Shown piece after piece: positions 1 through 64,000 of a stretch of 64,000 bases of DNA (position 1 is its first letter; each line of letters opens with the position of its first letter). The notes below the pieces were generated by a model. That model was not told the DNA's origin. It ran no database searches and saw only the letters and a program-made list of their open reading frames with translations. Source of the stretch: Candidatus Collierbacteria bacterium UBA2277 (GTDB lineage: Bacteria > Patescibacteriota > Microgenomatia > UBA1400 > MFAQ01); contig DDWV01000001.1 in the NCBI GenBank assembly GCA_002347045.1, positions 355,844-419,843 on the forward strand, in the 5' to 3' direction. The translations under genes were made by a program, and so were the position numbers.

Positions 1-89
1 GTCTGATCTGTAATCCGCCAGTACAGGCTTCATAGGAAATATAAGAAATACAAAGATGAAGGATAGTACTATTTTTGCGAAAGACTTCA

Positions 90-983
90 TTACTTTAAGG
101 ATAACCCTTGCCCTATGAGTTTTTCAACTACGGTTTGCCAGGTTGAAAAATGGAGGTCAAGTTTGTTTTCGGTAAATACTGTTTTTAGGCCTCCGTAAAC
201 AGGGTATCTACTTTTGTTTGCTTGTGTGGCCAAAAAATCAACGATGGAAGCTGACTTAATAAGTGAAGCGTCTCCGCCCAACTGATCTACCGTATAAGAA
301 ATCAACTCAAACGGAGTCGTGGTGTCGGACGCACAGTGGAAAACTCCTGAGCTGTTTGTGTCGATAATTTTTTCGATTGTTTCGGCAACTTCATCTATAA
401 AGGCAATGCAAATTTGTTGGTCATTGAATAACGGATACATTGTGCCGTCCGAGAATTTCTTGAGGGCACCTCGAATGTAATCAAGCTTTGGCTCAAAACG
501 AGAACGAACAGGATAGATGATTCGAAGAACGGTGCTGCCATTACCTAAAATAATTTTTTCTGCTCTGTTTTTTGTCCAGCCGTACCATGTGAGATTTTCA
601 GGGGAGTCAGGTGATTTGTCTGATTCTGCGTATGGTCCAGGAGATTCAACACTTCCTGGAAAGACCATGTCTGTAGAAATATGAATGATGTTTTGGGATG
701 GAAAAGCATCAACTAAGTTTTGGATACCTTTGACATTGATGTTCCAAGCAGATCCGTTTTCATCACCGGTCTGGGTCTCTGCTCCATTGACGTCTGTAAA
801 AGCAGCAAAGTTTACTATCCATTCTGGATTAAATTGATCAATGGATTTTTTGATTGACTCTTTGTTTGTGAGATCAAATTCCGGAAAACTTGGGGTAGAA
901 AATTCATATTTTTTCGCTAGTTCCAAAAAACGAGAACCTACTAACCCGGTTGATCCGGTGACGAGTACTTTTACTTTATTCAT
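90..983 (-). CDS. rmlD: dTDP-4-dehydrorhamnose reductase (RmlD-like NAD-dependent epimerase/reductase)
   Basis: 297 aa. N-terminal Rossmann motif VLVTGSTGLVGS. Lies downstream of rmlB and rmlA in the same orientation. Family call from overall fold motifs; the exact substrate is inference. Confidence 0.75.
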   Translation of the reverse strand: MNKVKVLVTGSTGLVGSRFLELAKKYEFSTPSFPEFDLTNKESIKKSIDQFNPEWIVNFAAFTDVNGAETQTGDENGSAWNINVKGIQNLVDAFPSQNIIHISTDMVFPGSVESPGPYAESDKSPDSPENLTWYGWTKNRAEKIILGNGSTVLRIIYPVRSRFEPKLDYIRGALKKFSDGTMYPLFNDQQICIAFIDEVAETIEKIIDTNSSGVFHCASDTTTPFELISYTVDQLGGDASLIKSASIVDFLATQANKSRYPVYGGLKTVFTENKLDLHFSTWQTVVEKLIGQGLSLK

Positions 984-986
984 TGT

Positions 987-1982
987 TTATTTATAAATTG
1001 ACTCTGACTGCTCTTTTATTGATTTCCACCAGTCTTCATTTTCTTTGTACCAGATTACTGTTTTCTCAAGCCAAGTGTCAAAATCATGTTCAGGCTTCCA
1101 GCCTAGATCCTTGTTTATCTTTGTCCAGTCTACCGCATAACGCCGATCGTGACCTGGTCTGTCTGTGACAAACTCGATTGAGTCTTTTTCGTCTTTTCCG
1201 AGAATCTTGATAACTTTCTGGGCTACTTCAAGGTTGTTTACATCTTCGGACATGCCCCCTACGCAGTATGTGGAGCCTGAAATGGCATTTTTAAAAACCA
1301 TCTCAATTGCTCGACAGTGATCAAAAACATGCAACCAGTCGCGAACATATTTTCCATCGCCGTAAACTTTGACTTTTTGACCAGTGAGAAGGTTGGATAT
1401 CATGCGAGGTAAAAATTTCTCTGGATCTTGAAAGGGACCAAAGTTGTTACTACAGTTGGTGATAGTGACTGGTATTTGAAAAGTGTCATGATAGGCTCTG
1501 ACAATGTGATCTGATGAAGCCTTTGAGGCGGCGTACGGACTGTGAGGATCGTAGCAAGTTTGCTCACTAAATTTTGTGTCGCTGTTCAAAGGAAGTGCGC
1601 CAAAAACTTCATCGGTTGAGACGTGATGAAATTTTTTGATGGCGTATTTTTTGGCCGCCTCAAGAAGAATCTGAGTGCCAAAAATATTTGTTTTTGTAAA
1701 AATAAGAGGATCGAGAATAGATCTATCAACGTGACTTTCAGCGGCAAAATGGATGATAGCATCAACTTTTGATACAACGTTGTCTACTGCGACAGCGTCG
1801 GTGATATCACCTTTTACAAACGAATAGCGAGGATTGTTTTCTACCTTTTTGAGTGACTCTAAGTGACCAGCGTAGGTAAGAAGGTCAAAATTAAGTATTT
1901 CATCGTTAGGATTATTGTCCAACCAGTATTGAATAAAGTTGGAGCCTATGAAGCCAGCACCGCCAGTGACAAGTATTTTCAT
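987..1982 (-). CDS. rmlB: dTDP-glucose 4,6-dehydratase
   Basis: 331 aa. MKILVTGGAGFIGSNF start and YxxxK (YAASKAS) SDR-type catalytic motif. Typical RmlB length and operon context. Confidence 0.9.
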   Translation of the reverse strand: MKILVTGGAGFIGSNFIQYWLDNNPNDEILNFDLLTYAGHLESLKKVENNPRYSFVKGDITDAVAVDNVVSKVDAIIHFAAESHVDRSILDPLIFTKTNIFGTQILLEAAKKYAIKKFHHVSTDEVFGALPLNSDTKFSEQTCYDPHSPYAASKASSDHIVRAYHDTFQIPVTITNCSNNFGPFQDPEKFLPRMISNLLTGQKVKVYGDGKYVRDWLHVFDHCRAIEMVFKNAISGSTYCVGGMSEDVNNLEVAQKVIKILGKDEKDSIEFVTDRPGHDRRYAVDWTKINKDLGWKPEHDFDTWLEKTVIWYKENEDWWKSIKEQSESIYK

Positions 1983-1984
1983 AT

Positions 1985-2719
1985 TTAGTTATTTTTTGAT
2001 TTTTCTGACATATGGATTCCGGCACTAAGTAGACTGTCAAAAGTACCAGCGTCTTCCCAGTAACTATCGAAGACACAGGCTTTGAACTCTCCCATCTCAA
2101 GATAGGTGTTGTTTACGCTTGGATTGCCACTTATCTCCAGTTCTCCTCTTCCGGAAGGCTTAAGGTTTTTGGCTATCTCTACAACTCGATGATCGTATGT
2201 GTACAGACCGACGGAAACAAACATCGATTTTGGATGTTCTGGCTTTTCTTCGATGGAGATGACATTGTTCTTTTCATCGAGCTCAACAACTCCTAGCCTT
2301 TTGACATCTTCGAGTTTTTTGAGTTCCTTGACGTAGATTTGTCCACCGGACTTAAATGCCTTGATTTGCTCTGAGAAGTCTTGGTCAAAAATATTGTCTC
2401 CGAGAACCATGGTAACATCATCGTTGTCGATGAAGTCTTCACCAATAATAAAGGCTTCTGCCAGCCCCTTTGGTTCTTTTTGGATAGCATAACTAAAATG
2501 AGCTCCAAACTGTTCACCCGTACCTAAAAGATTTAAAAATAGGCCTGAGTTTTCGGGAGCTAAGATAATGAGGATATCTTTGATGCCTGCCTTGATAAGA
2601 GTTTCAATTGGGTAGTAAATCATGGGCTTGTCGTAGATCGGCAAGAGTTGCTTACTAATTACCCAGGTAAGTGGCCTTAGGCGAGTGGCTCGACCTCCGG
2701 CAAGAATAATTCCTTTCAT
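1985..2719 (-). CDS. rmlA: glucose-1-phosphate thymidylyltransferase (short form)
   Basis: 244 aa. MKGIILAGGRATRLRPLT nucleotidyltransferase signature. Adjacent to rmlB/rmlD. Confidence 0.85.
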   Translation of the reverse strand: MKGIILAGGRATRLRPLTWVISKQLLPIYDKPMIYYPIETLIKAGIKDILIILAPENSGLFLNLLGTGEQFGAHFSYAIQKEPKGLAEAFIIGEDFIDNDDVTMVLGDNIFDQDFSEQIKAFKSGGQIYVKELKKLEDVKRLGVVELDEKNNVISIEEKPEHPKSMFVSVGLYTYDHRVVEIAKNLKPSGRGELEISGNPSVNNTYLEMGEFKACVFDSYWEDAGTFDSLLSAGIHMSEKSKNN

Positions 2720-2749
2720 AGACTGTTATTATACAACTGGTAATTGTGG

Positions 2750-3004
2750 TTATTTTAATAAACCTATAACTAAAATGCTTCCAAGAAGTGAAAATGCTGC
2801 ATATTCTAGAACGACTTTTGTCTCTAAAGTATGCTCTTTTGCGTGATGAAGAACGCCCCATATTATATATAGTATGGAAAAACTAATAATTATCACTTCC
2901 TGAATAGATTTATTGCCATTGAAATATAAGACCAGAATTACTGCGATCGAAGATATTAAAGTTAAGAGGAGATAGTCAAAAATATTTTTATTTCGCTTTT
3001 TCAT
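2750..3004 (-). CDS. small hypothetical membrane protein
   Basis: 84 aa with two hydrophobic helices. Overlaps the start of the CAP-domain gene by 4 nt, which suggests an operon. Confidence 0.4.
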   Translation of the reverse strand: MKKRNKNIFDYLLLTLISSIAVILVLYFNGNKSIQEVIIISFSILYIIWGVLHHAKEHTLETKVVLEYAAFSLLGSILVIGLLK

Positions 3005-3837
3005 AGGACAATTCCCTGACGAATAATGATAAGGATGATGGCTAGTGCGGCAAAGTACGTAAGGTGAGCCCAGGTTTTTCCAGAGATGCGAATAATGTTG
3101 TAGCGAAGAACAAATATCCAGTCAAGACTAAGGGCAAACACAATCAAGACCACAAAAGCCAGTGACCAGGCTCGAGAAAGATCCATGGGGGAAAGACCTG
3201 ACTCTGGAATGAGTTTTTCTTCTGCAAGAACCGTACTGACAACATTACTTGAGGCTATTCTAGCAACTGATGGTTGCTGAGTGGAGCCGAACATCTGAAC
3301 AACAAGAGTAGTTTCAACTCCGTTTATATATCCGTCCACAACGGCAATGCCGATGTCATGATAGCGGTCATCTAAGAGATTTTTGCGATGAGTGGGCGAG
3401 GCCATCCAGGCTTTGACAACATCTGTGGGATTGCTAAAGTCACGAGCTAGATTTTCGCCTGCGTGTAGATACTTGTAGCCTGAGCCAGTAACAAAGTACC
3501 ATGGCTCGGTACCAGTTGGACTTACGTGTGCCCAGTAATTGTTTTCAAACATGTCGGTTGCTTTGGCTAAAGCGGCTTGATTCAGGGCTGAGTTGTATTT
3601 GAGGGTGGAAACTCCAGCATTGAGACGCTCTTTGTTGGTTAGCTCTATTACAATGTCGGGGCTGATTTGAGAGGCGTAGCCAAGAACGCCTGGCTTGAGA
3701 CCAACGGTGATATCTACAATGGATCGGCCCATGATAAAGAGACCAATTAGTATCACTATCGACCTAGGCCATAAGATTTTTGCCTTGTGGTTGTTGTGAG
3801 GGTGAGGTGCAAAAAGAGTAATAATCGAGTGTGCCAT
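3001..3837 (-). CDS. CAP (SCP/PR-1/YkwD-like) domain membrane protein
   Basis: 278 aa. N-terminal TM segment. CAP hallmark ...VKAWMASPTHRKNLLDDRYHDIGIAVV. C-terminal TM helices. Confidence 0.7.
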   Translation of the reverse strand: MAHSIITLFAPHPHNNHKAKILWPRSIVILIGLFIMGRSIVDITVGLKPGVLGYASQISPDIVIELTNKERLNAGVSTLKYNSALNQAALAKATDMFENNYWAHVSPTGTEPWYFVTGSGYKYLHAGENLARDFSNPTDVVKAWMASPTHRKNLLDDRYHDIGIAVVDGYINGVETTLVVQMFGSTQQPSVARIASSNVVSTVLAEEKLIPESGLSPMDLSRAWSLAFVVLIVFALSLDWIFVLRYNIIRISGKTWAHLTYFAALAIILIIIRQGIVL

Positions 3838-3964
3838 AACTTACTTCATTATAAGAGCTTTCTCTGTCTCTTTACAACAACCGCGTTTTATTAAAGTATC
3901 CAGATCTTTTTTTCTCTAAGAAACCCTAGTTACTTCGCCACTTTGCTGGACTTCGATCTCAAGG

Positions 3965-4528
3965 CTACTTAGCTAAAATGATATATCTTTTTAGATCTGT
4001 TCCTGGAGGATAACAAGTCATGAGAGTTACTTGAGAGGCGTCAGATTTTCCGAGTAAATACTGCACTTCATTGGGGTCAACAATCTTTTTTTCAACGACG
4101 TGATAATCAAAACGATCATCCTCGTAATAAAGAGTTATTGTGTCCCCTATCTCAAGTTTTGGAAGGAGATAAAAAATGGAGTTGAAACGAACGGCTTCAT
4201 AAAAATTTTCTGAAGAATGAGAAAATATAAAAATATTTCCATTTTTTCCTGGAAGAGCGGTTCCGAGGGCGTGAGCTACTCCCTGAGTAAGTGCTTTCTG
4301 ATAAATATCGGAGTTATTGGGGTCTACGTTTTTAATTACTTTAGAGTTGATACCCAACTTGGGAATAACGATTCCAAAATCTGGGTAAAGAGGGGTGATT
4401 TCTTCATCTTCAAATCCACCTTTTTTTCTTGTCTGAAATTTTATTTCATCACGTGCCAAAGGAAAAAAGGTTGCGACAAGGATTGTAATAGAAATAGCAA
4501 TCAATAAAAACCCAAGTATCTTTTTCAT
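3965..4528 (-). CDS. sortase (cysteine transpeptidase)
   Basis: 187 aa. N-terminal TM anchor. Conserved His (IFIFSHSS), catalytic TLMTCYP Cys motif and downstream Arg (KRYIIL). Adjacent to an LPATG protein. Confidence 0.75.
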   Translation of the reverse strand: MKKILGFLLIAISITILVATFFPLARDEIKFQTRKKGGFEDEEITPLYPDFGIVIPKLGINSKVIKNVDPNNSDIYQKALTQGVAHALGTALPGKNGNIFIFSHSSENFYEAVRFNSIFYLLPKLEIGDTITLYYEDDRFDYHVVEKKIVDPNEVQYLLGKSDASQVTLMTCYPPGTDLKRYIILAK

Positions 4529-4534
4529 CTACCT

Positions 4535-5488
4535 CTATTGTGCGCGTTTTTTTGATCGAAAGAAAAAGTAACCCCCAATGACAACTAAGGCGACCAAAAA
4601 CCATCTATAATCAAATTTTTTAGAAGTTTCAGTACCTAGAACCTCAGGTGTTTCAGACTCTGTTGAGGGGGCCTCGGTACCATCTTCTAAGGTAATTGTC
4701 GACTCATCCTGTGGAGTAGTTTTATCTTCAGAAACTTGAGAGCCATCTCCAGCAAGTAGAGCACCTTGAGCGTTGGTTTCTGTTGTGATAGTTCCTGTTG
4801 TGGAAGTTGTAGATACTGTAGTGACTGTACTGCTGTCGCCTGTTGTACCGGATACATTGTCTGAGCTATCAACAGCTCTAATTACGTAGAAATACTCTTT
4901 TCCGCAAGAGGGTACACTATTGATGAAGCTTCCCTCTGTGTTTGGCCCGATGTTTTGTGAGGCAACTCTCCCGCCAGAGTCGAGAGATATGTTTTTTGTG
5001 TCTGATCTAAATAATTCTACTTTTACTGTTCTTCCATCGTCCGCAGTTTTAAACTTTATTTTGTAATCACAGTCATTAAGTCTTTCTTTGGAGTAGGAAC
5101 CTGGGGTACTTGGATAGTTTTTGTTGTAATCGATAGAGACAGTGTTGCTGACCACTCCATTGGCTTCAACATAGAATTTATATTCTCCGGCGTTACTTAA
5201 AATGCTACTGTCAACACTACAGTAATCGGTGTTTCCTCCTGGAATTAGAGTCTTACTGTCAAATTTTACATATGAACTATCCGAAGAATACTTTTTATAG
5301 CAATCGACAGTAATGTTTGCTGTTCCACCGACTTCGAGGGCAACAAAAGTAAGCTTAAGGTTATTCTGGTTCGTTGGTGTTTTTGGCTGGCCAAGCCTAA
5401 CTGAGATATTTGCCGCCCCAAAACTAACTGAAGGTATCATTAAGCCTAAAGCTGTTAGAGCAGTGAGAAAGAATAGTTTTAGTTTCAT
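4535..5488 (-). CDS. secreted surface protein with C-terminal TM anchor and basic tail
   Basis: 317 aa. Signal peptide MKLKLFFLTALTALGLMIPSVSFGA. Ser/Thr-rich region. C-terminal hydrophobic segment plus RSKKRAQ. No canonical LPXTG seen (..VLGTETSKK..). Confidence 0.6.
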   Translation of the reverse strand: MKLKLFFLTALTALGLMIPSVSFGAANISVRLGQPKTPTNQNNLKLTFVALEVGGTANITVDCYKKYSSDSSYVKFDSKTLIPGGNTDYCSVDSSILSNAGEYKFYVEANGVVSNTVSIDYNKNYPSTPGSYSKERLNDCDYKIKFKTADDGRTVKVELFRSDTKNISLDSGGRVASQNIGPNTEGSFINSVPSCGKEYFYVIRAVDSSDNVSGTTGDSSTVTTVSTTSTTGTITTETNAQGALLAGDGSQVSEDKTTPQDESTITLEDGTEAPSTESETPEVLGTETSKKFDYRWFLVALVVIGGYFFFRSKKRAQ

Positions 5489-8400
5489 TTATTTTTTGTT
5501 TGATGACTTAATAAATCTGATTCCGTATACCAAACAGACTAGGGCAAGCATAGACCAAGCTGGAGAAGCTCCTGTTGCTGGAAGGCTAGTTGAAGCACCG
5601 AGGACTTCACCTTCAACTTTTTTCTCTACATCGTAGGTTCCGCCATTGGTTTGATCCTTAATGACTTCAACGTCTGTACCGACGTTGTTTTCGTTAACAT
5701 ACTCGGAGTTTTCACCTAGAGCTAGAAAGGAAAGTCCTTGGTCGTAGGCGTCATCAGCAACAGCCCAGGCAAGGTCGGAATAGATTCCTGGATTAATATC
5801 TGAGGTAATGCTGGCTGTGTACTTGATAGTAATGGTGTCATCTTTTTCGTAATCACCTAAATTCCAGACACCTGGGGAGTGATACTCTGGATCACTGGCC
5901 AAAGTAACCGGTGCTGATCCTTTCATGACAGAGTATGATCCACTAAAAGAAAAACCATTTGGGAGAAGATCTGTGAGCTTTAGATTACGAACATTATTGT
6001 CTAACACTTTTATGGTAATGGTGTGTTCAACTGAAGATCCTGGAGATAAAGGTGAGGTAGCGTTGTTTGATCTACTGATTAGTAGTCTGGCGTCAACTTG
6101 CTTATTCCCAAAGTTGTATTCAGGACCAACTACTGCATTTTTTGAGATGATAAATCTACTTGAGTTTTGATCTGGAAGATTTACTTGGTGACAGGCTGGA
6201 TTAGGAAATGTCTGAGCCCAGCCTGATTTAAGCTCTTCGCACACTTCGTACTGACCTGGAAGTAGTCCTTCGAACCAGTACCAACCGAAATGTTTGTCTC
6301 CAGAATCAGTGACCTTGGTGTCGAAAAGTTCTTTTGTTGTTCCCTCGTCGCTCTCGGTTAATTTGTATAGATTGATTGTCCAGTCTGATAAAAGTGGTTC
6401 GGGAGTACAAACATAGTCACCTTCCACTACTCTCTCTAAGGACTGATCACAGGTTTGACGCATACCATCTCCATTAATATCACTCCACTTGAAACCATGA
6501 ATTGATCCTAAAACATATTGATTAAGAATTACGAGAGTTCTATTTGGACCAGCATCTAGCGCGAGATTGATTTCTCCATTTGAGTTGGTGTCGGCACCAT
6601 AAGTATAAAAATCATTAAGTGAATTTACAATCTCTGTATATTGATCATTGTACAGAGCGGTTTGCCAACCAGTTGAACCAGAGATTACCTCTTGGCTGTA
6701 AGTATAGTTGTCAATTGCAAGACCACTGTAAGTGATACAGTAGGCGTCGTCGCTTTCTGAGCTTGCTAGAAGCTTGGTGTTGGGGGTAAATCCTGATGTA
6801 AAGACAGTATCAGCTAAGCCTTTGTTCCAGTCAATAGTAAAGGTGCTGCTGCCCATTTCTGAACCATTGACAATATTTCTTTCGCCATCGATGATCATTT
6901 TACAGACCTTTATGGATCCGGTTGGTTTCGAAACCGTAAAGGTGTCTTCTGCATAACCAAAATAAACCCAATTGTTTGAATTTGAACAATTATTGTCACA
7001 TCTGCCAACTTGAATTTTCCAGGTACCGAGAGGAGCATTTGAAGGTAGTGAATAATCGCAAGTCACTGAGGAAGAATTAGTGTAATTACATGTTTTAGCC
7101 ACACTACCATTTGAGTCAATGTATCGAAGGCGCATGTTGGCTGCTGTACTTCGAGTTCCTTTTCCATAGACTGTTTGTCCGGTTATAAAATCATCCTTGG
7201 GGGTGGAATAAGTGTTTGAGCTATAAGTATCAACTGTATATGAGACTGCCGGAACAACACAGTTGTTTTCCCATATAGCTTGACCTTGTGTATCCCAGTT
7301 TAATCCGGGGTAGTATCCTCCGTAATATGAAAATGGAGGAATAATATCATTACTGTGACCTCCGTGACCAGTAGCACCTACGACAGAGTCATCATCTACC
7401 GTGAGATTTTGATAGTTTCCAGAGGCCCCAGAAGCGTGACAGACACGAACTTCTACATGTTGGATTTCTGTATATGAAACTACTACCCTGATAGTACCAA
7501 TGCGAACATTTGTGTTACCAACCTTGAGTACACCAATTTCAAGATTAGTATCATTTTTTTTAACAAAATCTGGAATATCAATTATTTGATCTCGTGCTGT
7601 ACAACCACTAAAACTTGTTGTTGCAAGGTTATAGCTCGCATCAGTATTTGTAGATCCAACACGAACAAATGTTTTATATGTTCCACCTATTGAACCACTA
7701 GCGCGGTCAGTGACATATATTCGAACACTGGTAACTGTGCTATTGTTTGGGATAGAAGATAGATTTATCTTAACTGATTCCCGATTCCCATTATGGTTAC
7801 TGGCAATATTGTCATTCCCGTCACTTTCTCCACACCGAGGAGTTCCATTTTCATCAACGTCACTTTCATCACCATTCCATTGATTATAAAATCCCTGTCC
7901 ATCAGGATAAAGTGTTCCAGTCGCAGCATCGGTGAAATCGTATGACGCAACAATTGATCCGTTGGTATCAGTAGCTTCGATCGTGTAATTTGGGCGGTAG
8001 TTGCCATCGAGAGTGAAGGAGAAAGAAATGTTGCCGTTTTCGTCTGAAGTTACTGTGGGATTGTAAATAAAGACTGGGTTGTCTAAAGAAGTGATCCTTA
8101 ATGTATAAGTCGTGTTAGGGAGGAAATTGATACCGGTGATGTAAACTGTGTCGGTTGGAAAGTAGTCTGGTTTGTCGGTTGTAAGTGTGGGTGAGACTTC
8201 AGAGATAGTAGACTGTCCGAGTTGAGCTACAACCGTATACTGTTCAGATAAGGACATGGTTGGGGAAGTTTCAGGCTCAGAAGAAGTGGAGTCGATAGAA
8301 GAAGGTTGCTGTTCATCTGACTGGGAAGGATCATCATTGGTTTCTGCTGGTGTTGACTCGGGAGATGTTTCGGGTGTGGTTTCAGGAACGATGGTTGGTT

Positions 8401-8599
8401 CTGGGGTAGTTTCCGGGTTTTGGTCGGGTGTGACTTCGGACGTGGTTTCCTGAGTTGGAGATTGCTCCACAATAACAGACTCAGAGGCAATATCTTCGGC
8501 ATAAACAGGCAAAGCTAGGGTAAGGGGAACAAAGGATTGAAGGGCTAGGCTAAAACAAGTAACTAAGGAAACTAATCTTCTTAGTTTTAGGAGTTTCAT
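5489..8599 (-). CDS. large LPXTG-anchored cell-surface protein (sortase substrate)
   Basis: 1036 aa. Signal peptide. Acidic Thr/Pro/Ser/Glu-rich linker. Long Cys- and Asn/Thr-rich body. C-terminal LPATG followed by a hydrophobic stretch and KSSNKK tail. Confidence 0.8.
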   Translation of the reverse strand: MKLLKLRRLVSLVTCFSLALQSFVPLTLALPVYAEDIASESVIVEQSPTQETTSEVTPDQNPETTPEPTIVPETTPETSPESTPAETNDDPSQSDEQQPSSIDSTSSEPETSPTMSLSEQYTVVAQLGQSTISEVSPTLTTDKPDYFPTDTVYITGINFLPNTTYTLRITSLDNPVFIYNPTVTSDENGNISFSFTLDGNYRPNYTIEATDTNGSIVASYDFTDAATGTLYPDGQGFYNQWNGDESDVDENGTPRCGESDGNDNIASNHNGNRESVKINLSSIPNNSTVTSVRIYVTDRASGSIGGTYKTFVRVGSTNTDASYNLATTSFSGCTARDQIIDIPDFVKKNDTNLEIGVLKVGNTNVRIGTIRVVVSYTEIQHVEVRVCHASGASGNYQNLTVDDDSVVGATGHGGHSNDIIPPFSYYGGYYPGLNWDTQGQAIWENNCVVPAVSYTVDTYSSNTYSTPKDDFITGQTVYGKGTRSTAANMRLRYIDSNGSVAKTCNYTNSSSVTCDYSLPSNAPLGTWKIQVGRCDNNCSNSNNWVYFGYAEDTFTVSKPTGSIKVCKMIIDGERNIVNGSEMGSSTFTIDWNKGLADTVFTSGFTPNTKLLASSESDDAYCITYSGLAIDNYTYSQEVISGSTGWQTALYNDQYTEIVNSLNDFYTYGADTNSNGEINLALDAGPNRTLVILNQYVLGSIHGFKWSDINGDGMRQTCDQSLERVVEGDYVCTPEPLLSDWTINLYKLTESDEGTTKELFDTKVTDSGDKHFGWYWFEGLLPGQYEVCEELKSGWAQTFPNPACHQVNLPDQNSSRFIISKNAVVGPEYNFGNKQVDARLLISRSNNATSPLSPGSSVEHTITIKVLDNNVRNLKLTDLLPNGFSFSGSYSVMKGSAPVTLASDPEYHSPGVWNLGDYEKDDTITIKYTASITSDINPGIYSDLAWAVADDAYDQGLSFLALGENSEYVNENNVGTDVEVIKDQTNGGTYDVEKKVEGEVLGASTSLPATGASPAWSMLALVCLVYGIRFIKSSNKK

Positions 8600-8733
8600 T
8601 GATTTTATTTAACAGTTTTACTGATCTAATATTTAGACCGGTTTCACTATTAGCTCCCTTATATCCAAAGTGACCATGTAAGGATATAGATCAATGCTCT
8701 CTAGGACGTATTGTACAGCTGGCCACAAGAATG

Positions 8734-9060
8734 TCAACTATCTTTCTTTTGAGTGATTGAGGGTGGAGAAGAGTAGATAGGTTCTACAGGAGTCATTGAA
8801 CCGTTTACTTTTATATCTAGGCCAAAACCTAGAGCATTGGCAATGCTGACTCCGACGCGAGTACCAGTGAAGGACCCAGGACCAGGGTTTACTTCTATGT
8901 CATCAATGTCTTCTGGACGAATATTTTCTTGCTCTAAACAGTGAATCAGAAACCCTAAAACATCTTGATCTCTGGGTGACTCAACATTTTTGACATATTC
9001 GTTGTCGTTGACTCTTATAACTGCTTTGGTGTTGTCTGTGGAGTCTATGTATATTCTCAT
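8734..9060 (-). CDS. tsaB: tRNA t6A biosynthesis protein TsaB, minimal N-terminal-domain-only form
   Basis: 108 aa. MRIYIDSTDN...GPGSFTGTRVGVSIANALG, the YeaZ/TsaB N-domain motif. Immediately downstream of tsaE. Confidence 0.65.
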   Translation of the reverse strand: MRIYIDSTDNTKAVIRVNDNEYVKNVESPRDQDVLGFLIHCLEQENIRPEDIDDIEVNPGPGSFTGTRVGVSIANALGFGLDIKVNGSMTPVEPIYSSPPSITQKKDS

Positions 9061-9061
9061 T

Positions 9062-9499
9062 TTATTTTTGCTCCTTTACTATTATCTCTCTTTCATTTTC
9101 ACTCTTGGCCTTAAGATGTACGTCAAAACGTTTTTTGGGTAAAAAATTTTTGAGTTTTTCTGGCCACTCTATAACTAATAGGTTCTCTGGATCTGACCAG
9201 ATCTCCTCAAGGTCAAAAGCCCTGATTTCTTCCAAGGAGTCGAGACGATAGAGATCAAGATGAAAAAAGGTTTTGATAGCTGGATGATTTGTAACTGGAT
9301 ACTGACGCATAATCATAAATGTAGGAGAGACTACTCTGTCTACACCAAGGTATTTTCCAATCCCTTGAGCAAACGTAGTCTTACCTGCAGCTAAGTCGCC
9401 ATACAAACAAAAAATTGCTCCTTGTTTTAGCTTTTGAACTAAGTTCTCGGCTATTTCCCTGGTTTCTTCGAATGAAGTGGAGATAAAAGTGGTTTCCAT
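9062..9499 (-). CDS. tsaE: tRNA t6A biosynthesis ATPase TsaE
   Basis: 145 aa. Walker A GDLAAGKTTF. Overall YjeE-like pattern. Confidence 0.8.
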   Translation of the reverse strand: METTFISTSFEETREIAENLVQKLKQGAIFCLYGDLAAGKTTFAQGIGKYLGVDRVVSPTFMIMRQYPVTNHPAIKTFFHLDLYRLDSLEEIRAFDLEEIWSDPENLLVIEWPEKLKNFLPKKRFDVHLKAKSENEREIIVKEQK

Positions 9500-9840
9500 A
9501 AATTTAATTTTACAATCAAGATGCTTGTAGTGATGATCCCGAGTGCGTCGATACCGACGTCTCTCAGGCGACCGGTTCTCCCCGGTACCAATAACTGATG
9601 AATTTCATCGGTGAAAGCGTAAATCAATGAAAATATAATTGCTTTTGTGGGATTTTTTTCTCCTATGGCTCTATACCAAAGGATAAAAAGGATAGAGTAC
9701 TCTAAAAAATGGGCCGTTTTTTTGAAAATGAAGTCTACAACATCGATATCGTTTGAAGGTAGCTCGGGAATTGATGAGACAACATATATCAGAACCATCC
9801 AAAGAACGACAGGAAGGAAACGGCTAATTTTTTGAGGCAT
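9451..9840 (-). CDS. VanZ-like family membrane protein
   Basis: 129 aa. KKTAHFLEYSILFILWY VanZ signature. 3-4 TM helices. The ORF overlaps tsaE by 49 nt, so the true start may be downstream. Confidence 0.55.
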   Translation of the reverse strand: MPQKISRFLPVVLWMVLIYVVSSIPELPSNDIDVVDFIFKKTAHFLEYSILFILWYRAIGEKNPTKAIIFSLIYAFTDEIHQLLVPGRTGRLRDVGIDALGIITTSILIVKLNLWKPLLSPLHSKKPGK

Positions 9841-9850
9841 CTTTGGTATT

Positions 9851-10711
9851 TTAATCTTTTCTGTGACGAAAATACAGTAGAGAGCCAGATAAGGTGGCTA
9901 TAAAAAGGCCTAAAAAGAAAATGTTTTTGGAGTTTGATAATCGTGGAGTCTTTGATGGAGTGGCGATATCGGCTTCCTCGAGATTTACTTCAAAATCATA
10001 AGTATCGGCTGAGTCACTGGCTGAGAGTACGCTTGATTGAGTTGACTGCTTATCCATGGTAGTCATTGAGGAAGATTTTGTGGCTATGGGCGTGGGAGTC
10101 TTTTTGAGAGTTGGAGTTGGTGTAGGAGTGGGGGTTATATTTGGAGTTTGGGTTACTAGTGCTGGAGTTGGAGTTGGTGTAGGAGTGGGGGTTATATTTG
10201 GAGTTTGGGTTACTGAGATCTCTTGAGTTGGGGATAGTGTCTGAGCTACTGTTGGTGTTGGTTCGGAAAGAATGATGTTGAGCATGTTTGATTCTCCAGC
10301 ATAAGATGTTGACTCTCCTGTAAAACGTTTGAGCCTTACTGTGTACTCGCCGGGGCCTTTGTAATCTGAGTCTTCCGGGTCAGAGTTGAATATTATTTGA
10401 GTAACTACGTCATTGTTTAACTTGATAAAGTTTTCAGAAATATATTCTTTTTCTGGTGACGATATATAGCTGAACCATTCCCCTTTTGAGCTCCATGTTT
10501 TTCCAAAGTATCTTGTAACTTCAGGTGCCGTGAGTGCTACTTGGACGAAACATGCCGATGAGGATGACACACCAGAAACCACTGCATCCAGGGAGTAGTA
10601 ACTCTCGTGTTGGGTAATATTGGAAATTTGAAGCGAAATTGCGGCGAGTATTTCCTGAGGCAACAAAAAGAAATAAAGGCAGGTTGTAAGTATTAGTGAA
10701 AGATTTTTCAC
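9851..10711 (-). CDS. secreted protein with Pro/Thr tandem repeats and C-terminal TM anchor
   Basis: 286 aa. Signal peptide. Two tandem 19-aa repeats VTQTPNITPTPTPTPTP(A)L. C-terminal hydrophobic segment plus RHRKD. Confidence 0.55.
   Translation of the reverse strand: MKNLSLILTTCLYFFLLPQEILAAISLQISNITQHESYYSLDAVVSGVSSSSACFVQVALTAPEVTRYFGKTWSSKGEWFSYISSPEKEYISENFIKLNNDVVTQIIFNSDPEDSDYKGPGEYTVRLKRFTGESTSYAGESNMLNIILSEPTPTVAQTLSPTQEISVTQTPNITPTPTPTPTPALVTQTPNITPTPTPTPTLKKTPTPIATKSSSMTTMDKQSTQSSVLSASDSADTYDFEVNLEEADIATPSKTPRLSNSKNIFFLGLFIATLSGSLLYFRHRKD
10108..10221. repeat. tandem direct repeat, 57-bp period x2, inside the 9851..10711 CDS
   Basis: ttggagttggtgtaggagtgggggttatatttggagtttgggttact occurs at 10111-10157 and again at 10168-10214. 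It encodes the PT-rich repeats. Confidence 0.8.
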
Positions 10712-10744
10712 TAATGATAATAATATCCTTTTTAAATCTTAATA

Positions 10745-11953
10745 TCAAAAACTAACTAATCTGAGGCTATTTATGTCTGACAGGCTGTATTTCTCACTGA
10801 AGTCACGATTGTTACCATTTTCAAGGAAGGGGTCGTGCATGATGTATTTGTCTCCTTCTTTTTTGACAATTACGATAAAGTGATCAGGTCCTCCATATAC
10901 ACCGGCGATTACAGACCTACCAGCGTTTAGTTCTGAGTCTAAATTACTTTTTGAAACGGCTGTAATCGTGACATTTATACCATTGACACTGAAAGAGTGA
11001 CGTAGCCAACCATTTCCCGGAACAAATGCACTAGATACAGCAGCAATATCCCCTGGCTTGATATCTTTCCCGGCATGACTGGCCATCATGGACACAGAAC
11101 TTACTAAACAGCCATACTCAGCTACTGAGTAAGATGAACCACCTAGTCCCATGTTCCCCCATTGAGAGTCTCTTTGGTTGTAGTAGCAACCCCAACTGTC
11201 ACACTTGGTCTGATTTGAGAGTATCGAAGCACCACCCTGACTGGCAACGTATCTTCTTAGAGCGGCTAGATTTGCTTTGGCATCGCTAAGCATTTTTTGG
11301 AACTTCTTTTCATCATTTTGGGTGAGTGTGAGAAGGTCTTTCTTTTCGGCTTGTTGGGCGTCAATTACTCTTTTCTGGGCAATAAGTTTTGCTTTTAATT
11401 CCTCGACTTCTTGCTGTTTTTCGACTTTATCCTGCTTTCTCTGGTCGTAGTCGTTTCTGGCTTTCTCAAGCTCAGCGAGAATTAACTGATCTTTTGTTTT
11501 TAGAGTATTTAGATATTTTAGCTTTGTGTAGTAGTCTCCTATGGAGTCTGATGAAAAAATGAGATCTACCGGCGTGGCACGAGACCGACGATAACTTTCC
11601 CTTACACGGCTAGTATAAATTGTTTCCAGTTGGCCCAAGGAATCGTTGACAGTGTCCAGTACTCCTCCCAATACATCGACTTCTTTTTCGAGCTGATTTA
11701 TTTGAACTTGAGTCTGATTTATCTGACCCTGAGCTAGGTTTATTTTTGAGTTTAGGGTGGTGATGGTTTGCTTAAGAGACAACTGCTCTCCCTGAAGAGA
11801 AGTAATTTTTTGACTGCAACTGTCGATATATTGTTGAATCTCCGCTTCTTTTCCGACTCCAGAAGGCGGTGTGCCTTCACACTCGACAGCATTTACAGGA
11901 TTAATCCATAAAAAGAATAGAAGAATTACAAAAACTAAGAGTAGTTTTTTCAT
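10745..11953 (-). CDS. PcsB/EnvC-like secreted coiled-coil protein with C-terminal C39-like (papain-fold) cysteine peptidase domain; putative FtsEX-controlled peptidoglycan hydrolase
   Basis: 402 aa. Signal peptide. About 200 aa of heptad-rich, Q/E/K/L-rich sequence. C-terminal domain carries a Q...C (YYNQRDSQWG..YSVAEYGCLVSSV) and H/D (DHFIVIV..YIMHDP) catalytic arrangement. Immediately downstream of ftsX. Confidence 0.6.
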   Translation of the reverse strand: MKKLLLVFVILLFFLWINPVNAVECEGTPPSGVGKEAEIQQYIDSCSQKITSLQGEQLSLKQTITTLNSKINLAQGQINQTQVQINQLEKEVDVLGGVLDTVNDSLGQLETIYTSRVRESYRRSRATPVDLIFSSDSIGDYYTKLKYLNTLKTKDQLILAELEKARNDYDQRKQDKVEKQQEVEELKAKLIAQKRVIDAQQAEKKDLLTLTQNDEKKFQKMLSDAKANLAALRRYVASQGGASILSNQTKCDSWGCYYNQRDSQWGNMGLGGSSYSVAEYGCLVSSVSMMASHAGKDIKPGDIAAVSSAFVPGNGWLRHSFSVNGINVTITAVSKSNLDSELNAGRSVIAGVYGGPDHFIVIVKKEGDKYIMHDPFLENGNNRDFSEKYSLSDINSLRLVSF

Positions 11954-12855
11954 TTTGATCGCTTAACAAACCTTGAAGTGGCAAAGAGACTAGAGAAAAA
12001 GGAGATAATCAAACCGAAAGTAATCAAGGAACCAAAAAGTATTAAGTAGACTGTGTAGTGAACTGGGAACGAGATGATGCTTCCGATTCTTGGAGCTAAG
12101 AATGGAGTGGAGTATAAAAGTACAATGAAACAGCCTAACCAGCCGATAATTGAACCTGATAAGCCGTAAATAACTGATTCTTGAAGGTATGGCTTGATAA
12201 TATATAAGTTTTTGGCACCCATAAGCTTAAAAGTTCTGATCTCGAAACGACGAGAGGAAATCTTCATGGAGATGATCGTCATGATAGTAAGAATGGCTAC
12301 AATAGTAAGGGCGATTACGAGAACAAGACCACCCATACGAATAGCGTTGGTCCACTTTGTGAGTTCGGCGACCACGTCTTGCGGATAATCAATCTCTTTT
12401 TTTCCTTGGGGAGTAATGCTGATCAGGTCACTGGCTTCAAGAGTTTTGGAGATATTGTCAAAAGACTCAGGGCTCTGGGCAGTAATCTCTACACTTGCCG
12501 GAAGAATATCAGCGGTGACTATTCCCCAGTCTGTGACAGTACCCAGAAGAACTGGATCGTTACCGACGCTCTTCTTGTATAGTTCAAGAGCATCTTCTTT
12601 GCTGATATAAATTGCTTTTTTTACACCTGTCGTAGCGCTAAGACTACTTAGAAGGCCTCCAACTTGTTCTGTCGTGTGACCGTCTTTGAGATAGGCAATT
12701 ATCTGTGGCTTTGTTTCAAAATTGTTAAGGATGATTTGAGAGGCAAAAGTAACGAGGGCAAAAATACCGACAATAAAGATAGTAAGACTAACAATAAAAA
12801 TGGCAGAGATCGCTTGATATGGTGAACGACGGATATTTTTTAGGGCAGTAATCAT
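11950..12855 (-). CDS. ftsX: cell division ABC transporter permease FtsX
   Basis: 301 aa. 4 TM with a large extracytoplasmic loop. Overlaps ftsE by 4 nt. Confidence 0.8.
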   Translation of the reverse strand: MITALKNIRRSPYQAISAIFIVSLTIFIVGIFALVTFASQIILNNFETKPQIIAYLKDGHTTEQVGGLLSSLSATTGVKKAIYISKEDALELYKKSVGNDPVLLGTVTDWGIVTADILPASVEITAQSPESFDNISKTLEASDLISITPQGKKEIDYPQDVVAELTKWTNAIRMGGLVLVIALTIVAILTIMTIISMKISSRRFEIRTFKLMGAKNLYIIKPYLQESVIYGLSGSIIGWLGCFIVLLYSTPFLAPRIGSIISFPVHYTVYLILFGSLITFGLIISFFSSLFATSRFVKRSK

Positions 12856-13595
12856 GCTATTTTTTTATCTTCATTAGTATCTTCTTTTTCATCATTTTTG
12901 TCTTTTCTCTTTGAGTCCTTTTTGCTTTCTGTGAAGTCTTCTTCTTTGACTATCTTACCTTTTTCGAGATGAATGTGACGGCCGATATTTAGACCTATTA
13001 GTGTAACGTCGTGTGTCGCCATGATCACTGTCGTTCCATCGGAGTTTATTTTTTGGAGCAGATCAAAGATCTCAACTGAAGTATCTTTATCAAGATTTCC
13101 TGTGGGTTCATCTGCAAACAGGATTGGCGGGTCCCCGGCTATGGATCGGGCAATAGAGGCTCGCTGAAGTTCACCACCTGAAAGTTGTCCTGGAAAAAGA
13201 TCTTCTTTCCCAGAAAGACCGACTAAATCAAGAATGTGTTTTACCTTTGTAGGAATTTTTTTGGAATCGTAGCCTGCAACCTCAAGAGCAACAACGATGT
13301 TTTCACCTACAGTTTTGTCGGGAATAATTCTAAAATCTTGAAAAGCAAAACCAATTTTTCGCCTTAAAAGTGGAATATTTTGAGGTTTTATTTTGTTTAG
13401 ATCTTCTCCGTCAACTACAATCCTGCCTTTGTTTGGAACCAGGTCTCTAAGAAGCAAACGGCCAATTGTGGTTTTGCCAGCTCCGGATTTACCAGTAATA
13501 ATTACAAAGTCACCTGGTGAAACTGAAAAGTCGATATCATCTAAGACAATGTCTCCATTTGGATACGACTTTGATATGTGAATAAAATCAATCAC
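12852..13595 (-). CDS. ftsE: cell division ATP-binding protein FtsE
   Basis: 247 aa. Walker A GKSGAGKTT, ABC signature LSGGELQR, Walker B ILFADEPTGNLD. Confidence 0.85.
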   Translation of the reverse strand: MIDFIHISKSYPNGDIVLDDIDFSVSPGDFVIITGKSGAGKTTIGRLLLRDLVPNKGRIVVDGEDLNKIKPQNIPLLRRKIGFAFQDFRIIPDKTVGENIVVALEVAGYDSKKIPTKVKHILDLVGLSGKEDLFPGQLSGGELQRASIARSIAGDPPILFADEPTGNLDKDTSVEIFDLLQKINSDGTTVIMATHDVTLIGLNIGRHIHLEKGKIVKEEDFTESKKDSKRKDKNDEKEDTNEDKKIA

Positions 13596-13657
13596 AGTTT
13601 TTTAATTATTTTTTATGATCCCTTTGTTGGGGTTCAAACAAGAGGATGCTAAGTACA

Positions 13658-14200
13658 TCATTCTGGTAATGGTGCGTTGAGTGCTTCAACTTTAGCGCGA
13701 CCTACATCCATGAGCCAACCAACTTTTTGACCTTTGAATGTTTCACCCCAGATAGTCACTTGATTACCAACAAGAGCATCAAGGTCGATAGTGGAGCTAG
13801 TGAGATAGACTGTCTGTGACACTCCCCCAACTCGAAGAAGCTTGTGCGTACCTTCGCCATTGAACCCTCCTTTGTCTAATACTCCTGTTGCGGGGTCTTT
13901 GAAACTCTTTTCGTCCGGAGATCCAAAAATGTCACCAACCTTTACTCCGGTCTCTGGCACATCGGCTTGGATTCCGGAAAGTTCTGGGGATACTATGGTT
14001 CCAGAGTTCATTGCTTTGAGTCTAGCTCCTGAGTAAAAACCAGCAGCAGTTACGACGATAAAGGCAATGATAACGGGGATAATGCTTTTGTTTTTCATTT
14101 TTGGTGGAGTCTCAGCCGTAAACGAAGGCGGAGTTGTGACAGAGTTGGTAATAGGGGCTACTGACTCAGCCTTGTCGAGGTCGATCATTTTTATATCCAT
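13658..14200 (-). CDS. hypothetical membrane-anchored extracytoplasmic protein
   Basis: 180 aa. Single TM near residues 38-60. Upstream of ftsE in the same orientation. Confidence 0.45.
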   Translation of the reverse strand: MDIKMIDLDKAESVAPITNSVTTPPSFTAETPPKMKNKSIIPVIIAFIVVTAAGFYSGARLKAMNSGTIVSPELSGIQADVPETGVKVGDIFGSPDEKSFKDPATGVLDKGGFNGEGTHKLLRVGGVSQTVYLTSSTIDLDALVGNQVTIWGETFKGQKVGWLMDVGRAKVEALNAPLPE

Positions 14201-14211
14201 GACTTAGTTTA

Positions 14212-15321
14212 TCAAATTTGTCGACCGGGAGCGAAGAATCTTAACTCTTCTTCGATAAAAGAATCGATGTCCCCGTCAAGAACAGCGTCTGGGTTGTTTG
14301 ATTCGTGCTCAGTGCGCAGGTCTTTTACCAATTTATAAGGATGAAGGATATATGACCTAATTTGGTGCCCCCAACTGGCTTGAGTTTTTTCGCCTCTCAC
14401 TGCTTCAATTTCACTTTGCCTTTTTTCTTCTTGAAGTTCCCAAAGCTTTGAGCGAAGCATATCCATGGCAATTTTTCTGTTTTGAACTTGGTAACGTTGA
14501 GTTTGACACTCAACCACAATACCTGTTGGAATGTGCTTTATTCGCACGGCCGTACTAACCTTGTTTACATTTTGTCCACCTGCGCCACCTGAACGACTGG
14601 CAGAAAATTCGATGTCCTCATCTGGAATTTTGATATCAGCATCCTCGGGAAGGACTGGAGTTACCTCAACTCCAGCAAAGGAAGTTTGTCTTAGTTTGTC
14701 TGCATTAAAGGGTGATAGACGAACAAGACGATGTGTTCCTTTTTCATTCTTAAGGAAACCATAAGCAAAACGGGCATGTACCATATAAGTAACGGTCTTG
14801 ATGCCGACTTCTTCTCCTGGAGAGTACTCAACAGTCTCATAGTTCCAGCCTTTTTTATCGAAGTACCTTGTGTACATACGAGAAAGCATACTGGCCCAGT
14901 CCATAGCTTCAGTACCACCCTGACCTGCTCTGATTGCAAAAATTGCTTCGGAAACGTCGTATTTGCCAGATAGGTAAGTTACGAGTTCGACTTTGGCAAT
15001 GTGCTTTTCCAAGGTTTCTTTGAGAATCATTATGTCTTCATCAAAGGAATCGTCTTCACTATCTGTTGCCATCTGAAGGAGTTCTTCTAGGTTTTCAAGT
15101 TCTTTTGAAAGATTGTTTACAGAGGAAATTAAATCTCGAATCTCTGCTAAGCTAGACATAACTCTTTTGGCGTTTGATTCATCCTGCCAAAGAGTAGGTT
15201 CACTAGACTCTATCTCGAGTTTGTTCTTTTCTTCTTCAAGAGCAAAGACGTTGATTTTGCTTCGGAGATCGTCAATTCTACGTTTTAGATCAGTTAGATT
15301 CAGCTGTGTTTCAGATATCAT
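14212..15321 (-). CDS. prfB: peptide chain release factor 2
   Basis: 369 aa. SPF tripeptide motif (RLSPFN) and GGQ ([11 protein letters not shown]). Single uninterrupted ORF with no +1 frameshift site. Confidence 0.9.
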
Positions 15322-15392
15322 TGTCTTTATTTTACAGCTTTGTTGTCGTTATACTAAAGGTATATAATCTTTTGGTTGGTAAATTTTGAAAC

Positions 15393-16421
15393 ATGAAGAT
15401 AATAAAAAGATTTTGGTGGTTATTCTTAATCGGATTTCTTGTTGGTGGTTTTTTTGTGTGGAAATCGAGCCAGAAAAAAGCTGAAAGTGCAAAAATAAAG
15501 ACGTTTACAGTAGTTAGAGAAGACTTGGTTGATTCATTGGGGCTCTCTGGAGAGATAGATGCTGGAGAAAAAGTATCTTTGCGATTCCAGACATCAGGTC
15601 TTTTAGCTTGGGTAGGAGTAAAAGAAGGTGATAGTGTGAAGAAATATCAAACCCTTGCTTCATTGGACAAGAGAGATCTTCAAAACAGAATGAGTCAGCT
15701 TCTAAATTCATACTCGAAAACAAGATGGGACTTTGAGCAGGCTCAAGATGACAATAAAGACTGGGAAACAGCAGGTATGACAGATGAAGCAAGAACTGCA
15801 GTAAAAAGAACTCTTGATAAATACCAGTTTGACTTAAACTATTCCGTGTTATCCGTAGAGTCTCAAGATTTATCACTAAAATTTGCGAACTTATGGACTC
15901 CTATTGAAGGACTTGTTACAAAAGTTGATGCGCCTTTGGCTGGACAAAACATAACTCCTGCAACAGCTACATTTGAAGTAATCAATCCAGAAACGATATA
16001 TTTTTCGGCTACAGCAGATCAAACAGAAGTGGTGAAGTTTAAAATTGGCCAAAAAGGCATTTTGGTTCTAGACTCGTACGATGAAAGAGAAATTCAGGGA
16101 ACTGTGACTTCCATCGCATTCACACCAAAGGCAGGAGAAACTGGAACAGTTTATGAAATAAAAATTGCCCTTGATCTTTCAAACTCTGATTATGCTATTA
16201 GAATGGGAATGACTGGGGACGTTGATTTTGTATTTAAAGAGATTAAAGACGTGTTAGTAGTTCCAAGTTCATATATTAAGACTGAAAAAGGCGAGTCTTA
16301 CGTTTATAAAGCAGTAGGAAAAGAAAAACAAAAAACGGCCGTAAAAGTTGGAGAGACAGTCGACGGCAATTCAGAAATTGTTTCTGGCCTAAATGAAAAA
16401 GATGTTATCTACAGTAATTAG
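15393..16421 (+). CDS. HlyD/MacA-family periplasmic adaptor subunit
   Basis: 342 aa. N-terminal TM. Coiled-coil and beta-barrel pattern. Upstream of the ABC ATPase and permease. Confidence 0.7.
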   Translation: MKIIKRFWWLFLIGFLVGGFFVWKSSQKKAESAKIKTFTVVREDLVDSLGLSGEIDAGEKVSLRFQTSGLLAWVGVKEGDSVKKYQTLASLDKRDLQNRMSQLLNSYSKTRWDFEQAQDDNKDWETAGMTDEARTAVKRTLDKYQFDLNYSVLSVESQDLSLKFANLWTPIEGLVTKVDAPLAGQNITPATATFEVINPETIYFSATADQTEVVKFKIGQKGILVLDSYDEREIQGTVTSIAFTPKAGETGTVYEIKIALDLSNSDYAIRMGMTGDVDFVFKEIKDVLVVPSSYIKTEKGESYVYKAVGKEKQKTAVKVGETVDGNSEIVSGLNEKDVIYSN

Positions 16422-17082
16422 CCTAAAGGATGTTTCCAAGAAGTACATAATGGGAGGAGATACAGTTTTTTATGCCTTAAAAAACGTAAACCTAGAAATA
16501 AAAGAGGGAGAGTATGCAGCTATTGTTGGTCCATCTGGAAGCGGAAAGTCGACTCTGATGCACATTATTGGCTTGCTAGACAAACCAACCGACGGCAAAG
16601 TAATAATAGGTAATAAAGATATATCAAGCTTAGATGATGATGCTACTTCTACTCTTAGGTCAGAGTTCGTTGGTTTTGTTTTCCAGCAGTTTAATTTATT
16701 AAACAAACTAACCATCAAGGAAAATATTCTTCTTCCCATAGGTTATGCAAGAAAAAAGTTTGACTACAACCCTGAAGAAAGAGCGGAGTACCTAATGGAA
16801 AGATTTGGAATACTCGACAAAAAAGACTCCTTCCCAAATAAGATTTCTGGAGGTCAGCAACAAAGAGTGGCTATCGCCCGCTCTTTGATCATGAAACCAA
16901 AGTTGATATTGGCAGACGAACCAACTGGAAATCTAGATACGAAAACCGGAAATGAGATTATGGAACTTTTTGGAGAACTAAATAAAGAGGGAATAACTAT
17001 TTTGGTCGTTACCCATGAGCCAGACATTGCAGAGAGGACTAGAAGACAAATTAAGATCAAAGATGGGGAGGTGGTTAAATGA
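16393..17082 (+). CDS. ABC transporter ATP-binding protein (MacB/LolD-like)
   Basis: 229 aa. [37 protein letters not shown]. Confidence 0.9.
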   Translation: MKKMLSTVISLKDVSKKYIMGGDTVFYALKNVNLEIKEGEYAAIVGPSGSGKSTLMHIIGLLDKPTDGKVIIGNKDISSLDDDATSTLRSEFVGFVFQQFNLLNKLTIKENILLPIGYARKKFDYNPEERAEYLMERFGILDKKDSFPNKISGGQQQRVAIARSLIMKPKLILADEPTGNLDTKTGNEIMELFGELNKEGITILVVTHEPDIAERTRRQIKIKDGEVVK

Positions 17083-18290
17083 CATATCTTGGATCAATAC
17101 TTAAGTCTGCAATCACAGACTTTGGAAAAAATAAGGGGAGAACTTTTTTGACATCACTTGGAATCTTGATTGGAGTTATGTCTGTAGTTTTACTGATGGC
17201 TGCAGGCGCAGGACTAAAAGTATATATCTCACAGCAGTTTGAAAGCATGGGATCGAATCTACTGTATGTAATGCCGGGAAATATGTTTGGCGAAGGCGGT
17301 TCTGGTTTGTCTGGCGCTGATGGCGGAATGGCTCCTTTGTTTGTGGAAAAAGATATTGTCACGTTAAAAAGACTCAAAGGAGCGGAGTACGTGATCCCCT
17401 ACTATCAAAAAACTGTTAAGGCTTCGTATGTAGGAACTACAAAATATGCGACACTCAATGGCACCTCTGAAGACGCTTTTCCTGGAAATAATTTTATCGC
17501 GGAGTATGGAACGGTCTTTTCTTCGGCCGACAACTCCGCAAAAAACAAAGTTGCTGTGATTGGATCCAACCTTGCCGAAAAATTATTTAAGGATGGATCT
17601 TTGGCTATAGGGAAAAAGATCCGAATTGATGATCAGTTGTTTAGAGTAATCGGAGTTCTTGAGTCAAAAGGAGGTGGTGGGTTGGGTGGGCCAAGTTTTG
17701 ACGACTACATCTTTATTCCCTACAAAACAGCATATATCTTTAATACGGATAAAAAATTTATTCAGATTACTGTAAAAGCTAAAACTGAAGAAGATCTTCC
17801 TGTTCTCAAGGAGGAGATAATGACCGAGTTAAAGAAGAGAATTAAAACTGATGAATTTTCTGTTGTGGAGTCAACAGAGATTTTAAATACTATTGGGTCG
17901 ATCTTTAGCATTTTGAATATTGTCCTAGTTGCTATAGCCGCGATCTCTTTGGTAGTAGGTGGTATAGGAATTTTAAATATCATGTATGTAACGGTGAGTG
18001 AGCGAATAAAAGAAATTGGTGTTCGAAGAGCTCTAGGAGCTAGGAGAAATGATATCTTGTGGCAGTTTTTGGCAGAAGCTGTTGTACTTTCAGTGTTCGG
18101 TGGAGCAATGGGGCTAGGATTATCGGCAACTGTAGTTTTGTTTTTACGAAGTTTTTTCCCTGCATATATATCTTGGCAATCAATTGCATTGGCTTTAGGA
18201 ACTTCGTCGGTGATTGGAGTTGTGTTTGGAGTGTTTCCGGCAAAGAAAGCGGCTGACCTGTCTCCGATTGATGCTATTAGATATGAATAG
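17079..18290 (+). CDS. ABC transporter permease, FtsX/MacB-type
   Basis: 403 aa. TM1, large periplasmic domain, then three C-terminal TMs. Ends ...DLSPIDAIRYE. Confidence 0.85.
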   Translation: MTYLGSILKSAITDFGKNKGRTFLTSLGILIGVMSVVLLMAAGAGLKVYISQQFESMGSNLLYVMPGNMFGEGGSGLSGADGGMAPLFVEKDIVTLKRLKGAEYVIPYYQKTVKASYVGTTKYATLNGTSEDAFPGNNFIAEYGTVFSSADNSAKNKVAVIGSNLAEKLFKDGSLAIGKKIRIDDQLFRVIGVLESKGGGGLGGPSFDDYIFIPYKTAYIFNTDKKFIQITVKAKTEEDLPVLKEEIMTELKKRIKTDEFSVVESTEILNTIGSIFSILNIVLVAIAAISLVVGGIGILNIMYVTVSERIKEIGVRRALGARRNDILWQFLAEAVVLSVFGGAMGLGLSATVVLFLRSFFPAYISWQSIALALGTSSVIGVVFGVFPAKKAADLSPIDAIRYE

Positions 18291-18305
18291 GATATAATCC
18301 GAGTC

Positions 18306-18770
18306 ATGAACTGCGAACGATTTGGAAGTATTGAGTTTGATGATGTATTTTTGTACCCAAAAAACTTTAAGGACAAAGTCCTCTTTCAAAATATTCACTG
18401 TGAGTTTTCACCAGTTGGATGGACAGTAATTGATGATAATTTTTACCCACTTGGTTATAAAGTAGTAACCGGAGACTTAAAGTCCTTGGGGCTTAGGAAA
18501 AATCCAAATATTATGGAGTTTCCTACTGGACAATGGGTGAGATTGCCAGAGAACTTGACTGTTCCTGGAGACTCGGACTTTGGCGGTATTTGGTCTGCTC
18601 TGAGAAAAAGTAGCATCAAAAAACTTCAAAAGCATTGCTTGGAGACCCATGGTGTAGAGACAAGAGCTTTTCTTGTGGCCATAGACAACCCGATGTATGC
18701 AAATAGCTACAGAATTAAGTCTCAGGGAGTAATGCTGCTTGAAGAGGTTTTTAGCTCAGTAAACTCCTAA
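18306..18770 (+). CDS. hypothetical protein
   Basis: 154-aa ORF following the ABC permease. No recognisable motif. Confidence 0.4.
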   Translation: MNCERFGSIEFDDVFLYPKNFKDKVLFQNIHCEFSPVGWTVIDDNFYPLGYKVVTGDLKSLGLRKNPNIMEFPTGQWVRLPENLTVPGDSDFGGIWSALRKSSIKKLQKHCLETHGVETRAFLVAIDNPMYANSYRIKSQGVMLLEEVFSSVNS

Positions 18771-19587
18771 CTAAAGAGATGTTTTTCGCATCACAACCAG
18801 ATCGATTGTCCCCTGGTACTTCAAGTATTAGAGGAAGTGAAGAAAGACTGGGGTGATTTATCAAGTTTTTTAGACCTTCTAGCCCTATCTCTCCTTCCCC
18901 TATGTTGGCATGCATATCTTTATGAGAGCCTAGTTTTGTAGCGGAGTCGTTGAGATGAAGGCAAACAAGTTTGTCTGTAAGTTTAAGATTGTCTAGTGTT
19001 TGTAAAAAATTTTTGAGTTGCTTAGCATCTCTAATATCAACACCTGACTCAAATAGATGAGCTGAGTCAAGACACATCTTGACCCTGGGGTTGGCTATCT
19101 TTTTTATCAAGAAACTAATTTCTTCGGGGGAGCCGATTTTTCCATTTTGACCAGCATCATTTTCGAGAATTAGATCACAGTTTTTTGTACTTGCCAGAAC
19201 TCTTTCAATTACAGCAACTAACTGATCTTTAACCGATTCAAAACCTGTACCCATGTGAGAACCAATATGAACTATTACACCGGCGGAGTTTATTCTTGCA
19301 CCGTTTTGCATGTCCATGACCAGCGAGTCAATAGACTTAGTTAGGATATCTTCTTTTTGTGAGGCAAGGTTTACAAGATACAAGGCGTGAATGAATATGG
19401 GAGAGATATTTTCTTTTTTTGTCTCTTTTATGAAGCCTTGCACTTGGTCTTCTGGAAAGGGCTTCCTGAACCAAAGCCTTGGAGAACCAGCAAATATTTG
19501 CATACAGTTTCCTCCAATTTTGAGAGTATTTGTGACAGAGTTGAGAAGGCTTCCGGCCATCGATACGTGACCACCTATTCGCCTCAT
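18751..19587 (-). CDS. nfo: endonuclease IV (deoxyribonuclease IV, TIM-barrel AP endonuclease)
   Basis: 278 aa. N-terminus GGHVSMAG...CMQIF matches the Nfo pattern (GAHVSAAGG...). Metal-binding His/Asp/Glu spacing. Confidence 0.75.
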   Translation of the reverse strand: MRRIGGHVSMAGSLLNSVTNTLKIGGNCMQIFAGSPRLWFRKPFPEDQVQGFIKETKKENISPIFIHALYLVNLASQKEDILTKSIDSLVMDMQNGARINSAGVIVHIGSHMGTGFESVKDQLVAVIERVLASTKNCDLILENDAGQNGKIGSPEEISFLIKKIANPRVKMCLDSAHLFESGVDIRDAKQLKNFLQTLDNLKLTDKLVCLHLNDSATKLGSHKDMHANIGEGEIGLEGLKNLINHPSLSSLPLILEVPGDNRSGCDAKNISLVRSLLS

Positions 19588-20249
19588 TCTTCCTCGATTA
19601 CTATAGACTCAATTACGACATCTTCAAGGGGCTTGTCGGAACCGTTTGTGGGGACTGTTGCGATATCGTCAACAGTTTTGAGACTGGCGGTGTCAGAAGG
19701 GTCTATACGACCAAAGATGGTGTAGTTTGGTGGAAGAGGATAATCTTTGTGCATAATGAAAAACTGAGAACCATTGGTGTTGGGACCAGAGTTGGCCATG
19801 GCAATGGTACCCCTTGAGTATTTTTCAGTAACGGGCTCATCTGCAAATTTGTATCCTGGACCACCTGTACCAGTGCCGTTTGGGTCACCACCCTGAATCA
19901 TGAATCCTTCAATTATGCGATGAAAAATAATGCCATCATAGAATGGTTTTTCGGAAACTAGTTTTTTTGTAACTGGACTAACTTTTGTTCCCTTTGCTAG
20001 TTCGACGAAGTTTCTAACTGTGTTTGGGGCGACTTTGGGGAAAAGAGCGACCTTCATAGTGCCCTTGTTTGTTTTTATAACTGCGGTGATATTTTCTGCT
20101 AGTGTTTCAGGTGTTTGATTTGTGTCTTCCATATTTGTTGGGGCGACGGTAACGTCTTTAATTTGATAACTGGGAACTTTTGGCACTTTTTGTGCAGTGC
20201 AACCTGCCAACGCCAAAGCTCCAATGATAATTGCAATATACTTCTTCAT
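19584..20249 (-). CDS. cyclophilin-type peptidyl-prolyl cis-trans isomerase, lipoprotein
   Basis: 221 aa. Lipobox LALAGC. FHRIIEGFMIQGGDP...GTGGPGY cyclophilin signature. Confidence 0.85.
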   Translation of the reverse strand: MKKYIAIIIGALALAGCTAQKVPKVPSYQIKDVTVAPTNMEDTNQTPETLAENITAVIKTNKGTMKVALFPKVAPNTVRNFVELAKGTKVSPVTKKLVSEKPFYDGIIFHRIIEGFMIQGGDPNGTGTGGPGYKFADEPVTEKYSRGTIAMANSGPNTNGSQFFIMHKDYPLPPNYTIFGRIDPSDTASLKTVDDIATVPTNGSDKPLEDVVIESIVIEEE

Positions 20250-20258
20250 AGCTGTTTA

Positions 20259-20969
20259 TTATAAAGAAAAATTTGTGTCTCCGGAGGAGATCTTTGAAAT
20301 TATGTCTTCAGACTCTCTTTTTCTAATGGGTAAACTGTGTTCTATGGCAATTTGAAGTGACTCTTGAGCAAGTTTGCTCGCTTCTTCTAGATTTCCTTCT
20401 TTTGCATAAATTTTTGCCAGTCCATTTAGAGTTCCTGTTTCCCAGGTTCTAACTTTGGAACTGGTCATGTCTCCCCTGCGAATATCCTCAAGGGACTCTT
20501 TGATAATTTCGATACCATTATCTTTGTCTCCCAAAACAAACTTGACACCTCCAATGTGGCTTTTTATCCTTCCCTTTTCGGACTGGTCACCAGTAGATAC
20601 TTCGTATGATTTTTCAAACAATGGTAGGGATTCTTGGAACTTTTCATTCATTACAAGTGCGTCTGCAAGACCAATGTATGATGTGGAAAGTGTAATACCG
20701 TCAAGGGCTTCTTTGTTCTTTTCGGCGATATCGTAGGCTTCTTGAGCGAAGGCAAGGGTAAGATTTTTGTAGATAGAGCTATTTTCTTTTCTGAAGAGAA
20801 TTTTGTAAACAAGACTCTGGCCTGAAAGGCAGTGAACTAACTGACTTAGATCACCTGATGGAATGAGCTGAATAAGGCAATCGGTGTAAAGTTTGGTGGA
20901 CTCTGAGTACTGTCCTTTTTCTCTGAGGGAGTTTGCTTCACCGAGTTTTTGTTCTACTTGGCTATCCAT
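20259..20969 (-). CDS. TPR-repeat protein
   Basis: 236 aa. Repeated 34-aa A/L/Y/G-patterned helices (e.g. EASKLAQESLQIAIEH, AYDIAEKNKEALDG). Confidence 0.5.
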   Translation of the reverse strand: MDSQVEQKLGEANSLREKGQYSESTKLYTDCLIQLIPSGDLSQLVHCLSGQSLVYKILFRKENSSIYKNLTLAFAQEAYDIAEKNKEALDGITLSTSYIGLADALVMNEKFQESLPLFEKSYEVSTGDQSEKGRIKSHIGGVKFVLGDKDNGIEIIKESLEDIRRGDMTSSKVRTWETGTLNGLAKIYAKEGNLEEASKLAQESLQIAIEHSLPIRKRESEDIISKISSGDTNFSL

Positions 20970-20991
20970 AACTTCATGATAACATGATTGT

Positions 20992-21294
20992 ATGCAGATG
21001 CCGGTAATTGTGGGTGTTTTAGTGGGTATTATTTTTTTAGTTGCTTTTTCTGAGTGGTTTTATCACTTGGTTTCAGGAATGAAGGAATATGTACTAGACG
21101 ACATTTATTTTCGATACAGAATTGCTGGATTTTCTGCGATATCAATTCTTGTTATGTTTGGCACTTTTTATGGACTGGCACTCGTGAATGAGTGCCCTAA
21201 AGAAACGGGGGAAGGCATATTCGCAAACCTAAAATGTGCAGAATACTTGAAAATAAAAGTTGAGGCAGAGAAGCTACTTTTTTCGGGTGAGTAG
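20992..21294 (+). CDS. small hypothetical membrane protein
   Basis: 100 aa, two TM helices. Confidence 0.4.
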   Translation: MQMPVIVGVLVGIIFLVAFSEWFYHLVSGMKEYVLDDIYFRYRIAGFSAISILVMFGTFYGLALVNECPKETGEGIFANLKCAEYLKIKVEAEKLLFSGE

Positions 21295-21594
21295 TTTTTC
21301 TAGTGAGACAACAAAGTTGTAGATAATCTTTTCTATGAAGGAGCGTTTGTTTAAGTTTGTAGATCCATTTACTGGATTCCACCAGGCAGAGGTCACCACC
21401 CAATCACTTCCTTGGCGTTTAACAGCAGCGACTATTTTGTAGCCATGAATGGTCTTGATGTGTTTGTTTGAGTTTGTAGAGTTGCTTTTTTGTACCTCAT
21501 CCGGAAAACGAATAGCAGTGTCTACCCAAGAAGGACTAAGGCCTCTCTGCTTAATTCTTTCATAAAGATGGTTTGTCCAGATTACTTTGCCCAT
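21274..21594 (-). CDS. small hypothetical protein, DUF4258-like
   Basis: 106 aa. N-terminal IWTNHLYERIKQRGLSPSWVDTAI resembles the H-A-x-x-R-x-x-E-R-G-I motif of the DUF4258 family. The start abuts the SDR stop. Confidence 0.35.
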   Translation of the reverse strand: MGKVIWTNHLYERIKQRGLSPSWVDTAIRFPDEVQKSNSTNSNKHIKTIHGYKIVAAVKRQGSDWVVTSAWWNPVNGSTNLNKRSFIEKIIYNFVVSLEKLLTRKK

Positions 21595-22629
21595 TTACTT
21601 GATAAGATTCACGAGGTCTGGATCTTCGGCCAAAGGGTTGACGACTGGAGAGCCCGAGGTTTCAAGAGGGGGCGCTGATGGTGTAGATGGCTCAGAGGAA
21701 ACAGGAGTTTGAGAAGGAGTAGGTATATCGGTAACGGGTGTTTCTGGAATTTGAGTTTCTGTCGGAACTGGGGTTGAGAATGAAGAGTCTGCTCCAGGAG
21801 TGATATCGATTATTCCGGGGGTTGGAGTAGCTGGCGGTATAACTGGGGAAGGGGACATTTTGGGAGAGTCGTCTTGAGGAGTGATCATGTTTGGATCGAT
21901 GTTTAGGTCAATAACGGGTGAGCTTGTGTTGTCCATAGAGTTTGTAGTATTTAAAATGTTTTTAATACCGACATCTGGTAAATAGGTGTTGGGTTTTAAG
22001 TTTATAACATAATCTATAAGTGACGCCACTTCAGACGGATCCAAGGAGTTTTTAAGATCTCTTTGAACACCGCTTTTTTGAAAAAGTGAGGTATTTAAAA
22101 GACCCGGATATACTCCTGTTACTTTGATGTTTTCTGAGGATAGATCTTCTTGAAGACATTTTGTGAAGCCGGTTATTGCCCATTTTGAAGCATGGTATAC
22201 AGAACGATCTCTTTTTGCACTGAGTCCATCCTGAGAAATAATATTGATTATTAATCCCGACTTTTGGGATTTAAGACTGGGCAAAACGGCCTTTGTAAGT
22301 AAAATTGTTCCTGAAGTATTAACATCGATTACTTCTTTGACTTTTTCTGGACTGTTTTCATCGAGAGTGCCATCTATCCAGATACCCGCGTTGTTTACCA
22401 GTACATCTATTTTTTTATGTTTGGCTATTACCTGATCTACAGCTGACTGTATAGAGTTAAAATCAGTGAGCTCAGCCTCGACATAATCACAACCCAACTC
22501 CTCTGCTGTGGCTTTGAGCTTGGAAAGATTATGAGCAAGAATGACGACTTGATTATCTAGGGAAAGCTTTTTAGCTATCGCCTTTCCAAGTCCATCGCTT
22601 CCTCCGGATATGAGAACTACCTTGGGCAT
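21595..22629 (-). CDS. short-chain dehydrogenase/reductase (SDR) with ~100-aa Pro/Thr/Ser-rich C-terminal tail
   Basis: 344 aa. GGSDGLGKA Rossmann motif, NNAG, YHASKWA catalytic YxxxK. The tail is PT-rich low complexity. Confidence 0.8.
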   Translation of the reverse strand: MPKVVLISGGSDGLGKAIAKKLSLDNQVVILAHNLSKLKATAEELGCDYVEAELTDFNSIQSAVDQVIAKHKKIDVLVNNAGIWIDGTLDENSPEKVKEVIDVNTSGTILLTKAVLPSLKSQKSGLIINIISQDGLSAKRDRSVYHASKWAITGFTKCLQEDLSSENIKVTGVYPGLLNTSLFQKSGVQRDLKNSLDPSEVASLIDYVINLKPNTYLPDVGIKNILNTTNSMDNTSSPVIDLNIDPNMITPQDDSPKMSPSPVIPPATPTPGIIDITPGADSSFSTPVPTETQIPETPVTDIPTPSQTPVSSEPSTPSAPPLETSGSPVVNPLAEDPDLVNLIK

Positions 22630-22638
22630 TAATTCATT

Positions 22639-25269
22639 CTACCCTAGTTTGGGATAGTGACATGATTTCCATTTTTTGCCACTTCCGCACCAGCAAGGAT
22701 CATTTCTACCCAGTTTTTTTTCTGTTTTTGGCGAAGCATTTTTTTCGCTCCCAGATGTTTTTTCTACACCTTTGAGAGGTTTGGCTAAAGCCGCGGGTGC
22801 CTCAACTTGAACGCGGAAAATACGGTGAGAAGCGACTGAGTCAATTCTGGAAAGAAGACTTTCGAACATGGAAAACGACTCTTGTTTGTACTCTACGAGG
22901 GGATCTTTTTGGGCGTAACCTCTAAGACCAATACCATCACGAAGGTTGTCTATAGCATCAAGATGATTCATCCATAGTTCATCGCTAGACTCAAGCAGAA
23001 CATATTTTTCTATCTGGGCAAGAGTTTCATCACCAAAACGCTCTTTCTGAGATTTACGAGCCTGAGAGATTATTTTTCCTAGCATTTCTTTTACTTCTTC
23101 AACTTCTTTGCCAACCAGACTCTTTTCAACTATGTCTGCTGATCTTGGATCGATGGGAAGAATAGACTGGAACTCTTTGATGATTTGGTCTGCTTCAGTT
23201 TTGTTTATGCCTGATGCCGAGTAAATATTGGCAAGATAGTCAACTTCTTTTTCTAGAGCCTGATCAATTCTTTTGGCTGAGACTTCAGGACCGCCAGAAA
23301 GAATGTTTAGACGACGTTTGTAGAAAATCTGACGTTGTTTGTTCATAACATCGTCATACTCCACAAGATGTTTTCTCTGATCAAAGTAGAAAGACTCAAC
23401 CTTGGTCTGAGCTGTTTCGATGGCTTTGGTGACCATACCGGCCTCAAGAGGCTGATCTTCTGGAACCTTAAGAAAGTCCATAAGACGTCCAACTTGTTCA
23501 CCGCCAAAAATGCGCATAATATCATCTTCGAGTGAGATATAAAAACGACTAGATCCAGGATCTCCCTGACGACCTGATCGTCCACGAAACTGATTATCTA
23601 TGCGACGAGACTCGTGGCGTACCGCACCGATAATGCACAAACCGCCTGCTTTTTTGACCTCTTCAGCCTCTTTTTCCCATTCTTTGATGTCTCTACCTCG
23701 GCTATCGCCTCCTAAAACAATATCAACTCCACGACCAGCGATGTTTGTAGCAACAGTAACAGCCCCGAAGCGTCCGGCCTCTGAGATAATCTGAGCTTCA
23801 TTTTCGTGGTTTTTGGCGTTTAGAACTTGATGAGGAATGCGTTTCTTTTTGAGGTACTGAGTTAGAACGTCGTTTTGTTCTATTGATTTTGTGCCGATTA
23901 GAATTGGCTGGCCGCTTGCGTGTATCTCTGCAACCTCGGCAACTAAAGCTCCGTACTTGGCCCTCTGGGTTTTGTAGACAATGTCAGAGAGGTCTTTTCG
24001 AATTAGGGGTCTATTTGTGGGGATAATAATTACGTCTAGATTGTAGATTTTTTTGAACTCTTCTGCTTCGGTAGCAGCAGTACCTGTCATGCCGGCAAGC
24101 TTTTGATATAGCCTAAAGTAGTTTTGAAGAGAAATTGTAGCGAGGGTACGACTTTCTTGTTGGACTTTGACGGACTCTTTGGCTTCTATGGCTTGGTGCA
24201 AACCGTCTGAGTATCGTCGGCCAAACATAAGGCGACCAGTGTGGTCATCAACGATTACAACTCCGTCATCTTTAACTACATAGTCTCTGTCTTTAACAAA
24301 AAGAGTGTGGGCCTTGAGGGCTTGTTCGAGGTGATGAAGAGTTTCGTATTGCTGTTGATATAAGTTTTCCACATTGAGGATTTTTTCGAGTTTACGAAGA
24401 CCGTGATCTGTGAGATTAGCTGTCCTTTGTTTTTCGTCTACCTCGTAGTCTGTGTCAGAGGAAAGGGTACGAATGAGCTGAGCAAAACGAAGATACTGGT
24501 CTGTGGCTTCCATATCGGGGGCTGAGATGATCAAAGGTGTTCGAGCTTCATCTATTAGGATCGAGTCGACTTCGTCGACAATAGCGAAGTGATGCGATCG
24601 CTGAACGAGTTGTTCTACTGAACGAGCCATGTTGTCTCTTAGGTAGTCAAAACCAAATTCATTGTTTGTTCCGTATGTTATGTCACAGCGATAGGCTTCG
24701 GAACGAGCTGCCGGCCTAAGATGCTGTAAACGAACATCTACATGAGTAGTATTAGTAAAATCAGGATCATAAACAGAAGCTGGTAGATCCCCTTGGCCTG
24801 AGAAAATACAGCCAACGGAAAGACCTAGAAAATTAAAAACTGGTCCCATCCAACCGGCGTCACGTCTGGCGAGGTAGTCGTTGACAGTAACTAAATGAGC
24901 GCCTTCTCCAGTGAGAGCATTAAGAACCATGGCGGGTACGGCTGCGAGGGTTTTTCCTTCACCAGTTTTTTGTTCGGCTATCTTACCCTGATGAAAAACA
25001 AGAGAAGCCATGATCTGAACATCATACGGTCTAAGGCCGAGAGTTCTAACAGCTGCTTCTCTGACTAAAGCAAACACTATGGGGAGCACGTCTTCTAAAG
25101 ATTTGTCGTTTTGAAGCTCTTCTCGAATCTGGGCGATCTCTGCCGGAAAGTCGTCATCCTTCATCTTTTTGACCTCTTTTTCGAGATCGTTGATGATAGC
25201 AACTGTCCTTTTGAGTTTTTCGACTTCTATTTTGTTTGGATTAAAAATTGGGTCTAAGAATGAGAACAT
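22639..25269 (-). CDS. secA: preprotein translocase ATPase SecA
   Basis: 876 aa. DEAD-like motor motifs. C-terminal zinc-binding CWCGSGKKWKSCH. Confidence 0.95.
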   Translation of the reverse strand: MFSFLDPIFNPNKIEVEKLKRTVAIINDLEKEVKKMKDDDFPAEIAQIREELQNDKSLEDVLPIVFALVREAAVRTLGLRPYDVQIMASLVFHQGKIAEQKTGEGKTLAAVPAMVLNALTGEGAHLVTVNDYLARRDAGWMGPVFNFLGLSVGCIFSGQGDLPASVYDPDFTNTTHVDVRLQHLRPAARSEAYRCDITYGTNNEFGFDYLRDNMARSVEQLVQRSHHFAIVDEVDSILIDEARTPLIISAPDMEATDQYLRFAQLIRTLSSDTDYEVDEKQRTANLTDHGLRKLEKILNVENLYQQQYETLHHLEQALKAHTLFVKDRDYVVKDDGVVIVDDHTGRLMFGRRYSDGLHQAIEAKESVKVQQESRTLATISLQNYFRLYQKLAGMTGTAATEAEEFKKIYNLDVIIIPTNRPLIRKDLSDIVYKTQRAKYGALVAEVAEIHASGQPILIGTKSIEQNDVLTQYLKKKRIPHQVLNAKNHENEAQIISEAGRFGAVTVATNIAGRGVDIVLGGDSRGRDIKEWEKEAEEVKKAGGLCIIGAVRHESRRIDNQFRGRSGRQGDPGSSRFYISLEDDIMRIFGGEQVGRLMDFLKVPEDQPLEAGMVTKAIETAQTKVESFYFDQRKHLVEYDDVMNKQRQIFYKRRLNILSGGPEVSAKRIDQALEKEVDYLANIYSASGINKTEADQIIKEFQSILPIDPRSADIVEKSLVGKEVEEVKEMLGKIISQARKSQKERFGDETLAQIEKYVLLESSDELWMNHLDAIDNLRDGIGLRGYAQKDPLVEYKQESFSMFESLLSRIDSVASHRIFRVQVEAPAALAKPLKGVEKTSGSEKNASPKTEKKLGRNDPCWCGSGKKWKSCHYPKLG

Positions 25270-25287
25270 ACGATTTGATTATACTTG

Positions 25288-25917
25288 CTAGACAAGAGAT
25301 ATGATGACGTTTGAGGGAGTATGGGTTTTGATAAAGAAAAAATGAAGTGAGATTGAGCGAAAAAATGCGAGAGATGCTTTTTTGTATCCATACCACCAAA
25401 CTCTGTTTACCAATACGAAACGAGAGTGTTTTTTAAGCTTTTTGAAAAACTCTGGCGATTGAAGCTTTTTGGGGATGTCTCTGCCAACAAAGCAGTCCAC
25501 CATCACCAGATCATAGATATCACTGTTTTGGAGATTGTTTACGTAAGAAAGGGCATCGTCTATGACAATCTCTAGATTTTTTATCTTGGAAAGATAAAAA
25601 TATTTTTTGCCAAGCTTGATCATTGAGGGATCTATCTCTACTGCAGAGATACTAGCTTTGGGAAAGTACTGATTTACGAGACGAGCGTTGCAACCTCCAG
25701 CAAGACCAAGGATAAGAACCTTTTGAGGTTTAAAAGACTTGGGTAAAAAAGAGGTAATCCCCTTTTTCCAGACACGAGTCATGACATCACCGGACTCTAC
25801 TAAGCCATCTACTACTAAGGTCGATGAGTTTAGATACTTTAGGATTGATATGTTTTTGTTGTACTTTGAGTCGGGAAAATTTATTTTCCGAGGTAGGAAA
25901 AAATCCAGAAGGTTCAT
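25288..25917 (-). CDS. spermidine-synthase-like (PABS fold) methyltransferase-family protein
   Basis: 209 aa. VLILGLAGG...AVEIDPSMIKLGKKYF and DLVMVDCF resemble the PABS/SAM-MTase fold. Function uncertain. Confidence 0.45.
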   Translation of the reverse strand: MNLLDFFLPRKINFPDSKYNKNISILKYLNSSTLVVDGLVESGDVMTRVWKKGITSFLPKSFKPQKVLILGLAGGCNARLVNQYFPKASISAVEIDPSMIKLGKKYFYLSKIKNLEIVIDDALSYVNNLQNSDIYDLVMVDCFVGRDIPKKLQSPEFFKKLKKHSRFVLVNRVWWYGYKKASLAFFRSISLHFFFIKTHTPSNVIISLV

Positions 25918-26970
25918 CTAATTATTTCCTTTCTCCGCTTTTATCTCAGCCTGAATTTTCCTAGCTAAGTCGCCCCACTCTTTGTAGTGAATGTTCAAGC
26001 TATTTTTATTGATACTGATTGGTTCTAGACCTACAGCCAAAAATCCAGCATCGAGTAGGTCGGCTGCTGCCAGATCTCTTTCAAGATATGAGTCGGCTCC
26101 GGAAACTATGGCAACCATAGAGTGACCATCTCGATTTGCAGTGACGATGGTGGAGTAACCGGCGTCTCCGGTGTAGGCAATTTTTAATCCCGTAACTCCG
26201 GGATAAACTCCAAGAAGTCCGTTCCAGTTTGGAAGATAGTAAAAACCATGTGTAGAGGTTTTTTGAATGTCTTGGTTGTCTGATTTGGCAGCCTCAAGTA
26301 TCTCTGGGTAATTTTTTTGTACATTATTTATGAGCTTGGAAAGGTCGAGCAATGTTGAGTACTGATTTTGATCATCTAGTCCATCGGGGTTTACGAAATG
26401 TGAGTTATTTAAACCTAGCATAGTAGCTTTGGCATTCATGTAATAGATAAACTCTGTTTTATTTATTCCGACAGACTTGGCGGCCCCGTCTGCAAGAGTT
26501 TGGGCAGCGTCGTTGGCACTTGTTGCTATTGCAGCACGAAGAAGATCAGAGACCGAGAGCTTTTCACCAACCTTTAAACCAAGGACTGTGGGGACTTTGT
26601 CTATAGATTCTTTTGTGGCTGTTATCAAATACTCCATAGGGACGAGATCTAGAGCCACTTGAGTTGACAAGAGCTTAGTAAATGATGCAGGAGACATGCG
26701 AATATCGGCACCTTTGGCATAGTAAACACGATTTGTGTCGTTGTTGTAGACAATGTAGCGAGGAATTCTTTGGAGGCTAGAAATAGTTTTTGCACTAGAA
26801 ATATCTAGTGGTTCAGTTGTGGAAATCTTTTGGGAGATTTTGTCTGTTTGGTCGGGACCTTGGAAAAAGGGAGAGATTAGGTTCGTGGGAACTATCTTGG
26901 AAATAAAAGGAACAATAAGCGCAGTTGTGGCTAGTGTTAGGAAAATAATTAGAGGAAGTCTTTTATGCAC
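25918..26970 (-). CDS. D-alanyl-D-alanine carboxypeptidase (S11 family, PBP5-like)
   Basis: 350 aa. N-terminal TM or signal. SxxK (SPASFTK), SxN (SAND) and a KTG-like (YTGDAG) motif. Confidence 0.8.
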   Translation of the reverse strand: MHKRLPLIIFLTLATTALIVPFISKIVPTNLISPFFQGPDQTDKISQKISTTEPLDISSAKTISSLQRIPRYIVYNNDTNRVYYAKGADIRMSPASFTKLLSTQVALDLVPMEYLITATKESIDKVPTVLGLKVGEKLSVSDLLRAAIATSANDAAQTLADGAAKSVGINKTEFIYYMNAKATMLGLNNSHFVNPDGLDDQNQYSTLLDLSKLINNVQKNYPEILEAAKSDNQDIQKTSTHGFYYLPNWNGLLGVYPGVTGLKIAYTGDAGYSTIVTANRDGHSMVAIVSGADSYLERDLAAADLLDAGFLAVGLEPISINKNSLNIHYKEWGDLARKIQAEIKAEKGNN

Positions 26971-28237
26971 GTCGAATCTCCGTTTTTCCCATTAGGGGAA
27001 CCAACACTTCTGGAATTTTGATGGAACCATCAGCTTGCTGGTAGTTTTCGAGTATGGCAACTAGCCAGCGAGGAGAGTTACTGGCAGTATTATTTAACAT
27101 ATGAACGAATTTAATTTCGTTTTTTGAGTCACGATATCGAATGTTGGCTCTTCTGGACTGGAAATCCAACATAATGGAGTCTGAAGCAAGCTCGCCGTAG
27201 GAGTTTCTCCCAGGCATCCAAGCTTCTAAATCGTATTTCTTGGCTTGAGGTTCTCCCATGTCGCCAGTACACATCTTGAGGACTCTGTATGGCAGACCAA
27301 GATCTTGGGCTATTTCTTCGGTGAGAGCCATCATCTCTTCGTGAATTTTTTTGGATTCTTCTAAATCATTCTTGCAGATAACAACCTGCTCTGTTTTTAC
27401 AAATTCGTGAACACGATAAACACCTTTAGTGTCTTTGCCGTAACTACCTGCTTCTTTGCGGAAACACGGAGAAAAACCAATCATGCGAAGGGGAAGATCT
27501 TTTTCTAAAAACACTTCATCTTGGTACATGGATACCAGGGGAACTTCGGCTGTTCCAGCCAGGAAAGTTTCTTCCTGACCTTCTTCTGTTTCAAATTTGT
27601 ATGTTTCTTTTTCTCCCCAAGGGAAGTGTCCGGTATTTGTAAAAGACCTTCTCTTTAGAATCACAGGTGGAGTAACTGGGGTGTAACCTTTGGCAATGAA
27701 TTTTTGGAGTGTGTACTGCATGAGAGCAAACTGCAACATCACAGCTTCGTTTTTCAAAAAATATCCTCTAAAACCAGCTACTTTAGAACCTCGCTCTATG
27801 TCTATAAGGTCCAAGGACTCTCCAAGCTCTATATGTGACTTGGGAGTGAAGTCTAGCTTGGGAATTTCTCCCCAGGTACGAACAACCTCATTGGCCGAGT
27901 CGTCTTTTCCTACGGGGACATCGTCTAGTGGAATTCCAGGAACCTGAAGCATAAGAGAGTCATACTCCATCTCAACTTGGCGAAGTTGTGGTTCCAGGTC
28001 TTGAAGCTTTTGCTTTAGTTCACTTGACTTTGCAATTAGTTCTGGGGTACGGGACGTTTTTAGTTCTTCGTTTAGTTTGTTTCTTTCGGATCTGATTGTT
28101 TCAATCTGACCGATAAGATCTCGACGCTTGGCGTCTGAGAGAAGAATGGAGTCAACAACATCAGGGTTTAAATTTTTGTTTGTGATCCCCTTTTTGACTT
28201 TGTCGGGGTTTTCACGAATGTAGGCAATATCAAGCAT
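26963..28237 (-). CDS. serS: seryl-tRNA synthetase
   Basis: 424 aa. N-terminal coiled-coil arm. Class II motifs (FRKEAGS..., GELASDS...). Confidence 0.95.
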   Translation of the reverse strand: MLDIAYIRENPDKVKKGITNKNLNPDVVDSILLSDAKRRDLIGQIETIRSERNKLNEELKTSRTPELIAKSSELKQKLQDLEPQLRQVEMEYDSLMLQVPGIPLDDVPVGKDDSANEVVRTWGEIPKLDFTPKSHIELGESLDLIDIERGSKVAGFRGYFLKNEAVMLQFALMQYTLQKFIAKGYTPVTPPVILKRRSFTNTGHFPWGEKETYKFETEEGQEETFLAGTAEVPLVSMYQDEVFLEKDLPLRMIGFSPCFRKEAGSYGKDTKGVYRVHEFVKTEQVVICKNDLEESKKIHEEMMALTEEIAQDLGLPYRVLKMCTGDMGEPQAKKYDLEAWMPGRNSYGELASDSIMLDFQSRRANIRYRDSKNEIKFVHMLNNTASNSPRWLVAILENYQQADGSIKIPEVLVPLMGKTEIRRA

Positions 28238-28255
28238 GGTTTGATTATATCCTTT

Positions 28256-28843
28256 TTATAATCCTAGGCTTGAGGATACTTTTTGCATAGAAGAAAGACA
28301 GATCTCGATAAAGGTTTCGAGCTTGAGATTGAGACCTTCTTCTTTCTCACAAAGAATTACTTCATCGCGGCGAGTTCCGGCTGCAAAGCGAGGTTCTTTT
28401 AAGAATCGCTTGAGAACGGAGCTGACTTTGACGTCAGCTAGTTTCTTGCTGGGATAGACATATGCAACAGCCATGATCAAGCCAGTGAGAGAGTCGGCAC
28501 AAAAAATTGACCACTGAGCTTTGGATTTGGGTTTTACTCCAGTTTTTTCAGGCGCATGAGCTTTGACGATATCAATAACAGCCTCTGGTACCTCCAAATC
28601 ATATTTCTTAAGAGCTTCTCTAGTTTTATTTGGGTGATCTTCTTTGAAGGGCTCTGAGTAGTCGATGTCGTGAATAAGACCGGCTGTGAGCCAGTCTTCT
28701 TTTGGAGGCTCGGAGGAACTTAGAAGATTATTTTGGGAAAAATAATCATAAAGACCAGACATGCATGCCTGTAAGGCAAGAGAGTGAGTAAATATTTTTT
28801 CGTCCAACTGAGAATTGACCGCAGAAAAATATGCTTCGTTCAT
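28256..28843 (-). CDS. HD-domain phosphohydrolase-family protein
   Basis: 195 aa. H...HD motif (LIHDIDYSE). Confidence 0.5.
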   Translation of the reverse strand: MNEAYFSAVNSQLDEKIFTHSLALQACMSGLYDYFSQNNLLSSSEPPKEDWLTAGLIHDIDYSEPFKEDHPNKTREALKKYDLEVPEAVIDIVKAHAPEKTGVKPKSKAQWSIFCADSLTGLIMAVAYVYPSKKLADVKVSSVLKRFLKEPRFAAGTRRDEVILCEKEEGLNLKLETFIEICLSSMQKVSSSLGL

Positions 28844-28867
28844 AAAGATATTTTAGAACAAAAAATC

Positions 28868-29341
28868 TTATTTAACTTCTTTGATACTGTAGGAGATTAT
28901 TCCAGATGGGGCCTCGACCTCTACACTTTCACCGACTTTTTTGCCCATAAGAGCTTTTCCAAGTGGAGATTCGTGACTGATTTTTTTGGCTGCTGGATCT
29001 GCTTCCCATTCACCCACGATTGTGTACTCATGAGCTGAACCATTAACTTCAATGTGGACTAAGCTTCCGATGCTAACTTGCTCCCCACCTTTTTTTGGAA
29101 GATCGACAACTAAGACACGATTAAGAATGTCTTTAAGTTCTTCTGCACGACCCTCAAGGTTTGAGAGAGCTTCTTTGGCAGAGTGATACTCGGCGTTCTC
29201 AGAGAGGTCACCAAAATCACGTGCACGAGAAAGACGCTCGATAGCTTCAGGTCGCTCTGTTTTTTCTAATTGTTCGAGCTCATCAACCAGTTGGCGATAG
29301 CCAAGAGGTGTCATTTGAACTCTTTGATTTTGCTGGTTCAT
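28868..29341 (-). CDS. greA: transcription elongation factor GreA
   Basis: 157 aa. N-terminal coiled coil. C-terminal FKBP-like domain ...ISHESPLGKALMGKKVGESVEV. Confidence 0.9.
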   Translation of the reverse strand: MNQQNQRVQMTPLGYRQLVDELEQLEKTERPEAIERLSRARDFGDLSENAEYHSAKEALSNLEGRAEELKDILNRVLVVDLPKKGGEQVSIGSLVHIEVNGSAHEYTIVGEWEADPAAKKISHESPLGKALMGKKVGESVEVEAPSGIISYSIKEVK

Positions 29342-29588
29342 ATTATCTTAGTTACAAAATATAAATATAAGGCCTGTTTGTCATTTGTCAATGTATCAAA
29401 ACAGGCATTTGGACCAAAAAAATGAATCTGCGGAACTATTTGATGGAATACCGACAGGTTTTCTTTCGTGGCCTAACGTGATGAATTGTACTCTTTTGAA
29501 CCTGAAATGTCAACATGCATAGTGTCTTTATAAGCATGAAGGGAACATGAAGCACGGAAAATTTGGTAGAATATACAGGTTCGACTAT

Positions 29589-29662
29589 GGTCCCGTCGTC
29601 TAGTGGTCTAGGACATTTGGTTCTCATCCAAAAGATCGCGGGTTCGACTCCCGCCGGGATCA
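29589..29662 (+). tRNA. tRNA-Glu (anticodon CTC)
   Basis: Manually folded cloverleaf. Acceptor GGTCCCG/CGGGATC with one G-U pair. D-arm GTC-TAGTGGTCTA-GGAC. Anticodon stem TTTGG/CCAAA with loop TTCTCAT (U33, C34-U35-C36, A37). T-arm GCGGG-TTCGACT-CCCGC. Discriminator A. No encoded CCA. Confidence 0.85.
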
Positions 29663-31441
29663 CAAGTCCGAGTTTATGACCGAGAACTCTCGATCAATAA
29701 AGTCGGATAAAATTGTTTCGGGCAGGTTCAAATAGATGTCAATCGTATTTGGTATCATTTGTCCTTCCTTTTTCTTGCCTGCTATTGAGTCTTCCTTAGT
29801 CTTTGGCCTTGAATGAACAACTACTTGATAAACAAGGTCGTGTATGAGGTCGTACAAAGCCTTCTGATCTGCCACCCTACCTTCTATCACCTCTTTATAT
29901 CTTTCTCTGTACTGATTAAGTCCGAGTTCGTAATCTTCTGATAAATATGATTGACTGATGCTGTAGTCAATTTCCTTTATTTTTTCTTGATACTCGCTGG
30001 CCTTTAGATTAAGTTCGGCTAGTTTCTCTTTTAGGGTATCTGTATCTATTATCATTAGCACAGCATGTTGATCTTGATAACCTTTTTTACGACCTGGTAT
30101 GCCATTGAGGAGGTCTATATAGTGTTGTCGTCTTACTTCCAGATCAGCCAGTACCTCACTTTCAAGTTTCTTTGATCTAAGATTTCTGGAATACTCGTAA
30201 ACATGTCTAGGGTCTTTTAGAAGTTCTTTTACGAACTCAACAACATAGTTTTCAAGAGCTTCGGCTGGAATGGGTATGGTGGGACAGGTCTCACTATTTT
30301 TTGTGTCATTCTTACGATTACATTGATAATAGTAGGAAAACTTGTGGGGTGAGTTTGTGAGTTTCTTCTTTACGCCTGTCCATGTTGAATACTTTTCATT
30401 TTCGTTTACATCTCGTTTGCAATGGTCGCATTTGAGAAGTGAAGACAATAGATAGAGATGGTCGTTTTCTTCTTTCTTTTTATTTAGATTTTTTCTATCC
30501 GCTATTTGCTTTACGTATGTTTGAGAGATTTCAAATATGTGGAGAGGAATAATTGGTTTATGCCTGTAGGGTGAAAGTTTCCAATCTTGCTTGGGTAACA
30601 GCTTTCCATAATGTGATTTGTTGTAGTAGTAGAAACCTGTGTAAATCTCATCGGAGAGAATATCTCTGATCTGACCTGACATCCAAAAGTTGTTAGGATT
30701 GAGTTTGTGAACTTCACCTTTTCGTTTGCCATACTTTACAGCAGATACCTCTGGGCTTAGTATGTTATCTTCTGCTAGTTTGTTAGCGATTATTTGATAG
30801 CTCAATCTATCAAGAACGAACGTCTTGTAAATTCTTTTGACTATTTCTGCCTCTGCTTTCAATATGGCGATTTTGCCTTCTTTGTCTTTGATGTAGCCAT
30901 AAGGCGGATGAGTTCCCATGAACTTACCTTGTGATACAGCCGCCTCCTTACCCTTTGAAGTTCTTTCTTTAATTGTTTCAAGTTCAAGCTCCGCAATGAC
31001 TCCTAATATGCCCAACATGGCTCTTCCAAAAGGTGATGAAGTGTCAATACTTTCGGTAGCAGAAATGAACTCTAGTTTGTGCTTTTTGAATAGGTCGAGA
31101 ACTTCGAGTAAGATTTTTAGCTTACGAGCAAACCTGTCAATTCTGTAAACAGCGATAACATCGAAGGGCAAACCATCTTCTGAGTTGCTTATGTCCTCAA
31201 TGATTCTTGAAAAGGCAGGTCTCTCATTTAGGTTCACCACTCCGCTGACCCCATCGTCTGAGTAAATGTAGTTTTTGTCTGCGAGAACCATAGCTGGACG
31301 ACCATCTTTGAGCAATCCCCTGGACTTGATCGCCGCCTCGATCGTGCTTCTTTGAGCGTCTAAGCCATACTTTTCAACCTGTTCATCAGTTGAGACTCTG
31401 AGGTAGATTGCTACCCTGAGCTGTTTCTCGTCATTATCCAT
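29660..31441 (-). mobile_element. large serine recombinase / integrase CDS (resolvase-like catalytic domain, recombinase domain, zinc ribbon); its stop codon overlaps the 3' end of tRNA-Glu
   Basis: 593 aa. N-terminus VAIYLRVSTDEQ with the catalytic Ser. Large C-terminal extension with a Cys cluster (CDHC...C). TGA stop at 29660-29662 overlaps the last 3 nt of the tRNA. Confidence 0.9.
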
Positions 31442-31651
31442 TTATCTATATTTCTCTAATAAGTTCTCGGTAATCAATCTCTATTTAATCATAATAATTG
31501 TTTTCAGGCTAATTGGTAGAGAATGGGCAGGAACACTACCGAGTGACTGAGGAGAGTACGTGACAAGCCTGCCTGGCTGTTTTTGTGTGTTTTGATGAGT
31601 CATAAAATGCCAAAACCGTGCCTATTTGTTCCTATGTATTAGACCTATAAC

Positions 31652-31680
31652 TTGACAAATGTTGTTTTGTGTGGTATTAT
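31652..31680 (+). promoter_or_regulatory. consensus sigma70-type promoter: TTGACA (31652-31657), 17-nt spacer, TATTAT (31675-31680)
   Basis: Read directly from the sequence. Lies about 55 nt upstream of the AGGAGG SD (31729-31734) and the ATG at 31740. Confidence 0.6.
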
Positions 31681-31739
31681 ATGACAGTTCTTTGAATCAA
31701 CTAATCCGTCCAATTCAGCTCAAACCAAAGGAGGCTATC

Positions 31740-32099
31740 ATGCCTAAGAACGATAAAATGATCGGTTTGTCTCTCTCTCTCTGCGTTTCCCAGATTGCTC
31801 GTGGGGAAGTGAAAGAAGAAGATGTCGAGAAGATCATCGCCGCCACCAATGCCCCCGACCTCGCCACTTTCGAAGAAGTTATCGCCAGCTACTGCGAAAC
31901 CTACTGGCACGACTACCCCGAAAAGGCTCGCGAGATCGCGATGCGTTTCTGGAACAATGGCAATGTTGATCAGCCTCGCACCCGCGGCGAAGATTGCCAC
32001 TATATCGGCGCAGGCAAATGGATGGATCACGAACAAAACACCTTCCACTATGTGGACGGCAAGCGGCAGTATTCAGGCGAGAAGTTACGCGCCTGGTAA
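31740..32099 (+). CDS. hypothetical protein encoded by a compositionally alien (GC-rich) gene
   Basis: I prefer the internal start MPKNDKMIGLS... (120 aa), which has a perfect AGGAGG SD 6 nt upstream; the ORF track begins at 31659. Local GC is ~53% against ~30-37% in the flanks (counted on two 60-nt lines). No family recognised. Confidence 0.5.
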   Translation: MPKNDKMIGLSLSLCVSQIARGEVKEEDVEKIIAATNAPDLATFEEVIASYCETYWHDYPEKAREIAMRFWNNGNVDQPRTRGEDCHYIGAGKWMDHEQNTFHYVDGKRQYSGEKLRAW

Positions 32100-32103
32100 C
32101 CAT

Positions 32104-32149
32104 CCCCCCAAGTAAGGAGAAATCTCCTCGCAAGGGGGGATTTTCTTTT
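32104..32149 (+). terminator. intrinsic terminator: CCCCCC...GGGGGG outer stem with inner GGAGA/TCTCC hairpin, then ATTTTCTTTT
   Basis: Starts 5 nt after the TAA of the GC-rich gene. The T-tract is on the + strand only. Confidence 0.6.
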
Positions 32150-32154
32150 GTCTG

Positions 32155-32586
32155 CTATTGATTGCTATTATTTGTTTTTATCCTTAGCTCACCTTCGAGT
32201 TTTTCTATGTGCTGTTTGAGATCAAGGTTGCCTGTGTTCATCATTTTGGAGTTTCTCTTTTGGGCTTTGTCAATTAAGGCTAGAGAAATAGCTTTGATGG
32301 CGAGATTGATGTACATGGCGATTACACTGGCCGTTTTATTGCTTGTATTATTTGCCCTAACATCATTTATCACCTGTTCAATTAAGTAAACTATATCTTC
32401 GTTGTTTCTGAGAATAATAGGCTCTTGGTCTGCATAACTTCTTTTAAGACTTTTGCCTCCGTTCATTACTGCCTCTAGGTGTTTATCTTTGTGCTTCTCG
32501 GAATGAGAGAAGCAAAACTCGTCATCTTTGACGGCGTAAGCATTACACTGACTGCCGTCTGGTTTGATAAAGTTACATGTTTTCAT
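32155..32586 (-). CDS. hypothetical protein with N-terminal Cys-rich (zinc-ribbon-like) segment
   Basis: 143 aa. C4, C14 and C25 followed by SH, then a charged helical region. Island cargo. Confidence 0.45.
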   Translation of the reverse strand: MKTCNFIKPDGSQCNAYAVKDDEFCFSHSEKHKDKHLEAVMNGGKSLKRSYADQEPIILRNNEDIVYLIEQVINDVRANNTSNKTASVIAMYINLAIKAISLALIDKAQKRNSKMMNTGNLDLKQHIEKLEGELRIKTNNSNQ

Positions 32587-32625
32587 ATTTGTTTGGTTAG
32601 ATAAGCTAGTGGGGTTGTTAATAAC

Positions 32626-32662
32626 AAAAAACCCAGATTATACAACTATGTAGCCTGGGTTA
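32626..32662 (-). terminator. intrinsic terminator on the minus strand (AACCCAG...CTGGGTT stem, then UUUUUUG on minus-strand RNA)
   Basis: Sits between the 32787..33119 gene and the 32155..32586 gene. Confidence 0.5.
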
Positions 32663-32786
32663 TCTCTCTATCGGCAATCGCTTGCCCCTCTTAGTTTCTC
32701 GTTTAATTACTAAGATTCGGATTGTTTAGCAAACAATCAAAAGTAACTTGTTAATAATTTCAGTTTAGCCCATTTATCCAGCTCAA

Positions 32787-33119
32787 TCAAATATCAATCG
32801 ACGGATTTCCATTCTGTTTCTCGATTTTCTTGCCTCTAATTTCCATGTGGATTTTATGTAGAAGTGAAAATCCTAAGTCCATTGTGGACATGAACTTTAC
32901 ACTGAGTTGTTTGACTGGACTCTGAGGAGTATCGAAGTTAATTACTTTTGTGTTAGGGTGTTCGAGAATAGTACCAGGCTTGACAAGCTGTCGTATAACG
33001 TCCTTTAGTAGAGGTAAGTCTTCGATTGATTGTTTTGCTTGTGGAGATTTTGTCCTGTTTGCCATGGCTGATTCTTCCAAGCCCTTTAAGAAGGTTTTCA
33101 ATTTCTCGTTGTCGTTCAT
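32787..33119 (-). CDS. hypothetical protein
   Basis: 110-aa ORF. No motif recognised. Island cargo. Confidence 0.4.
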   Translation of the reverse strand: MNDNEKLKTFLKGLEESAMANRTKSPQAKQSIEDLPLLKDVIRQLVKPGTILEHPNTKVINFDTPQSPVKQLSVKFMSTMDLGFSLLHKIHMEIRGKKIEKQNGNPSIDI

Positions 33120-33249
33120 TCTTACCTATTCTAACAATCTTGCTGTCTATTTGCTTGTGGGTGAATACGAGCATGAACTTATTCGAGTTGTTGAGAGTGA
33201 CTATCTTTTTGTCGGGGAGTTCCTGGTCATAAATGCGATCTGACACTTT

Positions 33250-33840
33250 GTGAATTTTCGCTCTCGTCAGGATACATGCTATCATTTTATGGTGAGACCC
33301 GATAATGACAACCCAAATTTGAATTTCGAAATAATTCAACTTCCAGTATCTGACTGGAGGAAATATAAATCTCTTCGGCTTGAAGCTTTGAAAACCGACC
33401 AACAAGCTTTTGCAAAGACATATGATGATGAAGCTACATATCCTGATGAAAAATGGATAGAAAGAATTGAACGAACTAAAAGTGGAGATGCCTGGATGTA
33501 CTTTGCCAAAGATACGGATACTGATGAGCTTGTAGGGATGATTGGAGGATATAGAGATGAAGAGAACCGAGCAAAGCACTCAGCCCAAATCTGGGGAGTA
33601 TATGTTCACCCTTCTCGTAGAGGAAAGGGATTATCTAGTTTATTAATGAGTAGAATTTTGACTGAGTTTGAGAAAAATGAAGATATTGCAAAAGCTGTAT
33701 TGGAAGTAAATGTAGATCAGCCTTCGGCAATGAAACTTTATGAAAAGTTTGGCTTTTCTGTAATAAATAGATTTACCTGCACACTCGGGGATGGAAAAAA
33801 GCATGAAGTGTGTATTATGGAAAAAGAGTTGAAACGATAA
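33250..33840 (+). CDS. GNAT family N-acetyltransferase
   Basis: 196 aa. Acetyl-CoA pocket motif RRGKGLSSLLMSRIL. Typical GNAT length. The true start may be an internal Met. Confidence 0.75.
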   Translation: MNFRSRQDTCYHFMVRPDNDNPNLNFEIIQLPVSDWRKYKSLRLEALKTDQQAFAKTYDDEATYPDEKWIERIERTKSGDAWMYFAKDTDTDELVGMIGGYRDEENRAKHSAQIWGVYVHPSRRGKGLSSLLMSRILTEFEKNEDIAKAVLEVNVDQPSAMKLYEKFGFSVINRFTCTLGDGKKHEVCIMEKELKR

Positions 33841-33848
33841 TTCTGTTT

Positions 33849-34379
33849 TTATCGGTGATTGGACAAATATTGCGAAAGTTGTCTGATTGGAGATTCAGTA
33901 TTATTTAGATCTTTATATATTACCCCACTTGCATTTGCTTCTTTGAATTTCTTGTTTGCTCTCATATCTGTAGAAAATCCAAATACTTTTCCCGGAAATT
34001 CTTTTTGATTAAGAATCTTTACTAAATCTGACCCCTTAATACCATTTGCCAAATTGTAATCAATTAAAACAGCATCAGGATTTGTTTTAATTAATTCATC
34101 AATTATTTCTTCTATTGTCTGACCTTGATGATAAATGAATGTAGCTTTGCCGTTGGTTTCGACGAGTAATCTTGGAACAAATGTTCCAAAAACAATCTCT
34201 TGATCATCTATCATCGTAATTTTTTTGTCTCTTAGATTTTCTGTACCAACAAGGGGAATTGGTAGAGTGTCTATAAAAGCATATTCTCCCTGAATTGTTT
34301 TTAAAATTGATTTGGCTTCTTTAAATAAATCTTTCTGCTCATCATTTTGGGGGTTTTCAATTATTTCTGAATAGTCCAT
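33849..34379 (-). CDS. CheY-like receiver-domain protein (orphan, N-terminal ~50-aa extension)
   Basis: 176 aa. KKITMIDDQ...(acidic pocket), AVLIDYNLANG (phospho-acceptor Asp position), FSTD (S/T), YKD (Lys). This pattern is consistent with a receiver fold. Confidence 0.45.
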   Translation of the reverse strand: MDYSEIIENPQNDEQKDLFKEAKSILKTIQGEYAFIDTLPIPLVGTENLRDKKITMIDDQEIVFGTFVPRLLVETNGKATFIYHQGQTIEEIIDELIKTNPDAVLIDYNLANGIKGSDLVKILNQKEFPGKVFGFSTDMRANKKFKEANASGVIYKDLNNTESPIRQLSQYLSNHR

Positions 34380-34551
34380 GTTTTTATCATACAGTATTCA
34401 TAATATTTGTTGAACAATTTTCTGCACTGAGATTAATTCACAAACTATTTGGTTCAGGTTTTGTATACTTGGGGTCACCTCAAAGAAGTGGGTTTGGTCA
34501 TCTCACAGATTGATTGAGAAAAATATTTTGTATTTCATTTGGAGATAAATC

Positions 34552-35298
34552 TTATGTTTTTTTATTGAGCCTAATTTCCAAATCTTCTAAAAATCTTGTA
34601 TATAGTTTAGTTTCGGAAACTATATTCCTTGCCGTGAAATCAGGATACAATCTCCATTGATCAAAGTAAGAAGAAAAGTCAAAGAGCGTAGGTTTGTCTC
34701 CCTCAATAATGACGTTGTTTAACTTCCAAAACCTTTTTCCATCAATAATCTTTTCTCGAAGATAAAGATCTGGTGCCCAACCTTCTTGTTTAATTAATCT
34801 GATAACTCCGAAGGCTAATTCAGCAAACTCCCTTTTTGTTTTTGACGAAAGGGTTTCGGTATCAATTAAATCAGCTTCTTTCCCCATCAATCTTGATTGT
34901 CTGATTGTATTTATTAACCCTTTGTCGGTATAGATTCTCTCAAAAGTACTATCAAGAATAAACTTATCAAGATATTCTTTACATAAATTGTACGAAGATA
35001 TTGTCTTCTCTAAATAATTCTCAGTATTGACCTCTTTGAATGCGCCTGAAGGAACTTTAATTATTTCATCTTCGTTAGGTAATGAATATGCTGCCCATTC
35101 CCAACCAGAACCAATTAGCTTTGAACCAGAAATATATGAAAGGCTTTGGGGAGGAGAGGGTCTTTTGTATGCAATACTCTTGAATTGTTTTTCCAATCTA
35201 TTTATTTCAGATGAAAGTTCTGCTTCAGAAGCTCCTCTTGTCAAAAGATCTTCCATAAGCCAATGTTTATTATTTGAAGCCCTTATTGTACGGTTCAT
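34552..35298 (-). CDS. hypothetical protein with protein-kinase-like motifs (RIO/Kdo-kinase/APH-like small kinase fold?)
   Basis: 248 aa. Gly-rich loop-like IGSGWEWAAYSL followed by IIKVP (VAIK-like). DFG-like KPTLFDFSSY. No canonical HRD. Overlaps the HAD gene by 4 nt, which suggests an operon. Confidence 0.4.
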   Translation of the reverse strand: MNRTIRASNNKHWLMEDLLTRGASEAELSSEINRLEKQFKSIAYKRPSPPQSLSYISGSKLIGSGWEWAAYSLPNEDEIIKVPSGAFKEVNTENYLEKTISSYNLCKEYLDKFILDSTFERIYTDKGLINTIRQSRLMGKEADLIDTETLSSKTKREFAELAFGVIRLIKQEGWAPDLYLREKIIDGKRFWKLNNVIIEGDKPTLFDFSSYFDQWRLYPDFTARNIVSETKLYTRFLEDLEIRLNKKT

Positions 35299-35903
35299 AT
35301 CCTTACTGAAACTCCCCTTAATTGCTCTAAGTATATTTCAAATCCTTGAAACAGAAAGGTTGTGATTCCTACAGCTTTTGCACCTGCAAGATTTTCAGAG
35401 TTATCATCGGCAAAAATAATTGATTTAGGATCAACCCCTGACTTATTGACAAGAGCAGTAAAAATCTTCTCGCTTGGTTTACTTTCACCAACTTGAAAGG
35501 AGAAAATTGAAAAATCAAAATCTTTTAAGAAACCAAACTTTTCTTGAAGTCCATTCACTCTTGCCGGAAAATTGTTGGAACAAATAGCAGTTTTATATCC
35601 CACCTCACGAAGTTTTCTAACTGTTGAAACGACATTTTCGTCGACTTCGTATCCATCGATTAGTGTCTTCACTAATTCATGCCATGATGAATCAAGTTTC
35701 CATTCTGAGATAGCCCAAGTCCAAAATTCTTCATCTGTCATTTTTCCATTCTTGTAGTCTTGGTTCATCTGGGGAGACTTCAAGAACACTCTCTTGGCTT
35801 CGTTTTCACTAACACCAAAATTTTCTATGGATTTTATAAAATTCGCTTTTCCGTTGGGAAAATATACTCCGTCAAGGTCGAAAGTGATTACTTTTATGTC
35901 CAT
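35295..35903 (-). CDS. HAD-superfamily hydrolase (subfamily IA-like)
   Basis: 202 aa. Motif I ITFDLDGVYF. Conserved S/T and K motifs. Motif IV FADDNSENL. Confidence 0.8.
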   Translation of the reverse strand: MDIKVITFDLDGVYFPNGKANFIKSIENFGVSENEAKRVFLKSPQMNQDYKNGKMTDEEFWTWAISEWKLDSSWHELVKTLIDGYEVDENVVSTVRKLREVGYKTAICSNNFPARVNGLQEKFGFLKDFDFSIFSFQVGESKPSEKIFTALVNKSGVDPKSIIFADDNSENLAGAKAVGITTFLFQGFEIYLEQLRGVSVRI

Positions 35904-36146
35904 TCTTAATATTTCTCTTTTCTTAAATACTTATATAATTGAAGTATAACAATGTTGTAAGTTTGAAAACAAACAAGACTCGATTATGATCCTCGTTTTA
36001 TAACTGGTTCCTTGGTATTTCACAGCCTTACAGTCTTTTTGTCTGATTGCAACGATAGTTTGTTTTCCAACTATTTAACCGTACGAAATATTGGTTTTAC
36101 CCCTTGTCACAAATTGTTCCGTTTCAGCATACCCAGGATCACATTT

Positions 36147-36581
36147 TTAGTAGGTTTGAGCGCTTGCGGTTGCCATAAATCTACCAATAGAGATCGATTG
36201 AGCTGTTAGAGCACCATTTGTAGTGTTCCCAATTATCATTACTTCTAAACCAACTTTTAAATCATCTGTTGTACCCTCTGAGGTAATATTTATCTTTGTG
36301 TCTCGAGATAAAAGAATAATATTGTTACTACCGTTATTCCCCTGAACAGTAATACTGTTGTCATCTATGCTGATAACATTCCCTTCCATCGGTACTCCGT
36401 TTCGCGAGTTTCCATTTTTTATACTTGTTCCACTCTGAATTGGGACTCCGTTTCCTTGACGACTGGTTAAACTTTGCGGAAAATTTACTTTCTTCGATTT
36501 CTGAAACGTGGTTCCAGCAAAGAAACCAGAAGAAAAAACTAAAACCCCAACGACTATGGAAAGAAATATGTTGTTTTTCAT
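36147..36581 (-). CDS. hypothetical secreted/membrane-anchored Asn/Gly/Ser-rich protein
   Basis: 144 aa. N-terminal hydrophobic segment. Last gene of the TCS-ABC operon on the minus strand. Confidence 0.45.
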   Translation of the reverse strand: MKNNIFLSIVVGVLVFSSGFFAGTTFQKSKKVNFPQSLTSRQGNGVPIQSGTSIKNGNSRNGVPMEGNVISIDDNSITVQGNNGSNNIILLSRDTKINITSEGTTDDLKVGLEVMIIGNTTNGALTAQSISIGRFMATASAQTY

Positions 36582-36621
36582 GAGTGTATTTATATATTGA
36601 TAACCTGATTATTGGCTTAAT

Positions 36622-37884
36622 TTACTCGTACCTTAAGGCTTCAATAGGTTGAAGGCTGGCTGCGCGTCTAGCAGGATACCAACCAAAGAGAATGCCTATG
36701 GCCGCAGAAACAACAAAAGCAAGAATTATGGAGATGGGGGAAATGTAAAAAGTGGACGAATTTATTTTTGAATAAATAAGTGATGCAATTATTCCCAGGA
36801 AGATACCAAGAATACCTCCTATAAAGGTAAGAATTACTGACTCGGTGAGAAATTGGGTGATGATAGTTTTTTTCTTGGCACCAAGGGCTTTCCTTAGACC
36901 AATTTCACGGGTTCTCTCTGTAACAGTAACCAGCATAATATTCATAATGCCAATTCCCCCAACAAGAAGTGAAATGGCAGCAATACCGGTCAAAAGGGAA
37001 GTAAACGTGCCTGTAACTGATGAAGCAGTACTTAAGATATCGTTTTGAGACATGATGGTGAAGTCTGCTTTGGACGGATCGGAAAGATTGTGTCGATCCA
37101 GTAAAAGGAAACCTATTTCATTTCTAGCCTCATCCATTAACTCAGCACTATTTGCCTCGATGGCTATTGAGGAAAGGTGCTTAGCGCCAAAAAGGAGCTT
37201 TTGTGCGGTGGTTAATGGTACATAAACGCAATCGTCTTGACTACCCAAACCAGAGCCACCTTTCGATTTAGTAATGCCAATAATGGTGAAATTTTGCAAT
37301 CCAATTCTTATTGACTGACCTATTGGGTCAACGTTTTCTCCGAACAAATCAACTACCGTTGTTGGGCCGAGAACTGCTACTCTGGCCGTTGAAGATACGT
37401 CTTTGTCTGATATAAAAGCGCCACTTGATAAAGTTACATTGTGGACCGCCATGTAGGTTGAAGTGGCTCCGATGATAGAAGTATTGGTGTTGTTTTTGCC
37501 CGTAACTACCTGTAAACGTCCGGTATATTCTGGTGAAACTGTTTTTACGGTGGTGATTTTTGTTGATGTTTTGATTGCGGTCGCGTCGGCGTTTGTAAGA
37601 GTGGTTCCTCCGCCTGATGTTCGTACCATACCGGAATTTCCGCGCATGGGTGATATGGTTAATAAATTTGAACCAAGAGACTGAATTTGAGAAGTAATTG
37701 ATTGTTGACTTGACTGCCCGAGGGAAACAAGGGCAATGACGGAGCCAATACCGATGACAATGCCGAGAACAGCTAGTCCAGTACGCATTTTGTTAAGCTT
37801 TAAAGTGCCGAAACTTTCTAAAATTTGTTCTGTAAATTGCATGTTATTTTTTGTGTCGAGTTTGGGTGTGATTTTTTGTGTCAC
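36622..37884 (-). CDS. ABC transporter permease, FtsX/MacB-type
   Basis: 420 aa. Paralogous to 17079..18290 (ends ...SLQPIEALRYE). Confidence 0.85.
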   Translation of the reverse strand: MTQKITPKLDTKNNMQFTEQILESFGTLKLNKMRTGLAVLGIVIGIGSVIALVSLGQSSQQSITSQIQSLGSNLLTISPMRGNSGMVRTSGGGTTLTNADATAIKTSTKITTVKTVSPEYTGRLQVVTGKNNTNTSIIGATSTYMAVHNVTLSSGAFISDKDVSSTARVAVLGPTTVVDLFGENVDPIGQSIRIGLQNFTIIGITKSKGGSGLGSQDDCVYVPLTTAQKLLFGAKHLSSIAIEANSAELMDEARNEIGFLLLDRHNLSDPSKADFTIMSQNDILSTASSVTGTFTSLLTGIAAISLLVGGIGIMNIMLVTVTERTREIGLRKALGAKKKTIITQFLTESVILTFIGGILGIFLGIIASLIYSKINSSTFYISPISIILAFVVSAAIGILFGWYPARRAASLQPIEALRYE

Positions 37885-38554
37885 TTACTATTTTTCCGTC
37901 TTTGATCTGGATAATCCTCTTTGCATGTTCTGCAATGTCTAGTTCATGAGTAATCATGACCACAGTGTGCCCCTTGTCGTTTAGATCTTGAAAAATATTC
38001 ATTATCTCTTCAGCTTGAATTGAAGCAATGTTTCCGGTAGGTTCATCCGCGAGAATTAAGGCAGGGTCCATAGCTAGGGATCTAGCTATAGCAACCCGTT
38101 GTTGTTGTCCTCCTGAAATTTGATTACTGGTGTGAAGCATTCGATCCGAAAGACCAACCATTGTAAGAAGTTTTTTTGCTTTTTTCTCTCTTTTTTCCTT
38201 GGACACACTTCCATAAACCATGGGTAACATGACATTTTTTAGACAAGTGGTTCTGGGCAATAGATTGAAAGCCTGAAAAATGAAACCTATTTTCCTGTTT
38301 CTTATATCACTTAATTCGTCATCGTTAAGTTTCTCGACATTTTCTCCGTCGAGAATGTAGATTCCTTTTGTTGGTTTGTCGAGAGCACCTAGAATGTGCA
38401 TAAGAGTTGATTTTCCTGAACCGGAAGGACCCATGATGGCGACAAACTCACCTCTATTTATTTTGAAGGAGACATTATCAAGTGCGGTTGTCTCCAATAT
38501 ATCAGTCTTGTAGATCTTGGAGAGGTTTGTTACCTCGATAATGGCATTAGTCAT
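37844..38554 (-). CDS. ABC transporter ATP-binding protein (MacB/LolD-like)
   Basis: 236 aa. [35 protein letters not shown]. Confidence 0.9.
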
Positions 38555-38557
38555 ATT

Positions 38558-39910
38558 TTAAAATCCTGGACCTCCTGGCATACCACCATTTCTGCTGTTT
38601 CCGGTAAAGAGAGTATTCCCTGAAGAGTTTTTTGAGGTTGTTGAACTTGTTTGAGTTGATGATGTAGCCGTTACTATGACATCTCCCTCCGAAAGACCAG
38701 AGATAATCTCGGTTTGGAAATCGTTTGAAGATCCTGTTTCGATAGCGACATCTGTTGTTTTGTCGTCTTTTAGCACTTGAATGTAAGAACCTGTTGTCGA
38801 TGTTTGTATTGCACTGGAAGAAACAAGCAAAACATCAGTTTTTGTAGAAGTAATTATTGTAGCGTTAACCGCCATATTGGTATAGATATCGATAGACGTT
38901 TTATCTAGAAGAATCGTGGCCGAGTAGGCCGTAACACCCGAGCTGACGCTACCGCTTGTATTAACCGCGAGAACTGTACCGGTGAAACTGCTTTCTGGAA
39001 AAGCGTCTAAAGTAAGAGTAACTTTTTGACCTGATTTTACAGTGGTCACATCAACCTCGGTGAGAGAGACTGTAGCTTGATACTGACCCTCAGGATTTTT
39101 GATGGCACCAATTTTTTGAGAATTAACAGAGACGGAGTTGCTGGTGCTATCGGTGCCTGAACTTACGGTAATTGATGATGTTTGAGTGTTGCCAATTGAG
39201 ACCCCAACTGCTAAAGCAAGGTTGTCAATGATTCCCGAAGCGGGTGCATAAACAGTACTGCTTACTTGTTGGTAACTGCGATAGGCGGCGCTGGCCTTTG
39301 CTTGAGCTAATGAGATGTTGGCGTTGGAGATGGAACTATTGGAGACGGCAGCATCATACCCAGCGATAGCCTCTTCGTATTGTTTGTCTACTATCATGAG
39401 TTCAGTATCGGTATATGGATTGCGAGTGGTAGGATTCCATCCACCTGAATGAGCATCTCTTTTGGCATTTTCAGCCTTTTTGAGAGCATCCTTTTTTTGA
39501 AGAACATTGATGGCGTCAATTTCTTTTTGAGTTTCTACGGTTTTGACATTGACTAGGGCTTTTTGATAGTTGTTCCAGGCAGTTGTTTTGGTTTCTTGTC
39601 CTAAGTCATCAAGGTTTATTTCAGCCAATTTTTGATTCTTTGTGACAACATCACCATTTTTTACAAATACCTTACTAACAGTTCCTGTTGAACCTGTTGT
39701 GATGTAAGTCGTGTCTCCTGAGGTGATGGTGCCAGAAGCTGAGATACTGGTCATCAAGGTTCCTATGGTAACTGTTTCGGTGATATAGGAAACTTTGGAT
39801 GTGTTCCCATAATACTTAGTTCCGAAAAATATTCCAAACCCCAGAAGAAGACTTGGAACGGCGATTTTGACCATAAATGGAAGTTTGGCGATTTTAATTT
39901 TTATTTTCAT
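38558..39910 (-). CDS. HlyD/MacA-family periplasmic adaptor subunit (long, Ser/Thr-rich C-terminal region)
   Basis: 450 aa. N-terminal TM. Coiled-coil segment. Beta-rich C-terminus. Context with the ABC pair. Confidence 0.65.
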   Translation of the reverse strand: MKIKIKIAKLPFMVKIAVPSLLLGFGIFFGTKYYGNTSKVSYITETVTIGTLMTSISASGTITSGDTTYITTGSTGTVSKVFVKNGDVVTKNQKLAEINLDDLGQETKTTAWNNYQKALVNVKTVETQKEIDAINVLQKKDALKKAENAKRDAHSGGWNPTTRNPYTDTELMIVDKQYEEAIAGYDAAVSNSSISNANISLAQAKASAAYRSYQQVSSTVYAPASGIIDNLALAVGVSIGNTQTSSITVSSGTDSTSNSVSVNSQKIGAIKNPEGQYQATVSLTEVDVTTVKSGQKVTLTLDAFPESSFTGTVLAVNTSGSVSSGVTAYSATILLDKTSIDIYTNMAVNATIITSTKTDVLLVSSSAIQTSTTGSYIQVLKDDKTTDVAIETGSSNDFQTEIISGLSEGDVIVTATSSTQTSSTTSKNSSGNTLFTGNSRNGGMPGGPGF

Positions 39911-39940
39911 TTATGCGAGTTTAAGAAAAATATCTGAATA

Positions 39941-40954
39941 CTAGCTGAAGTTTTGAGGGAGAGAAACTGTGAAAGTACTACCCTCTCCCGGACTACTTTT
40001 GACCTTGATGCTGCCATGATGATTTTCGACGATCATTTTGGCGATGGATAAGCCTAGGCCAAAACCTGGGGTTGTCCTTCCAGTACGAGAAGTGTCGGCG
40101 CGATAAAAACGATCAAAAATATAGGGTAAATCTTTTTTACTAATACCTAAACCGTGGTCAGTAACAGAAATGTCGATATTTTTGCCAGACTTGACTGCTT
40201 TTACTTGAATGATTTTGGCTGATGGACTATATTTGATGGCGTTGTCAAGAAGGATATCCAATAGACTGTGCAGTTTTTCTTGGTCACCTTTTATCTTGCA
40301 GTTTTGAATTTTCTTATTGATAATTACTCCCTTGTGTTCGGCCTGTGGTCTTATTTTTTCGATTGAGGAGCCTATTAATTTAGAAAGAGAAATATCTTCG
40401 AGATTAAGAGCTCTTTTTTGTTCTTTATTTTTTGAGAGATTGATAAGCGAATCGGATAAATTTTGAAGCCTGTTTATATCTTCGATATTTTCTTTGATTA
40501 GTTTTTTGGCACCTGGGAGAGTCAAATTTTTATCCATTAGTGCCACTTCCATGGAGGACTTAAGAGAAGTGATAGGAGTACGAATTTCGTGAGATGAGTC
40601 AGAAATGAACCTATCTTGTTCGTCAAGGGCTTCTTTGATAGGTTTAAGTGTTTTGCCAGCTAATAAATAGCCAAAACCTCCGGAAATAACAATGATGATT
40701 CCATTTAAAATAGTTAGGTTGATAAGAATTCTTTTTCCTGTTTCAGCTATTAAGTCCGGATCAATTGTAGGTGGTTTGGGAGGTAAGTGTAACACCGTGG
40801 GAAATTGCCTTTCAATCCGAGTCCTTTGAACTTTTGCAAAGCGGTTTACTTCAGACATTTGGATTCTAAAAATGACACCGCTTAAAGTAAAGCAAACAAT
40901 GGTAATGATAAATAAATACCAAGCAGTAAGTTTTATCCTAGCCTTTTGGAACAT
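39941..40954 (-). CDS. sensor histidine kinase
   Basis: 337 aa. Two TMs. H-box SHEIRTP. N, G1 (DHGLGI) and G2 (GFGLGLSI) boxes. Confidence 0.85.
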   Translation of the reverse strand: MFQKARIKLTAWYLFIITIVCFTLSGVIFRIQMSEVNRFAKVQRTRIERQFPTVLHLPPKPPTIDPDLIAETGKRILINLTILNGIIIVISGGFGYLLAGKTLKPIKEALDEQDRFISDSSHEIRTPITSLKSSMEVALMDKNLTLPGAKKLIKENIEDINRLQNLSDSLINLSKNKEQKRALNLEDISLSKLIGSSIEKIRPQAEHKGVIINKKIQNCKIKGDQEKLHSLLDILLDNAIKYSPSAKIIQVKAVKSGKNIDISVTDHGLGISKKDLPYIFDRFYRADTSRTGRTTPGFGLGLSIAKMIVENHHGSIKVKSSPGEGSTFTVSLPQNFS

Positions 40955-40955
40955 A

Positions 40956-41630
40956 TCAGTTTTCTATTTTGTATCCAAAACCCCTAACTGTTTTTATGAG
41001 GGTTTTTTTATTCTTAAATGGTGTTTCAATTTTTTGTCTGAGTTTTCGAATGAAAACTTCTACAGTGTTGGGAAGAATGTCATCGTCATAATTCCAAACA
41101 TGGCTAGTGATTTGTTCTTTGGAAATAATATTTCCGGTTTGGCGCATTAAGTACTCAAGAAGTGAGTATTCTTTTCCAGATAAATTAATTGAGGCACCAC
41201 CTCTTTTTACCTCGAAATTGATAGTATCCAACGTTAGGTCTGCGACTCTTAACTCTGGGTTGTGACCTCCTGGAGGTCGTCGGGTGAGAGCCCTGACTCT
41301 GGCTAGAAGTTCTTCGAAGGAAAAGGGTTTGGTCAAATAGTCGTCAGCCCCTGAGTCAAGACCGGCGATTTTGTCTTCCAACTGACTTTTGGCCGTAAGA
41401 ATAAGAATAGGCGTGTGGATATTGAGTTGACGAAGCTTTTTGCAAATAGTGATTCCATCCATCCCCGGAAGCATAAGGTCAAGTATCAGACAGTCATACT
41501 CTTCTGTTGAAGCTAAATCAAATCCGTCACGACCATCATAGGCGAGATCGACTGCGAACTTTTCCAATTCAAGACCCTTCTTTATTGAAGTGCCAATACG
41601 GTGTTCATCTTCTACAACTAAGATTCTCAT
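40956..41630 (-). CDS. OmpR-family response regulator
   Basis: 224 aa. Receiver (MRILVVEDE...DLMLPGMDG) plus winged-helix (..TVRGFGYK). Confidence 0.9.
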   Translation of the reverse strand: MRILVVEDEHRIGTSIKKGLELEKFAVDLAYDGRDGFDLASTEEYDCLILDLMLPGMDGITICKKLRQLNIHTPILILTAKSQLEDKIAGLDSGADDYLTKPFSFEELLARVRALTRRPPGGHNPELRVADLTLDTINFEVKRGGASINLSGKEYSLLEYLMRQTGNIISKEQITSHVWNYDDDILPNTVEVFIRKLRQKIETPFKNKKTLIKTVRGFGYKIEN

Positions 41631-41726
41631 GTGGCTAGATTATATCGATTTACTGAATTATTGCTGAATATTAAACATTACCGTTGTTTTGATTGCAGGG
41701 GTACATTATCCAAGCTAGAATTACGT

Positions 41727-42749
41727 ATGACCGAAGAAATAAAAAAGACCTCTCTGGATATATTGAAGGCAATCAAAGGGGCAAAAAATGTTTTACTTCA
41801 TTGCCATCCATACGCAGATCCCGATAGTATTGGATCGGTTTTGGCAATGACAATGGTGCTTAAAAATATGGGTATCAGTGCGACTCCAATATCGGGAGAT
41901 TCTAATTACCCTAGTAACCTTACATCTCTCCCCCAGCACGACTTAATTGTTCCGAAAAACTTTACGCAGATTAATGTTAGCGACTTTGATTTGTTTATTA
42001 TTATGGATAGTTCTTCCCCAAACCAAATAACTAAACTCACTGAGGTGGTATTTCCAAAAAGTTTAAAGACTATCGTGATAGATCACCATGTGTCGAACCA
42101 GAAATATGGTGATATTAACCTAGTTGTGAATGATAGCTCATCAACGTGTGAAGTTTTGTTTAACTTGTTTAAGGAATGGAAGGTTGAAATTGACAAAGAT
42201 ATTGCGATTTGTTTGTTTTTGGGAATATTTTCTGACACTGGCGGATTTAAATACCAAGCAACAACAGCTGACACACTTCTGGCCGCTTCAGAGCTGGCGA
42301 GAATAAATGATGGTTTCCCGGACGTAATTTTTGAGATGGAAAACAGTAGAAATGCCCAAGAAATTGAGTTTACCGGATTGGCTTTGTCATCCTTAAGAAA
42401 ATATTTTTCTGGAAGGGTGGTAATGGCAACGGTACCTTTTTCTGATATTGAAAAACTTGGTATTTCCAAAGAACATACTCAGGTTGGAATTGCCAATATT
42501 TTACTGTCTGTTGTGGGTTGGGATATTGCTATTAGTTTGGTGGAAACAGAGCCAAATGTAGTAACAGTCAGTCTGAGAACTAGGGACTCTGAAAAATATG
42601 ATGTTAGCCTGATAGCCATGGCAGTTGGAAAAGGAGGAGGACACAAAGCGGCAGCGGGAACCTCGATTAATGAATCTTTTGAAAAATCGATTGAGATGCT
42701 CGTAGATACGATTGCCACGACTTTCCCTGAACTGGGGAGTGCAGAGTAG
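41727..42749 (+). CDS. nrnA: DHH-family phosphoesterase (NrnA-like bifunctional oligoribonuclease / pAp phosphatase)
   Basis: DHH motifs (CHPYADPDSIGS, DHH at VIDHHVSN) and DHHA1 (GGGH). Start placed at the internal ATG 41727 (MTEEIKK...), because the ORF-track start at 41631 abuts the divergent response-regulator start. Confidence 0.7.
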   Translation: MTEEIKKTSLDILKAIKGAKNVLLHCHPYADPDSIGSVLAMTMVLKNMGISATPISGDSNYPSNLTSLPQHDLIVPKNFTQINVSDFDLFIIMDSSSPNQITKLTEVVFPKSLKTIVIDHHVSNQKYGDINLVVNDSSSTCEVLFNLFKEWKVEIDKDIAICLFLGIFSDTGGFKYQATTADTLLAASELARINDGFPDVIFEMENSRNAQEIEFTGLALSSLRKYFSGRVVMATVPFSDIEKLGISKEHTQVGIANILLSVVGWDIAISLVETEPNVVTVSLRTRDSEKYDVSLIAMAVGKGGGHKAAAGTSINESFEKSIEMLVDTIATTFPELGSAE

Positions 42750-42781
42750 GTTTTTGTTTGGTGCCATAAAAAATCCCCCCT

Positions 42782-43315
42782 CTAGAGATTTTGGCGATGA
42801 ATGCCTTTTACCTTGCCGTTTTGTGGCTGTGTTGGTTTAGTTAAAGGAGCTGGTGCTTGTCTATTTATCTGTTGGTAGATACGGTTTACCGGTCTTTTTG
42901 TAGACCAAATATCATTGAGCCCTAGTGAGTCTATTGCGTAGGCTGATATAAGGACGGAGATAATAAAACCAATCATGATAATCACGAAATTCTTTTTGTA
43001 GGAGAAGTCGTACTTTTTTAACATCCATATTCCCATGGCAGTGCCTGCGGTAGCTAGGAAAGGTACCCATACTGGGAAACTATCAAGCAGTGTCTCTAGT
43101 CGCCATTGGCCCATAGGACCGTGTTTACGTACTAAAAAGAAGGTAAGGTTTGTTAGAAAAACAGTTCCAATACAAATAGCAACCAGACCAACTATTAATG
43201 ATAGTGAGCCCAAAACAAAGTACCAGCGTGGCTTCATGGAAATCTCACTTGACTTCACTTTTGCCATGATGACATTTTCTATATCTATTGGTGTTACTTT
43301 CTGTTTTTTTCGCAT
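42782..43315 (-). CDS. putative anti-sigma factor (membrane protein downstream of ECF sigma)
   Basis: 177 aa. 3-4 TM helices. Overlaps the sigma gene end. Function inferred from context only. Confidence 0.4.
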   Translation of the reverse strand: MRKKQKVTPIDIENVIMAKVKSSEISMKPRWYFVLGSLSLIVGLVAICIGTVFLTNLTFFLVRKHGPMGQWRLETLLDSFPVWVPFLATAGTAMGIWMLKKYDFSYKKNFVIIMIGFIISVLISAYAIDSLGLNDIWSTKRPVNRIYQQINRQAPAPLTKPTQPQNGKVKGIHRQNL

Positions 43316-43842
43316 AGTTTTTTCATGATTTTTTTGGCGCGACTAATTCGAGTACCTACTGTTCCTATTGGTATCCTTAAAATGTCACTTATTTCTTCGT
43401 ATGTCTTTTCGTCTAGAAAAAACAAGGATAGAGGCTCTCTATATAGTATTGGCATTTTGTTTAGACAGTTGTGAGTATGATTGATTAATTCTTTTTTGAT
43501 TAAATCATCCTCAAGGTCAATGCCGCTGTCGTATTCTATTTGATCGTTCATCAAAACATGTTTTTTATTTTTGGATATTAGAGTCATTGCTTCGTTGTGG
43601 ACGATGCGATATATCCAACTGGAGAACTTTTTTTTCGTATTAAAACTATTTAGATTTATATATGCCTTGATAAAAGCTTCTTGGACAGCGTCGGAGGCCA
43701 TGTGATCATCATTTAGAAGATATCTGGCGTAACGTAATAGTTTTTGCTGATATCTAGCGATTATTTCTCTATATATTTCTTTGTCACTATTTCTTACAAC
43801 TTTTACGACAGCTTCGTCTGATAGTTTTGATAAATTTTCCAT
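43294..43842 (-). CDS. ECF-type sigma-70 family RNA polymerase sigma factor
   Basis: 182 aa. Region 2 (DAVQEAFIKAYINLNSF...FSSWIYRIVHNEA). Region 4 HTH (TYEEISDILRIPIGTVGTRISRAKK). Confidence 0.8.
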   Translation of the reverse strand: MENLSKLSDEAVVKVVRNSDKEIYREIIARYQQKLLRYARYLLNDDHMASDAVQEAFIKAYINLNSFNTKKKFSSWIYRIVHNEAMTLISKNKKHVLMNDQIEYDSGIDLEDDLIKKELINHTHNCLNKMPILYREPLSLFFLDEKTYEEISDILRIPIGTVGTRISRAKKIMKKLCEKNRK

Positions 43843-43919
43843 AGGTACTGAATTAGTTTAGCAGTCCTTCCAAAACCCCACTAAAAAAGTGGGGTTAGTG
43901 GAGCTATGTATGAGACGTT

Positions 43920-44291
43920 TTAGCGATTCATACCGCGACCGTTTCCTTGTTTGTTTCCAGAACCATTTTTTAGTCCTAGTCCAAGCTCGGCACGGATAGC
44001 TTTTGCTTCATCTACTTTTCCTTGATCTGCAAGCTTGTGGGCTTCTGCAAACTTGGAGAAGTTTTCAGCGTTGACTACTTTGGTTACTCTTCCATGGCCG
44101 TTTGAGAGAGCCTTCCAAGCATTGTAGTCGTTGGTCTCGAAAGCTTTTTGCATAGCTTCGTGACGTTCGGCTGTGTAGTTTGGACCCTGAACTCCAGGAT
44201 CACCTTTATATGCGAAAACTGCTTGAGGAGCGAGTACTGCTCCTACAAGAGCGAAACTAGATAAGCCTAGTAGCATTGACTTTTTGGTCAT
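43920..44291 (-). CDS. hypothetical secreted protein
   Basis: 123 aa. Signal peptide ..ALVGAVLAPQAVFA. Confidence 0.45.
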   Translation of the reverse strand: MTKKSMLLGLSSFALVGAVLAPQAVFAYKGDPGVQGPNYTAERHEAMQKAFETNDYNAWKALSNGHGRVTKVVNAENFSKFAEAHKLADQGKVDEAKAIRAELGLGLKNGSGNKQGNGRGMNR

Positions 44292-44428
44292 ATGTTTTTG
44301 TTTTTTAATTACTAACTACCAGTAATACTTAAATGGGATGGATTTTATTTCAGGCATCTATGTAAAAGACGATATGCTTTACTAAGTGTTATAGTTTCCG
44401 ATACATTATGTTGTATATAATCTAGGCC

Positions 44429-45481
44429 ATGCTGAGTATTCTATTTTCAATATTATATGTATTCGTTTTTACAGTTTTGATAAGTGATTCTTTTAGAGCC
44501 TTTGACTCAAGCATTAAATTTATTGGGGTTGAGTCAAATTTTTTGGCTGTTGTTTTCCTGACACTTAATATTGTCCTAGCTTTCATGAATGTTTATCAAC
44601 TACCCAAGAAGGTGCTAAGTATCAGTAAAGGAATCTTTTGTATCAGCTCATTCTTATCAGTAATCTTCATACTCCTTGGTTATATTATCGACAGAAATAT
44701 TATTTTTAGACTAACTAATATTCAGGTGGAGAACTTTATAACCCTACCGTTGTTCACTGGTGGAATTTTGTATATCAATTATGCTCCAAGACTAACCAAG
44801 GAAATTATTTGGAAGAAATTAATCTTTTTTATTCCACCCCTATTTTTGTTTACCCTCTTTTTCGTAGATATTTTTGACCCAGAACTTTTTAAAAATATCA
44901 CTTCTGAAGATCGTCTATTTGAAAATGCTCAGTTTCTTTTTTTCTTTTTATCTTCTGCTGTGGCTTTTTTGACTGCGTTATTTTTTTTAAGAAAGAGGTC
45001 TGCCTTACAAGCAGTATTGTTTTTAGGCCTGGCAGTAGGATTATTTTTTATTTCTGGAGAGGAAATATCGTGGGGACAGAGAATAATTGGGTTTGAGACT
45101 CCCTACTATTTTGAACAGTATAATTTGCAAAAAGAATCAACCTTCCACAACATAGGCACTTTCCATAGATATACGCAAATATTTTATATGGTAGTAGGTT
45201 TGTATGGTGCCCTAAGTAGGGTTATATTAACAAAGTTTTTTCCTCGACTTGCCAAACTTTTTTGTTTTATTACTCCACCAACTTTGTTTTTCTTTTACTT
45301 CTTTGCCGTATTCCTATTTTACTTTTTGAACCAGTATCTAACTTTTTACTATGAAATACTTACAACAGCGAGAATGGGTATGGGTAAATGGCAAGAAGTG
45401 GCGGAGTTATATGTGGCTACAGGATTTTTATTGTTCACTCTTTCTGCTTACAAGGAAGCTCGGCAAGACAAGAAATACTAG
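44429..45481 (+). CDS. hypothetical polytopic membrane protein
   Basis: 350 aa, about 10 TM. Conserved-looking GEEISWGQRI loop. Confidence 0.5.
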   Translation: MLSILFSILYVFVFTVLISDSFRAFDSSIKFIGVESNFLAVVFLTLNIVLAFMNVYQLPKKVLSISKGIFCISSFLSVIFILLGYIIDRNIIFRLTNIQVENFITLPLFTGGILYINYAPRLTKEIIWKKLIFFIPPLFLFTLFFVDIFDPELFKNITSEDRLFENAQFLFFFLSSAVAFLTALFFLRKRSALQAVLFLGLAVGLFFISGEEISWGQRIIGFETPYYFEQYNLQKESTFHNIGTFHRYTQIFYMVVGLYGALSRVILTKFFPRLAKLFCFITPPTLFFFYFFAVFLFYFLNQYLTFYYEILTTARMGMGKWQEVAELYVATGFLLFTLSAYKEARQDKKY

Positions 45482-45515
45482 AAAATGTTGCATTGGTTTT
45501 TGTTGTGGTAGCGTA

Positions 45516-47192
45516 TTATTTTTGTATATCTTTTGCCTTGAATTTAATGTTACACATCTTGAAGTATATTTCCTCTAAAAAAAGATTAAGTTTGTACGCA
45601 TCAACAGTAAAAATGTATGCTGCTTTCCAAGATGGCTTTTTGAAGTCATTATTAATAAATGAAACCAATTCTCTAACAGAGTTTACCCCCAAAACTGAAC
45701 TGGCTTTTTGAATCATTCCTACGTAATCACTTGAGATTTCAGTGTCTTGTAACAGAAATGATGTATTTTCACACAACTCATCAATATTCATTGCAAAAAA
45801 ATCATCGACTCTTTGCAAGTGAGGCTCCATGAAAACTTGGCGATCAGTAGCTTCTTTATTATTATATTCGCTAATCAAAGATGACAAGACTCGGATTTTG
45901 GCTTCAACATCTTCTTCAAGATCCTTAATAAATTCGTTTTCAGATTCACCAATTGGTATGTTTGGTAACTCAACCTTGGCTCCGTCTAAATGATTTTTTA
46001 GCATAACTGGCTCACCTAGATATGATTCCATCAATATTTGCATTTCATTATTGATTCTCGCCTCAAAGATATCCGTGGTTTCGTTGTTATTTCTAATATA
46101 ACTATCAAAATCAAATCGCCTAAATTCACTTTCATCCCCTTCAAAAAAGTCATATCTATTAACAGCGGGGAGTCCTTTTTTGTGAGCAAATAAAAATCTA
46201 TCTGGATTGTCAATTGCGTTAACTGTACCAGTCCTCAACTCCTTAATTTGTGTATTTATCCCAAGTCCATACACCCCCTTGCTACGATCAATAACTTTGC
46301 TTATTTTTGATGATAAATCAACCTCTTCTCCAATATTGATATCTTTGTTAAAACCACCAGCTTCTGTGTAAAGCCAAGTTCTATATGCTCCGAGCCCAAC
46401 GATACGATCATTAAATACTTGATTCATCCTATCTTCCATGTGAGCAGCAAAGGCTAGAGAAGGGAATCTTTCGTTTATAAATCTAGGCAGCTCTGCCACA
46501 CTCTTGCATTGAACAATATCTGTATTACTTAAGGCATTAATCGTATTATCGACATATCTTCGGCTCCTACCTCTTGCATCCACCCCACCTGTTTTCATAA
46601 TGTGATTTGCTTTGACTGACTGGTCAGCCTCCCTTTCTGTGTTTCTTTTTACAATTAAGTCACCCAAAATTTTGTAAATTAAACCCATTTTTCTCTGAAT
46701 CTTCCCTTTTTCTGACCCAATTTTTTTTATTGGATACTCGATTTTTGACTTTACCAAATGAACATTAATTTCTTCGTGTTCATCAATAAATTCTATGATA
46801 CCTTTTTCGGTATCGGCGTCAAGCTCACTATTTTGATCGCAGTTTAAAAAAATTAAATACTCGACCTCATCTTGATCAATTGGATTACCAACAAGATCTT
46901 CCTGGCCAACAATCGTATTCTCAAGTAACTTTTTTACTTCATACCCTTCTTTATAGGCAGGAACTCCAATTGATAGCTTGCATTCTGGTTTCATTTTTTC
47001 ACCAATCTGCATATCAAGAGAATCGACTATTTTTTCTACACTCTTGTTAATTAGTTTTTCTTTGGCAATGTACATCTTCTGTACAAGTGATCTGTAGTGA
47101 TCAGCCATGCTAACCCTCTCAATATTTCCTTCTTTTCTTTCTGTAAAACCGTTTACAGGCTGACTGATCTGGTCATCTTCATTTCCTTCCAT
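45516..47192 (-). CDS. hypothetical protein (possible GT-A-like N-terminal region)
   Basis: 558 aa. LSIGVPAYKEG... and LDAD are faintly GT2-like. Otherwise unrecognised. Confidence 0.4.
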   Translation of the reverse strand: MEGNEDDQISQPVNGFTERKEGNIERVSMADHYRSLVQKMYIAKEKLINKSVEKIVDSLDMQIGEKMKPECKLSIGVPAYKEGYEVKKLLENTIVGQEDLVGNPIDQDEVEYLIFLNCDQNSELDADTEKGIIEFIDEHEEINVHLVKSKIEYPIKKIGSEKGKIQRKMGLIYKILGDLIVKRNTEREADQSVKANHIMKTGGVDARGRSRRYVDNTINALSNTDIVQCKSVAELPRFINERFPSLAFAAHMEDRMNQVFNDRIVGLGAYRTWLYTEAGGFNKDINIGEEVDLSSKISKVIDRSKGVYGLGINTQIKELRTGTVNAIDNPDRFLFAHKKGLPAVNRYDFFEGDESEFRRFDFDSYIRNNNETTDIFEARINNEMQILMESYLGEPVMLKNHLDGAKVELPNIPIGESENEFIKDLEEDVEAKIRVLSSLISEYNNKEATDRQVFMEPHLQRVDDFFAMNIDELCENTSFLLQDTEISSDYVGMIQKASSVLGVNSVRELVSFINNDFKKPSWKAAYIFTVDAYKLNLFLEEIYFKMCNIKFKAKDIQK

Positions 47193-47257
47193 GCCTTATT
47201 ACTTTAGCAAAAAATGCGTCAAAATATAAGATATCTCGGAATATTGTATGATTAGTT

Positions 47258-47575
47258 ATGAAATGGAGCTTAAGACTGTTGTATCTATATTTATTTTCTT
47301 TTGTGGGTTTACTCATCGTGGTGATTGGAAGTATTCAGATGGTGAACTTGGGACTGAAGACTTTTGTGTTTAGGGATGTGGATAAATATGAAGTGTATAT
47401 AGATAAAATGGTCCCGGAGTTAGAAAGAGAGTCTGTTGAAGAAATAGAAAAGAGACAAGAGGTGGAAATAAAAAGACAAAGAGAGCGTGAGTTCGTTAAT
47501 TCACTATCAATGATAGTGGTGGGTTTACCTCTATATCTATATCACTGGAAAACGATTCAAAAAACAAAAGCGTAG
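47258..47575 (+). CDS. small hypothetical membrane protein
   Basis: 105 aa. TM helices at both ends with a charged EKRQEVEIKRQRER segment between. Confidence 0.4.
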   Translation: MKWSLRLLYLYLFSFVGLLIVVIGSIQMVNLGLKTFVFRDVDKYEVYIDKMVPELERESVEEIEKRQEVEIKRQREREFVNSLSMIVVGLPLYLYHWKTIQKTKA

Positions 47576-47586
47576 AATATTGATGC

Positions 47587-48549
47587 TTGGCAGTTAAAGC
47601 AAAAAATATGGCAGTTGAAATTGAAAATAAAGATTTTTTAGAAAGATATAGAGAGCAGTTACGTGAAGAAAAATGTTCAAGGTCTTTTGGGGAAGATGAT
47701 TCGGGTGTTTACTGGCAATGCCCTTTGGGTGACTATAGTAAACCAATTTTCTTTTCTGATAATGGTGTGCCAACTCTCACCGGCATTGATAAAATAATTA
47801 GGCGCGAAAATGAACACTCACAAGAGTTGATTGGAGTGGAAAAAAGCATTGGGCATATGGTAAGGGAGCTGTTGCAAAAATCAAAGAAGAGACCTATTTT
47901 GGTGATGGATTTTGGGGGTGGAGTTGGACTGAGTTGGAGTCGCTTGGCTGTGAAGTTTGAAGAGGAGGTTCGTGCCAACGAAGTATATTTTGTGGTTACA
48001 AATATCGAAAAAAATTTTTTAGTAGGGGCTGCGATTGAAAATTGCTATAACAAAGATAGCCAAAAAGATGGTCGGGAAGTAGTAAAGTATGCACACGAAC
48101 AAGGACTTGTAATGCACATAGAGGCTGAGCTTTCAGGTGCCGATAAAGATGATATTAATTCATTGAGACAGTATCGAGTTGAGATTGATCACAAATCTGT
48201 ACCTTTTATTGGAAACGTAGACATCATTCATACAAGAATGTCTTTGGTACACTCCGTGATTCCTGAGATTCACTATCCTAGACTATTTGAACTTTTTTCA
48301 AAGAATGGAGTGTTTCTAGATACTTCTTTTTCGGCAAAAACCCCTGCAACACCAAGTACTTCAGTTGATGATGGCGATTTAATTGACTCTAAGATAAAGC
48401 AAGCAAAATACAATGCATATCAGTATGTAATTAAGAATTATGACATGCAACCAGTAGAGTTTGTAGAATCTGGAGAAAAGGCGGGCGAAAAAATGTTTGC
48501 GACAGTACTAAGGAAGAAAGGTTCGGATTATCCACAAATCTGGGCTTAG
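47587..48549 (+). CDS. hypothetical protein, possible SAM-methyltransferase-like fold
   Basis: 320 aa. ILVMDFGGGVGLSW resembles MTase motif I. Weak. Confidence 0.35.
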   Translation: MAVKAKNMAVEIENKDFLERYREQLREEKCSRSFGEDDSGVYWQCPLGDYSKPIFFSDNGVPTLTGIDKIIRRENEHSQELIGVEKSIGHMVRELLQKSKKRPILVMDFGGGVGLSWSRLAVKFEEEVRANEVYFVVTNIEKNFLVGAAIENCYNKDSQKDGREVVKYAHEQGLVMHIEAELSGADKDDINSLRQYRVEIDHKSVPFIGNVDIIHTRMSLVHSVIPEIHYPRLFELFSKNGVFLDTSFSAKTPATPSTSVDDGDLIDSKIKQAKYNAYQYVIKNYDMQPVEFVESGEKAGEKMFATVLRKKGSDYPQIWA

Positions 48550-48605
48550 AGCTAAAGTAGGAGTCAAGTATAATGATAGGGTTGGTTTTAATTTTTAATT
48601 TTTGA

Positions 48606-49358
48606 ATGAATAATATCGCAACGCCACTCTTATTATCCTTTTTGGCTGGAATTAGTACAGTAATAGGAAGTTTGTTTTTGTTTTCTTTTAAGAAGTTCAA
48701 TGACAAACATCTCAGCTTCTTTTTGGGAGTGTCTGCTGGTTCAATGGTTTACCTTTCTTTTATGGAACTAATGCCAGAGGCCATTTCAAACATTGGTTTT
48801 GCTTACTCAAATATCACTTTCTTTTTGGGTATTTTGTTTATGTCTCTTTTTGATATTTTTGTACCTCATCACATCATGAGTTTTTGTAATAGAAAAGGGA
48901 TAAAGTTCGACAAGCTAATGGTTTCTGGAATAATGGTGGCTATTGCAATTACAATACATAATTTCCCTGAAGGGATTGCCGTTTTTATGAGCTCTCTTGG
49001 CGACATAAGACTAGGATTACTAATCGCCTTTGCAACTGCAATTCACAATATTCCTGAAGGTCTAGCAGTAGCTGCTCCGATTTATTACTCATCAAAAAGT
49101 AAGCTGAAGGCTGTTGGTTTTTCTTTTCTAGCGGGCATTGCAGAACCCATTGGCGCAATTCTTGCTTATTTAATCCTAAAACCATATTTGTCCGTCGAGT
49201 TTTTGAACTACATATTTGCCTTTGTTGCTGGAGTAATGGTCTATATAAGTTTTGACGAACTATTGCCTTCTTGTTTTGAGTATAAATGTGGACACACTGC
49301 AATAATAGGAATTATTTCTGGGATGATGCTCATGGCTTTGAGCCTTAGTTTTATTTAG
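48606..49358 (+). CDS. zupT: ZIP-family zinc transporter ZupT
   Basis: 250 aa, 8 TM. HNFPEGIAV and HNIPEGLAV metal-binding motifs. Confidence 0.85.
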   Translation: MNNIATPLLLSFLAGISTVIGSLFLFSFKKFNDKHLSFFLGVSAGSMVYLSFMELMPEAISNIGFAYSNITFFLGILFMSLFDIFVPHHIMSFCNRKGIKFDKLMVSGIMVAIAITIHNFPEGIAVFMSSLGDIRLGLLIAFATAIHNIPEGLAVAAPIYYSSKSKLKAVGFSFLAGIAEPIGAILAYLILKPYLSVEFLNYIFAFVAGVMVYISFDELLPSCFEYKCGHTAIIGIISGMMLMALSLSFI

Positions 49359-49475
49359 TTTTTTCCCTATTTTTAATGGTGGTTTTGTGAGAAACAGGAC
49401 TATAAATAAGGATGTTTTGGGAATTAGTCTACAAAAATGCTATAGCGACCAAGGCCTAAGTGGTAATATATAAAA

Positions 49476-49754
49476 ATGTCGAGACCAAAAGTACGCCGTT
49501 TTTTAAATTTTGACCCAAAAATAGTTCATTTTAAGCCTCAAGGTGTTCCCTTACGTGAACTTGAAGAGGTGATTCTTCAGTCTGATGAGATTGAGGCAAT
49601 TAAGCTTTATCATATAGATAATCTTAATCAGGTTGAGGCGGCAAAAATGATGAAAATTTCACAGCCCACTTTCGCGAGAATCTTGGATGGTGCTTTCAAA
49701 AAAGTTGCGAGTGCATTGATAGTAGGGAAATCTATTCTGATTGAGAAAAAATAA
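49476..49754 (+). CDS. DUF134/UPF0251-like predicted DNA-binding protein
   Basis: 92 aa. N-terminal RPKVRRFLNFDPKIVHFKPQGVP plus a sigma-70-region-4-like HTH (EAAKMMKISQPTFARIL). Confidence 0.55.
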   Translation: MSRPKVRRFLNFDPKIVHFKPQGVPLRELEEVILQSDEIEAIKLYHIDNLNQVEAAKMMKISQPTFARILDGAFKKVASALIVGKSILIEKK

Positions 49755-49794
49755 TTGAGTGTTTATTTTTCATTTGATTGAGCAGATAAAGAAA

Positions 49795-49822
49795 AAACCC
49801 GTCAATGACGGGTTTGGATAGG
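49795..49822 (-). terminator. intrinsic terminator hairpin AAACCCGTCA-a-TGACGGGTTT. The U-tract is strongest on the minus strand (bidirectional potential)
   Basis: Immediately downstream of the L,D-transpeptidase stop at 49825. The minus-strand RNA would end ...GGGUUUUUUCUUU. Confidence 0.7.
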
Positions 49823-49824
49823 TT

Positions 49825-50574
49825 TTATGGATTGACTATGACAGGGGTTCCAAGAGGCGCCCAGTGATATAGCCATCTGGCTTCTTCTGGCCTGAAATTT
49901 ACACAACCATGGCTCATTGGCTGGCCAAAGTTGCTGTGCCAGTATGCCCCATGAAGAGCGTAGCCTTCAAAAAAATACATTGTCCAGGGAACATTTGGAG
50001 TACTGTATCCTGGTCCAGACATGGTCGTTGACTCGTATTTGAGATAGATAGCAAACTCACCAATAACCGTTGGGGTGCTTGGTTTGCCTGTTGAGACAAC
50101 AAAGCTTTTAACTACCAAGTCGCCCTTATAGGCATAGGCCATTTGTTGTGACAGAATAACAACGACCTTCTTCTGTGGAGCTTCCTTTGGCTCAAAAGCT
50201 TCTGTGGAGCTTGGGATCGTGATTACCTGCCCAAGGTAGATACTATCAACATCTGTGATGTTGTTTGCTAGGGCAAGAGATTCTACAGAAACACCATACA
50301 ATTCGGATATCCGACTTAACGTATCCCCTGCAACAACGAGGTGTTCACTAATTACTGGCCCTGTGGCATCGATAATGATGGTAGCTGTTACCGTAGGGTC
50401 GGGTGTGGGTGTCTCTGTAGAGATGGGCGTCTGAGTAGTAACAATGATTGGCATAGGTGTCAGTGATGGCTGAGCGGTAACAACGGTTGTGGGAGTCGTG
50501 TCTGGCTGATCTGATGACAGAAAAAGTACAAATAGTACAAAGGTAACTACAAACAAAATCCTTTTTGTAGACAA
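49825..50574 (-). CDS. LysM-domain L,D-transpeptidase (YkuD family)
   Basis: 249 aa. Signal/TM. LysM (AGDTLSRISELYGVSVESLALANNI). Catalytic SHGCVNF. Confidence 0.8.
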   Translation of the reverse strand: MSTKRILFVVTFVLFVLFLSSDQPDTTPTTVVTAQPSLTPMPIIVTTQTPISTETPTPDPTVTATIIIDATGPVISEHLVVAGDTLSRISELYGVSVESLALANNITDVDSIYLGQVITIPSSTEAFEPKEAPQKKVVVILSQQMAYAYKGDLVVKSFVVSTGKPSTPTVIGEFAIYLKYESTTMSGPGYSTPNVPWTMYFFEGYALHGAYWHSNFGQPMSHGCVNFRPEEARWLYHWAPLGTPVIVNP

Positions 50575-50718
50575 AATTCCTCCAATCTATTTAAAGAGCT
50601 TAGTCCTGATATTGTATCAGGAAAACTTGATTTGAAAGGAAAAACTGTTTATACTGAAGTTCCAGGAGATGAGATATACAAACCTGGGTTTTCGACAAAA
50701 AGTTATTAATCGAGTTTT

Positions 50719-51822
50719 TTGGCCCTTATGAAAGAGGGTCTTTTTTTTAGAACTGCAAAAGAGATAGAGAATGAAAAAATTGATATCGAAAGATATGGAC
50801 AGATAATTTATAACTCTGAGGTTTATCGACCTTGGCTGGGAGAGTGTTCTCAGATATCTGTGCTGGAAACTGGTCTTAAAGGAAAACCAAAGAATATTTC
50901 AATTGTGTCTTCTCCTGAAGCAGAAGCAATAAGTGGAGCAGGGTGTTTTATCCTTGACCCTAATAATCATAATTTGAGATTTGTACTACCTAGATTTCAC
51001 CTGGGAGTCCCAGCTCAGATTGACATGGAGATGGCTGTTAACCAACTTGTACATACGAGAATTATTTCTGAGGCTGTTGAAGAAATTGACTCAAACGACA
51101 GCGGAATAATTTACTTTGCAAGAGAGGGTCATCTTACTCAAATGCAAAAGGCAGTATTTTTACACTCTTATAAAAATCTGCCGACAACCTTGATAAGCAT
51201 CAGCCACAAGCCAGCTGATAACGAGTACTCTCGATTGGCATTTTTTTCGGCAGAGCCAAACCTAGAAGGATTTGGAGACAATCTCCACACAGTAATTCTT
51301 TGTGACCCAGTAGCTTCGGGGATGCAACACGTAGCAATGATAGAGAAGCTCGAAGAGATGGGAAGACTACCAAAAAAGATTGTCGTGATTGCTCCGATGG
51401 CTACAAAATTTGGATTGAGTGTTATTGAAAGAGTTTGTAAAGAAAAAAACGTTGAGTTTGTAGCTGGCGTGGCAGGCGTTTTGCTAGATACTCAACCTCC
51501 TCTACGGTATTACTCTCCATATCCAGTTGACGTGCATCAAGCTGCAGATAGTGACTTGCATGCTTTAATGAGAGGTCTCTTTGGAGACAAATTGGGTAAA
51601 TCATGCATTCGCTGTAACTGGACTGGTACTTTTTGGGGAGGAACAAAAATGCCACTAATAGACTCAGATGAAGAGTTGTCTCAGGTTGACCTTTCAAACG
51701 AGGAGTTATTCAGAATATGCGCTCAACTTAGCGAGAATATTGCGAACGACATTAATGTTTTAGAGAAATTGCTGCCTTTATCGACAAAAATCTTGCTTAG
51801 AGATAGACAAAGGATAAGATAA
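50719..51822 (+). CDS. hypothetical protein with C-terminal phosphoribosyltransferase (PRTase, Upp-like) domain and unrecognised ~160-aa N-terminal domain
   Basis: 367 aa. PRPP-binding loop TVILCDPVASGMQHVAMIEKL..KKIVVIAPMAT. Upp-like C-terminal GLFGDKLGK. Confidence 0.45.
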   Translation: MALMKEGLFFRTAKEIENEKIDIERYGQIIYNSEVYRPWLGECSQISVLETGLKGKPKNISIVSSPEAEAISGAGCFILDPNNHNLRFVLPRFHLGVPAQIDMEMAVNQLVHTRIISEAVEEIDSNDSGIIYFAREGHLTQMQKAVFLHSYKNLPTTLISISHKPADNEYSRLAFFSAEPNLEGFGDNLHTVILCDPVASGMQHVAMIEKLEEMGRLPKKIVVIAPMATKFGLSVIERVCKEKNVEFVAGVAGVLLDTQPPLRYYSPYPVDVHQAADSDLHALMRGLFGDKLGKSCIRCNWTGTFWGGTKMPLIDSDEELSQVDLSNEELFRICAQLSENIANDINVLEKLLPLSTKILLRDRQRIR

Positions 51823-51831
51823 AATAGAGTC

Positions 51832-52569
51832 GTGAACAAAAAAATTAATTTTATTACTCTTGAAGGCCGAAACATGGTGCATGACGCCTTGCTGTCGGGC
51901 CAGAAGATTGTTTCAGTTATTATTTCTACCTCTTCACTTAAAGAGCCCAGAATTATAGAGATCGAAACACTTGCAAACAAAAAAGGTGTCCGAGTTCAGA
52001 AAGTAAGTTCTGAAGAGATCAGTGAAATTAGTGACTCCAGAAATCCTCAGGGGGTTGTGGCTCTTATGAACATACTTGAGCCTCCTTCTTTAGAAGAGGT
52101 TCTAAAAGAAAAGAGGGATGTTAACATCCTGCTACTCAACCACATTGATTATGAACAAAACTTGGGTGCTATTTTACGTAGCGCATGGGCATCTGGAGTT
52201 GATTTGGTAATTGCATCGCCAAACGGTGTACACGAAGTTACTCCAGTTGTGGCAAAGGTATCAATGGGTGCTGCTGCATATGTTCCTCTTCTATCGATGA
52301 GTCTTTTTCAAGCAATCAAATTGCTGCATAAATACGCCGTACCTGTTGTAGGAGTTGAGGTTAATATGGGAGATTCTTACACCAACACAAACTTGAGAGG
52401 GCCTGTAGCTTTTGTGATGGGAGGAGAGGCTGTTGGACTTTCAGAACCACTGCAGAAAGAGTGCGATATATTTGTAAATATTCCTATGAATGTAGAGGTT
52501 GCCTCGCTGAACGTGAGTGTAGCCACTGCCCTAGTCTTGTTTGAAAAGATGAGGCAAGAGAATCAATAA
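51832..52569 (+). CDS. rlmB: SpoU/TrmH-family RNA 2'-O-methyltransferase (RlmB-like)
   Basis: 245 aa. SPOUT motifs LLLNHIDYEQNLGAILRSA, FVMGGEAVGLS, VASLNVSVA. Confidence 0.75.
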   Translation: MNKKINFITLEGRNMVHDALLSGQKIVSVIISTSSLKEPRIIEIETLANKKGVRVQKVSSEEISEISDSRNPQGVVALMNILEPPSLEEVLKEKRDVNILLLNHIDYEQNLGAILRSAWASGVDLVIASPNGVHEVTPVVAKVSMGAAAYVPLLSMSLFQAIKLLHKYAVPVVGVEVNMGDSYTNTNLRGPVAFVMGGEAVGLSEPLQKECDIFVNIPMNVEVASLNVSVATALVLFEKMRQENQ

Positions 52570-52599
52570 ATTTGTAATATTTCGTGCTAGTATTGATAC

Positions 52600-52908
52600 A
52601 TGGAAATAGCATATAAGTTGGCGGGCAGCGATGCGGAAATAAAAAATTGGGTAGAGAGCCATGGAGGAAAGCCAGCTATCATTGATGATGTTGAGGTCAC
52701 CCAGGACGAAACTGGACTAAGAATAAACTGGGAAGGAAAAAGAGATGAGTTGATGCTGAGTAAGGGCAGAGAGACCACGAAAGATATTTCTTGGGAAGAG
52801 TTTTTTTCGATAATGAAAAGGAAGGATCTAATTTTCTTGTATTCAGATTCAGAGGAAGTTGACCAAACATTGAGCTATAAATTTTCAAACAAGTACAAAG
52901 AAAGATAA
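52600..52908 (+). CDS. hypothetical protein
   Basis: 102-aa ORF, acidic, no motif. Confidence 0.35.
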   Translation: MEIAYKLAGSDAEIKNWVESHGGKPAIIDDVEVTQDETGLRINWEGKRDELMLSKGRETTKDISWEEFFSIMKRKDLIFLYSDSEEVDQTLSYKFSNKYKER

Positions 52909-52957
52909 AGATACCGTTTTGCCAATAGGAAAAATCAGTTTTATGAAATAAAATATT

Positions 52958-53263
52958 TTGATGGCAACCAAGTACCTAGAGACATTTAATGAAATGGTAT
53001 CAAAATATGAAAAAGAGTTTGATGCCTTCCAAGAGCTGCACGATAAATATGAAGAGGATCCGGTGAAGTGGCAAGCGGAGTTTAACAAAGAAGGGTTTAA
53101 GATTATGGAGATTGTTCGAGAGTATGAAAATAGACTATGCGGACACATGGAAAACACTCAGAATGCAACCTATTCTGCTAGACTTGCTGAAAAGTTTCAC
53201 AACGAAATAAAGAGATATCTACCCAAACTTGACATGATAGGCGTGACGATATCGAATGGGTAG
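52958..53263 (+). CDS. hypothetical protein
   Basis: 101-aa ORF, helical and charged. Confidence 0.35.
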   Translation: MMATKYLETFNEMVSKYEKEFDAFQELHDKYEEDPVKWQAEFNKEGFKIMEIVREYENRLCGHMENTQNATYSARLAEKFHNEIKRYLPKLDMIGVTISNG

Positions 53264-53266
53264 TAC

Positions 53267-53638
53267 TTATTGAACTCCGCAGTCCGTTTTGATTTTCTCT
53301 AAGAGAATTGAACAAAATTGGTCAGAAGCTGCTTTTTTTATCTGAATTATTTGCTCATTTGCTAGATCTGCGGCTTTTTGGGTGACGTCATCAGTAATTT
53401 GTTTAAGAGGTGAGTCTTTGGAGTAGTCAGTATATGTACCCATGACTTGAGGAGTGGGAACCTGAATTTTGGAAGGAAGAATTTTGTTTGCTGTTTCTAC
53501 TGCGGGTATGACAACGGATGTTTGAAAAGATGGATTTTTTATGTAATAGTCAACTGGTTTGGAGATTTGGGGAAACATTTTGTACAGTCCAAATATTGCG
53601 AACGTAATTAGAAGTATTCGAACAAATATATTATCCAT
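53267..53638 (-). CDS. hypothetical membrane-anchored protein
   Basis: 123 aa, N-terminal TM. Its start overlaps the upstream ATP-cone gene by 8 nt. Confidence 0.4.
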   Translation of the reverse strand: MDNIFVRILLITFAIFGLYKMFPQISKPVDYYIKNPSFQTSVVIPAVETANKILPSKIQVPTPQVMGTYTDYSKDSPLKQITDDVTQKAADLANEQIIQIKKAASDQFCSILLEKIKTDCGVQ

Positions 53639-54482
53639 TATCTTTGCAGATACTAGCGATATTTTTTAATATTAGAGATTTTTCATTTTCGTCTAGGAGA
53701 TCGTGGGTTTGATTGTTGAGTATTGCTGTCTTTAGTCTCGAACAAGTCACTATTCCAAGATCTAACAAAAATTTTATTTTGTTTTTTGGCACTTCACTGA
53801 GTAAAGTGACCGGATGCAACCCTGAAGAAACTATCATGTCCTGCAAACTTTTTCCTTTTGGGTATGTCCAAGTAGTGACTTTTTGACCGACACAGTTGCA
53901 GTAACTTTCTACATCTGAGGTAACTTTTGTATTGGTTACAAGCCAAGAATGGTTTTTTACTGGATTATTGGTGCCTCCTTGAGCGTTATCAATGTCTAAA
54001 AATCTTGAGTGTGTATATAAAGCAACTTGTATATCTGTTTTGTGACCGGGGTTGTTGTGAAACTTGCACTCAATGTAGTTTTTTTCTTCTTTTTTTAAGG
54101 CGATAACATCGACTTCATGGGTGACACATTTTCCCTGAGTCACTACACCAACCTCTGTCCTGTAGCCATCCATCTTTAAGATATCTGAAAATAAAATCTC
54201 GAAGGGGAAACCAGACGGTCCCATGGCCATTACAGCTCTTTTTAGACCATAGTTAAAGTAATTATTGACTGGTGCGTTTTGATGTAAAAATGAAAAAAGG
54301 TGACCATATATAGCGTCGGTAGAGATTCCTGGCTTGAGATGGTGTCTTAGGTGGTCAACTGCGCGAGAAGTGGTATCGAGTGACAGTCCCGATGAAGCAA
54401 GGGATCTAATTACTTTCTCTTCACTGTAAGGCTCTGTTGTGCCAGAGGCCTTGATGACATTGATAGGACGTAAATTTTGCAT
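53631..54482 (-). CDS. ATP-cone domain fused to restriction-endonuclease-fold (Mrr-like PD-(D/E)xK) domain
   Basis: 283 aa. N-terminus INVIKASGTTEPYSEEKVIRSL is ATP-cone-like (compare NrdR/RNR VIKRDGTxExFDxxKI). Central ...GYRTEVGV..HEVDVIALK..YIECKFH matches the PD-(D/E)xK arrangement. Confidence 0.5.
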   Translation of the reverse strand: MQNLRPINVIKASGTTEPYSEEKVIRSLASSGLSLDTTSRAVDHLRHHLKPGISTDAIYGHLFSFLHQNAPVNNYFNYGLKRAVMAMGPSGFPFEILFSDILKMDGYRTEVGVVTQGKCVTHEVDVIALKKEEKNYIECKFHNNPGHKTDIQVALYTHSRFLDIDNAQGGTNNPVKNHSWLVTNTKVTSDVESYCNCVGQKVTTWTYPKGKSLQDMIVSSGLHPVTLLSEVPKNKIKFLLDLGIVTCSRLKTAILNNQTHDLLDENEKSLILKNIASICKDNG

Positions 54483-54589
54483 CTAACTTTATAATAGCAG
54501 GTTGGCCATTTTGAATATGGTAGCGATCAGAAGATCGTGCTTTGAATGATTGATTAGAAAGTAAACTGAATATAGGTTAAAATTGTAGT

Positions 54590-55831
54590 ATGAAAATGAG
54601 TAAGATGGGCATTCGCCCAGAAAAGACATCCCCTAGAGATGCTGAGTCGATAAATCATAAACTTTTAGTACAAGCTGGCTTTATTCACCAAGAGATGGCT
54701 GGCGTTTATTCTTTTTTGCCTTTAGGTCTTCGAGTTTTGAATAAAATTGAAGGCATAGTGAGGAAGCACATGGACGAAATAGGATCAGAGCTATTGATGC
54801 CGGCTTTGTCCCCAAAAGACTACTGGAGAACTACTGGAAGGCTTGAAACAATAGATGTTTTGTTTAAGGCTTGTGCTGCAAATGAAGTATCTTTGGCAAA
54901 AAGTGATTCTGAGTATATTTTGTGTCCTACACATGAAGATGTGGTAACACCTCTCATTCAGGCATATAACCCCAGCTACAAAGACTTACCGATAACAGTG
55001 TATCAGATACAGACAAAATTTCGGAATGAACCAAGAGCCAAGTCGGGACTACTTAGATGTCGCGAGTTTCGTATGAAAGATCTGTATAGCTTCCACACTG
55101 ATGAGACAGACCTAAAAAAGTTTTATGAGGATGCAAAAAGAGTGTACATGGATATATTTAACGAGATTGGAATTGGAGATGATACTGTAGTGGCGCTTGC
55201 TTCTGGAGGAGACTTTACCAAGGATTATTCTCATGAATTTCAGACTCGCTGTGATAATGGTGAAGATACTATCTATTTTGACAAGACAACAAAAATTGCT
55301 TACAACAAAGAGGTTAAGCCAGAAGGTGCAGATAATAATCCAAATTTTGAAGTGTATAGCGCCTCTGAAGTTGGAAACATCTTCCCTTTGGGAACGAAGT
55401 ACTCCAAAGCATATGGCTATGAGTATACGGACAAAGATGGATCTAAAAAACCGGTTGTTATGGGTAGCTATGGATTGGGAACAAGCAGACTAATGGGTGT
55501 GTTGGTTGAGAAGTTCCATGATGATAAAGGAATTATCTGGCCAAAGAATGTAGCACCATTCTCAGTTCACTTAATAGACTTGCAGCAAACTGACGAAGCA
55601 CAAAAATGCTATGACAAGTTAAAAAAGAATGGCATAGATGTTCTCTGGGATGATCGAGATCTTAGCGCAGGTGAAAAGTTTGCAAATGCAGACTTAATAG
55701 GATGCCCTGTGAGAGTGGTAATCTCAAAGAGGAGTCTTGACCAAGAAGGACTAGAAGTAAAACTGAGAAATGAATCTGAAAGTAAAATTATTTCTTCTGA
55801 TAACTTGAAGGAATTTATTGAAAATGTTTGA
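54590..55831 (+). CDS. proS: prolyl-tRNA synthetase (compact form without the large editing insertion)
   Basis: 413 aa. Class II motifs (FRNEPRAKSGLLRCREFRMKD, GSYGLGTSR). C-terminal anticodon-binding domain. Confidence 0.9.
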   Translation: MKMSKMGIRPEKTSPRDAESINHKLLVQAGFIHQEMAGVYSFLPLGLRVLNKIEGIVRKHMDEIGSELLMPALSPKDYWRTTGRLETIDVLFKACAANEVSLAKSDSEYILCPTHEDVVTPLIQAYNPSYKDLPITVYQIQTKFRNEPRAKSGLLRCREFRMKDLYSFHTDETDLKKFYEDAKRVYMDIFNEIGIGDDTVVALASGGDFTKDYSHEFQTRCDNGEDTIYFDKTTKIAYNKEVKPEGADNNPNFEVYSASEVGNIFPLGTKYSKAYGYEYTDKDGSKKPVVMGSYGLGTSRLMGVLVEKFHDDKGIIWPKNVAPFSVHLIDLQQTDEAQKCYDKLKKNGIDVLWDDRDLSAGEKFANADLIGCPVRVVISKRSLDQEGLEVKLRNESESKIISSDNLKEFIENV

Positions 55832-56498
55832 GATTGCTGGAATTTCTTTTCACTGGTATGGCCTTTTGATAGGGATAGGGACTTGGATTGCGATGGAGAT
55901 AGCTTTGATCAATCCAAAAAAAATCCAAAAGACACTCCTCGAATCTTCTATGTGGTGGACTATTGCGGGTGGAGTTGTGGGGGCAAGAGTTTATCATGTA
56001 ATTGACTTTTGGAATCAGTATTACTCTGCTAATTTCAGTAGAATATTTTATCTTTGGGATGGAGGACTTGGGATATTTGGGGCATTGGCTGGAGGAATGA
56101 TGGGGTTGGGAGCTTTTTGTGTTTTTAACAAACAAAAGTACTGGATTATGACTGACTCTTTGGTAGTTGGGATCCCTTTGGCGCAAACTATTGGAAGACT
56201 AGGAAATTGGATAAATGGAGAGCTGATTGGAAAGAATGGAGAGCCTTTGTTTGCTATTGAAGGGGCCCTTAACTTGGCGTTGTTCCTTTTACTTATTTTT
56301 GCCTCAGAAAAAAATCTTAAAACTGGACAACTTACCGGGGTGTATTTCTTGGGATACTCTGTAATAAGATTCTTTTTGGAACAAATGAGACCCATAGAGG
56401 CAATCTGGATGATTGGCAGTATTCCTACAGCTCAGATATTTTCACTGGTTTTTGGAGTAACAGGACTATGGCTTATTTTCCGGAAAAAACAATCTTAA
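55818..56498 (+). CDS. lgt: prolipoprotein diacylglyceryl transferase
   Basis: 226 aa. HWYGLLIGIG N-terminal signature, G-rich TM segments, GRLGNWINGE. Confidence 0.8.
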   Translation: MKMFEIAGISFHWYGLLIGIGTWIAMEIALINPKKIQKTLLESSMWWTIAGGVVGARVYHVIDFWNQYYSANFSRIFYLWDGGLGIFGALAGGMMGLGAFCVFNKQKYWIMTDSLVVGIPLAQTIGRLGNWINGELIGKNGEPLFAIEGALNLALFLLLIFASEKNLKTGQLTGVYFLGYSVIRFFLEQMRPIEAIWMIGSIPTAQIFSLVFGVTGLWLIFRKKQS

Positions 56499-58839
56499 CG
56501 ACGTCGTCCATACTGCCTACAAAACTAAATTTAAGATCATTTCTTACCTTTTCAGGAAGGTCTACCAGATTTTTTTCGTTGTCTTTAGGCAGAATTATTC
56601 TCTTTATCCCTGCTCTGTGAGCTGCGACAACTTTTTCTCTTACTCCACCTATCTCCAGTGCCCTACCCCTGAGAGTTACTTCGCCTGTCATAGCTAAATC
56701 TTTGGGAACTGACTTTCCGGTAAGGGCGGAGACTATTGCTGTAGTGATCGCCAGGCCTGCGCTTGGACCATCTTTGGGAACTGCTCCTTCTGGAACGTGA
56801 ATATGGATGTCTGTTTTGGCAATTCTGGAGTCTTTGATGCCCAGAGAGTCACTGTGTGAACGAACATATGAAAAAGCAGCTTTTGCCGATTCTTTCATAA
56901 CGTCCCCCAGCTGACCTGTAAGTATAATTTTGCCTTGACCGTGCATAACGGCGACTTCAATAAATAAAATATCTCCTCCAGCTCTTGTATAAGCTAGCCC
57001 AGTGACCAATCCAACCTGGTCTTTTTCTTCAGCAAGTGTGTGACTATATATAACAGGTCCAAGATATTTACTAATTTTTTGTTTTGTAATTGAGATGGGG
57101 AGGTCTGAAGAAGAAGCTTTTGCTCTTGCTATCTTTCTCATAATTGAGGCTATTTGACGCTCTAGATTTCTGACACCCGCTTCTCTGGTGTAGTGACGAA
57201 CTAGGAACCTTAGAATATTTGATGAAAGTACAAAATCTTTTAGGCTGATAGCGTTTGCTTCTGCCTGCTTTTTGATGAGATATTTCTTTGCAATTGAGAA
57301 TTTTTCTTCCTCAGTGTAGCCTGAAAATTCGATAACTTCAAGACGATCTCTGAGCGCTGCAGGAATAGTGTCTAAGACATTGGCTGTAGTAATAAACAGA
57401 ACTTGAGAAAGATCAAAGGGGATATCTAAATAGTGATCTTGAAAAGCAAAGTTTTGTTCTGGGTCGAGGGCTTCAAGTAGAGCCGAGCTAGGATCGCCGC
57501 GGAAATCAGCACCTATTTTGTCTATTTCATCTAGCATAAAGACGGGGTTACTAACTCCGCTGTCTTTAATTGACTGAATTATCCTTCCCGGCATAGCCCC
57601 AACATATGTTCTTCTGTGGCCACGAATTTCTGCTTCATCTTTTAGACCACCTAGTGACATTTTGACAAATTTTCTGCCGATGGCCTTTGCAATTGAACGC
57701 CCGACTGATGTTTTTCCAACACCGGGAGGCCCAACAAAACAAAGAATTGTCGGGGGGTTAACTGCTTGTTTCTTTGTTTTTTTAACCAGGTCATTTTTTA
57801 GCTTCAAAACTGCAATATATTCCAGAATTCTTTCTTTAACTTTTTCTAGTCCATAGTGGTCTTGGTTTAAAATTTTTTCTGCTTTTATTAGAGAGTAATT
57901 ACTTTTTGTGAGACTGTTCCAAGGAAGTTCTAAAACTGTTTCTGTCCAGGTACGAAGATACGAAGTTTCTGGATTGTGAACAGATAGCTTACTAAGACGT
58001 TTTAGCTCTTTGGATACTTTTGTGTGTATTTCTTGAGGAAGTTTAGCGCTTTTAAGTTTGTTTCTAAGTTCTGTGATTTCCTCTTCTTCGTTCCCCTCTC
58101 CGAGTTCTTTTTGGATAGCTCTCATTCGCTCTCGAAGAACAGCTTCTTTCATACTTTCGTCAAAGTGCTTTTGGGTTTTGTTTTCGATCTTTTTTTCTAG
58201 TTCTAGAATTTTTATCTCGTCGGTGAGATGCTCGTTGACAAAAGATAATCTGCTGCTGAGTGAGTTATTTTCCAGAAGTTTTTGCTTACTGTCGTTTTTT
58301 ATGTCTAGGACTGAGGAAATTTGGTGAGATATAAGCAAAGGGTCTGAACTACTGGATATTTTTGACAAGACACCCGGCTCTACATTGACCTTTCCTAGCT
58401 CAACAGCTCTTTTTATCTGAGCAACAGCTCTTTTTGAGAGGGCTGATATTTCGTTGGTTACATTGTTGTCTTCAGGAAGTTCTTCTACGGTAGCCCAGAC
58501 CAATCCATCTTTTTCTTCTAGGTTACTGATTCTTACACGGAATAATCCACGAACTATTGCATGAAGCTCTTCGTTGACAGGAAGCGTCTTTACTATGCGA
58601 CAAACAGTGCCAATAAAATAGTAGTCGTCTAAACTTGCGGCATTAATTCTGGGATCTTTCTGCGAGACAAAACAGACCTCCCTGTTACTTGTGAAGGCAT
58701 TATTGATACCGGCGATAGACACTGGCCTACCAAAGGTAAGGACAGCTTCTGTATCTGGAAAAATTACTCCTTCTCGTAAACCAATGAAGGGTACTATTTT
58801 TGAGGAATCTGATTTTTTTACAGGTTCGGTTACTGACAT
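56473..58839 (-). CDS. lon: ATP-dependent Lon protease
   Basis: 788 aa. LON N-domain. AAA+ GPPGVGKTS. Catalytic Ser in PKDGPSAG and Lys in TGEVTLRGRA. Confidence 0.95.
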   Translation of the reverse strand: MSVTEPVKKSDSSKIVPFIGLREGVIFPDTEAVLTFGRPVSIAGINNAFTSNREVCFVSQKDPRINAASLDDYYFIGTVCRIVKTLPVNEELHAIVRGLFRVRISNLEEKDGLVWATVEELPEDNNVTNEISALSKRAVAQIKRAVELGKVNVEPGVLSKISSSSDPLLISHQISSVLDIKNDSKQKLLENNSLSSRLSFVNEHLTDEIKILELEKKIENKTQKHFDESMKEAVLRERMRAIQKELGEGNEEEEITELRNKLKSAKLPQEIHTKVSKELKRLSKLSVHNPETSYLRTWTETVLELPWNSLTKSNYSLIKAEKILNQDHYGLEKVKERILEYIAVLKLKNDLVKKTKKQAVNPPTILCFVGPPGVGKTSVGRSIAKAIGRKFVKMSLGGLKDEAEIRGHRRTYVGAMPGRIIQSIKDSGVSNPVFMLDEIDKIGADFRGDPSSALLEALDPEQNFAFQDHYLDIPFDLSQVLFITTANVLDTIPAALRDRLEVIEFSGYTEEEKFSIAKKYLIKKQAEANAISLKDFVLSSNILRFLVRHYTREAGVRNLERQIASIMRKIARAKASSSDLPISITKQKISKYLGPVIYSHTLAEEKDQVGLVTGLAYTRAGGDILFIEVAVMHGQGKIILTGQLGDVMKESAKAAFSYVRSHSDSLGIKDSRIAKTDIHIHVPEGAVPKDGPSAGLAITTAIVSALTGKSVPKDLAMTGEVTLRGRALEIGGVREKVVAAHRAGIKRIILPKDNEKNLVDLPEKVRNDLKFSFVGSMDDVVKIVFSGK

Positions 58840-58986
58840 AGTTTTAAGATTTTAGCAGAAAGATATGTAATTTGCTAATGATTTATTGATTAAGAAACCT
58901 GAGCCCAAGAAGGATGGTTGCTAGAATGGCCATAAAAGTTACGAGTGTGAAAAATGTAAAGGAAAACTTAGAGTTTTTTGTCATTT

Positions 58987-59442
58987 TTAGTTTGAAGTAA
59001 CTTTGATAGTTTTTTCCTCGGACCAAAGATGATTCTCCCCAACTTTGGCATAGGCTCTAAAGAAAACTTTTCCTGAGTCGGAGAACTTGATGTTAAGATC
59101 AAAAGTATCTGGAAGCTTGAAAGAGCCAGAGTAATAATCATTTAATCGATTTGGATAGCCAACGGCATCAGGCGAGTCTGTGATTAAAAGGCCGCTAGGG
59201 GAAGAGATTGGGCCCCAAAAAATTGTAGTGTCTGTGGCAATTTGATCTGGAGAGGTTTTTATCTCCCAAGAAAATGACCCAGAGTTTCCTGTCTTTACGG
59301 TTTCAGGGTATGATTTGAGAGTTATCTCTTGTGGTGATCGACCTGTGTCTTTTAGGCTTTTCTGGGCTGACTGGTAGTTGTAATAAATTAGACACAAAAA
59401 TAGAAGAATGGCTAAATATAAATAGTTTGTTTTATTTTTCAT
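58987..59442 (-). CDS. hypothetical secreted protein
   Basis: 151 aa. Signal/TM YLYLAILLFLCLIYY. Confidence 0.4.
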   Translation of the reverse strand: MKNKTNYLYLAILLFLCLIYYNYQSAQKSLKDTGRSPQEITLKSYPETVKTGNSGSFSWEIKTSPDQIATDTTIFWGPISSPSGLLITDSPDAVGYPNRLNDYYSGSFKLPDTFDLNIKFSDSGKVFFRAYAKVGENHLWSEEKTIKVTSN

Positions 59443-59891
59443 ATTTTGTCTGAGTCTAAAACAATAGTTACTGGCCCATTTAGGTTTACTTTTATGTCCA
59501 TGTGCTCGCCAAAAAAGCCTGTTTTTACCTTAAGTCCCACTTTAGTTAGTTTATCAGCAAACTGCTGATAGAGAGGAATCGCAATTTCTTTGTCGGCAGC
59601 TAGATAAAAACTTGGGCGGTTGTTGCCCTTGACATCTCCAAGGAGAGTAAATTGTGAAATTAGAAGGATCTCTGATTTGACAGTGAGAATGTCTAAGTTC
59701 ATTTTTTTGTCTTCATCAGGAAAGATGCGAAGCTTAAGTAGCTTTGAAGCTAACTTATCTACCGTTTTTTCTGTGTCTGATTTTGAAATACCTAAAAAAA
59801 CAATTAAACCCGACCTTGTTGCCCGCTTGGTTTTGGGCATGTCTTTTATGCAGACTGAGGCAGAGTCTACCAACTGTACGATAGCAATCAT
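59439..59891 (-). CDS. dtd: D-aminoacyl-tRNA deacylase
   Basis: 150 aa. SQFTL motif, NRPSF, C-terminal GPVT. Confidence 0.85.
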   Translation of the reverse strand: MIAIVQLVDSASVCIKDMPKTKRATRSGLIVFLGISKSDTEKTVDKLASKLLKLRIFPDEDKKMNLDILTVKSEILLISQFTLLGDVKGNNRPSFYLAADKEIAIPLYQQFADKLTKVGLKVKTGFFGEHMDIKVNLNGPVTIVLDSDKI

Positions 59892-59950
59892 ATGGTTTGA
59901 TTATAGTGGCATTTAGGGCACATTAGGCAAGTATTGTTTGAGAAATAAAA

Positions 59951-61111
59951 CTATTTTGAAGTGAAGTATATTTTGCCTTTCAGCTGATCTGGAAGTAGAT
60001 CTGAGTCTGTGTACATTTCATAGTCTTTTCCATAGCCGAGCTTTTTCATAAGCTTTGTAGGGGCATTTCTGAGATTTAGAGGTATTGGTAAATTTCCAAA
60101 CTGAGCAACATCTGCTTGGGCGGCACGAAACCCGTTGTAGACTGAGCGATTCTTTGGAGAGTTTGAGAGGTATACAACACCATGGGCCAAGTTAATGGCA
60201 CATTCTGGGTAGCCGATGGTTTCACAGGCTCTAAAGACGTCGTTGGCAACAACTAGTGCGGTTGGCTGAGCAATACCAATATCCTCCGAAGAAAAGATAA
60301 CCATGCGACGGGCGATAAATAGAGGGTCTTCACCGGAGTCAACCAGCCGTGCCAGGTAATATAGAGCAGCATTTGGGTTGCTGGCTCTCATGGACTTAAT
60401 GAAAGCCGATATGGTGTTGTAGTGTTCTTCTCCTTGTTTGTCAAAACGAAGAAAACGAGATTGAAGAGCTGTTTTGAAGTTTTCTACAGTTAGTTCTCCA
60501 TACAACGAAGCAGTAGATTCGATAAGACCAATAGCTTGTCGGGCGTCTCCATTTGCAAATATTGATAACCATTCTTTAGCTTCTTTGTCTGTTTTTAGTT
60601 TTAGGACTTTAATGGCACGAGAGATAATTTTCTCAATTTCTTTAGCTGAAAGCTCGTTAAGAACAAACACACGGCACCGCGAAAGCAATGGAGCGATGAT
60701 TTCAAAACTAGGGTTTTCTGTAGTAGCTCCGATTAAAGTTAGCTTACCTCTTTCAACAAACGGAAGAAGAAAGTCTTGCTGAGCCTTGTTGAAGCGATGG
60801 ATTTCATCAAGAAAAAGAACTACTGGTTTTTCTGTTTTTTCGGTGTTGTTTAGTATTTCTCGAATGTCGTTTTTACCAGCTGACACGGCGGATAGCTCAT
60901 AAAAATCTGCCTCAATAGCATCTGAGTAAATTCTGGCGATAGTAGTTTTACCGGTACCAGGAGGACCCCAGAGAATAAAGGAAAAAATGTGTTTGTTTTC
61001 GATAGCTTGACGTAGAGGCTTCCCTTTTCCAACTAGATGCTCTTGACCAACATACTGACTGATTGTGCTTGGGCGAATTTTTGAAGCAAGAGGTTCTATT
61101 AGGTTTGACAT
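59951..61111 (-). CDS. rarA: replication-associated recombination protein A (MgsA/RarA AAA+ ATPase)
   Basis: 386 aa. GPPGTGKTT Walker A. FLDEIHRFNKAQQD. C-terminal MgsA helix domain. Confidence 0.9.
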   Translation of the reverse strand: MSNLIEPLASKIRPSTISQYVGQEHLVGKGKPLRQAIENKHIFSFILWGPPGTGKTTIARIYSDAIEADFYELSAVSAGKNDIREILNNTEKTEKPVVLFLDEIHRFNKAQQDFLLPFVERGKLTLIGATTENPSFEIIAPLLSRCRVFVLNELSAKEIEKIISRAIKVLKLKTDKEAKEWLSIFANGDARQAIGLIESTASLYGELTVENFKTALQSRFLRFDKQGEEHYNTISAFIKSMRASNPNAALYYLARLVDSGEDPLFIARRMVIFSSEDIGIAQPTALVVANDVFRACETIGYPECAINLAHGVVYLSNSPKNRSVYNGFRAAQADVAQFGNLPIPLNLRNAPTKLMKKLGYGKDYEMYTDSDLLPDQLKGKIYFTSK

Positions 61112-61183
61112 TTTCGGTTTTTATTTGGGTATAGTCTATATTATGATGATTTTAAAACAGTGTCAAGGGCTATGCACATAAAA

Positions 61184-61210
61184 AAATCAGCCCCTCTATG
61201 GGGCTGAAAA
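61184..61210 (-). terminator. intrinsic terminator on the minus strand (CAGCCCC-auaga-GGGGCUG followed by AUUUUUUU)
   Basis: 12 nt downstream of the 61222..61608 gene stop. Confidence 0.65.
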
Positions 61211-61221
61211 TGATACTAAAC

Positions 61222-61608
61222 TCATTTTTTTATTTCATCTTGAAGATCTTTGAGAGAACTCATATGTTCTGCAAGAACTGACTTTGCTGTTTCAAAAAGC
61301 TTGTCTTTTGGCATTTCCGTAACTACGCCATAAGTTTCTGAAAATTTATCTATTGACATTAGCTCAATTGTTTCTTGGTCGTTTAACATGACTATTACGA
61401 GTATCGCAGGGTCACTCTCAACCAAAGATGATGATGATGATGAGGGGATATCAAGATTGCAGAGATCAAGCTTTATTGCGCTTGATTTGGCTATGAGGGT
61501 CTTTGCGCACCACGTTTGTGATGGATAAGTAGTGATACAAAGAACTAACCATAGCTCTGTGTCCTGATTGGGTGAGAGTCTTTTTTTTCCTTCATTGAAA
61601 AGGGCCAT
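61222..61608 (-). CDS. hypothetical protein
   Basis: 128-aa ORF followed by a clean terminator. Confidence 0.4.
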   Translation of the reverse strand: MALFNEGKKRLSPNQDTELWLVLCITTYPSQTWCAKTLIAKSSAIKLDLCNLDIPSSSSSSLVESDPAILVIVMLNDQETIELMSIDKFSETYGVVTEMPKDKLFETAKSVLAEHMSSLKDLQDEIKK

Positions 61609-61748
61609 TTATACCTCCTGAGTATTGTTGTATTATAGGGCCAGAACTGTAAAGTGTCAATGAAGCTGGTCTAATCGTCTTATTGCTTGATAGTGAGTCG
61701 TGGATAGTTAACGTAAGGTTTGATGTGATTTGTGTTAAAATATGGGAT

Positions 61749-62237
61749 ATGACATATTTCAATCGAGGAGGATTCGGAGGTGGTCAAGGAGGAAGACCAA
61801 GTTACAACAATCGTGATTCAGGAAGACAGGAAATGCACAAGGCTACCTGTGAAGAATGCGGTAAAGACTGCGAGGTTCCTTTTAGACCCAATGGCAGCAG
61901 ACCAGTATACTGTAGTTCTTGTTTTGAGGCTAGAGGTGGAGGAAGCTCTGATAGACCTCAGTCTAGAGATTATGGCCGAGATAACTCACGAAGTTTTGGA
62001 AGAGATAGCTATTCCCCAAACAGAGGTAACAGAGATGAAAGACCGGCGTCAAGACAAGTTGACTATTCTGGAGATTTTGCAGCTTTGAACAAAAGAATTG
62101 ACAAAGTAGTAGAGCTTCTGTACGTACTTAAACAACAGAACCAGGGTGATGATGTAGTAGAAGTAAAAAAAGAATCAACTAAAAAAGCACCTAAAAAAAT
62201 AGTTAAGAAGGCAAAGAAAAAGACACTAAAAGTTTAA
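61749..62237 (+). CDS. Gly/Arg-rich CxxC...CxxC zinc-ribbon protein with basic C-terminal tail
   Basis: Start placed at the internal ATG (MTYFNRGGFGGGQGG...). CEECGKDCEV..16 aa..CSSC treble-clef-like pattern. KK-rich C-terminus. Followed by a terminator. Confidence 0.5.
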   Translation: MTYFNRGGFGGGQGGRPSYNNRDSGRQEMHKATCEECGKDCEVPFRPNGSRPVYCSSCFEARGGGSSDRPQSRDYGRDNSRSFGRDSYSPNRGNRDERPASRQVDYSGDFAALNKRIDKVVELLYVLKQQNQGDDVVEVKKESTKKAPKKIVKKAKKKTLKV

Positions 62238-62258
62238 TCTATCTTTTTTACAAAAAAA

Positions 62259-62283
62259 GCTGGAGATACTCCGGCTTTTTTTG
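62259..62283 (+). terminator. intrinsic terminator GCTGGAG-ata-CTCCGGC plus T8
   Basis: Lies 22 nt after the 61749..62237 stop. It also lies inside the annotated 3' end of the 62234..63910 ORF, which argues that this tail is not coding. Confidence 0.65.
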
Positions 62284-62313
62284 TGCTTAAAATGGTAGAA
62301 TATACGGGTACAT

Positions 62314-62385
62314 TGCCGGATCGTCTAATGGTAGGACGTCGCCCTCTGGAGGCGAATATTCTAGGTTCGAGTCCTAGTCCGGCAA
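62314..62385 (+). tRNA. tRNA-Gln (anticodon CTG)
   Basis: Manual fold. U1:A72 acceptor TGCCGGA/TCCGGCA, which is a bacterial tRNA-Gln hallmark. D-arm GTCT-AATGGTA-GGAC. Anticodon stem TCGCC/GGCGA with loop CTCTGGA. T-arm CTAGG-TTCGAGT-CCTAG. Discriminator A. G37 is atypical. Confidence 0.7.
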
Positions 62386-62460
62386 CAGAAAGGGATTCCC
62401 CGCCCGTTTTCGTGGTAGTCGCCCGCGCGCCCGCCCACGCGCGGAGCGATGCGAAGGGCT

Positions 62461-62480
62461 TTTCCCATTCCACAATAATC
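62461..62480. repeat. left copy of 20-bp imperfect inverted repeat gcggagcgatgcgaagggct
   Basis: Its reverse-complement partner at 63981-64000 reads gcggagcgatgctcagggct, an 18/20 match. Both copies are GC-rich in an AT-rich background. Confidence 0.6.
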
Positions 62481-63980
62481 TGTTTATCTTTCAAAAAGAA
62501 GTTCGAACCGATGTTTTGGACGAAGATCCGCAGATCTGAGTCCACGGAACCCTTGCGCGCGATTTTTTGCGCCATTATGGCACTATTTACAAATTTAGAA
62601 AAAGGTTCGAGCCAACTACAACCTTCTTCCTCTGTTTTGGATATCTGTTGCTCAAGCTTTAGCTTTTCTTGGAATAATTGACTCTTTTTGGTTTTGTAGA
62701 CATCGGAATCAACTGTGCCGTCCAGATATCCATCGAGTAAGACATTGAGTTTGGTATCAAAGCTTTCGGTTTGAGTATGAAGCAAAGCGAGAACTTTTTC
62801 TTTGGACTCATCCGCTAGGACTTTATCTTGTGCCAAACGAGTTTTCCACTCAGATTGCCAAGATCTGGGGAGGGCGGAGGACTTAACCTGACTCTTTAAT
62901 TGACCGAAGAGTTTGTTTTCTTCCAGATACGGCTGAGAGCAGGCCTTAATTTTCTTAGTACAGCGGTAGTAAATATATTTGACTGTTCTGTTTGTTCTAC
63001 GATAGTTTTTGATATGTTGCTCAGCCGTGATGGTAGCGCCGCACTCACCACACCGCATTAGTCCAGAAAAAGCAAAGTCGTGACTGGTTTCTCTTGGTCG
63101 AGAAAGCTTTTTGGTTCTTTCTTGTACTTTCTCAAAAAGTTGTTTGCTGATGAAAGTCGGGTGGGAAGCCGGAAACTCCTCGCCATTAAACTCCATCGTG
63201 CCGATGTAGAACTTTTTCTTAAACATCTGAGATATTTTGTCGATTTTGAGAGGCTTCCCCTTGCCCGACTGGATTCCATTGTCAAAAAGAAAACGAGTGA
63301 TACCTGCGAAAGAAGTTTTCCCTTCAGCAAACAACTCAAAAGCTTTCTTGATTATTTTTGCTTTTTCCGGATCGATGTCAATCGATTTGTTCTCCACTAT
63401 ATTCTTGTAGCCAAGAGGGGCTTTGTTCGGCCAAACGCCATTCCGTAACTTTTGTCGATTACCTCGCTTTACATTTTCACTTAGGTTATCGACATAGTAT
63501 TTAGACTGGCCAAAAGCGATGTTGAGCATAAACTTGCCTTGAGGGGTGTTTTCAAACCAAAACGATGGGAATTTCAGATCAACGATTATGCCAGTATCAA
63601 CGAGGTAGATTATTTGTCCGCCATCGACCGAGTTTCTGGCCAGTCTATCTGGGTGCCAACTGAGAATGGCGTTGGCTTGGCCGGACTGGAGAAGCTTCAT
63701 CATTTGCTGAAAGACTAATCTTCCAGGTTCTTTGGCCGTTTTGCTTTCAACTAATGTTTCGACAATGTGAAGCTTCTCCCTCTTGGCGAATTCTTTGAGT
63801 TCGGCAATCTGAGCCTCAATCGACAAAACTTGTCGATCCTTCTCATCTGTGGACTTCCGACAGTACGCAATGTACTTTGTCATACATTCATTTAACCATA
63901 AATTACCCAAAGCTTCCGCAGAAGTTTACCGAATTCATTTTTGCGTTTTCTGTCGCTTTTTGAAAGATACAGATTATTAA

Positions 63981-64000
63981 AGCCCTGAGCATCGCTCCGC
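63981..64000. repeat. right copy of inverted repeat (agccctgagcatcgctccgc); truncated by window end
   Basis: See the partner at 62461-62480. The repeat may extend beyond the window. Confidence 0.6.

What the first reader, a model, noticed from the sequence alone, without database searches (positions are those of the whole stretch)
62234..64000. Second serine recombinase bracketed by 20-bp inverted repeats; ORF tail swallows tRNA-Gln, a terminator and a GC-rich patch
Seen in sequence: a 72-nt tRNA-Gln(CTG) at 62314-62385 and a rho-independent terminator at 62259-62283 both lie inside the last ~80 codons of the 62234-63910 ORF. That ORF tail therefore translates structural RNA or terminator sequence and is almost certainly not real protein.

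Immediately 3' of the tRNA is a sharply GC-rich ~90-bp patch (62390-62480). It ends in gcggagcgatgcgaagggct, whose inverted partner (18/20) is the last 20 bases of the window.

The repeats enclose ~1.4 kb that encodes exactly one large serine recombinase. That makes this a minimal IS-like or integrative unit inserted ~75 bp downstream of tRNA-Gln. Alternatively the repeats are the attL/attR cores of a larger element that continues past the window.
Basis: seen in the sequence. Interest (0 to 1): 0.65.

Follow-up and report, generated by a model that had tools for sequence, protein, structure and literature searches.

The report
Flippable integrase split at tRNA gene
The repeat-bracketed recombinase next to tRNA-Gln is the left end of a mobile island whose integrase gene contains its own integration site. 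Inserting into the tRNA gene cuts off the enzyme's true tail, and a spare copy of that tail sits upside-down just upstream, in a cassette that can flip.

Summary

- **Source and family.** The window is 100% identical to a 647-kb contig, probably Candidatus Collierbacteria. The gene belongs to a very large family of Patescibacteria large serine recombinases.
- **Conserved architecture.** The gene always lies tail-to-tail against the 3' end of a tRNA gene; 13 isotypes were seen. It is flanked by 50-158-nt, mostly 97-100% identical IRs in 52 of 57 loci.
- **Boundaries.** An empty/occupied pair with 99.9-100% identical flanks gives attL = tRNA|B arm and attR = 'R-core'|host, with a CAACAGA direct repeat.
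- **Split gene.** In 34 of 34 loci the element supplies no stop codon. Read across attP, the frame ends in a conserved ~12-19-codon tail (..YEKIRTxF, stop, hairpin). Integration replaces it with antisense tRNA, predicted disordered.
- **Right arm.** It is neither an IS end nor attR. It is an intact, inverted second attP carrying a spare tail.
- **Flipping.** Two near-identical elements (L103, L104) carry the cassette in opposite orientations. In L104 the gene is full-length and co-directional with tRNA-Gln.

Who flips the cassette, and whether the tail controls activity, is inferred only.

The parts
62250..62284 (+). Intrinsic terminator hairpin of the upstream zf_Tbcl_2 gene. It is host sequence, not part of the element, and is only swallowed by the run-on ORF.
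   Evidence: 16-nt arms, 94% complementary, 3-nt loop. Folds at -22.3 kcal/mol, z = -6.4. The upstream gene matches Pfam zf_Tbcl_2.
62314..62386 (+). tRNA-Gln(CTG). It is the host target (left half of attB). Its T-loop TTCGA lies 17 nt from the junction.
   Evidence: ARAGORN; Rfam 63.9 bits. The same tRNA occurs with many different downstream sequences in 17 metagenome contigs.
62383..62389 (+). Crossover core 'O' (CAACAGA): the last 2 nt of the acceptor stem, the discriminator and 4 more nt. It is shared by attB, attL, attP and attR.
   Evidence: A 7-8-nt direct repeat flanks the island in L096 relative to the empty site L099. In 35 loci the far arm copies the tRNA-specific nucleotides.
62383..62498 (+). 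Left IR arm ('B arm'): the element-side half of attL. On the minus strand it encodes the recombinase's last beta-strands plus an Ala/Gly/Ser-rich linker.
   Evidence: No stop codon in the recombinase frame in 34 of 34 loci.
62418..62450 (.). The structure is conserved rather than the sequence.
   Evidence: Fold z = -3.2. In a 19-locus alignment, 6 of 7 pairs carry compensatory double changes.
62234..62382 (-). Run-on ORF tail with no function as protein. It translates antisense tRNA-Gln, a spacer and the host terminator.
   Evidence: pLDDT 30-47 with no secondary structure. Homologues show G[LIVF]EP, the antisense T-arm of their own tRNA.
62390..63883 (-). Large serine recombinase in its integrated (tail-less) form, ATG at 63883. 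The folded part is aa 1 to about 479, ending near 62447. Catalytic motif YCRKSTDEKDRQ, recombinase domain, zinc ribbon and a long coiled coil are present.
   Evidence: Pfam; AlphaFold; closest solved structure is SPbeta SprA, E = 2.6e-11; 7900+ homologues.
63937..63954 (-). 'c' motif GACAGAAAACGCAAAAAT in the recombinase 5' leader. It is conserved across the family. It is repeated, pointing outward, beyond the right arm (ext 64197-64214) and before another cargo gene.
63956..64000 (+). Inner part of the right IR arm, which continues to 64058 outside the window. It belongs to an intact, inverted second attP. Beyond the arm lies the 'R-core', which encodes the true tail VCYNEIRTYFRDHY, a stop codon and a hairpin.
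   Evidence: In this lineage the inner part has a 13-nt deletion and a TGA, while the outer 58 nt are identical to the left arm.

Best explanation
**What it is.** This is the tRNA-proximal end of a genomic island integrated at tRNA-Gln. The island spans about 6.3 kb, ext 62383 to about 68718. It was integrated by a large serine recombinase (LSR) whose attachment site attP lies inside its own ORF.

**Layout in the un-integrated element.** The gene reads: body, then linker (B arm, with a hairpin), then crossover core, then a conserved 12-19-codon tail ([LVI][YF]xK[IV]RTxF), then stop and terminator hairpin. The last three together are the 'R-core'.

**What integration does.** The crossover falls 2 nt before the tRNA discriminator.
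- The element's B arm restores the discriminator and the nucleotides that follow it.
- The R-core is carried to the far end of the island, where it forms attR.
- The recombinase ORF is left running into antisense tRNA.

**What the IR is.** The recombinase cassette is flanked by two inverted copies of attP. One copy is consumed by integration and gives the left arm. The other stays intact just upstream of the gene and gives the right arm plus R-core. That copy is a spare 3' exon.

**What flipping does.** Inverting the 1.5-kb cassette between the arms re-joins the gene to the spare tail and puts it downstream of the tRNA.

**Shown.** The architecture, the island boundaries, the missing stop codon, the conserved tail, and both cassette orientations in near-identical elements.

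**Inferred.**
- TTCGA(A) in the T-loop and in the tail codons I-R-T is the zinc-ribbon-domain DNA motif that lets the family target any tRNA.
- The tail matters for activity or directionality.
- The common orientation is a locked, 'suicidal' state and the flipped one a mobile state.
- The agent of flipping, RecA or the recombinase itself, is unknown.
For: **Family pattern**
- 56 recombinase copies are followed convergently by a tRNA, covering 13 isotypes.
- Long IRs are present in 52 of 57 loci.
- The IR's outer end sits about 2 nt before the discriminator and copies tRNA-specific nucleotides.
- A second, inverted R-core lies 0.65-8.3 kb away and ends at the core in 30 of 35 loci.

**Boundaries**
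- The island L096 867-4676 compares with the empty site L099 at 100% and 99.88% flank identity, with a CAACAGA direct repeat.
- R-core followed by host terminator also occurs in L088, L001 and L002.

**Split ORF**
- There are 0 in-frame stops in 34 of 34 arms, against 58 stops in the 68 other arm-frames. The stop codon always lies 4-370 nt beyond the element end.
- The attP reading gives a conserved tail and a stop in most of the 34 loci; the motif was extracted from 25 distinct sequences. The source reads VCYNEIRTYFRDHY*.
- Codon-position entropy is 0.58 at position 2, 1.01 at position 1 and 1.21 at position 3. Arg is encoded by CGA, AGA and CGC.
- In AlphaFold the attP-form tail is a helix at pLDDT 80-85. 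The integrated-form tail scores 30-47.

**Both forms exist**
- Tail-bearing proteins P0127, P0128, P0129 and P0135 sit in the same 90% cluster as the window protein. So do the tRNA-read-through members.
- L103 has attP modules on both sides of the gene and no adjacent tRNA.
- L104 runs tRNA-Gln, B arm, full-length recombinase, R-core.
- L103 6682-9927 equals L104 13377-10132 at 100% over 3246 nt, attached to opposite ends of the cassette.

**Motif spacing**
- TTCGA begins 17 nt from the junction in the tRNA and 21 nt in the P arm in the loci measured (L011, L013, L015).
- The LI integrase ZD motif sits at bp 11-19 in attB and 16-24 in attP (PMC3783163).
Against: - All 66 uncut recombinase copies in the 80 representative-genome loci are in the tail-less orientation. 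Flipping must therefore be rare, transient or counter-selected.
- L103 and L104 come from different samples. They show that an inversion happened, not that it is a regulated switch.
- L100-L102, which also show the flipped join, are short contigs that break inside the arms and could be assembly paths.
- Only 12-19 residues are lost, so the truncated enzyme may still work.
- The strong CGA bias for Arg means part of the tail's conservation may be a DNA-site constraint rather than a protein one.
- In the window's own lineage the inner part of the spare arm carries a 13-nt deletion and a TGA, and no intact distal attR was found up to ext 71111. This copy may be decaying.
- The repeated 'a-pal-c' pieces are unexplained.
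- No recombination was observed directly.
Confidence: 0.7

Rival explanations
1. Minimal IS-like transposon. The two repeats are terminal inverted repeats bound by the recombinase acting as a transposase, and the 1.6-kb unit moves on its own.
For: The repeats bracket exactly one recombinase gene. Many contigs break at the gene, as they do for multicopy elements. Some islands are small, with only 0.65-0.9 kb of cargo in L020, L065 and L048.
Against: The right arm is not at an element end. Homology among the source, L001, L002, L084 and L098 continues 156 nt beyond it. The mapped insertion ends are tRNA|B arm and R-core|host. No copy of the bare IR-to-IR unit was seen elsewhere in the window.
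Confidence: 0.04
2. The arms are the attL and attR cores of a larger element that continues past the window.
For: The element does continue past the window, and the left arm is part of attL.
Against: attL and attR share their core in direct orientation: CAACAGA on both sides of the L096 island. The two arms here are inverted. The right arm is joined to an R-core, so it is an unrecombined attP. The real attR in relatives is a second R-core kilobases away.
Confidence: 0.05
3. The integrative island has attP inside the ORF, but the second inverted attP is not a flip switch. It could be an alternative integration site (either orientation of entry), an operator for autoregulation, or a remnant kept identical by gene conversion. 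The L103/L104 difference would then reflect a rare homologous-recombination accident.
For: The un-integrated form L103 already has both attPs. L104 could arise from integration through the upstream attP of a flipped circle. L006 has real tRNA-Glu genes on both sides, as expected if the spare attP recombined with a second tRNA. Orientation is uniform in the genome bins.
Against: Any route from L103 to L104 still needs one inversion of the cassette relative to the cargo. The spare copy keeps an open tail-coding frame and 97-100% arm identity in most loci, which suggests it is used.
Confidence: 0.2
4. The 'conserved tail' is a by-product. The P-arm DNA is conserved as a recombinase binding site that mimics the tRNA T-loop. 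The protein really ends functionally near aa 479, and loss of the tail on integration is irrelevant.
For: 21 of 25 distinct tails use CGA for Arg, which preserves TTCGA. The motif lies in the zone expected for a ZD site.
Against: Variation is concentrated at third codon positions, and Arg is kept through CGA/AGA/CGC switches that break the DNA motif. The linker frame is kept open in 34 of 34 loci, which is needed only if translation must reach the tail. AlphaFold models the tail as a confident helix.
Confidence: 0.12

Closest known systems
Phage and ICE large serine integrases (SPbeta SprA, Listeria A118/LI, Bxb1, phiC31)
   Same: Same domain set: resolvase catalytic domain, recombinase domain, zinc ribbon with a coiled coil. 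The att core is short, with a sequence motif offset between the attB and attP half-sites. The best solved match is SprA.
   Different: The crossover lies inside the enzyme's own ORF. The target is the 3' end of any tRNA gene. Two inverted attP copies flank the gene. No separate directionality factor was identified.
Archaeal SSV-type 'suicidal' integrases (SSV1, pTN3, pT26-2)
   Same: The att site lies within the integrase gene, and integration into a tRNA gene breaks the gene (review PMC8371274).
   Different: Those are tyrosine recombinases, and the review calls the trait exclusive to archaea. Here the enzyme is a serine recombinase in bacteria, only the last 12-19 codons are removed, and a spare copy of the lost piece is kept in the element.
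Invertible segments that carry their own serine invertase (Salmonella Hin H-segment; Gin, Cin, Pin), and the yeast 2-micron plasmid with its FLP inverted repeats
   Same: A recombinase gene lies between inverted repeats and is found in both orientations. As in shufflon or tail-fibre systems, inversion changes which 3' coding end is joined to a gene (the comparison rests on general knowledge).
   Different: The repeats are 100-270 nt rather than 26-34 bp. The enzyme is a large serine recombinase, not a small invertase. The switched gene is the recombinase itself. The agent of inversion is unknown.
tRNA-targeting genomic islands with tyrosine integrases (Islander-type islands; tycheposons)
   Same: Insertion is at a tRNA 3' end, the element restores the tRNA end, and a displaced repeat marks the far end (PMC4383910 abstract).
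   Different: The shared core is only about 7 nt. The recombinase is a serine recombinase. One family covers at least 13 isotypes, apparently through the universal T-loop.
LSR transposons Tn4451/Tn5397 (TnpX, TndX) and IS607
   Same: A serine recombinase moves a small element through a circular form (general knowledge).
   Different: Those have no long inverted repeats and no tRNA targeting, and the ORF is not split.

Membership tests
Large serine recombinase (LSR) family | N-terminal resolvase catalytic domain with the catalytic-serine motif | tested here: met
   PF00239, E = 2.5e-20, residues 14-160 of the 558-aa TTG-start ORF. The motif YCRKSTDEKDRQ is read from the sequence, and S11 is invariant in A1.
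Large serine recombinase (LSR) family | Recombinase domain plus zinc-ribbon domain with an inserted coiled coil | tested here: met
   PF07508 and PF13408. AlphaFold gives long helices at 338-385 and 391-417 of the 512-aa homologue P0044. SprA is the best match in the PDB.
Large serine recombinase (LSR) family | Conservative recombination at a 2-nt crossover between about 40-50-bp att sites | not testable with these tools
   Only a 7-8-nt shared core could be delimited. The exact dinucleotide is not mapped.
Site-specific integrative island at a tRNA gene | Empty and occupied alleles with identical flanks and a short direct repeat | tested here: met
   L099 against L096: flanks 100% and 99.88% identical, repeat CAACAGA. 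This pair is a related, recombinase-less island at the same tRNA, not the window copy itself.
Site-specific integrative island at a tRNA gene | Intact attR at the far end of this particular island | tested here: not met
   No forward R-core was found up to ext 71111, only a partial copy at 66672-66801. Core synteny resumes at ext 68719.
'Suicidal' (SSV-type) integrases | att site inside the integrase ORF, so that integration breaks the gene | tested here: met
   No in-element stop codon in 34 of 34 loci. The conserved tail and stop are found only across attP. Full-length forms are seen in L103 and L104.
'Suicidal' (SSV-type) integrases | Tyrosine recombinase fold; archaeal host | tested here: not met
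   Serine recombinase domains. The relatives are Patescibacteria.
Insertion sequence or transposon with terminal inverted repeats | The inverted repeats are the element's termini | tested here: not met
   The right arm is internal.
Hin/Gin-type invertible segment | The segment is found in both orientations between the repeats | tested here: met
   L103 against L104. This is shown for 90%-identical relatives, not for the window's own population.
Hin/Gin-type invertible segment | Small serine invertase with a C-terminal HTH; 26-bp sites; Fis-dependent enhancer | tested here: not met
   The enzyme is a roughly 510-aa LSR and the arms are 100+ nt. An enhancer was not tested.

The most novel reading that the evidence does not exclude
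The element carries a self-contained directionality and mobility switch with no separate excisionase. The short C-terminal helix, tethered by a disordered linker, would act in cis on the coiled-coil and zinc-ribbon machinery.
- The full-length enzyme (circle, or flipped cassette) would carry out one reaction.
- The tail-less enzyme (usual integrated state) would carry out none, or the reverse reaction.
- Inversion of the cassette between the two attP copies would then toggle an island between 'locked' and 'mobile'.

Because the target half-site is the universal T-loop and the core merely has to match, the family would be a naturally retargetable integrase set for any tRNA gene.
Probability: 0.25. 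Interest if true: 0.9.

Novelty: new variant of a known kind. Interest (0 to 1): 0.8.

Why it matters
- **A trait thought exclusive to archaea.** A review (PMC8371274) describes integrases that break their own gene on integration as exclusive to archaea, and all described cases are tyrosine recombinases. This would be a bacterial, serine-recombinase counterpart, and a very abundant one, with thousands of homologues in Patescibacteria.
- **An added design feature.** A spare inverted attP and 3' exon inside an invertible cassette offers a testable answer to how a 'suicidal' integrase could ever excise again.
- **Genome engineering.** Large serine integrases are major genome-engineering tools. 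A family that appears to read the universal T-loop and needs only a matching core would be of practical interest.
- **CPR genomics.** It explains why MAG contigs so often break next to tRNA genes. It also shows that gene callers report hundreds of recombinase 'C-termini' that are really antisense tRNA.

Tried and rejected
- **Exact-protein look-ups.** Look-ups of the recombinase with three alternative starts or ids found nothing. The source contig was reached through the neighbouring RarA-like gene instead.
- **Rfam.** Nothing matched the GC patch, the R region or the sequence downstream of empty sites.
- **R-core as a tRNA-like RNA gene or degraded tRNA.** Rejected. ARAGORN and Rfam find nothing, and the 'pseudo T-loop' is explained by the codons I-R-T.
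- **GC hairpin as a standard terminator.** No U-tract follows it on either strand, so its function is left open.
- **The far side as a decayed inverted second recombinase gene.** The order of the pieces (a, then R-core, then B) does not fit. This is only partly resolved by L103, where 'a-pal-c' is part of a 273-nt IR.
- **A model with two independent circles (recombinase cassette and cargo), each with a palindromic attP.** It reproduces the junctions, but no tRNA|R-core junction was seen among 17 tRNA-Gln loci.
- **Literature.** Five searches found no description of this family or architecture.
- **Other copies.** No further copy of the arm exists in the window.
- **Consensus terminator scan.** It missed the 62250-62284 hairpin.
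Full report
**1. The observation**

The window ends in a zinc-finger gene (stop at 62237) followed by a strong bidirectional terminator hairpin at 62250-62284. The hairpin folds at -22.3 kcal/mol, z = -6.4. After it comes tRNA-Gln(CTG) at 62314-62386.

On the opposite strand is a 549/558-aa ORF, 62234-63883/63910, with the three Pfam domains of a large serine recombinase (LSR). The ORF runs through a 65%-GC patch, the tRNA and the terminator.

The repeat therefore runs off the window end.

**2. Source and full extent of the repeat**

The neighbouring RarA-like protein led to contig L081 (JGI 3300040971, 646,801 bp). L081 is 100% identical to window 54001-64000. A second contig, L082, stops at window 62452, inside the repeat. 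That is a typical assembly break.

In extended coordinates the arms are 62383-62498 and 63956-64058. They are 87% identical with an 11+2-nt indel, and the outer 58 nt are identical. The left arm begins at CAACAG: the last two acceptor-stem bases, the discriminator and three more bases of the tRNA region.

Closest relatives are Candidatus Collierbacteria (L002 at 88%, L001 at 90%).

**3. A family-wide architecture**

The protein has more than 7900 homologues and at least 593 loci in representative genomes, nearly all Patescibacteria.
- 56 copies are followed, tail to tail, by a tRNA gene. Thirteen isotypes are represented.
- 52 of 57 loci have an IR of 50-158 nt, mostly 97-100% identical. One arm covers the ORF's last ~30 codons up to the tRNA. 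The other lies 50-100 nt upstream of the start codon.
- The outer boundary falls about 2 nt before the discriminator. The far arm copies the tRNA-specific bases: TCACCA, GCACCA, CGACCA, CAGCCA and so on.
- Beyond the far arm lies a conserved 'R-core': a GC hairpin followed by GTTCGAATTTTTTCGTAAA-like sequence that ends at the boundary.
- In 30 of 35 loci a second R-core, 93-100% identical and inverted relative to the first, lies 0.65-8.3 kb further on. It ends at the same core.

**4. Where the element ends**

Seventeen metagenome contigs share this exact tRNA-Gln 3' half but have many different downstream sequences.

L099 and L096 form an empty/occupied pair. Their flanks are 100% and 99.88% identical, and L096 carries a 3.8-kb insert bounded by a CAACAGA direct repeat. 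The insert starts with the B arm next to the tRNA and ends with an R-core next to host DNA.

This gives the four sites:
- attB = tRNA 3' end | host.
- attP = R-core | core | B arm.
- attL = tRNA | B arm.
- attR = R-core | host.

That island has no recombinase. It carries a KilA-N-like protein, an M48-like peptidase and an Erm-like methyltransferase; these names rest on sequence motifs I read in the translations, not on a database search. It must therefore be a deletion derivative or be mobilised in trans.

In the source, homology with L001, L002, L084 and L098 covers ext 62295-64214 only. Core synteny with L096 and L099 resumes at ext 68719. The island is thus about 6.3 kb. Its cargo includes a pP_pnuc_1 nuclease and an HNH protein. 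No intact attR was found.

**5. The ORF is split by integration**

In 34 of 34 loci the recombinase frame has no stop codon inside the arm, and the stop lies 4-370 nt beyond the element end. The other two frames carry 58 stops in 68 arm-frames.

Reading the same frame across an attP junction (arm, core, R-core) gives a conserved peptide of roughly [LVI][YF]xK[IV]RTxF and, in most of the 34 loci, a stop after 11-19 codons. The motif was extracted from 25 distinct sequences. The source reads VCYNEIRTYFRDHY*.

The 'pseudo T-loop' GTTCGAAT is the antisense of the codons I-R-T. Variation is greatest at third codon positions (entropy 1.21, against 0.58 at second positions). Arg is kept through CGA, AGA and CGC. 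This pattern indicates selection on the protein, although the CGA bias suggests an added DNA constraint.

AlphaFold results agree:
- In the attP-form homologue P0044, the last beta-hairpin is at 459-470, a low-confidence linker follows, and a C-terminal helix at 493-511 scores pLDDT 80-85.
- In the window's integrated form, everything after about aa 479 scores pLDDT 30-47 and has no secondary structure.

The linker is encoded by the GC patch. At the nucleic-acid level this is a hairpin with compensatory changes in 6 of 7 pairs.

**6. What the right arm is**

The right arm plus R-core is a complete attP in inverted orientation, sitting between the recombinase leader and the cargo. It therefore holds an unused copy of the tail, stop codon and hairpin.

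L103 (26 kb) shows the un-integrated arrangement. The recombinase is flanked on both sides by attP modules (273-nt IR, 90% identical), with no adjacent tRNA.

L006 has real tRNA-Glu genes on both sides. This is what would result if the spare attP had recombined with a second tRNA.

**7. The cassette inverts**

Within the window protein's own 90% cluster, some members read into a tRNA (P0126, P0131, P0134, P0136). Others end ...VVCYNEIRTYFRDRY* (P0127, P0128, P0129, P0135).

L104 (13.4 kb, k141 assembly, arms 126 nt at 98.4%) has this order: tRNA-Gln, then B arm, then leader, then full-length recombinase co-directional with the tRNA, then arm, then R-core, then cargo.

L103 6682-9927 is 100.000% identical over 3246 nt to L104 13377-10132, but this block is joined to the opposite end of the recombinase cassette. 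The cassette itself aligns directly at 97.7%. Any route between the two requires an inversion between the arms.

The short contigs L100-L102 show the same join, but they break inside the arms and carry less weight.

All 66 uncut recombinase copies in the 80 representative-genome loci are in the tail-less orientation.

**8. Mechanism proposed (inference)**

The LSR probably reads TTCGA(A) as its zinc-ribbon-domain motif.
- In the loci measured (L011, L013, L015), the motif begins 17 nt from the junction in the tRNA (attB-type half-site) and 21 nt from it in the P arm.
- The LI integrase motif sits at bp 11-19 in attB and 16-24 in attP (PMC3783163).
- Because every tRNA has this T-loop and only the core must match, lineages can move between isotypes.

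Integration through the attP that the ORF reads into removes the tail and yields the common, stable state. Flipping the cassette, or entering through the other attP, gives a complete gene downstream of the tRNA promoter.

Three things are untested:
- whether the tail controls activity or directionality;
- whether RecA or the LSR flips the cassette;
- why the arms stay identical within a locus yet differ between loci.

**9. Comparison with known systems**

The protein is an LSR by every sequence and fold test applied.

The closest functional analogue is the archaeal SSV-type 'suicidal' tyrosine integrase, which a review calls exclusive to archaea (PMC8371274). The present case is bacterial, serine-type, removes only the tail and keeps a spare.

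The flanking IR and two orientations recall Hin/Gin segments and the 2-micron plasmid. The enzyme class and the repeat length differ from both.

It is not an IS with terminal repeats. Five literature searches found no description of it.

**10. Verdict**

The tail is indeed junk, and the element is integrative and extends beyond the window. The nature of the repeats was misread.
- This is a new variant of a known kind and is of high interest.
- The window's own copy may be partly decayed, given the indel and TGA in the spare arm and the missing attR.

Noticed in passing
window 29663-31441 (-) and tRNA-Glu 29589-29663 (+): The window's other large serine recombinase (593 aa; Resolvase, Recombinase and Zn_ribbon_recom) is only distantly related (E = 2.9e-11 to the family profile). 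It also ends exactly at the 3' end of a tRNA gene. No inverted repeat of 20 nt or more lies within 29400-33500, so tRNA-end targeting by LSRs in this genome is wider than the IR architecture.
   Followed up: partly
window 8627-8710 (-): A cyclic-di-GMP-II riboswitch aptamer scores just above Rfam's gathering score, 54.9 against 53.5 bits.
   Followed up: no
window 62504-62520 and 63937-63954; L081 6898-6952 (ext 64160-64214): The short pieces 'a' (codons QNIGSN at the recombinase 3' end) and 'c' (5'-leader motif GACAGAAAACGCAAAAAT) recur beyond the right arm. There they are joined by a 20-nt palindrome, ATGGCTACCGCAGTAGCCAT. In most loci 'a' is 15-30 nt and 100% identical. In L103 the trio forms the outer part of a 273-nt IR. 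Its origin and role are unexplained.
   Followed up: partly
L081 4311-4440 (ext 66672-66801): A partial, direct-orientation copy of the R region (part of the R-core plus a-pal-c) follows an HNH gene and precedes another cargo gene. The 'c' motif followed by CCTATAGT may be a promoter module reused in front of cargo genes.
   Followed up: partly
L006 9802-11588: A family member is flanked by real tRNA genes on both sides, tRNA-Glu(ttc) upstream and tRNA-Glu(ctc) downstream. This fits the spare attP having recombined with a second tRNA gene, implying a chromosomal rearrangement.
   Followed up: partly
L104 1-6700: The contig with the flipped copy also carries a Replic_Relax relaxase, a DUF87/TraG-like ATPase, a bAvd protein and a second LSR (525 aa) that ends in tRNA-Gly. 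This suggests conjugative or mobilisable elements in Patescibacteria stacked at a tRNA cluster.
   Followed up: no
L096 867-4676 (tRNA-sense orientation, as used): A recombinase-less island with correct attL and attR, polymorphic against an empty site at 99.9% flank identity. It carries an Erm-like rRNA methyltransferase, an M48-like peptidase and a KilA-N-like protein. These names rest on motifs read in the translations, not on a search.
   Followed up: partly
proteins P0015-P0027, P0033: Homologues of about 870-930 aa, at 42-49% identity over about 88% of the query. They are almost twice the usual length, and at least P0033 ends with the true tail. The extra part was not examined.
   Followed up: no
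L001 11502-13364 (-) and tRNA-Leu 11511-11592 (+): Another unrelated-looking 620-aa serine recombinase ORF runs into a tRNA-Leu gene right next to the tRNA-Gln island.
   Followed up: no
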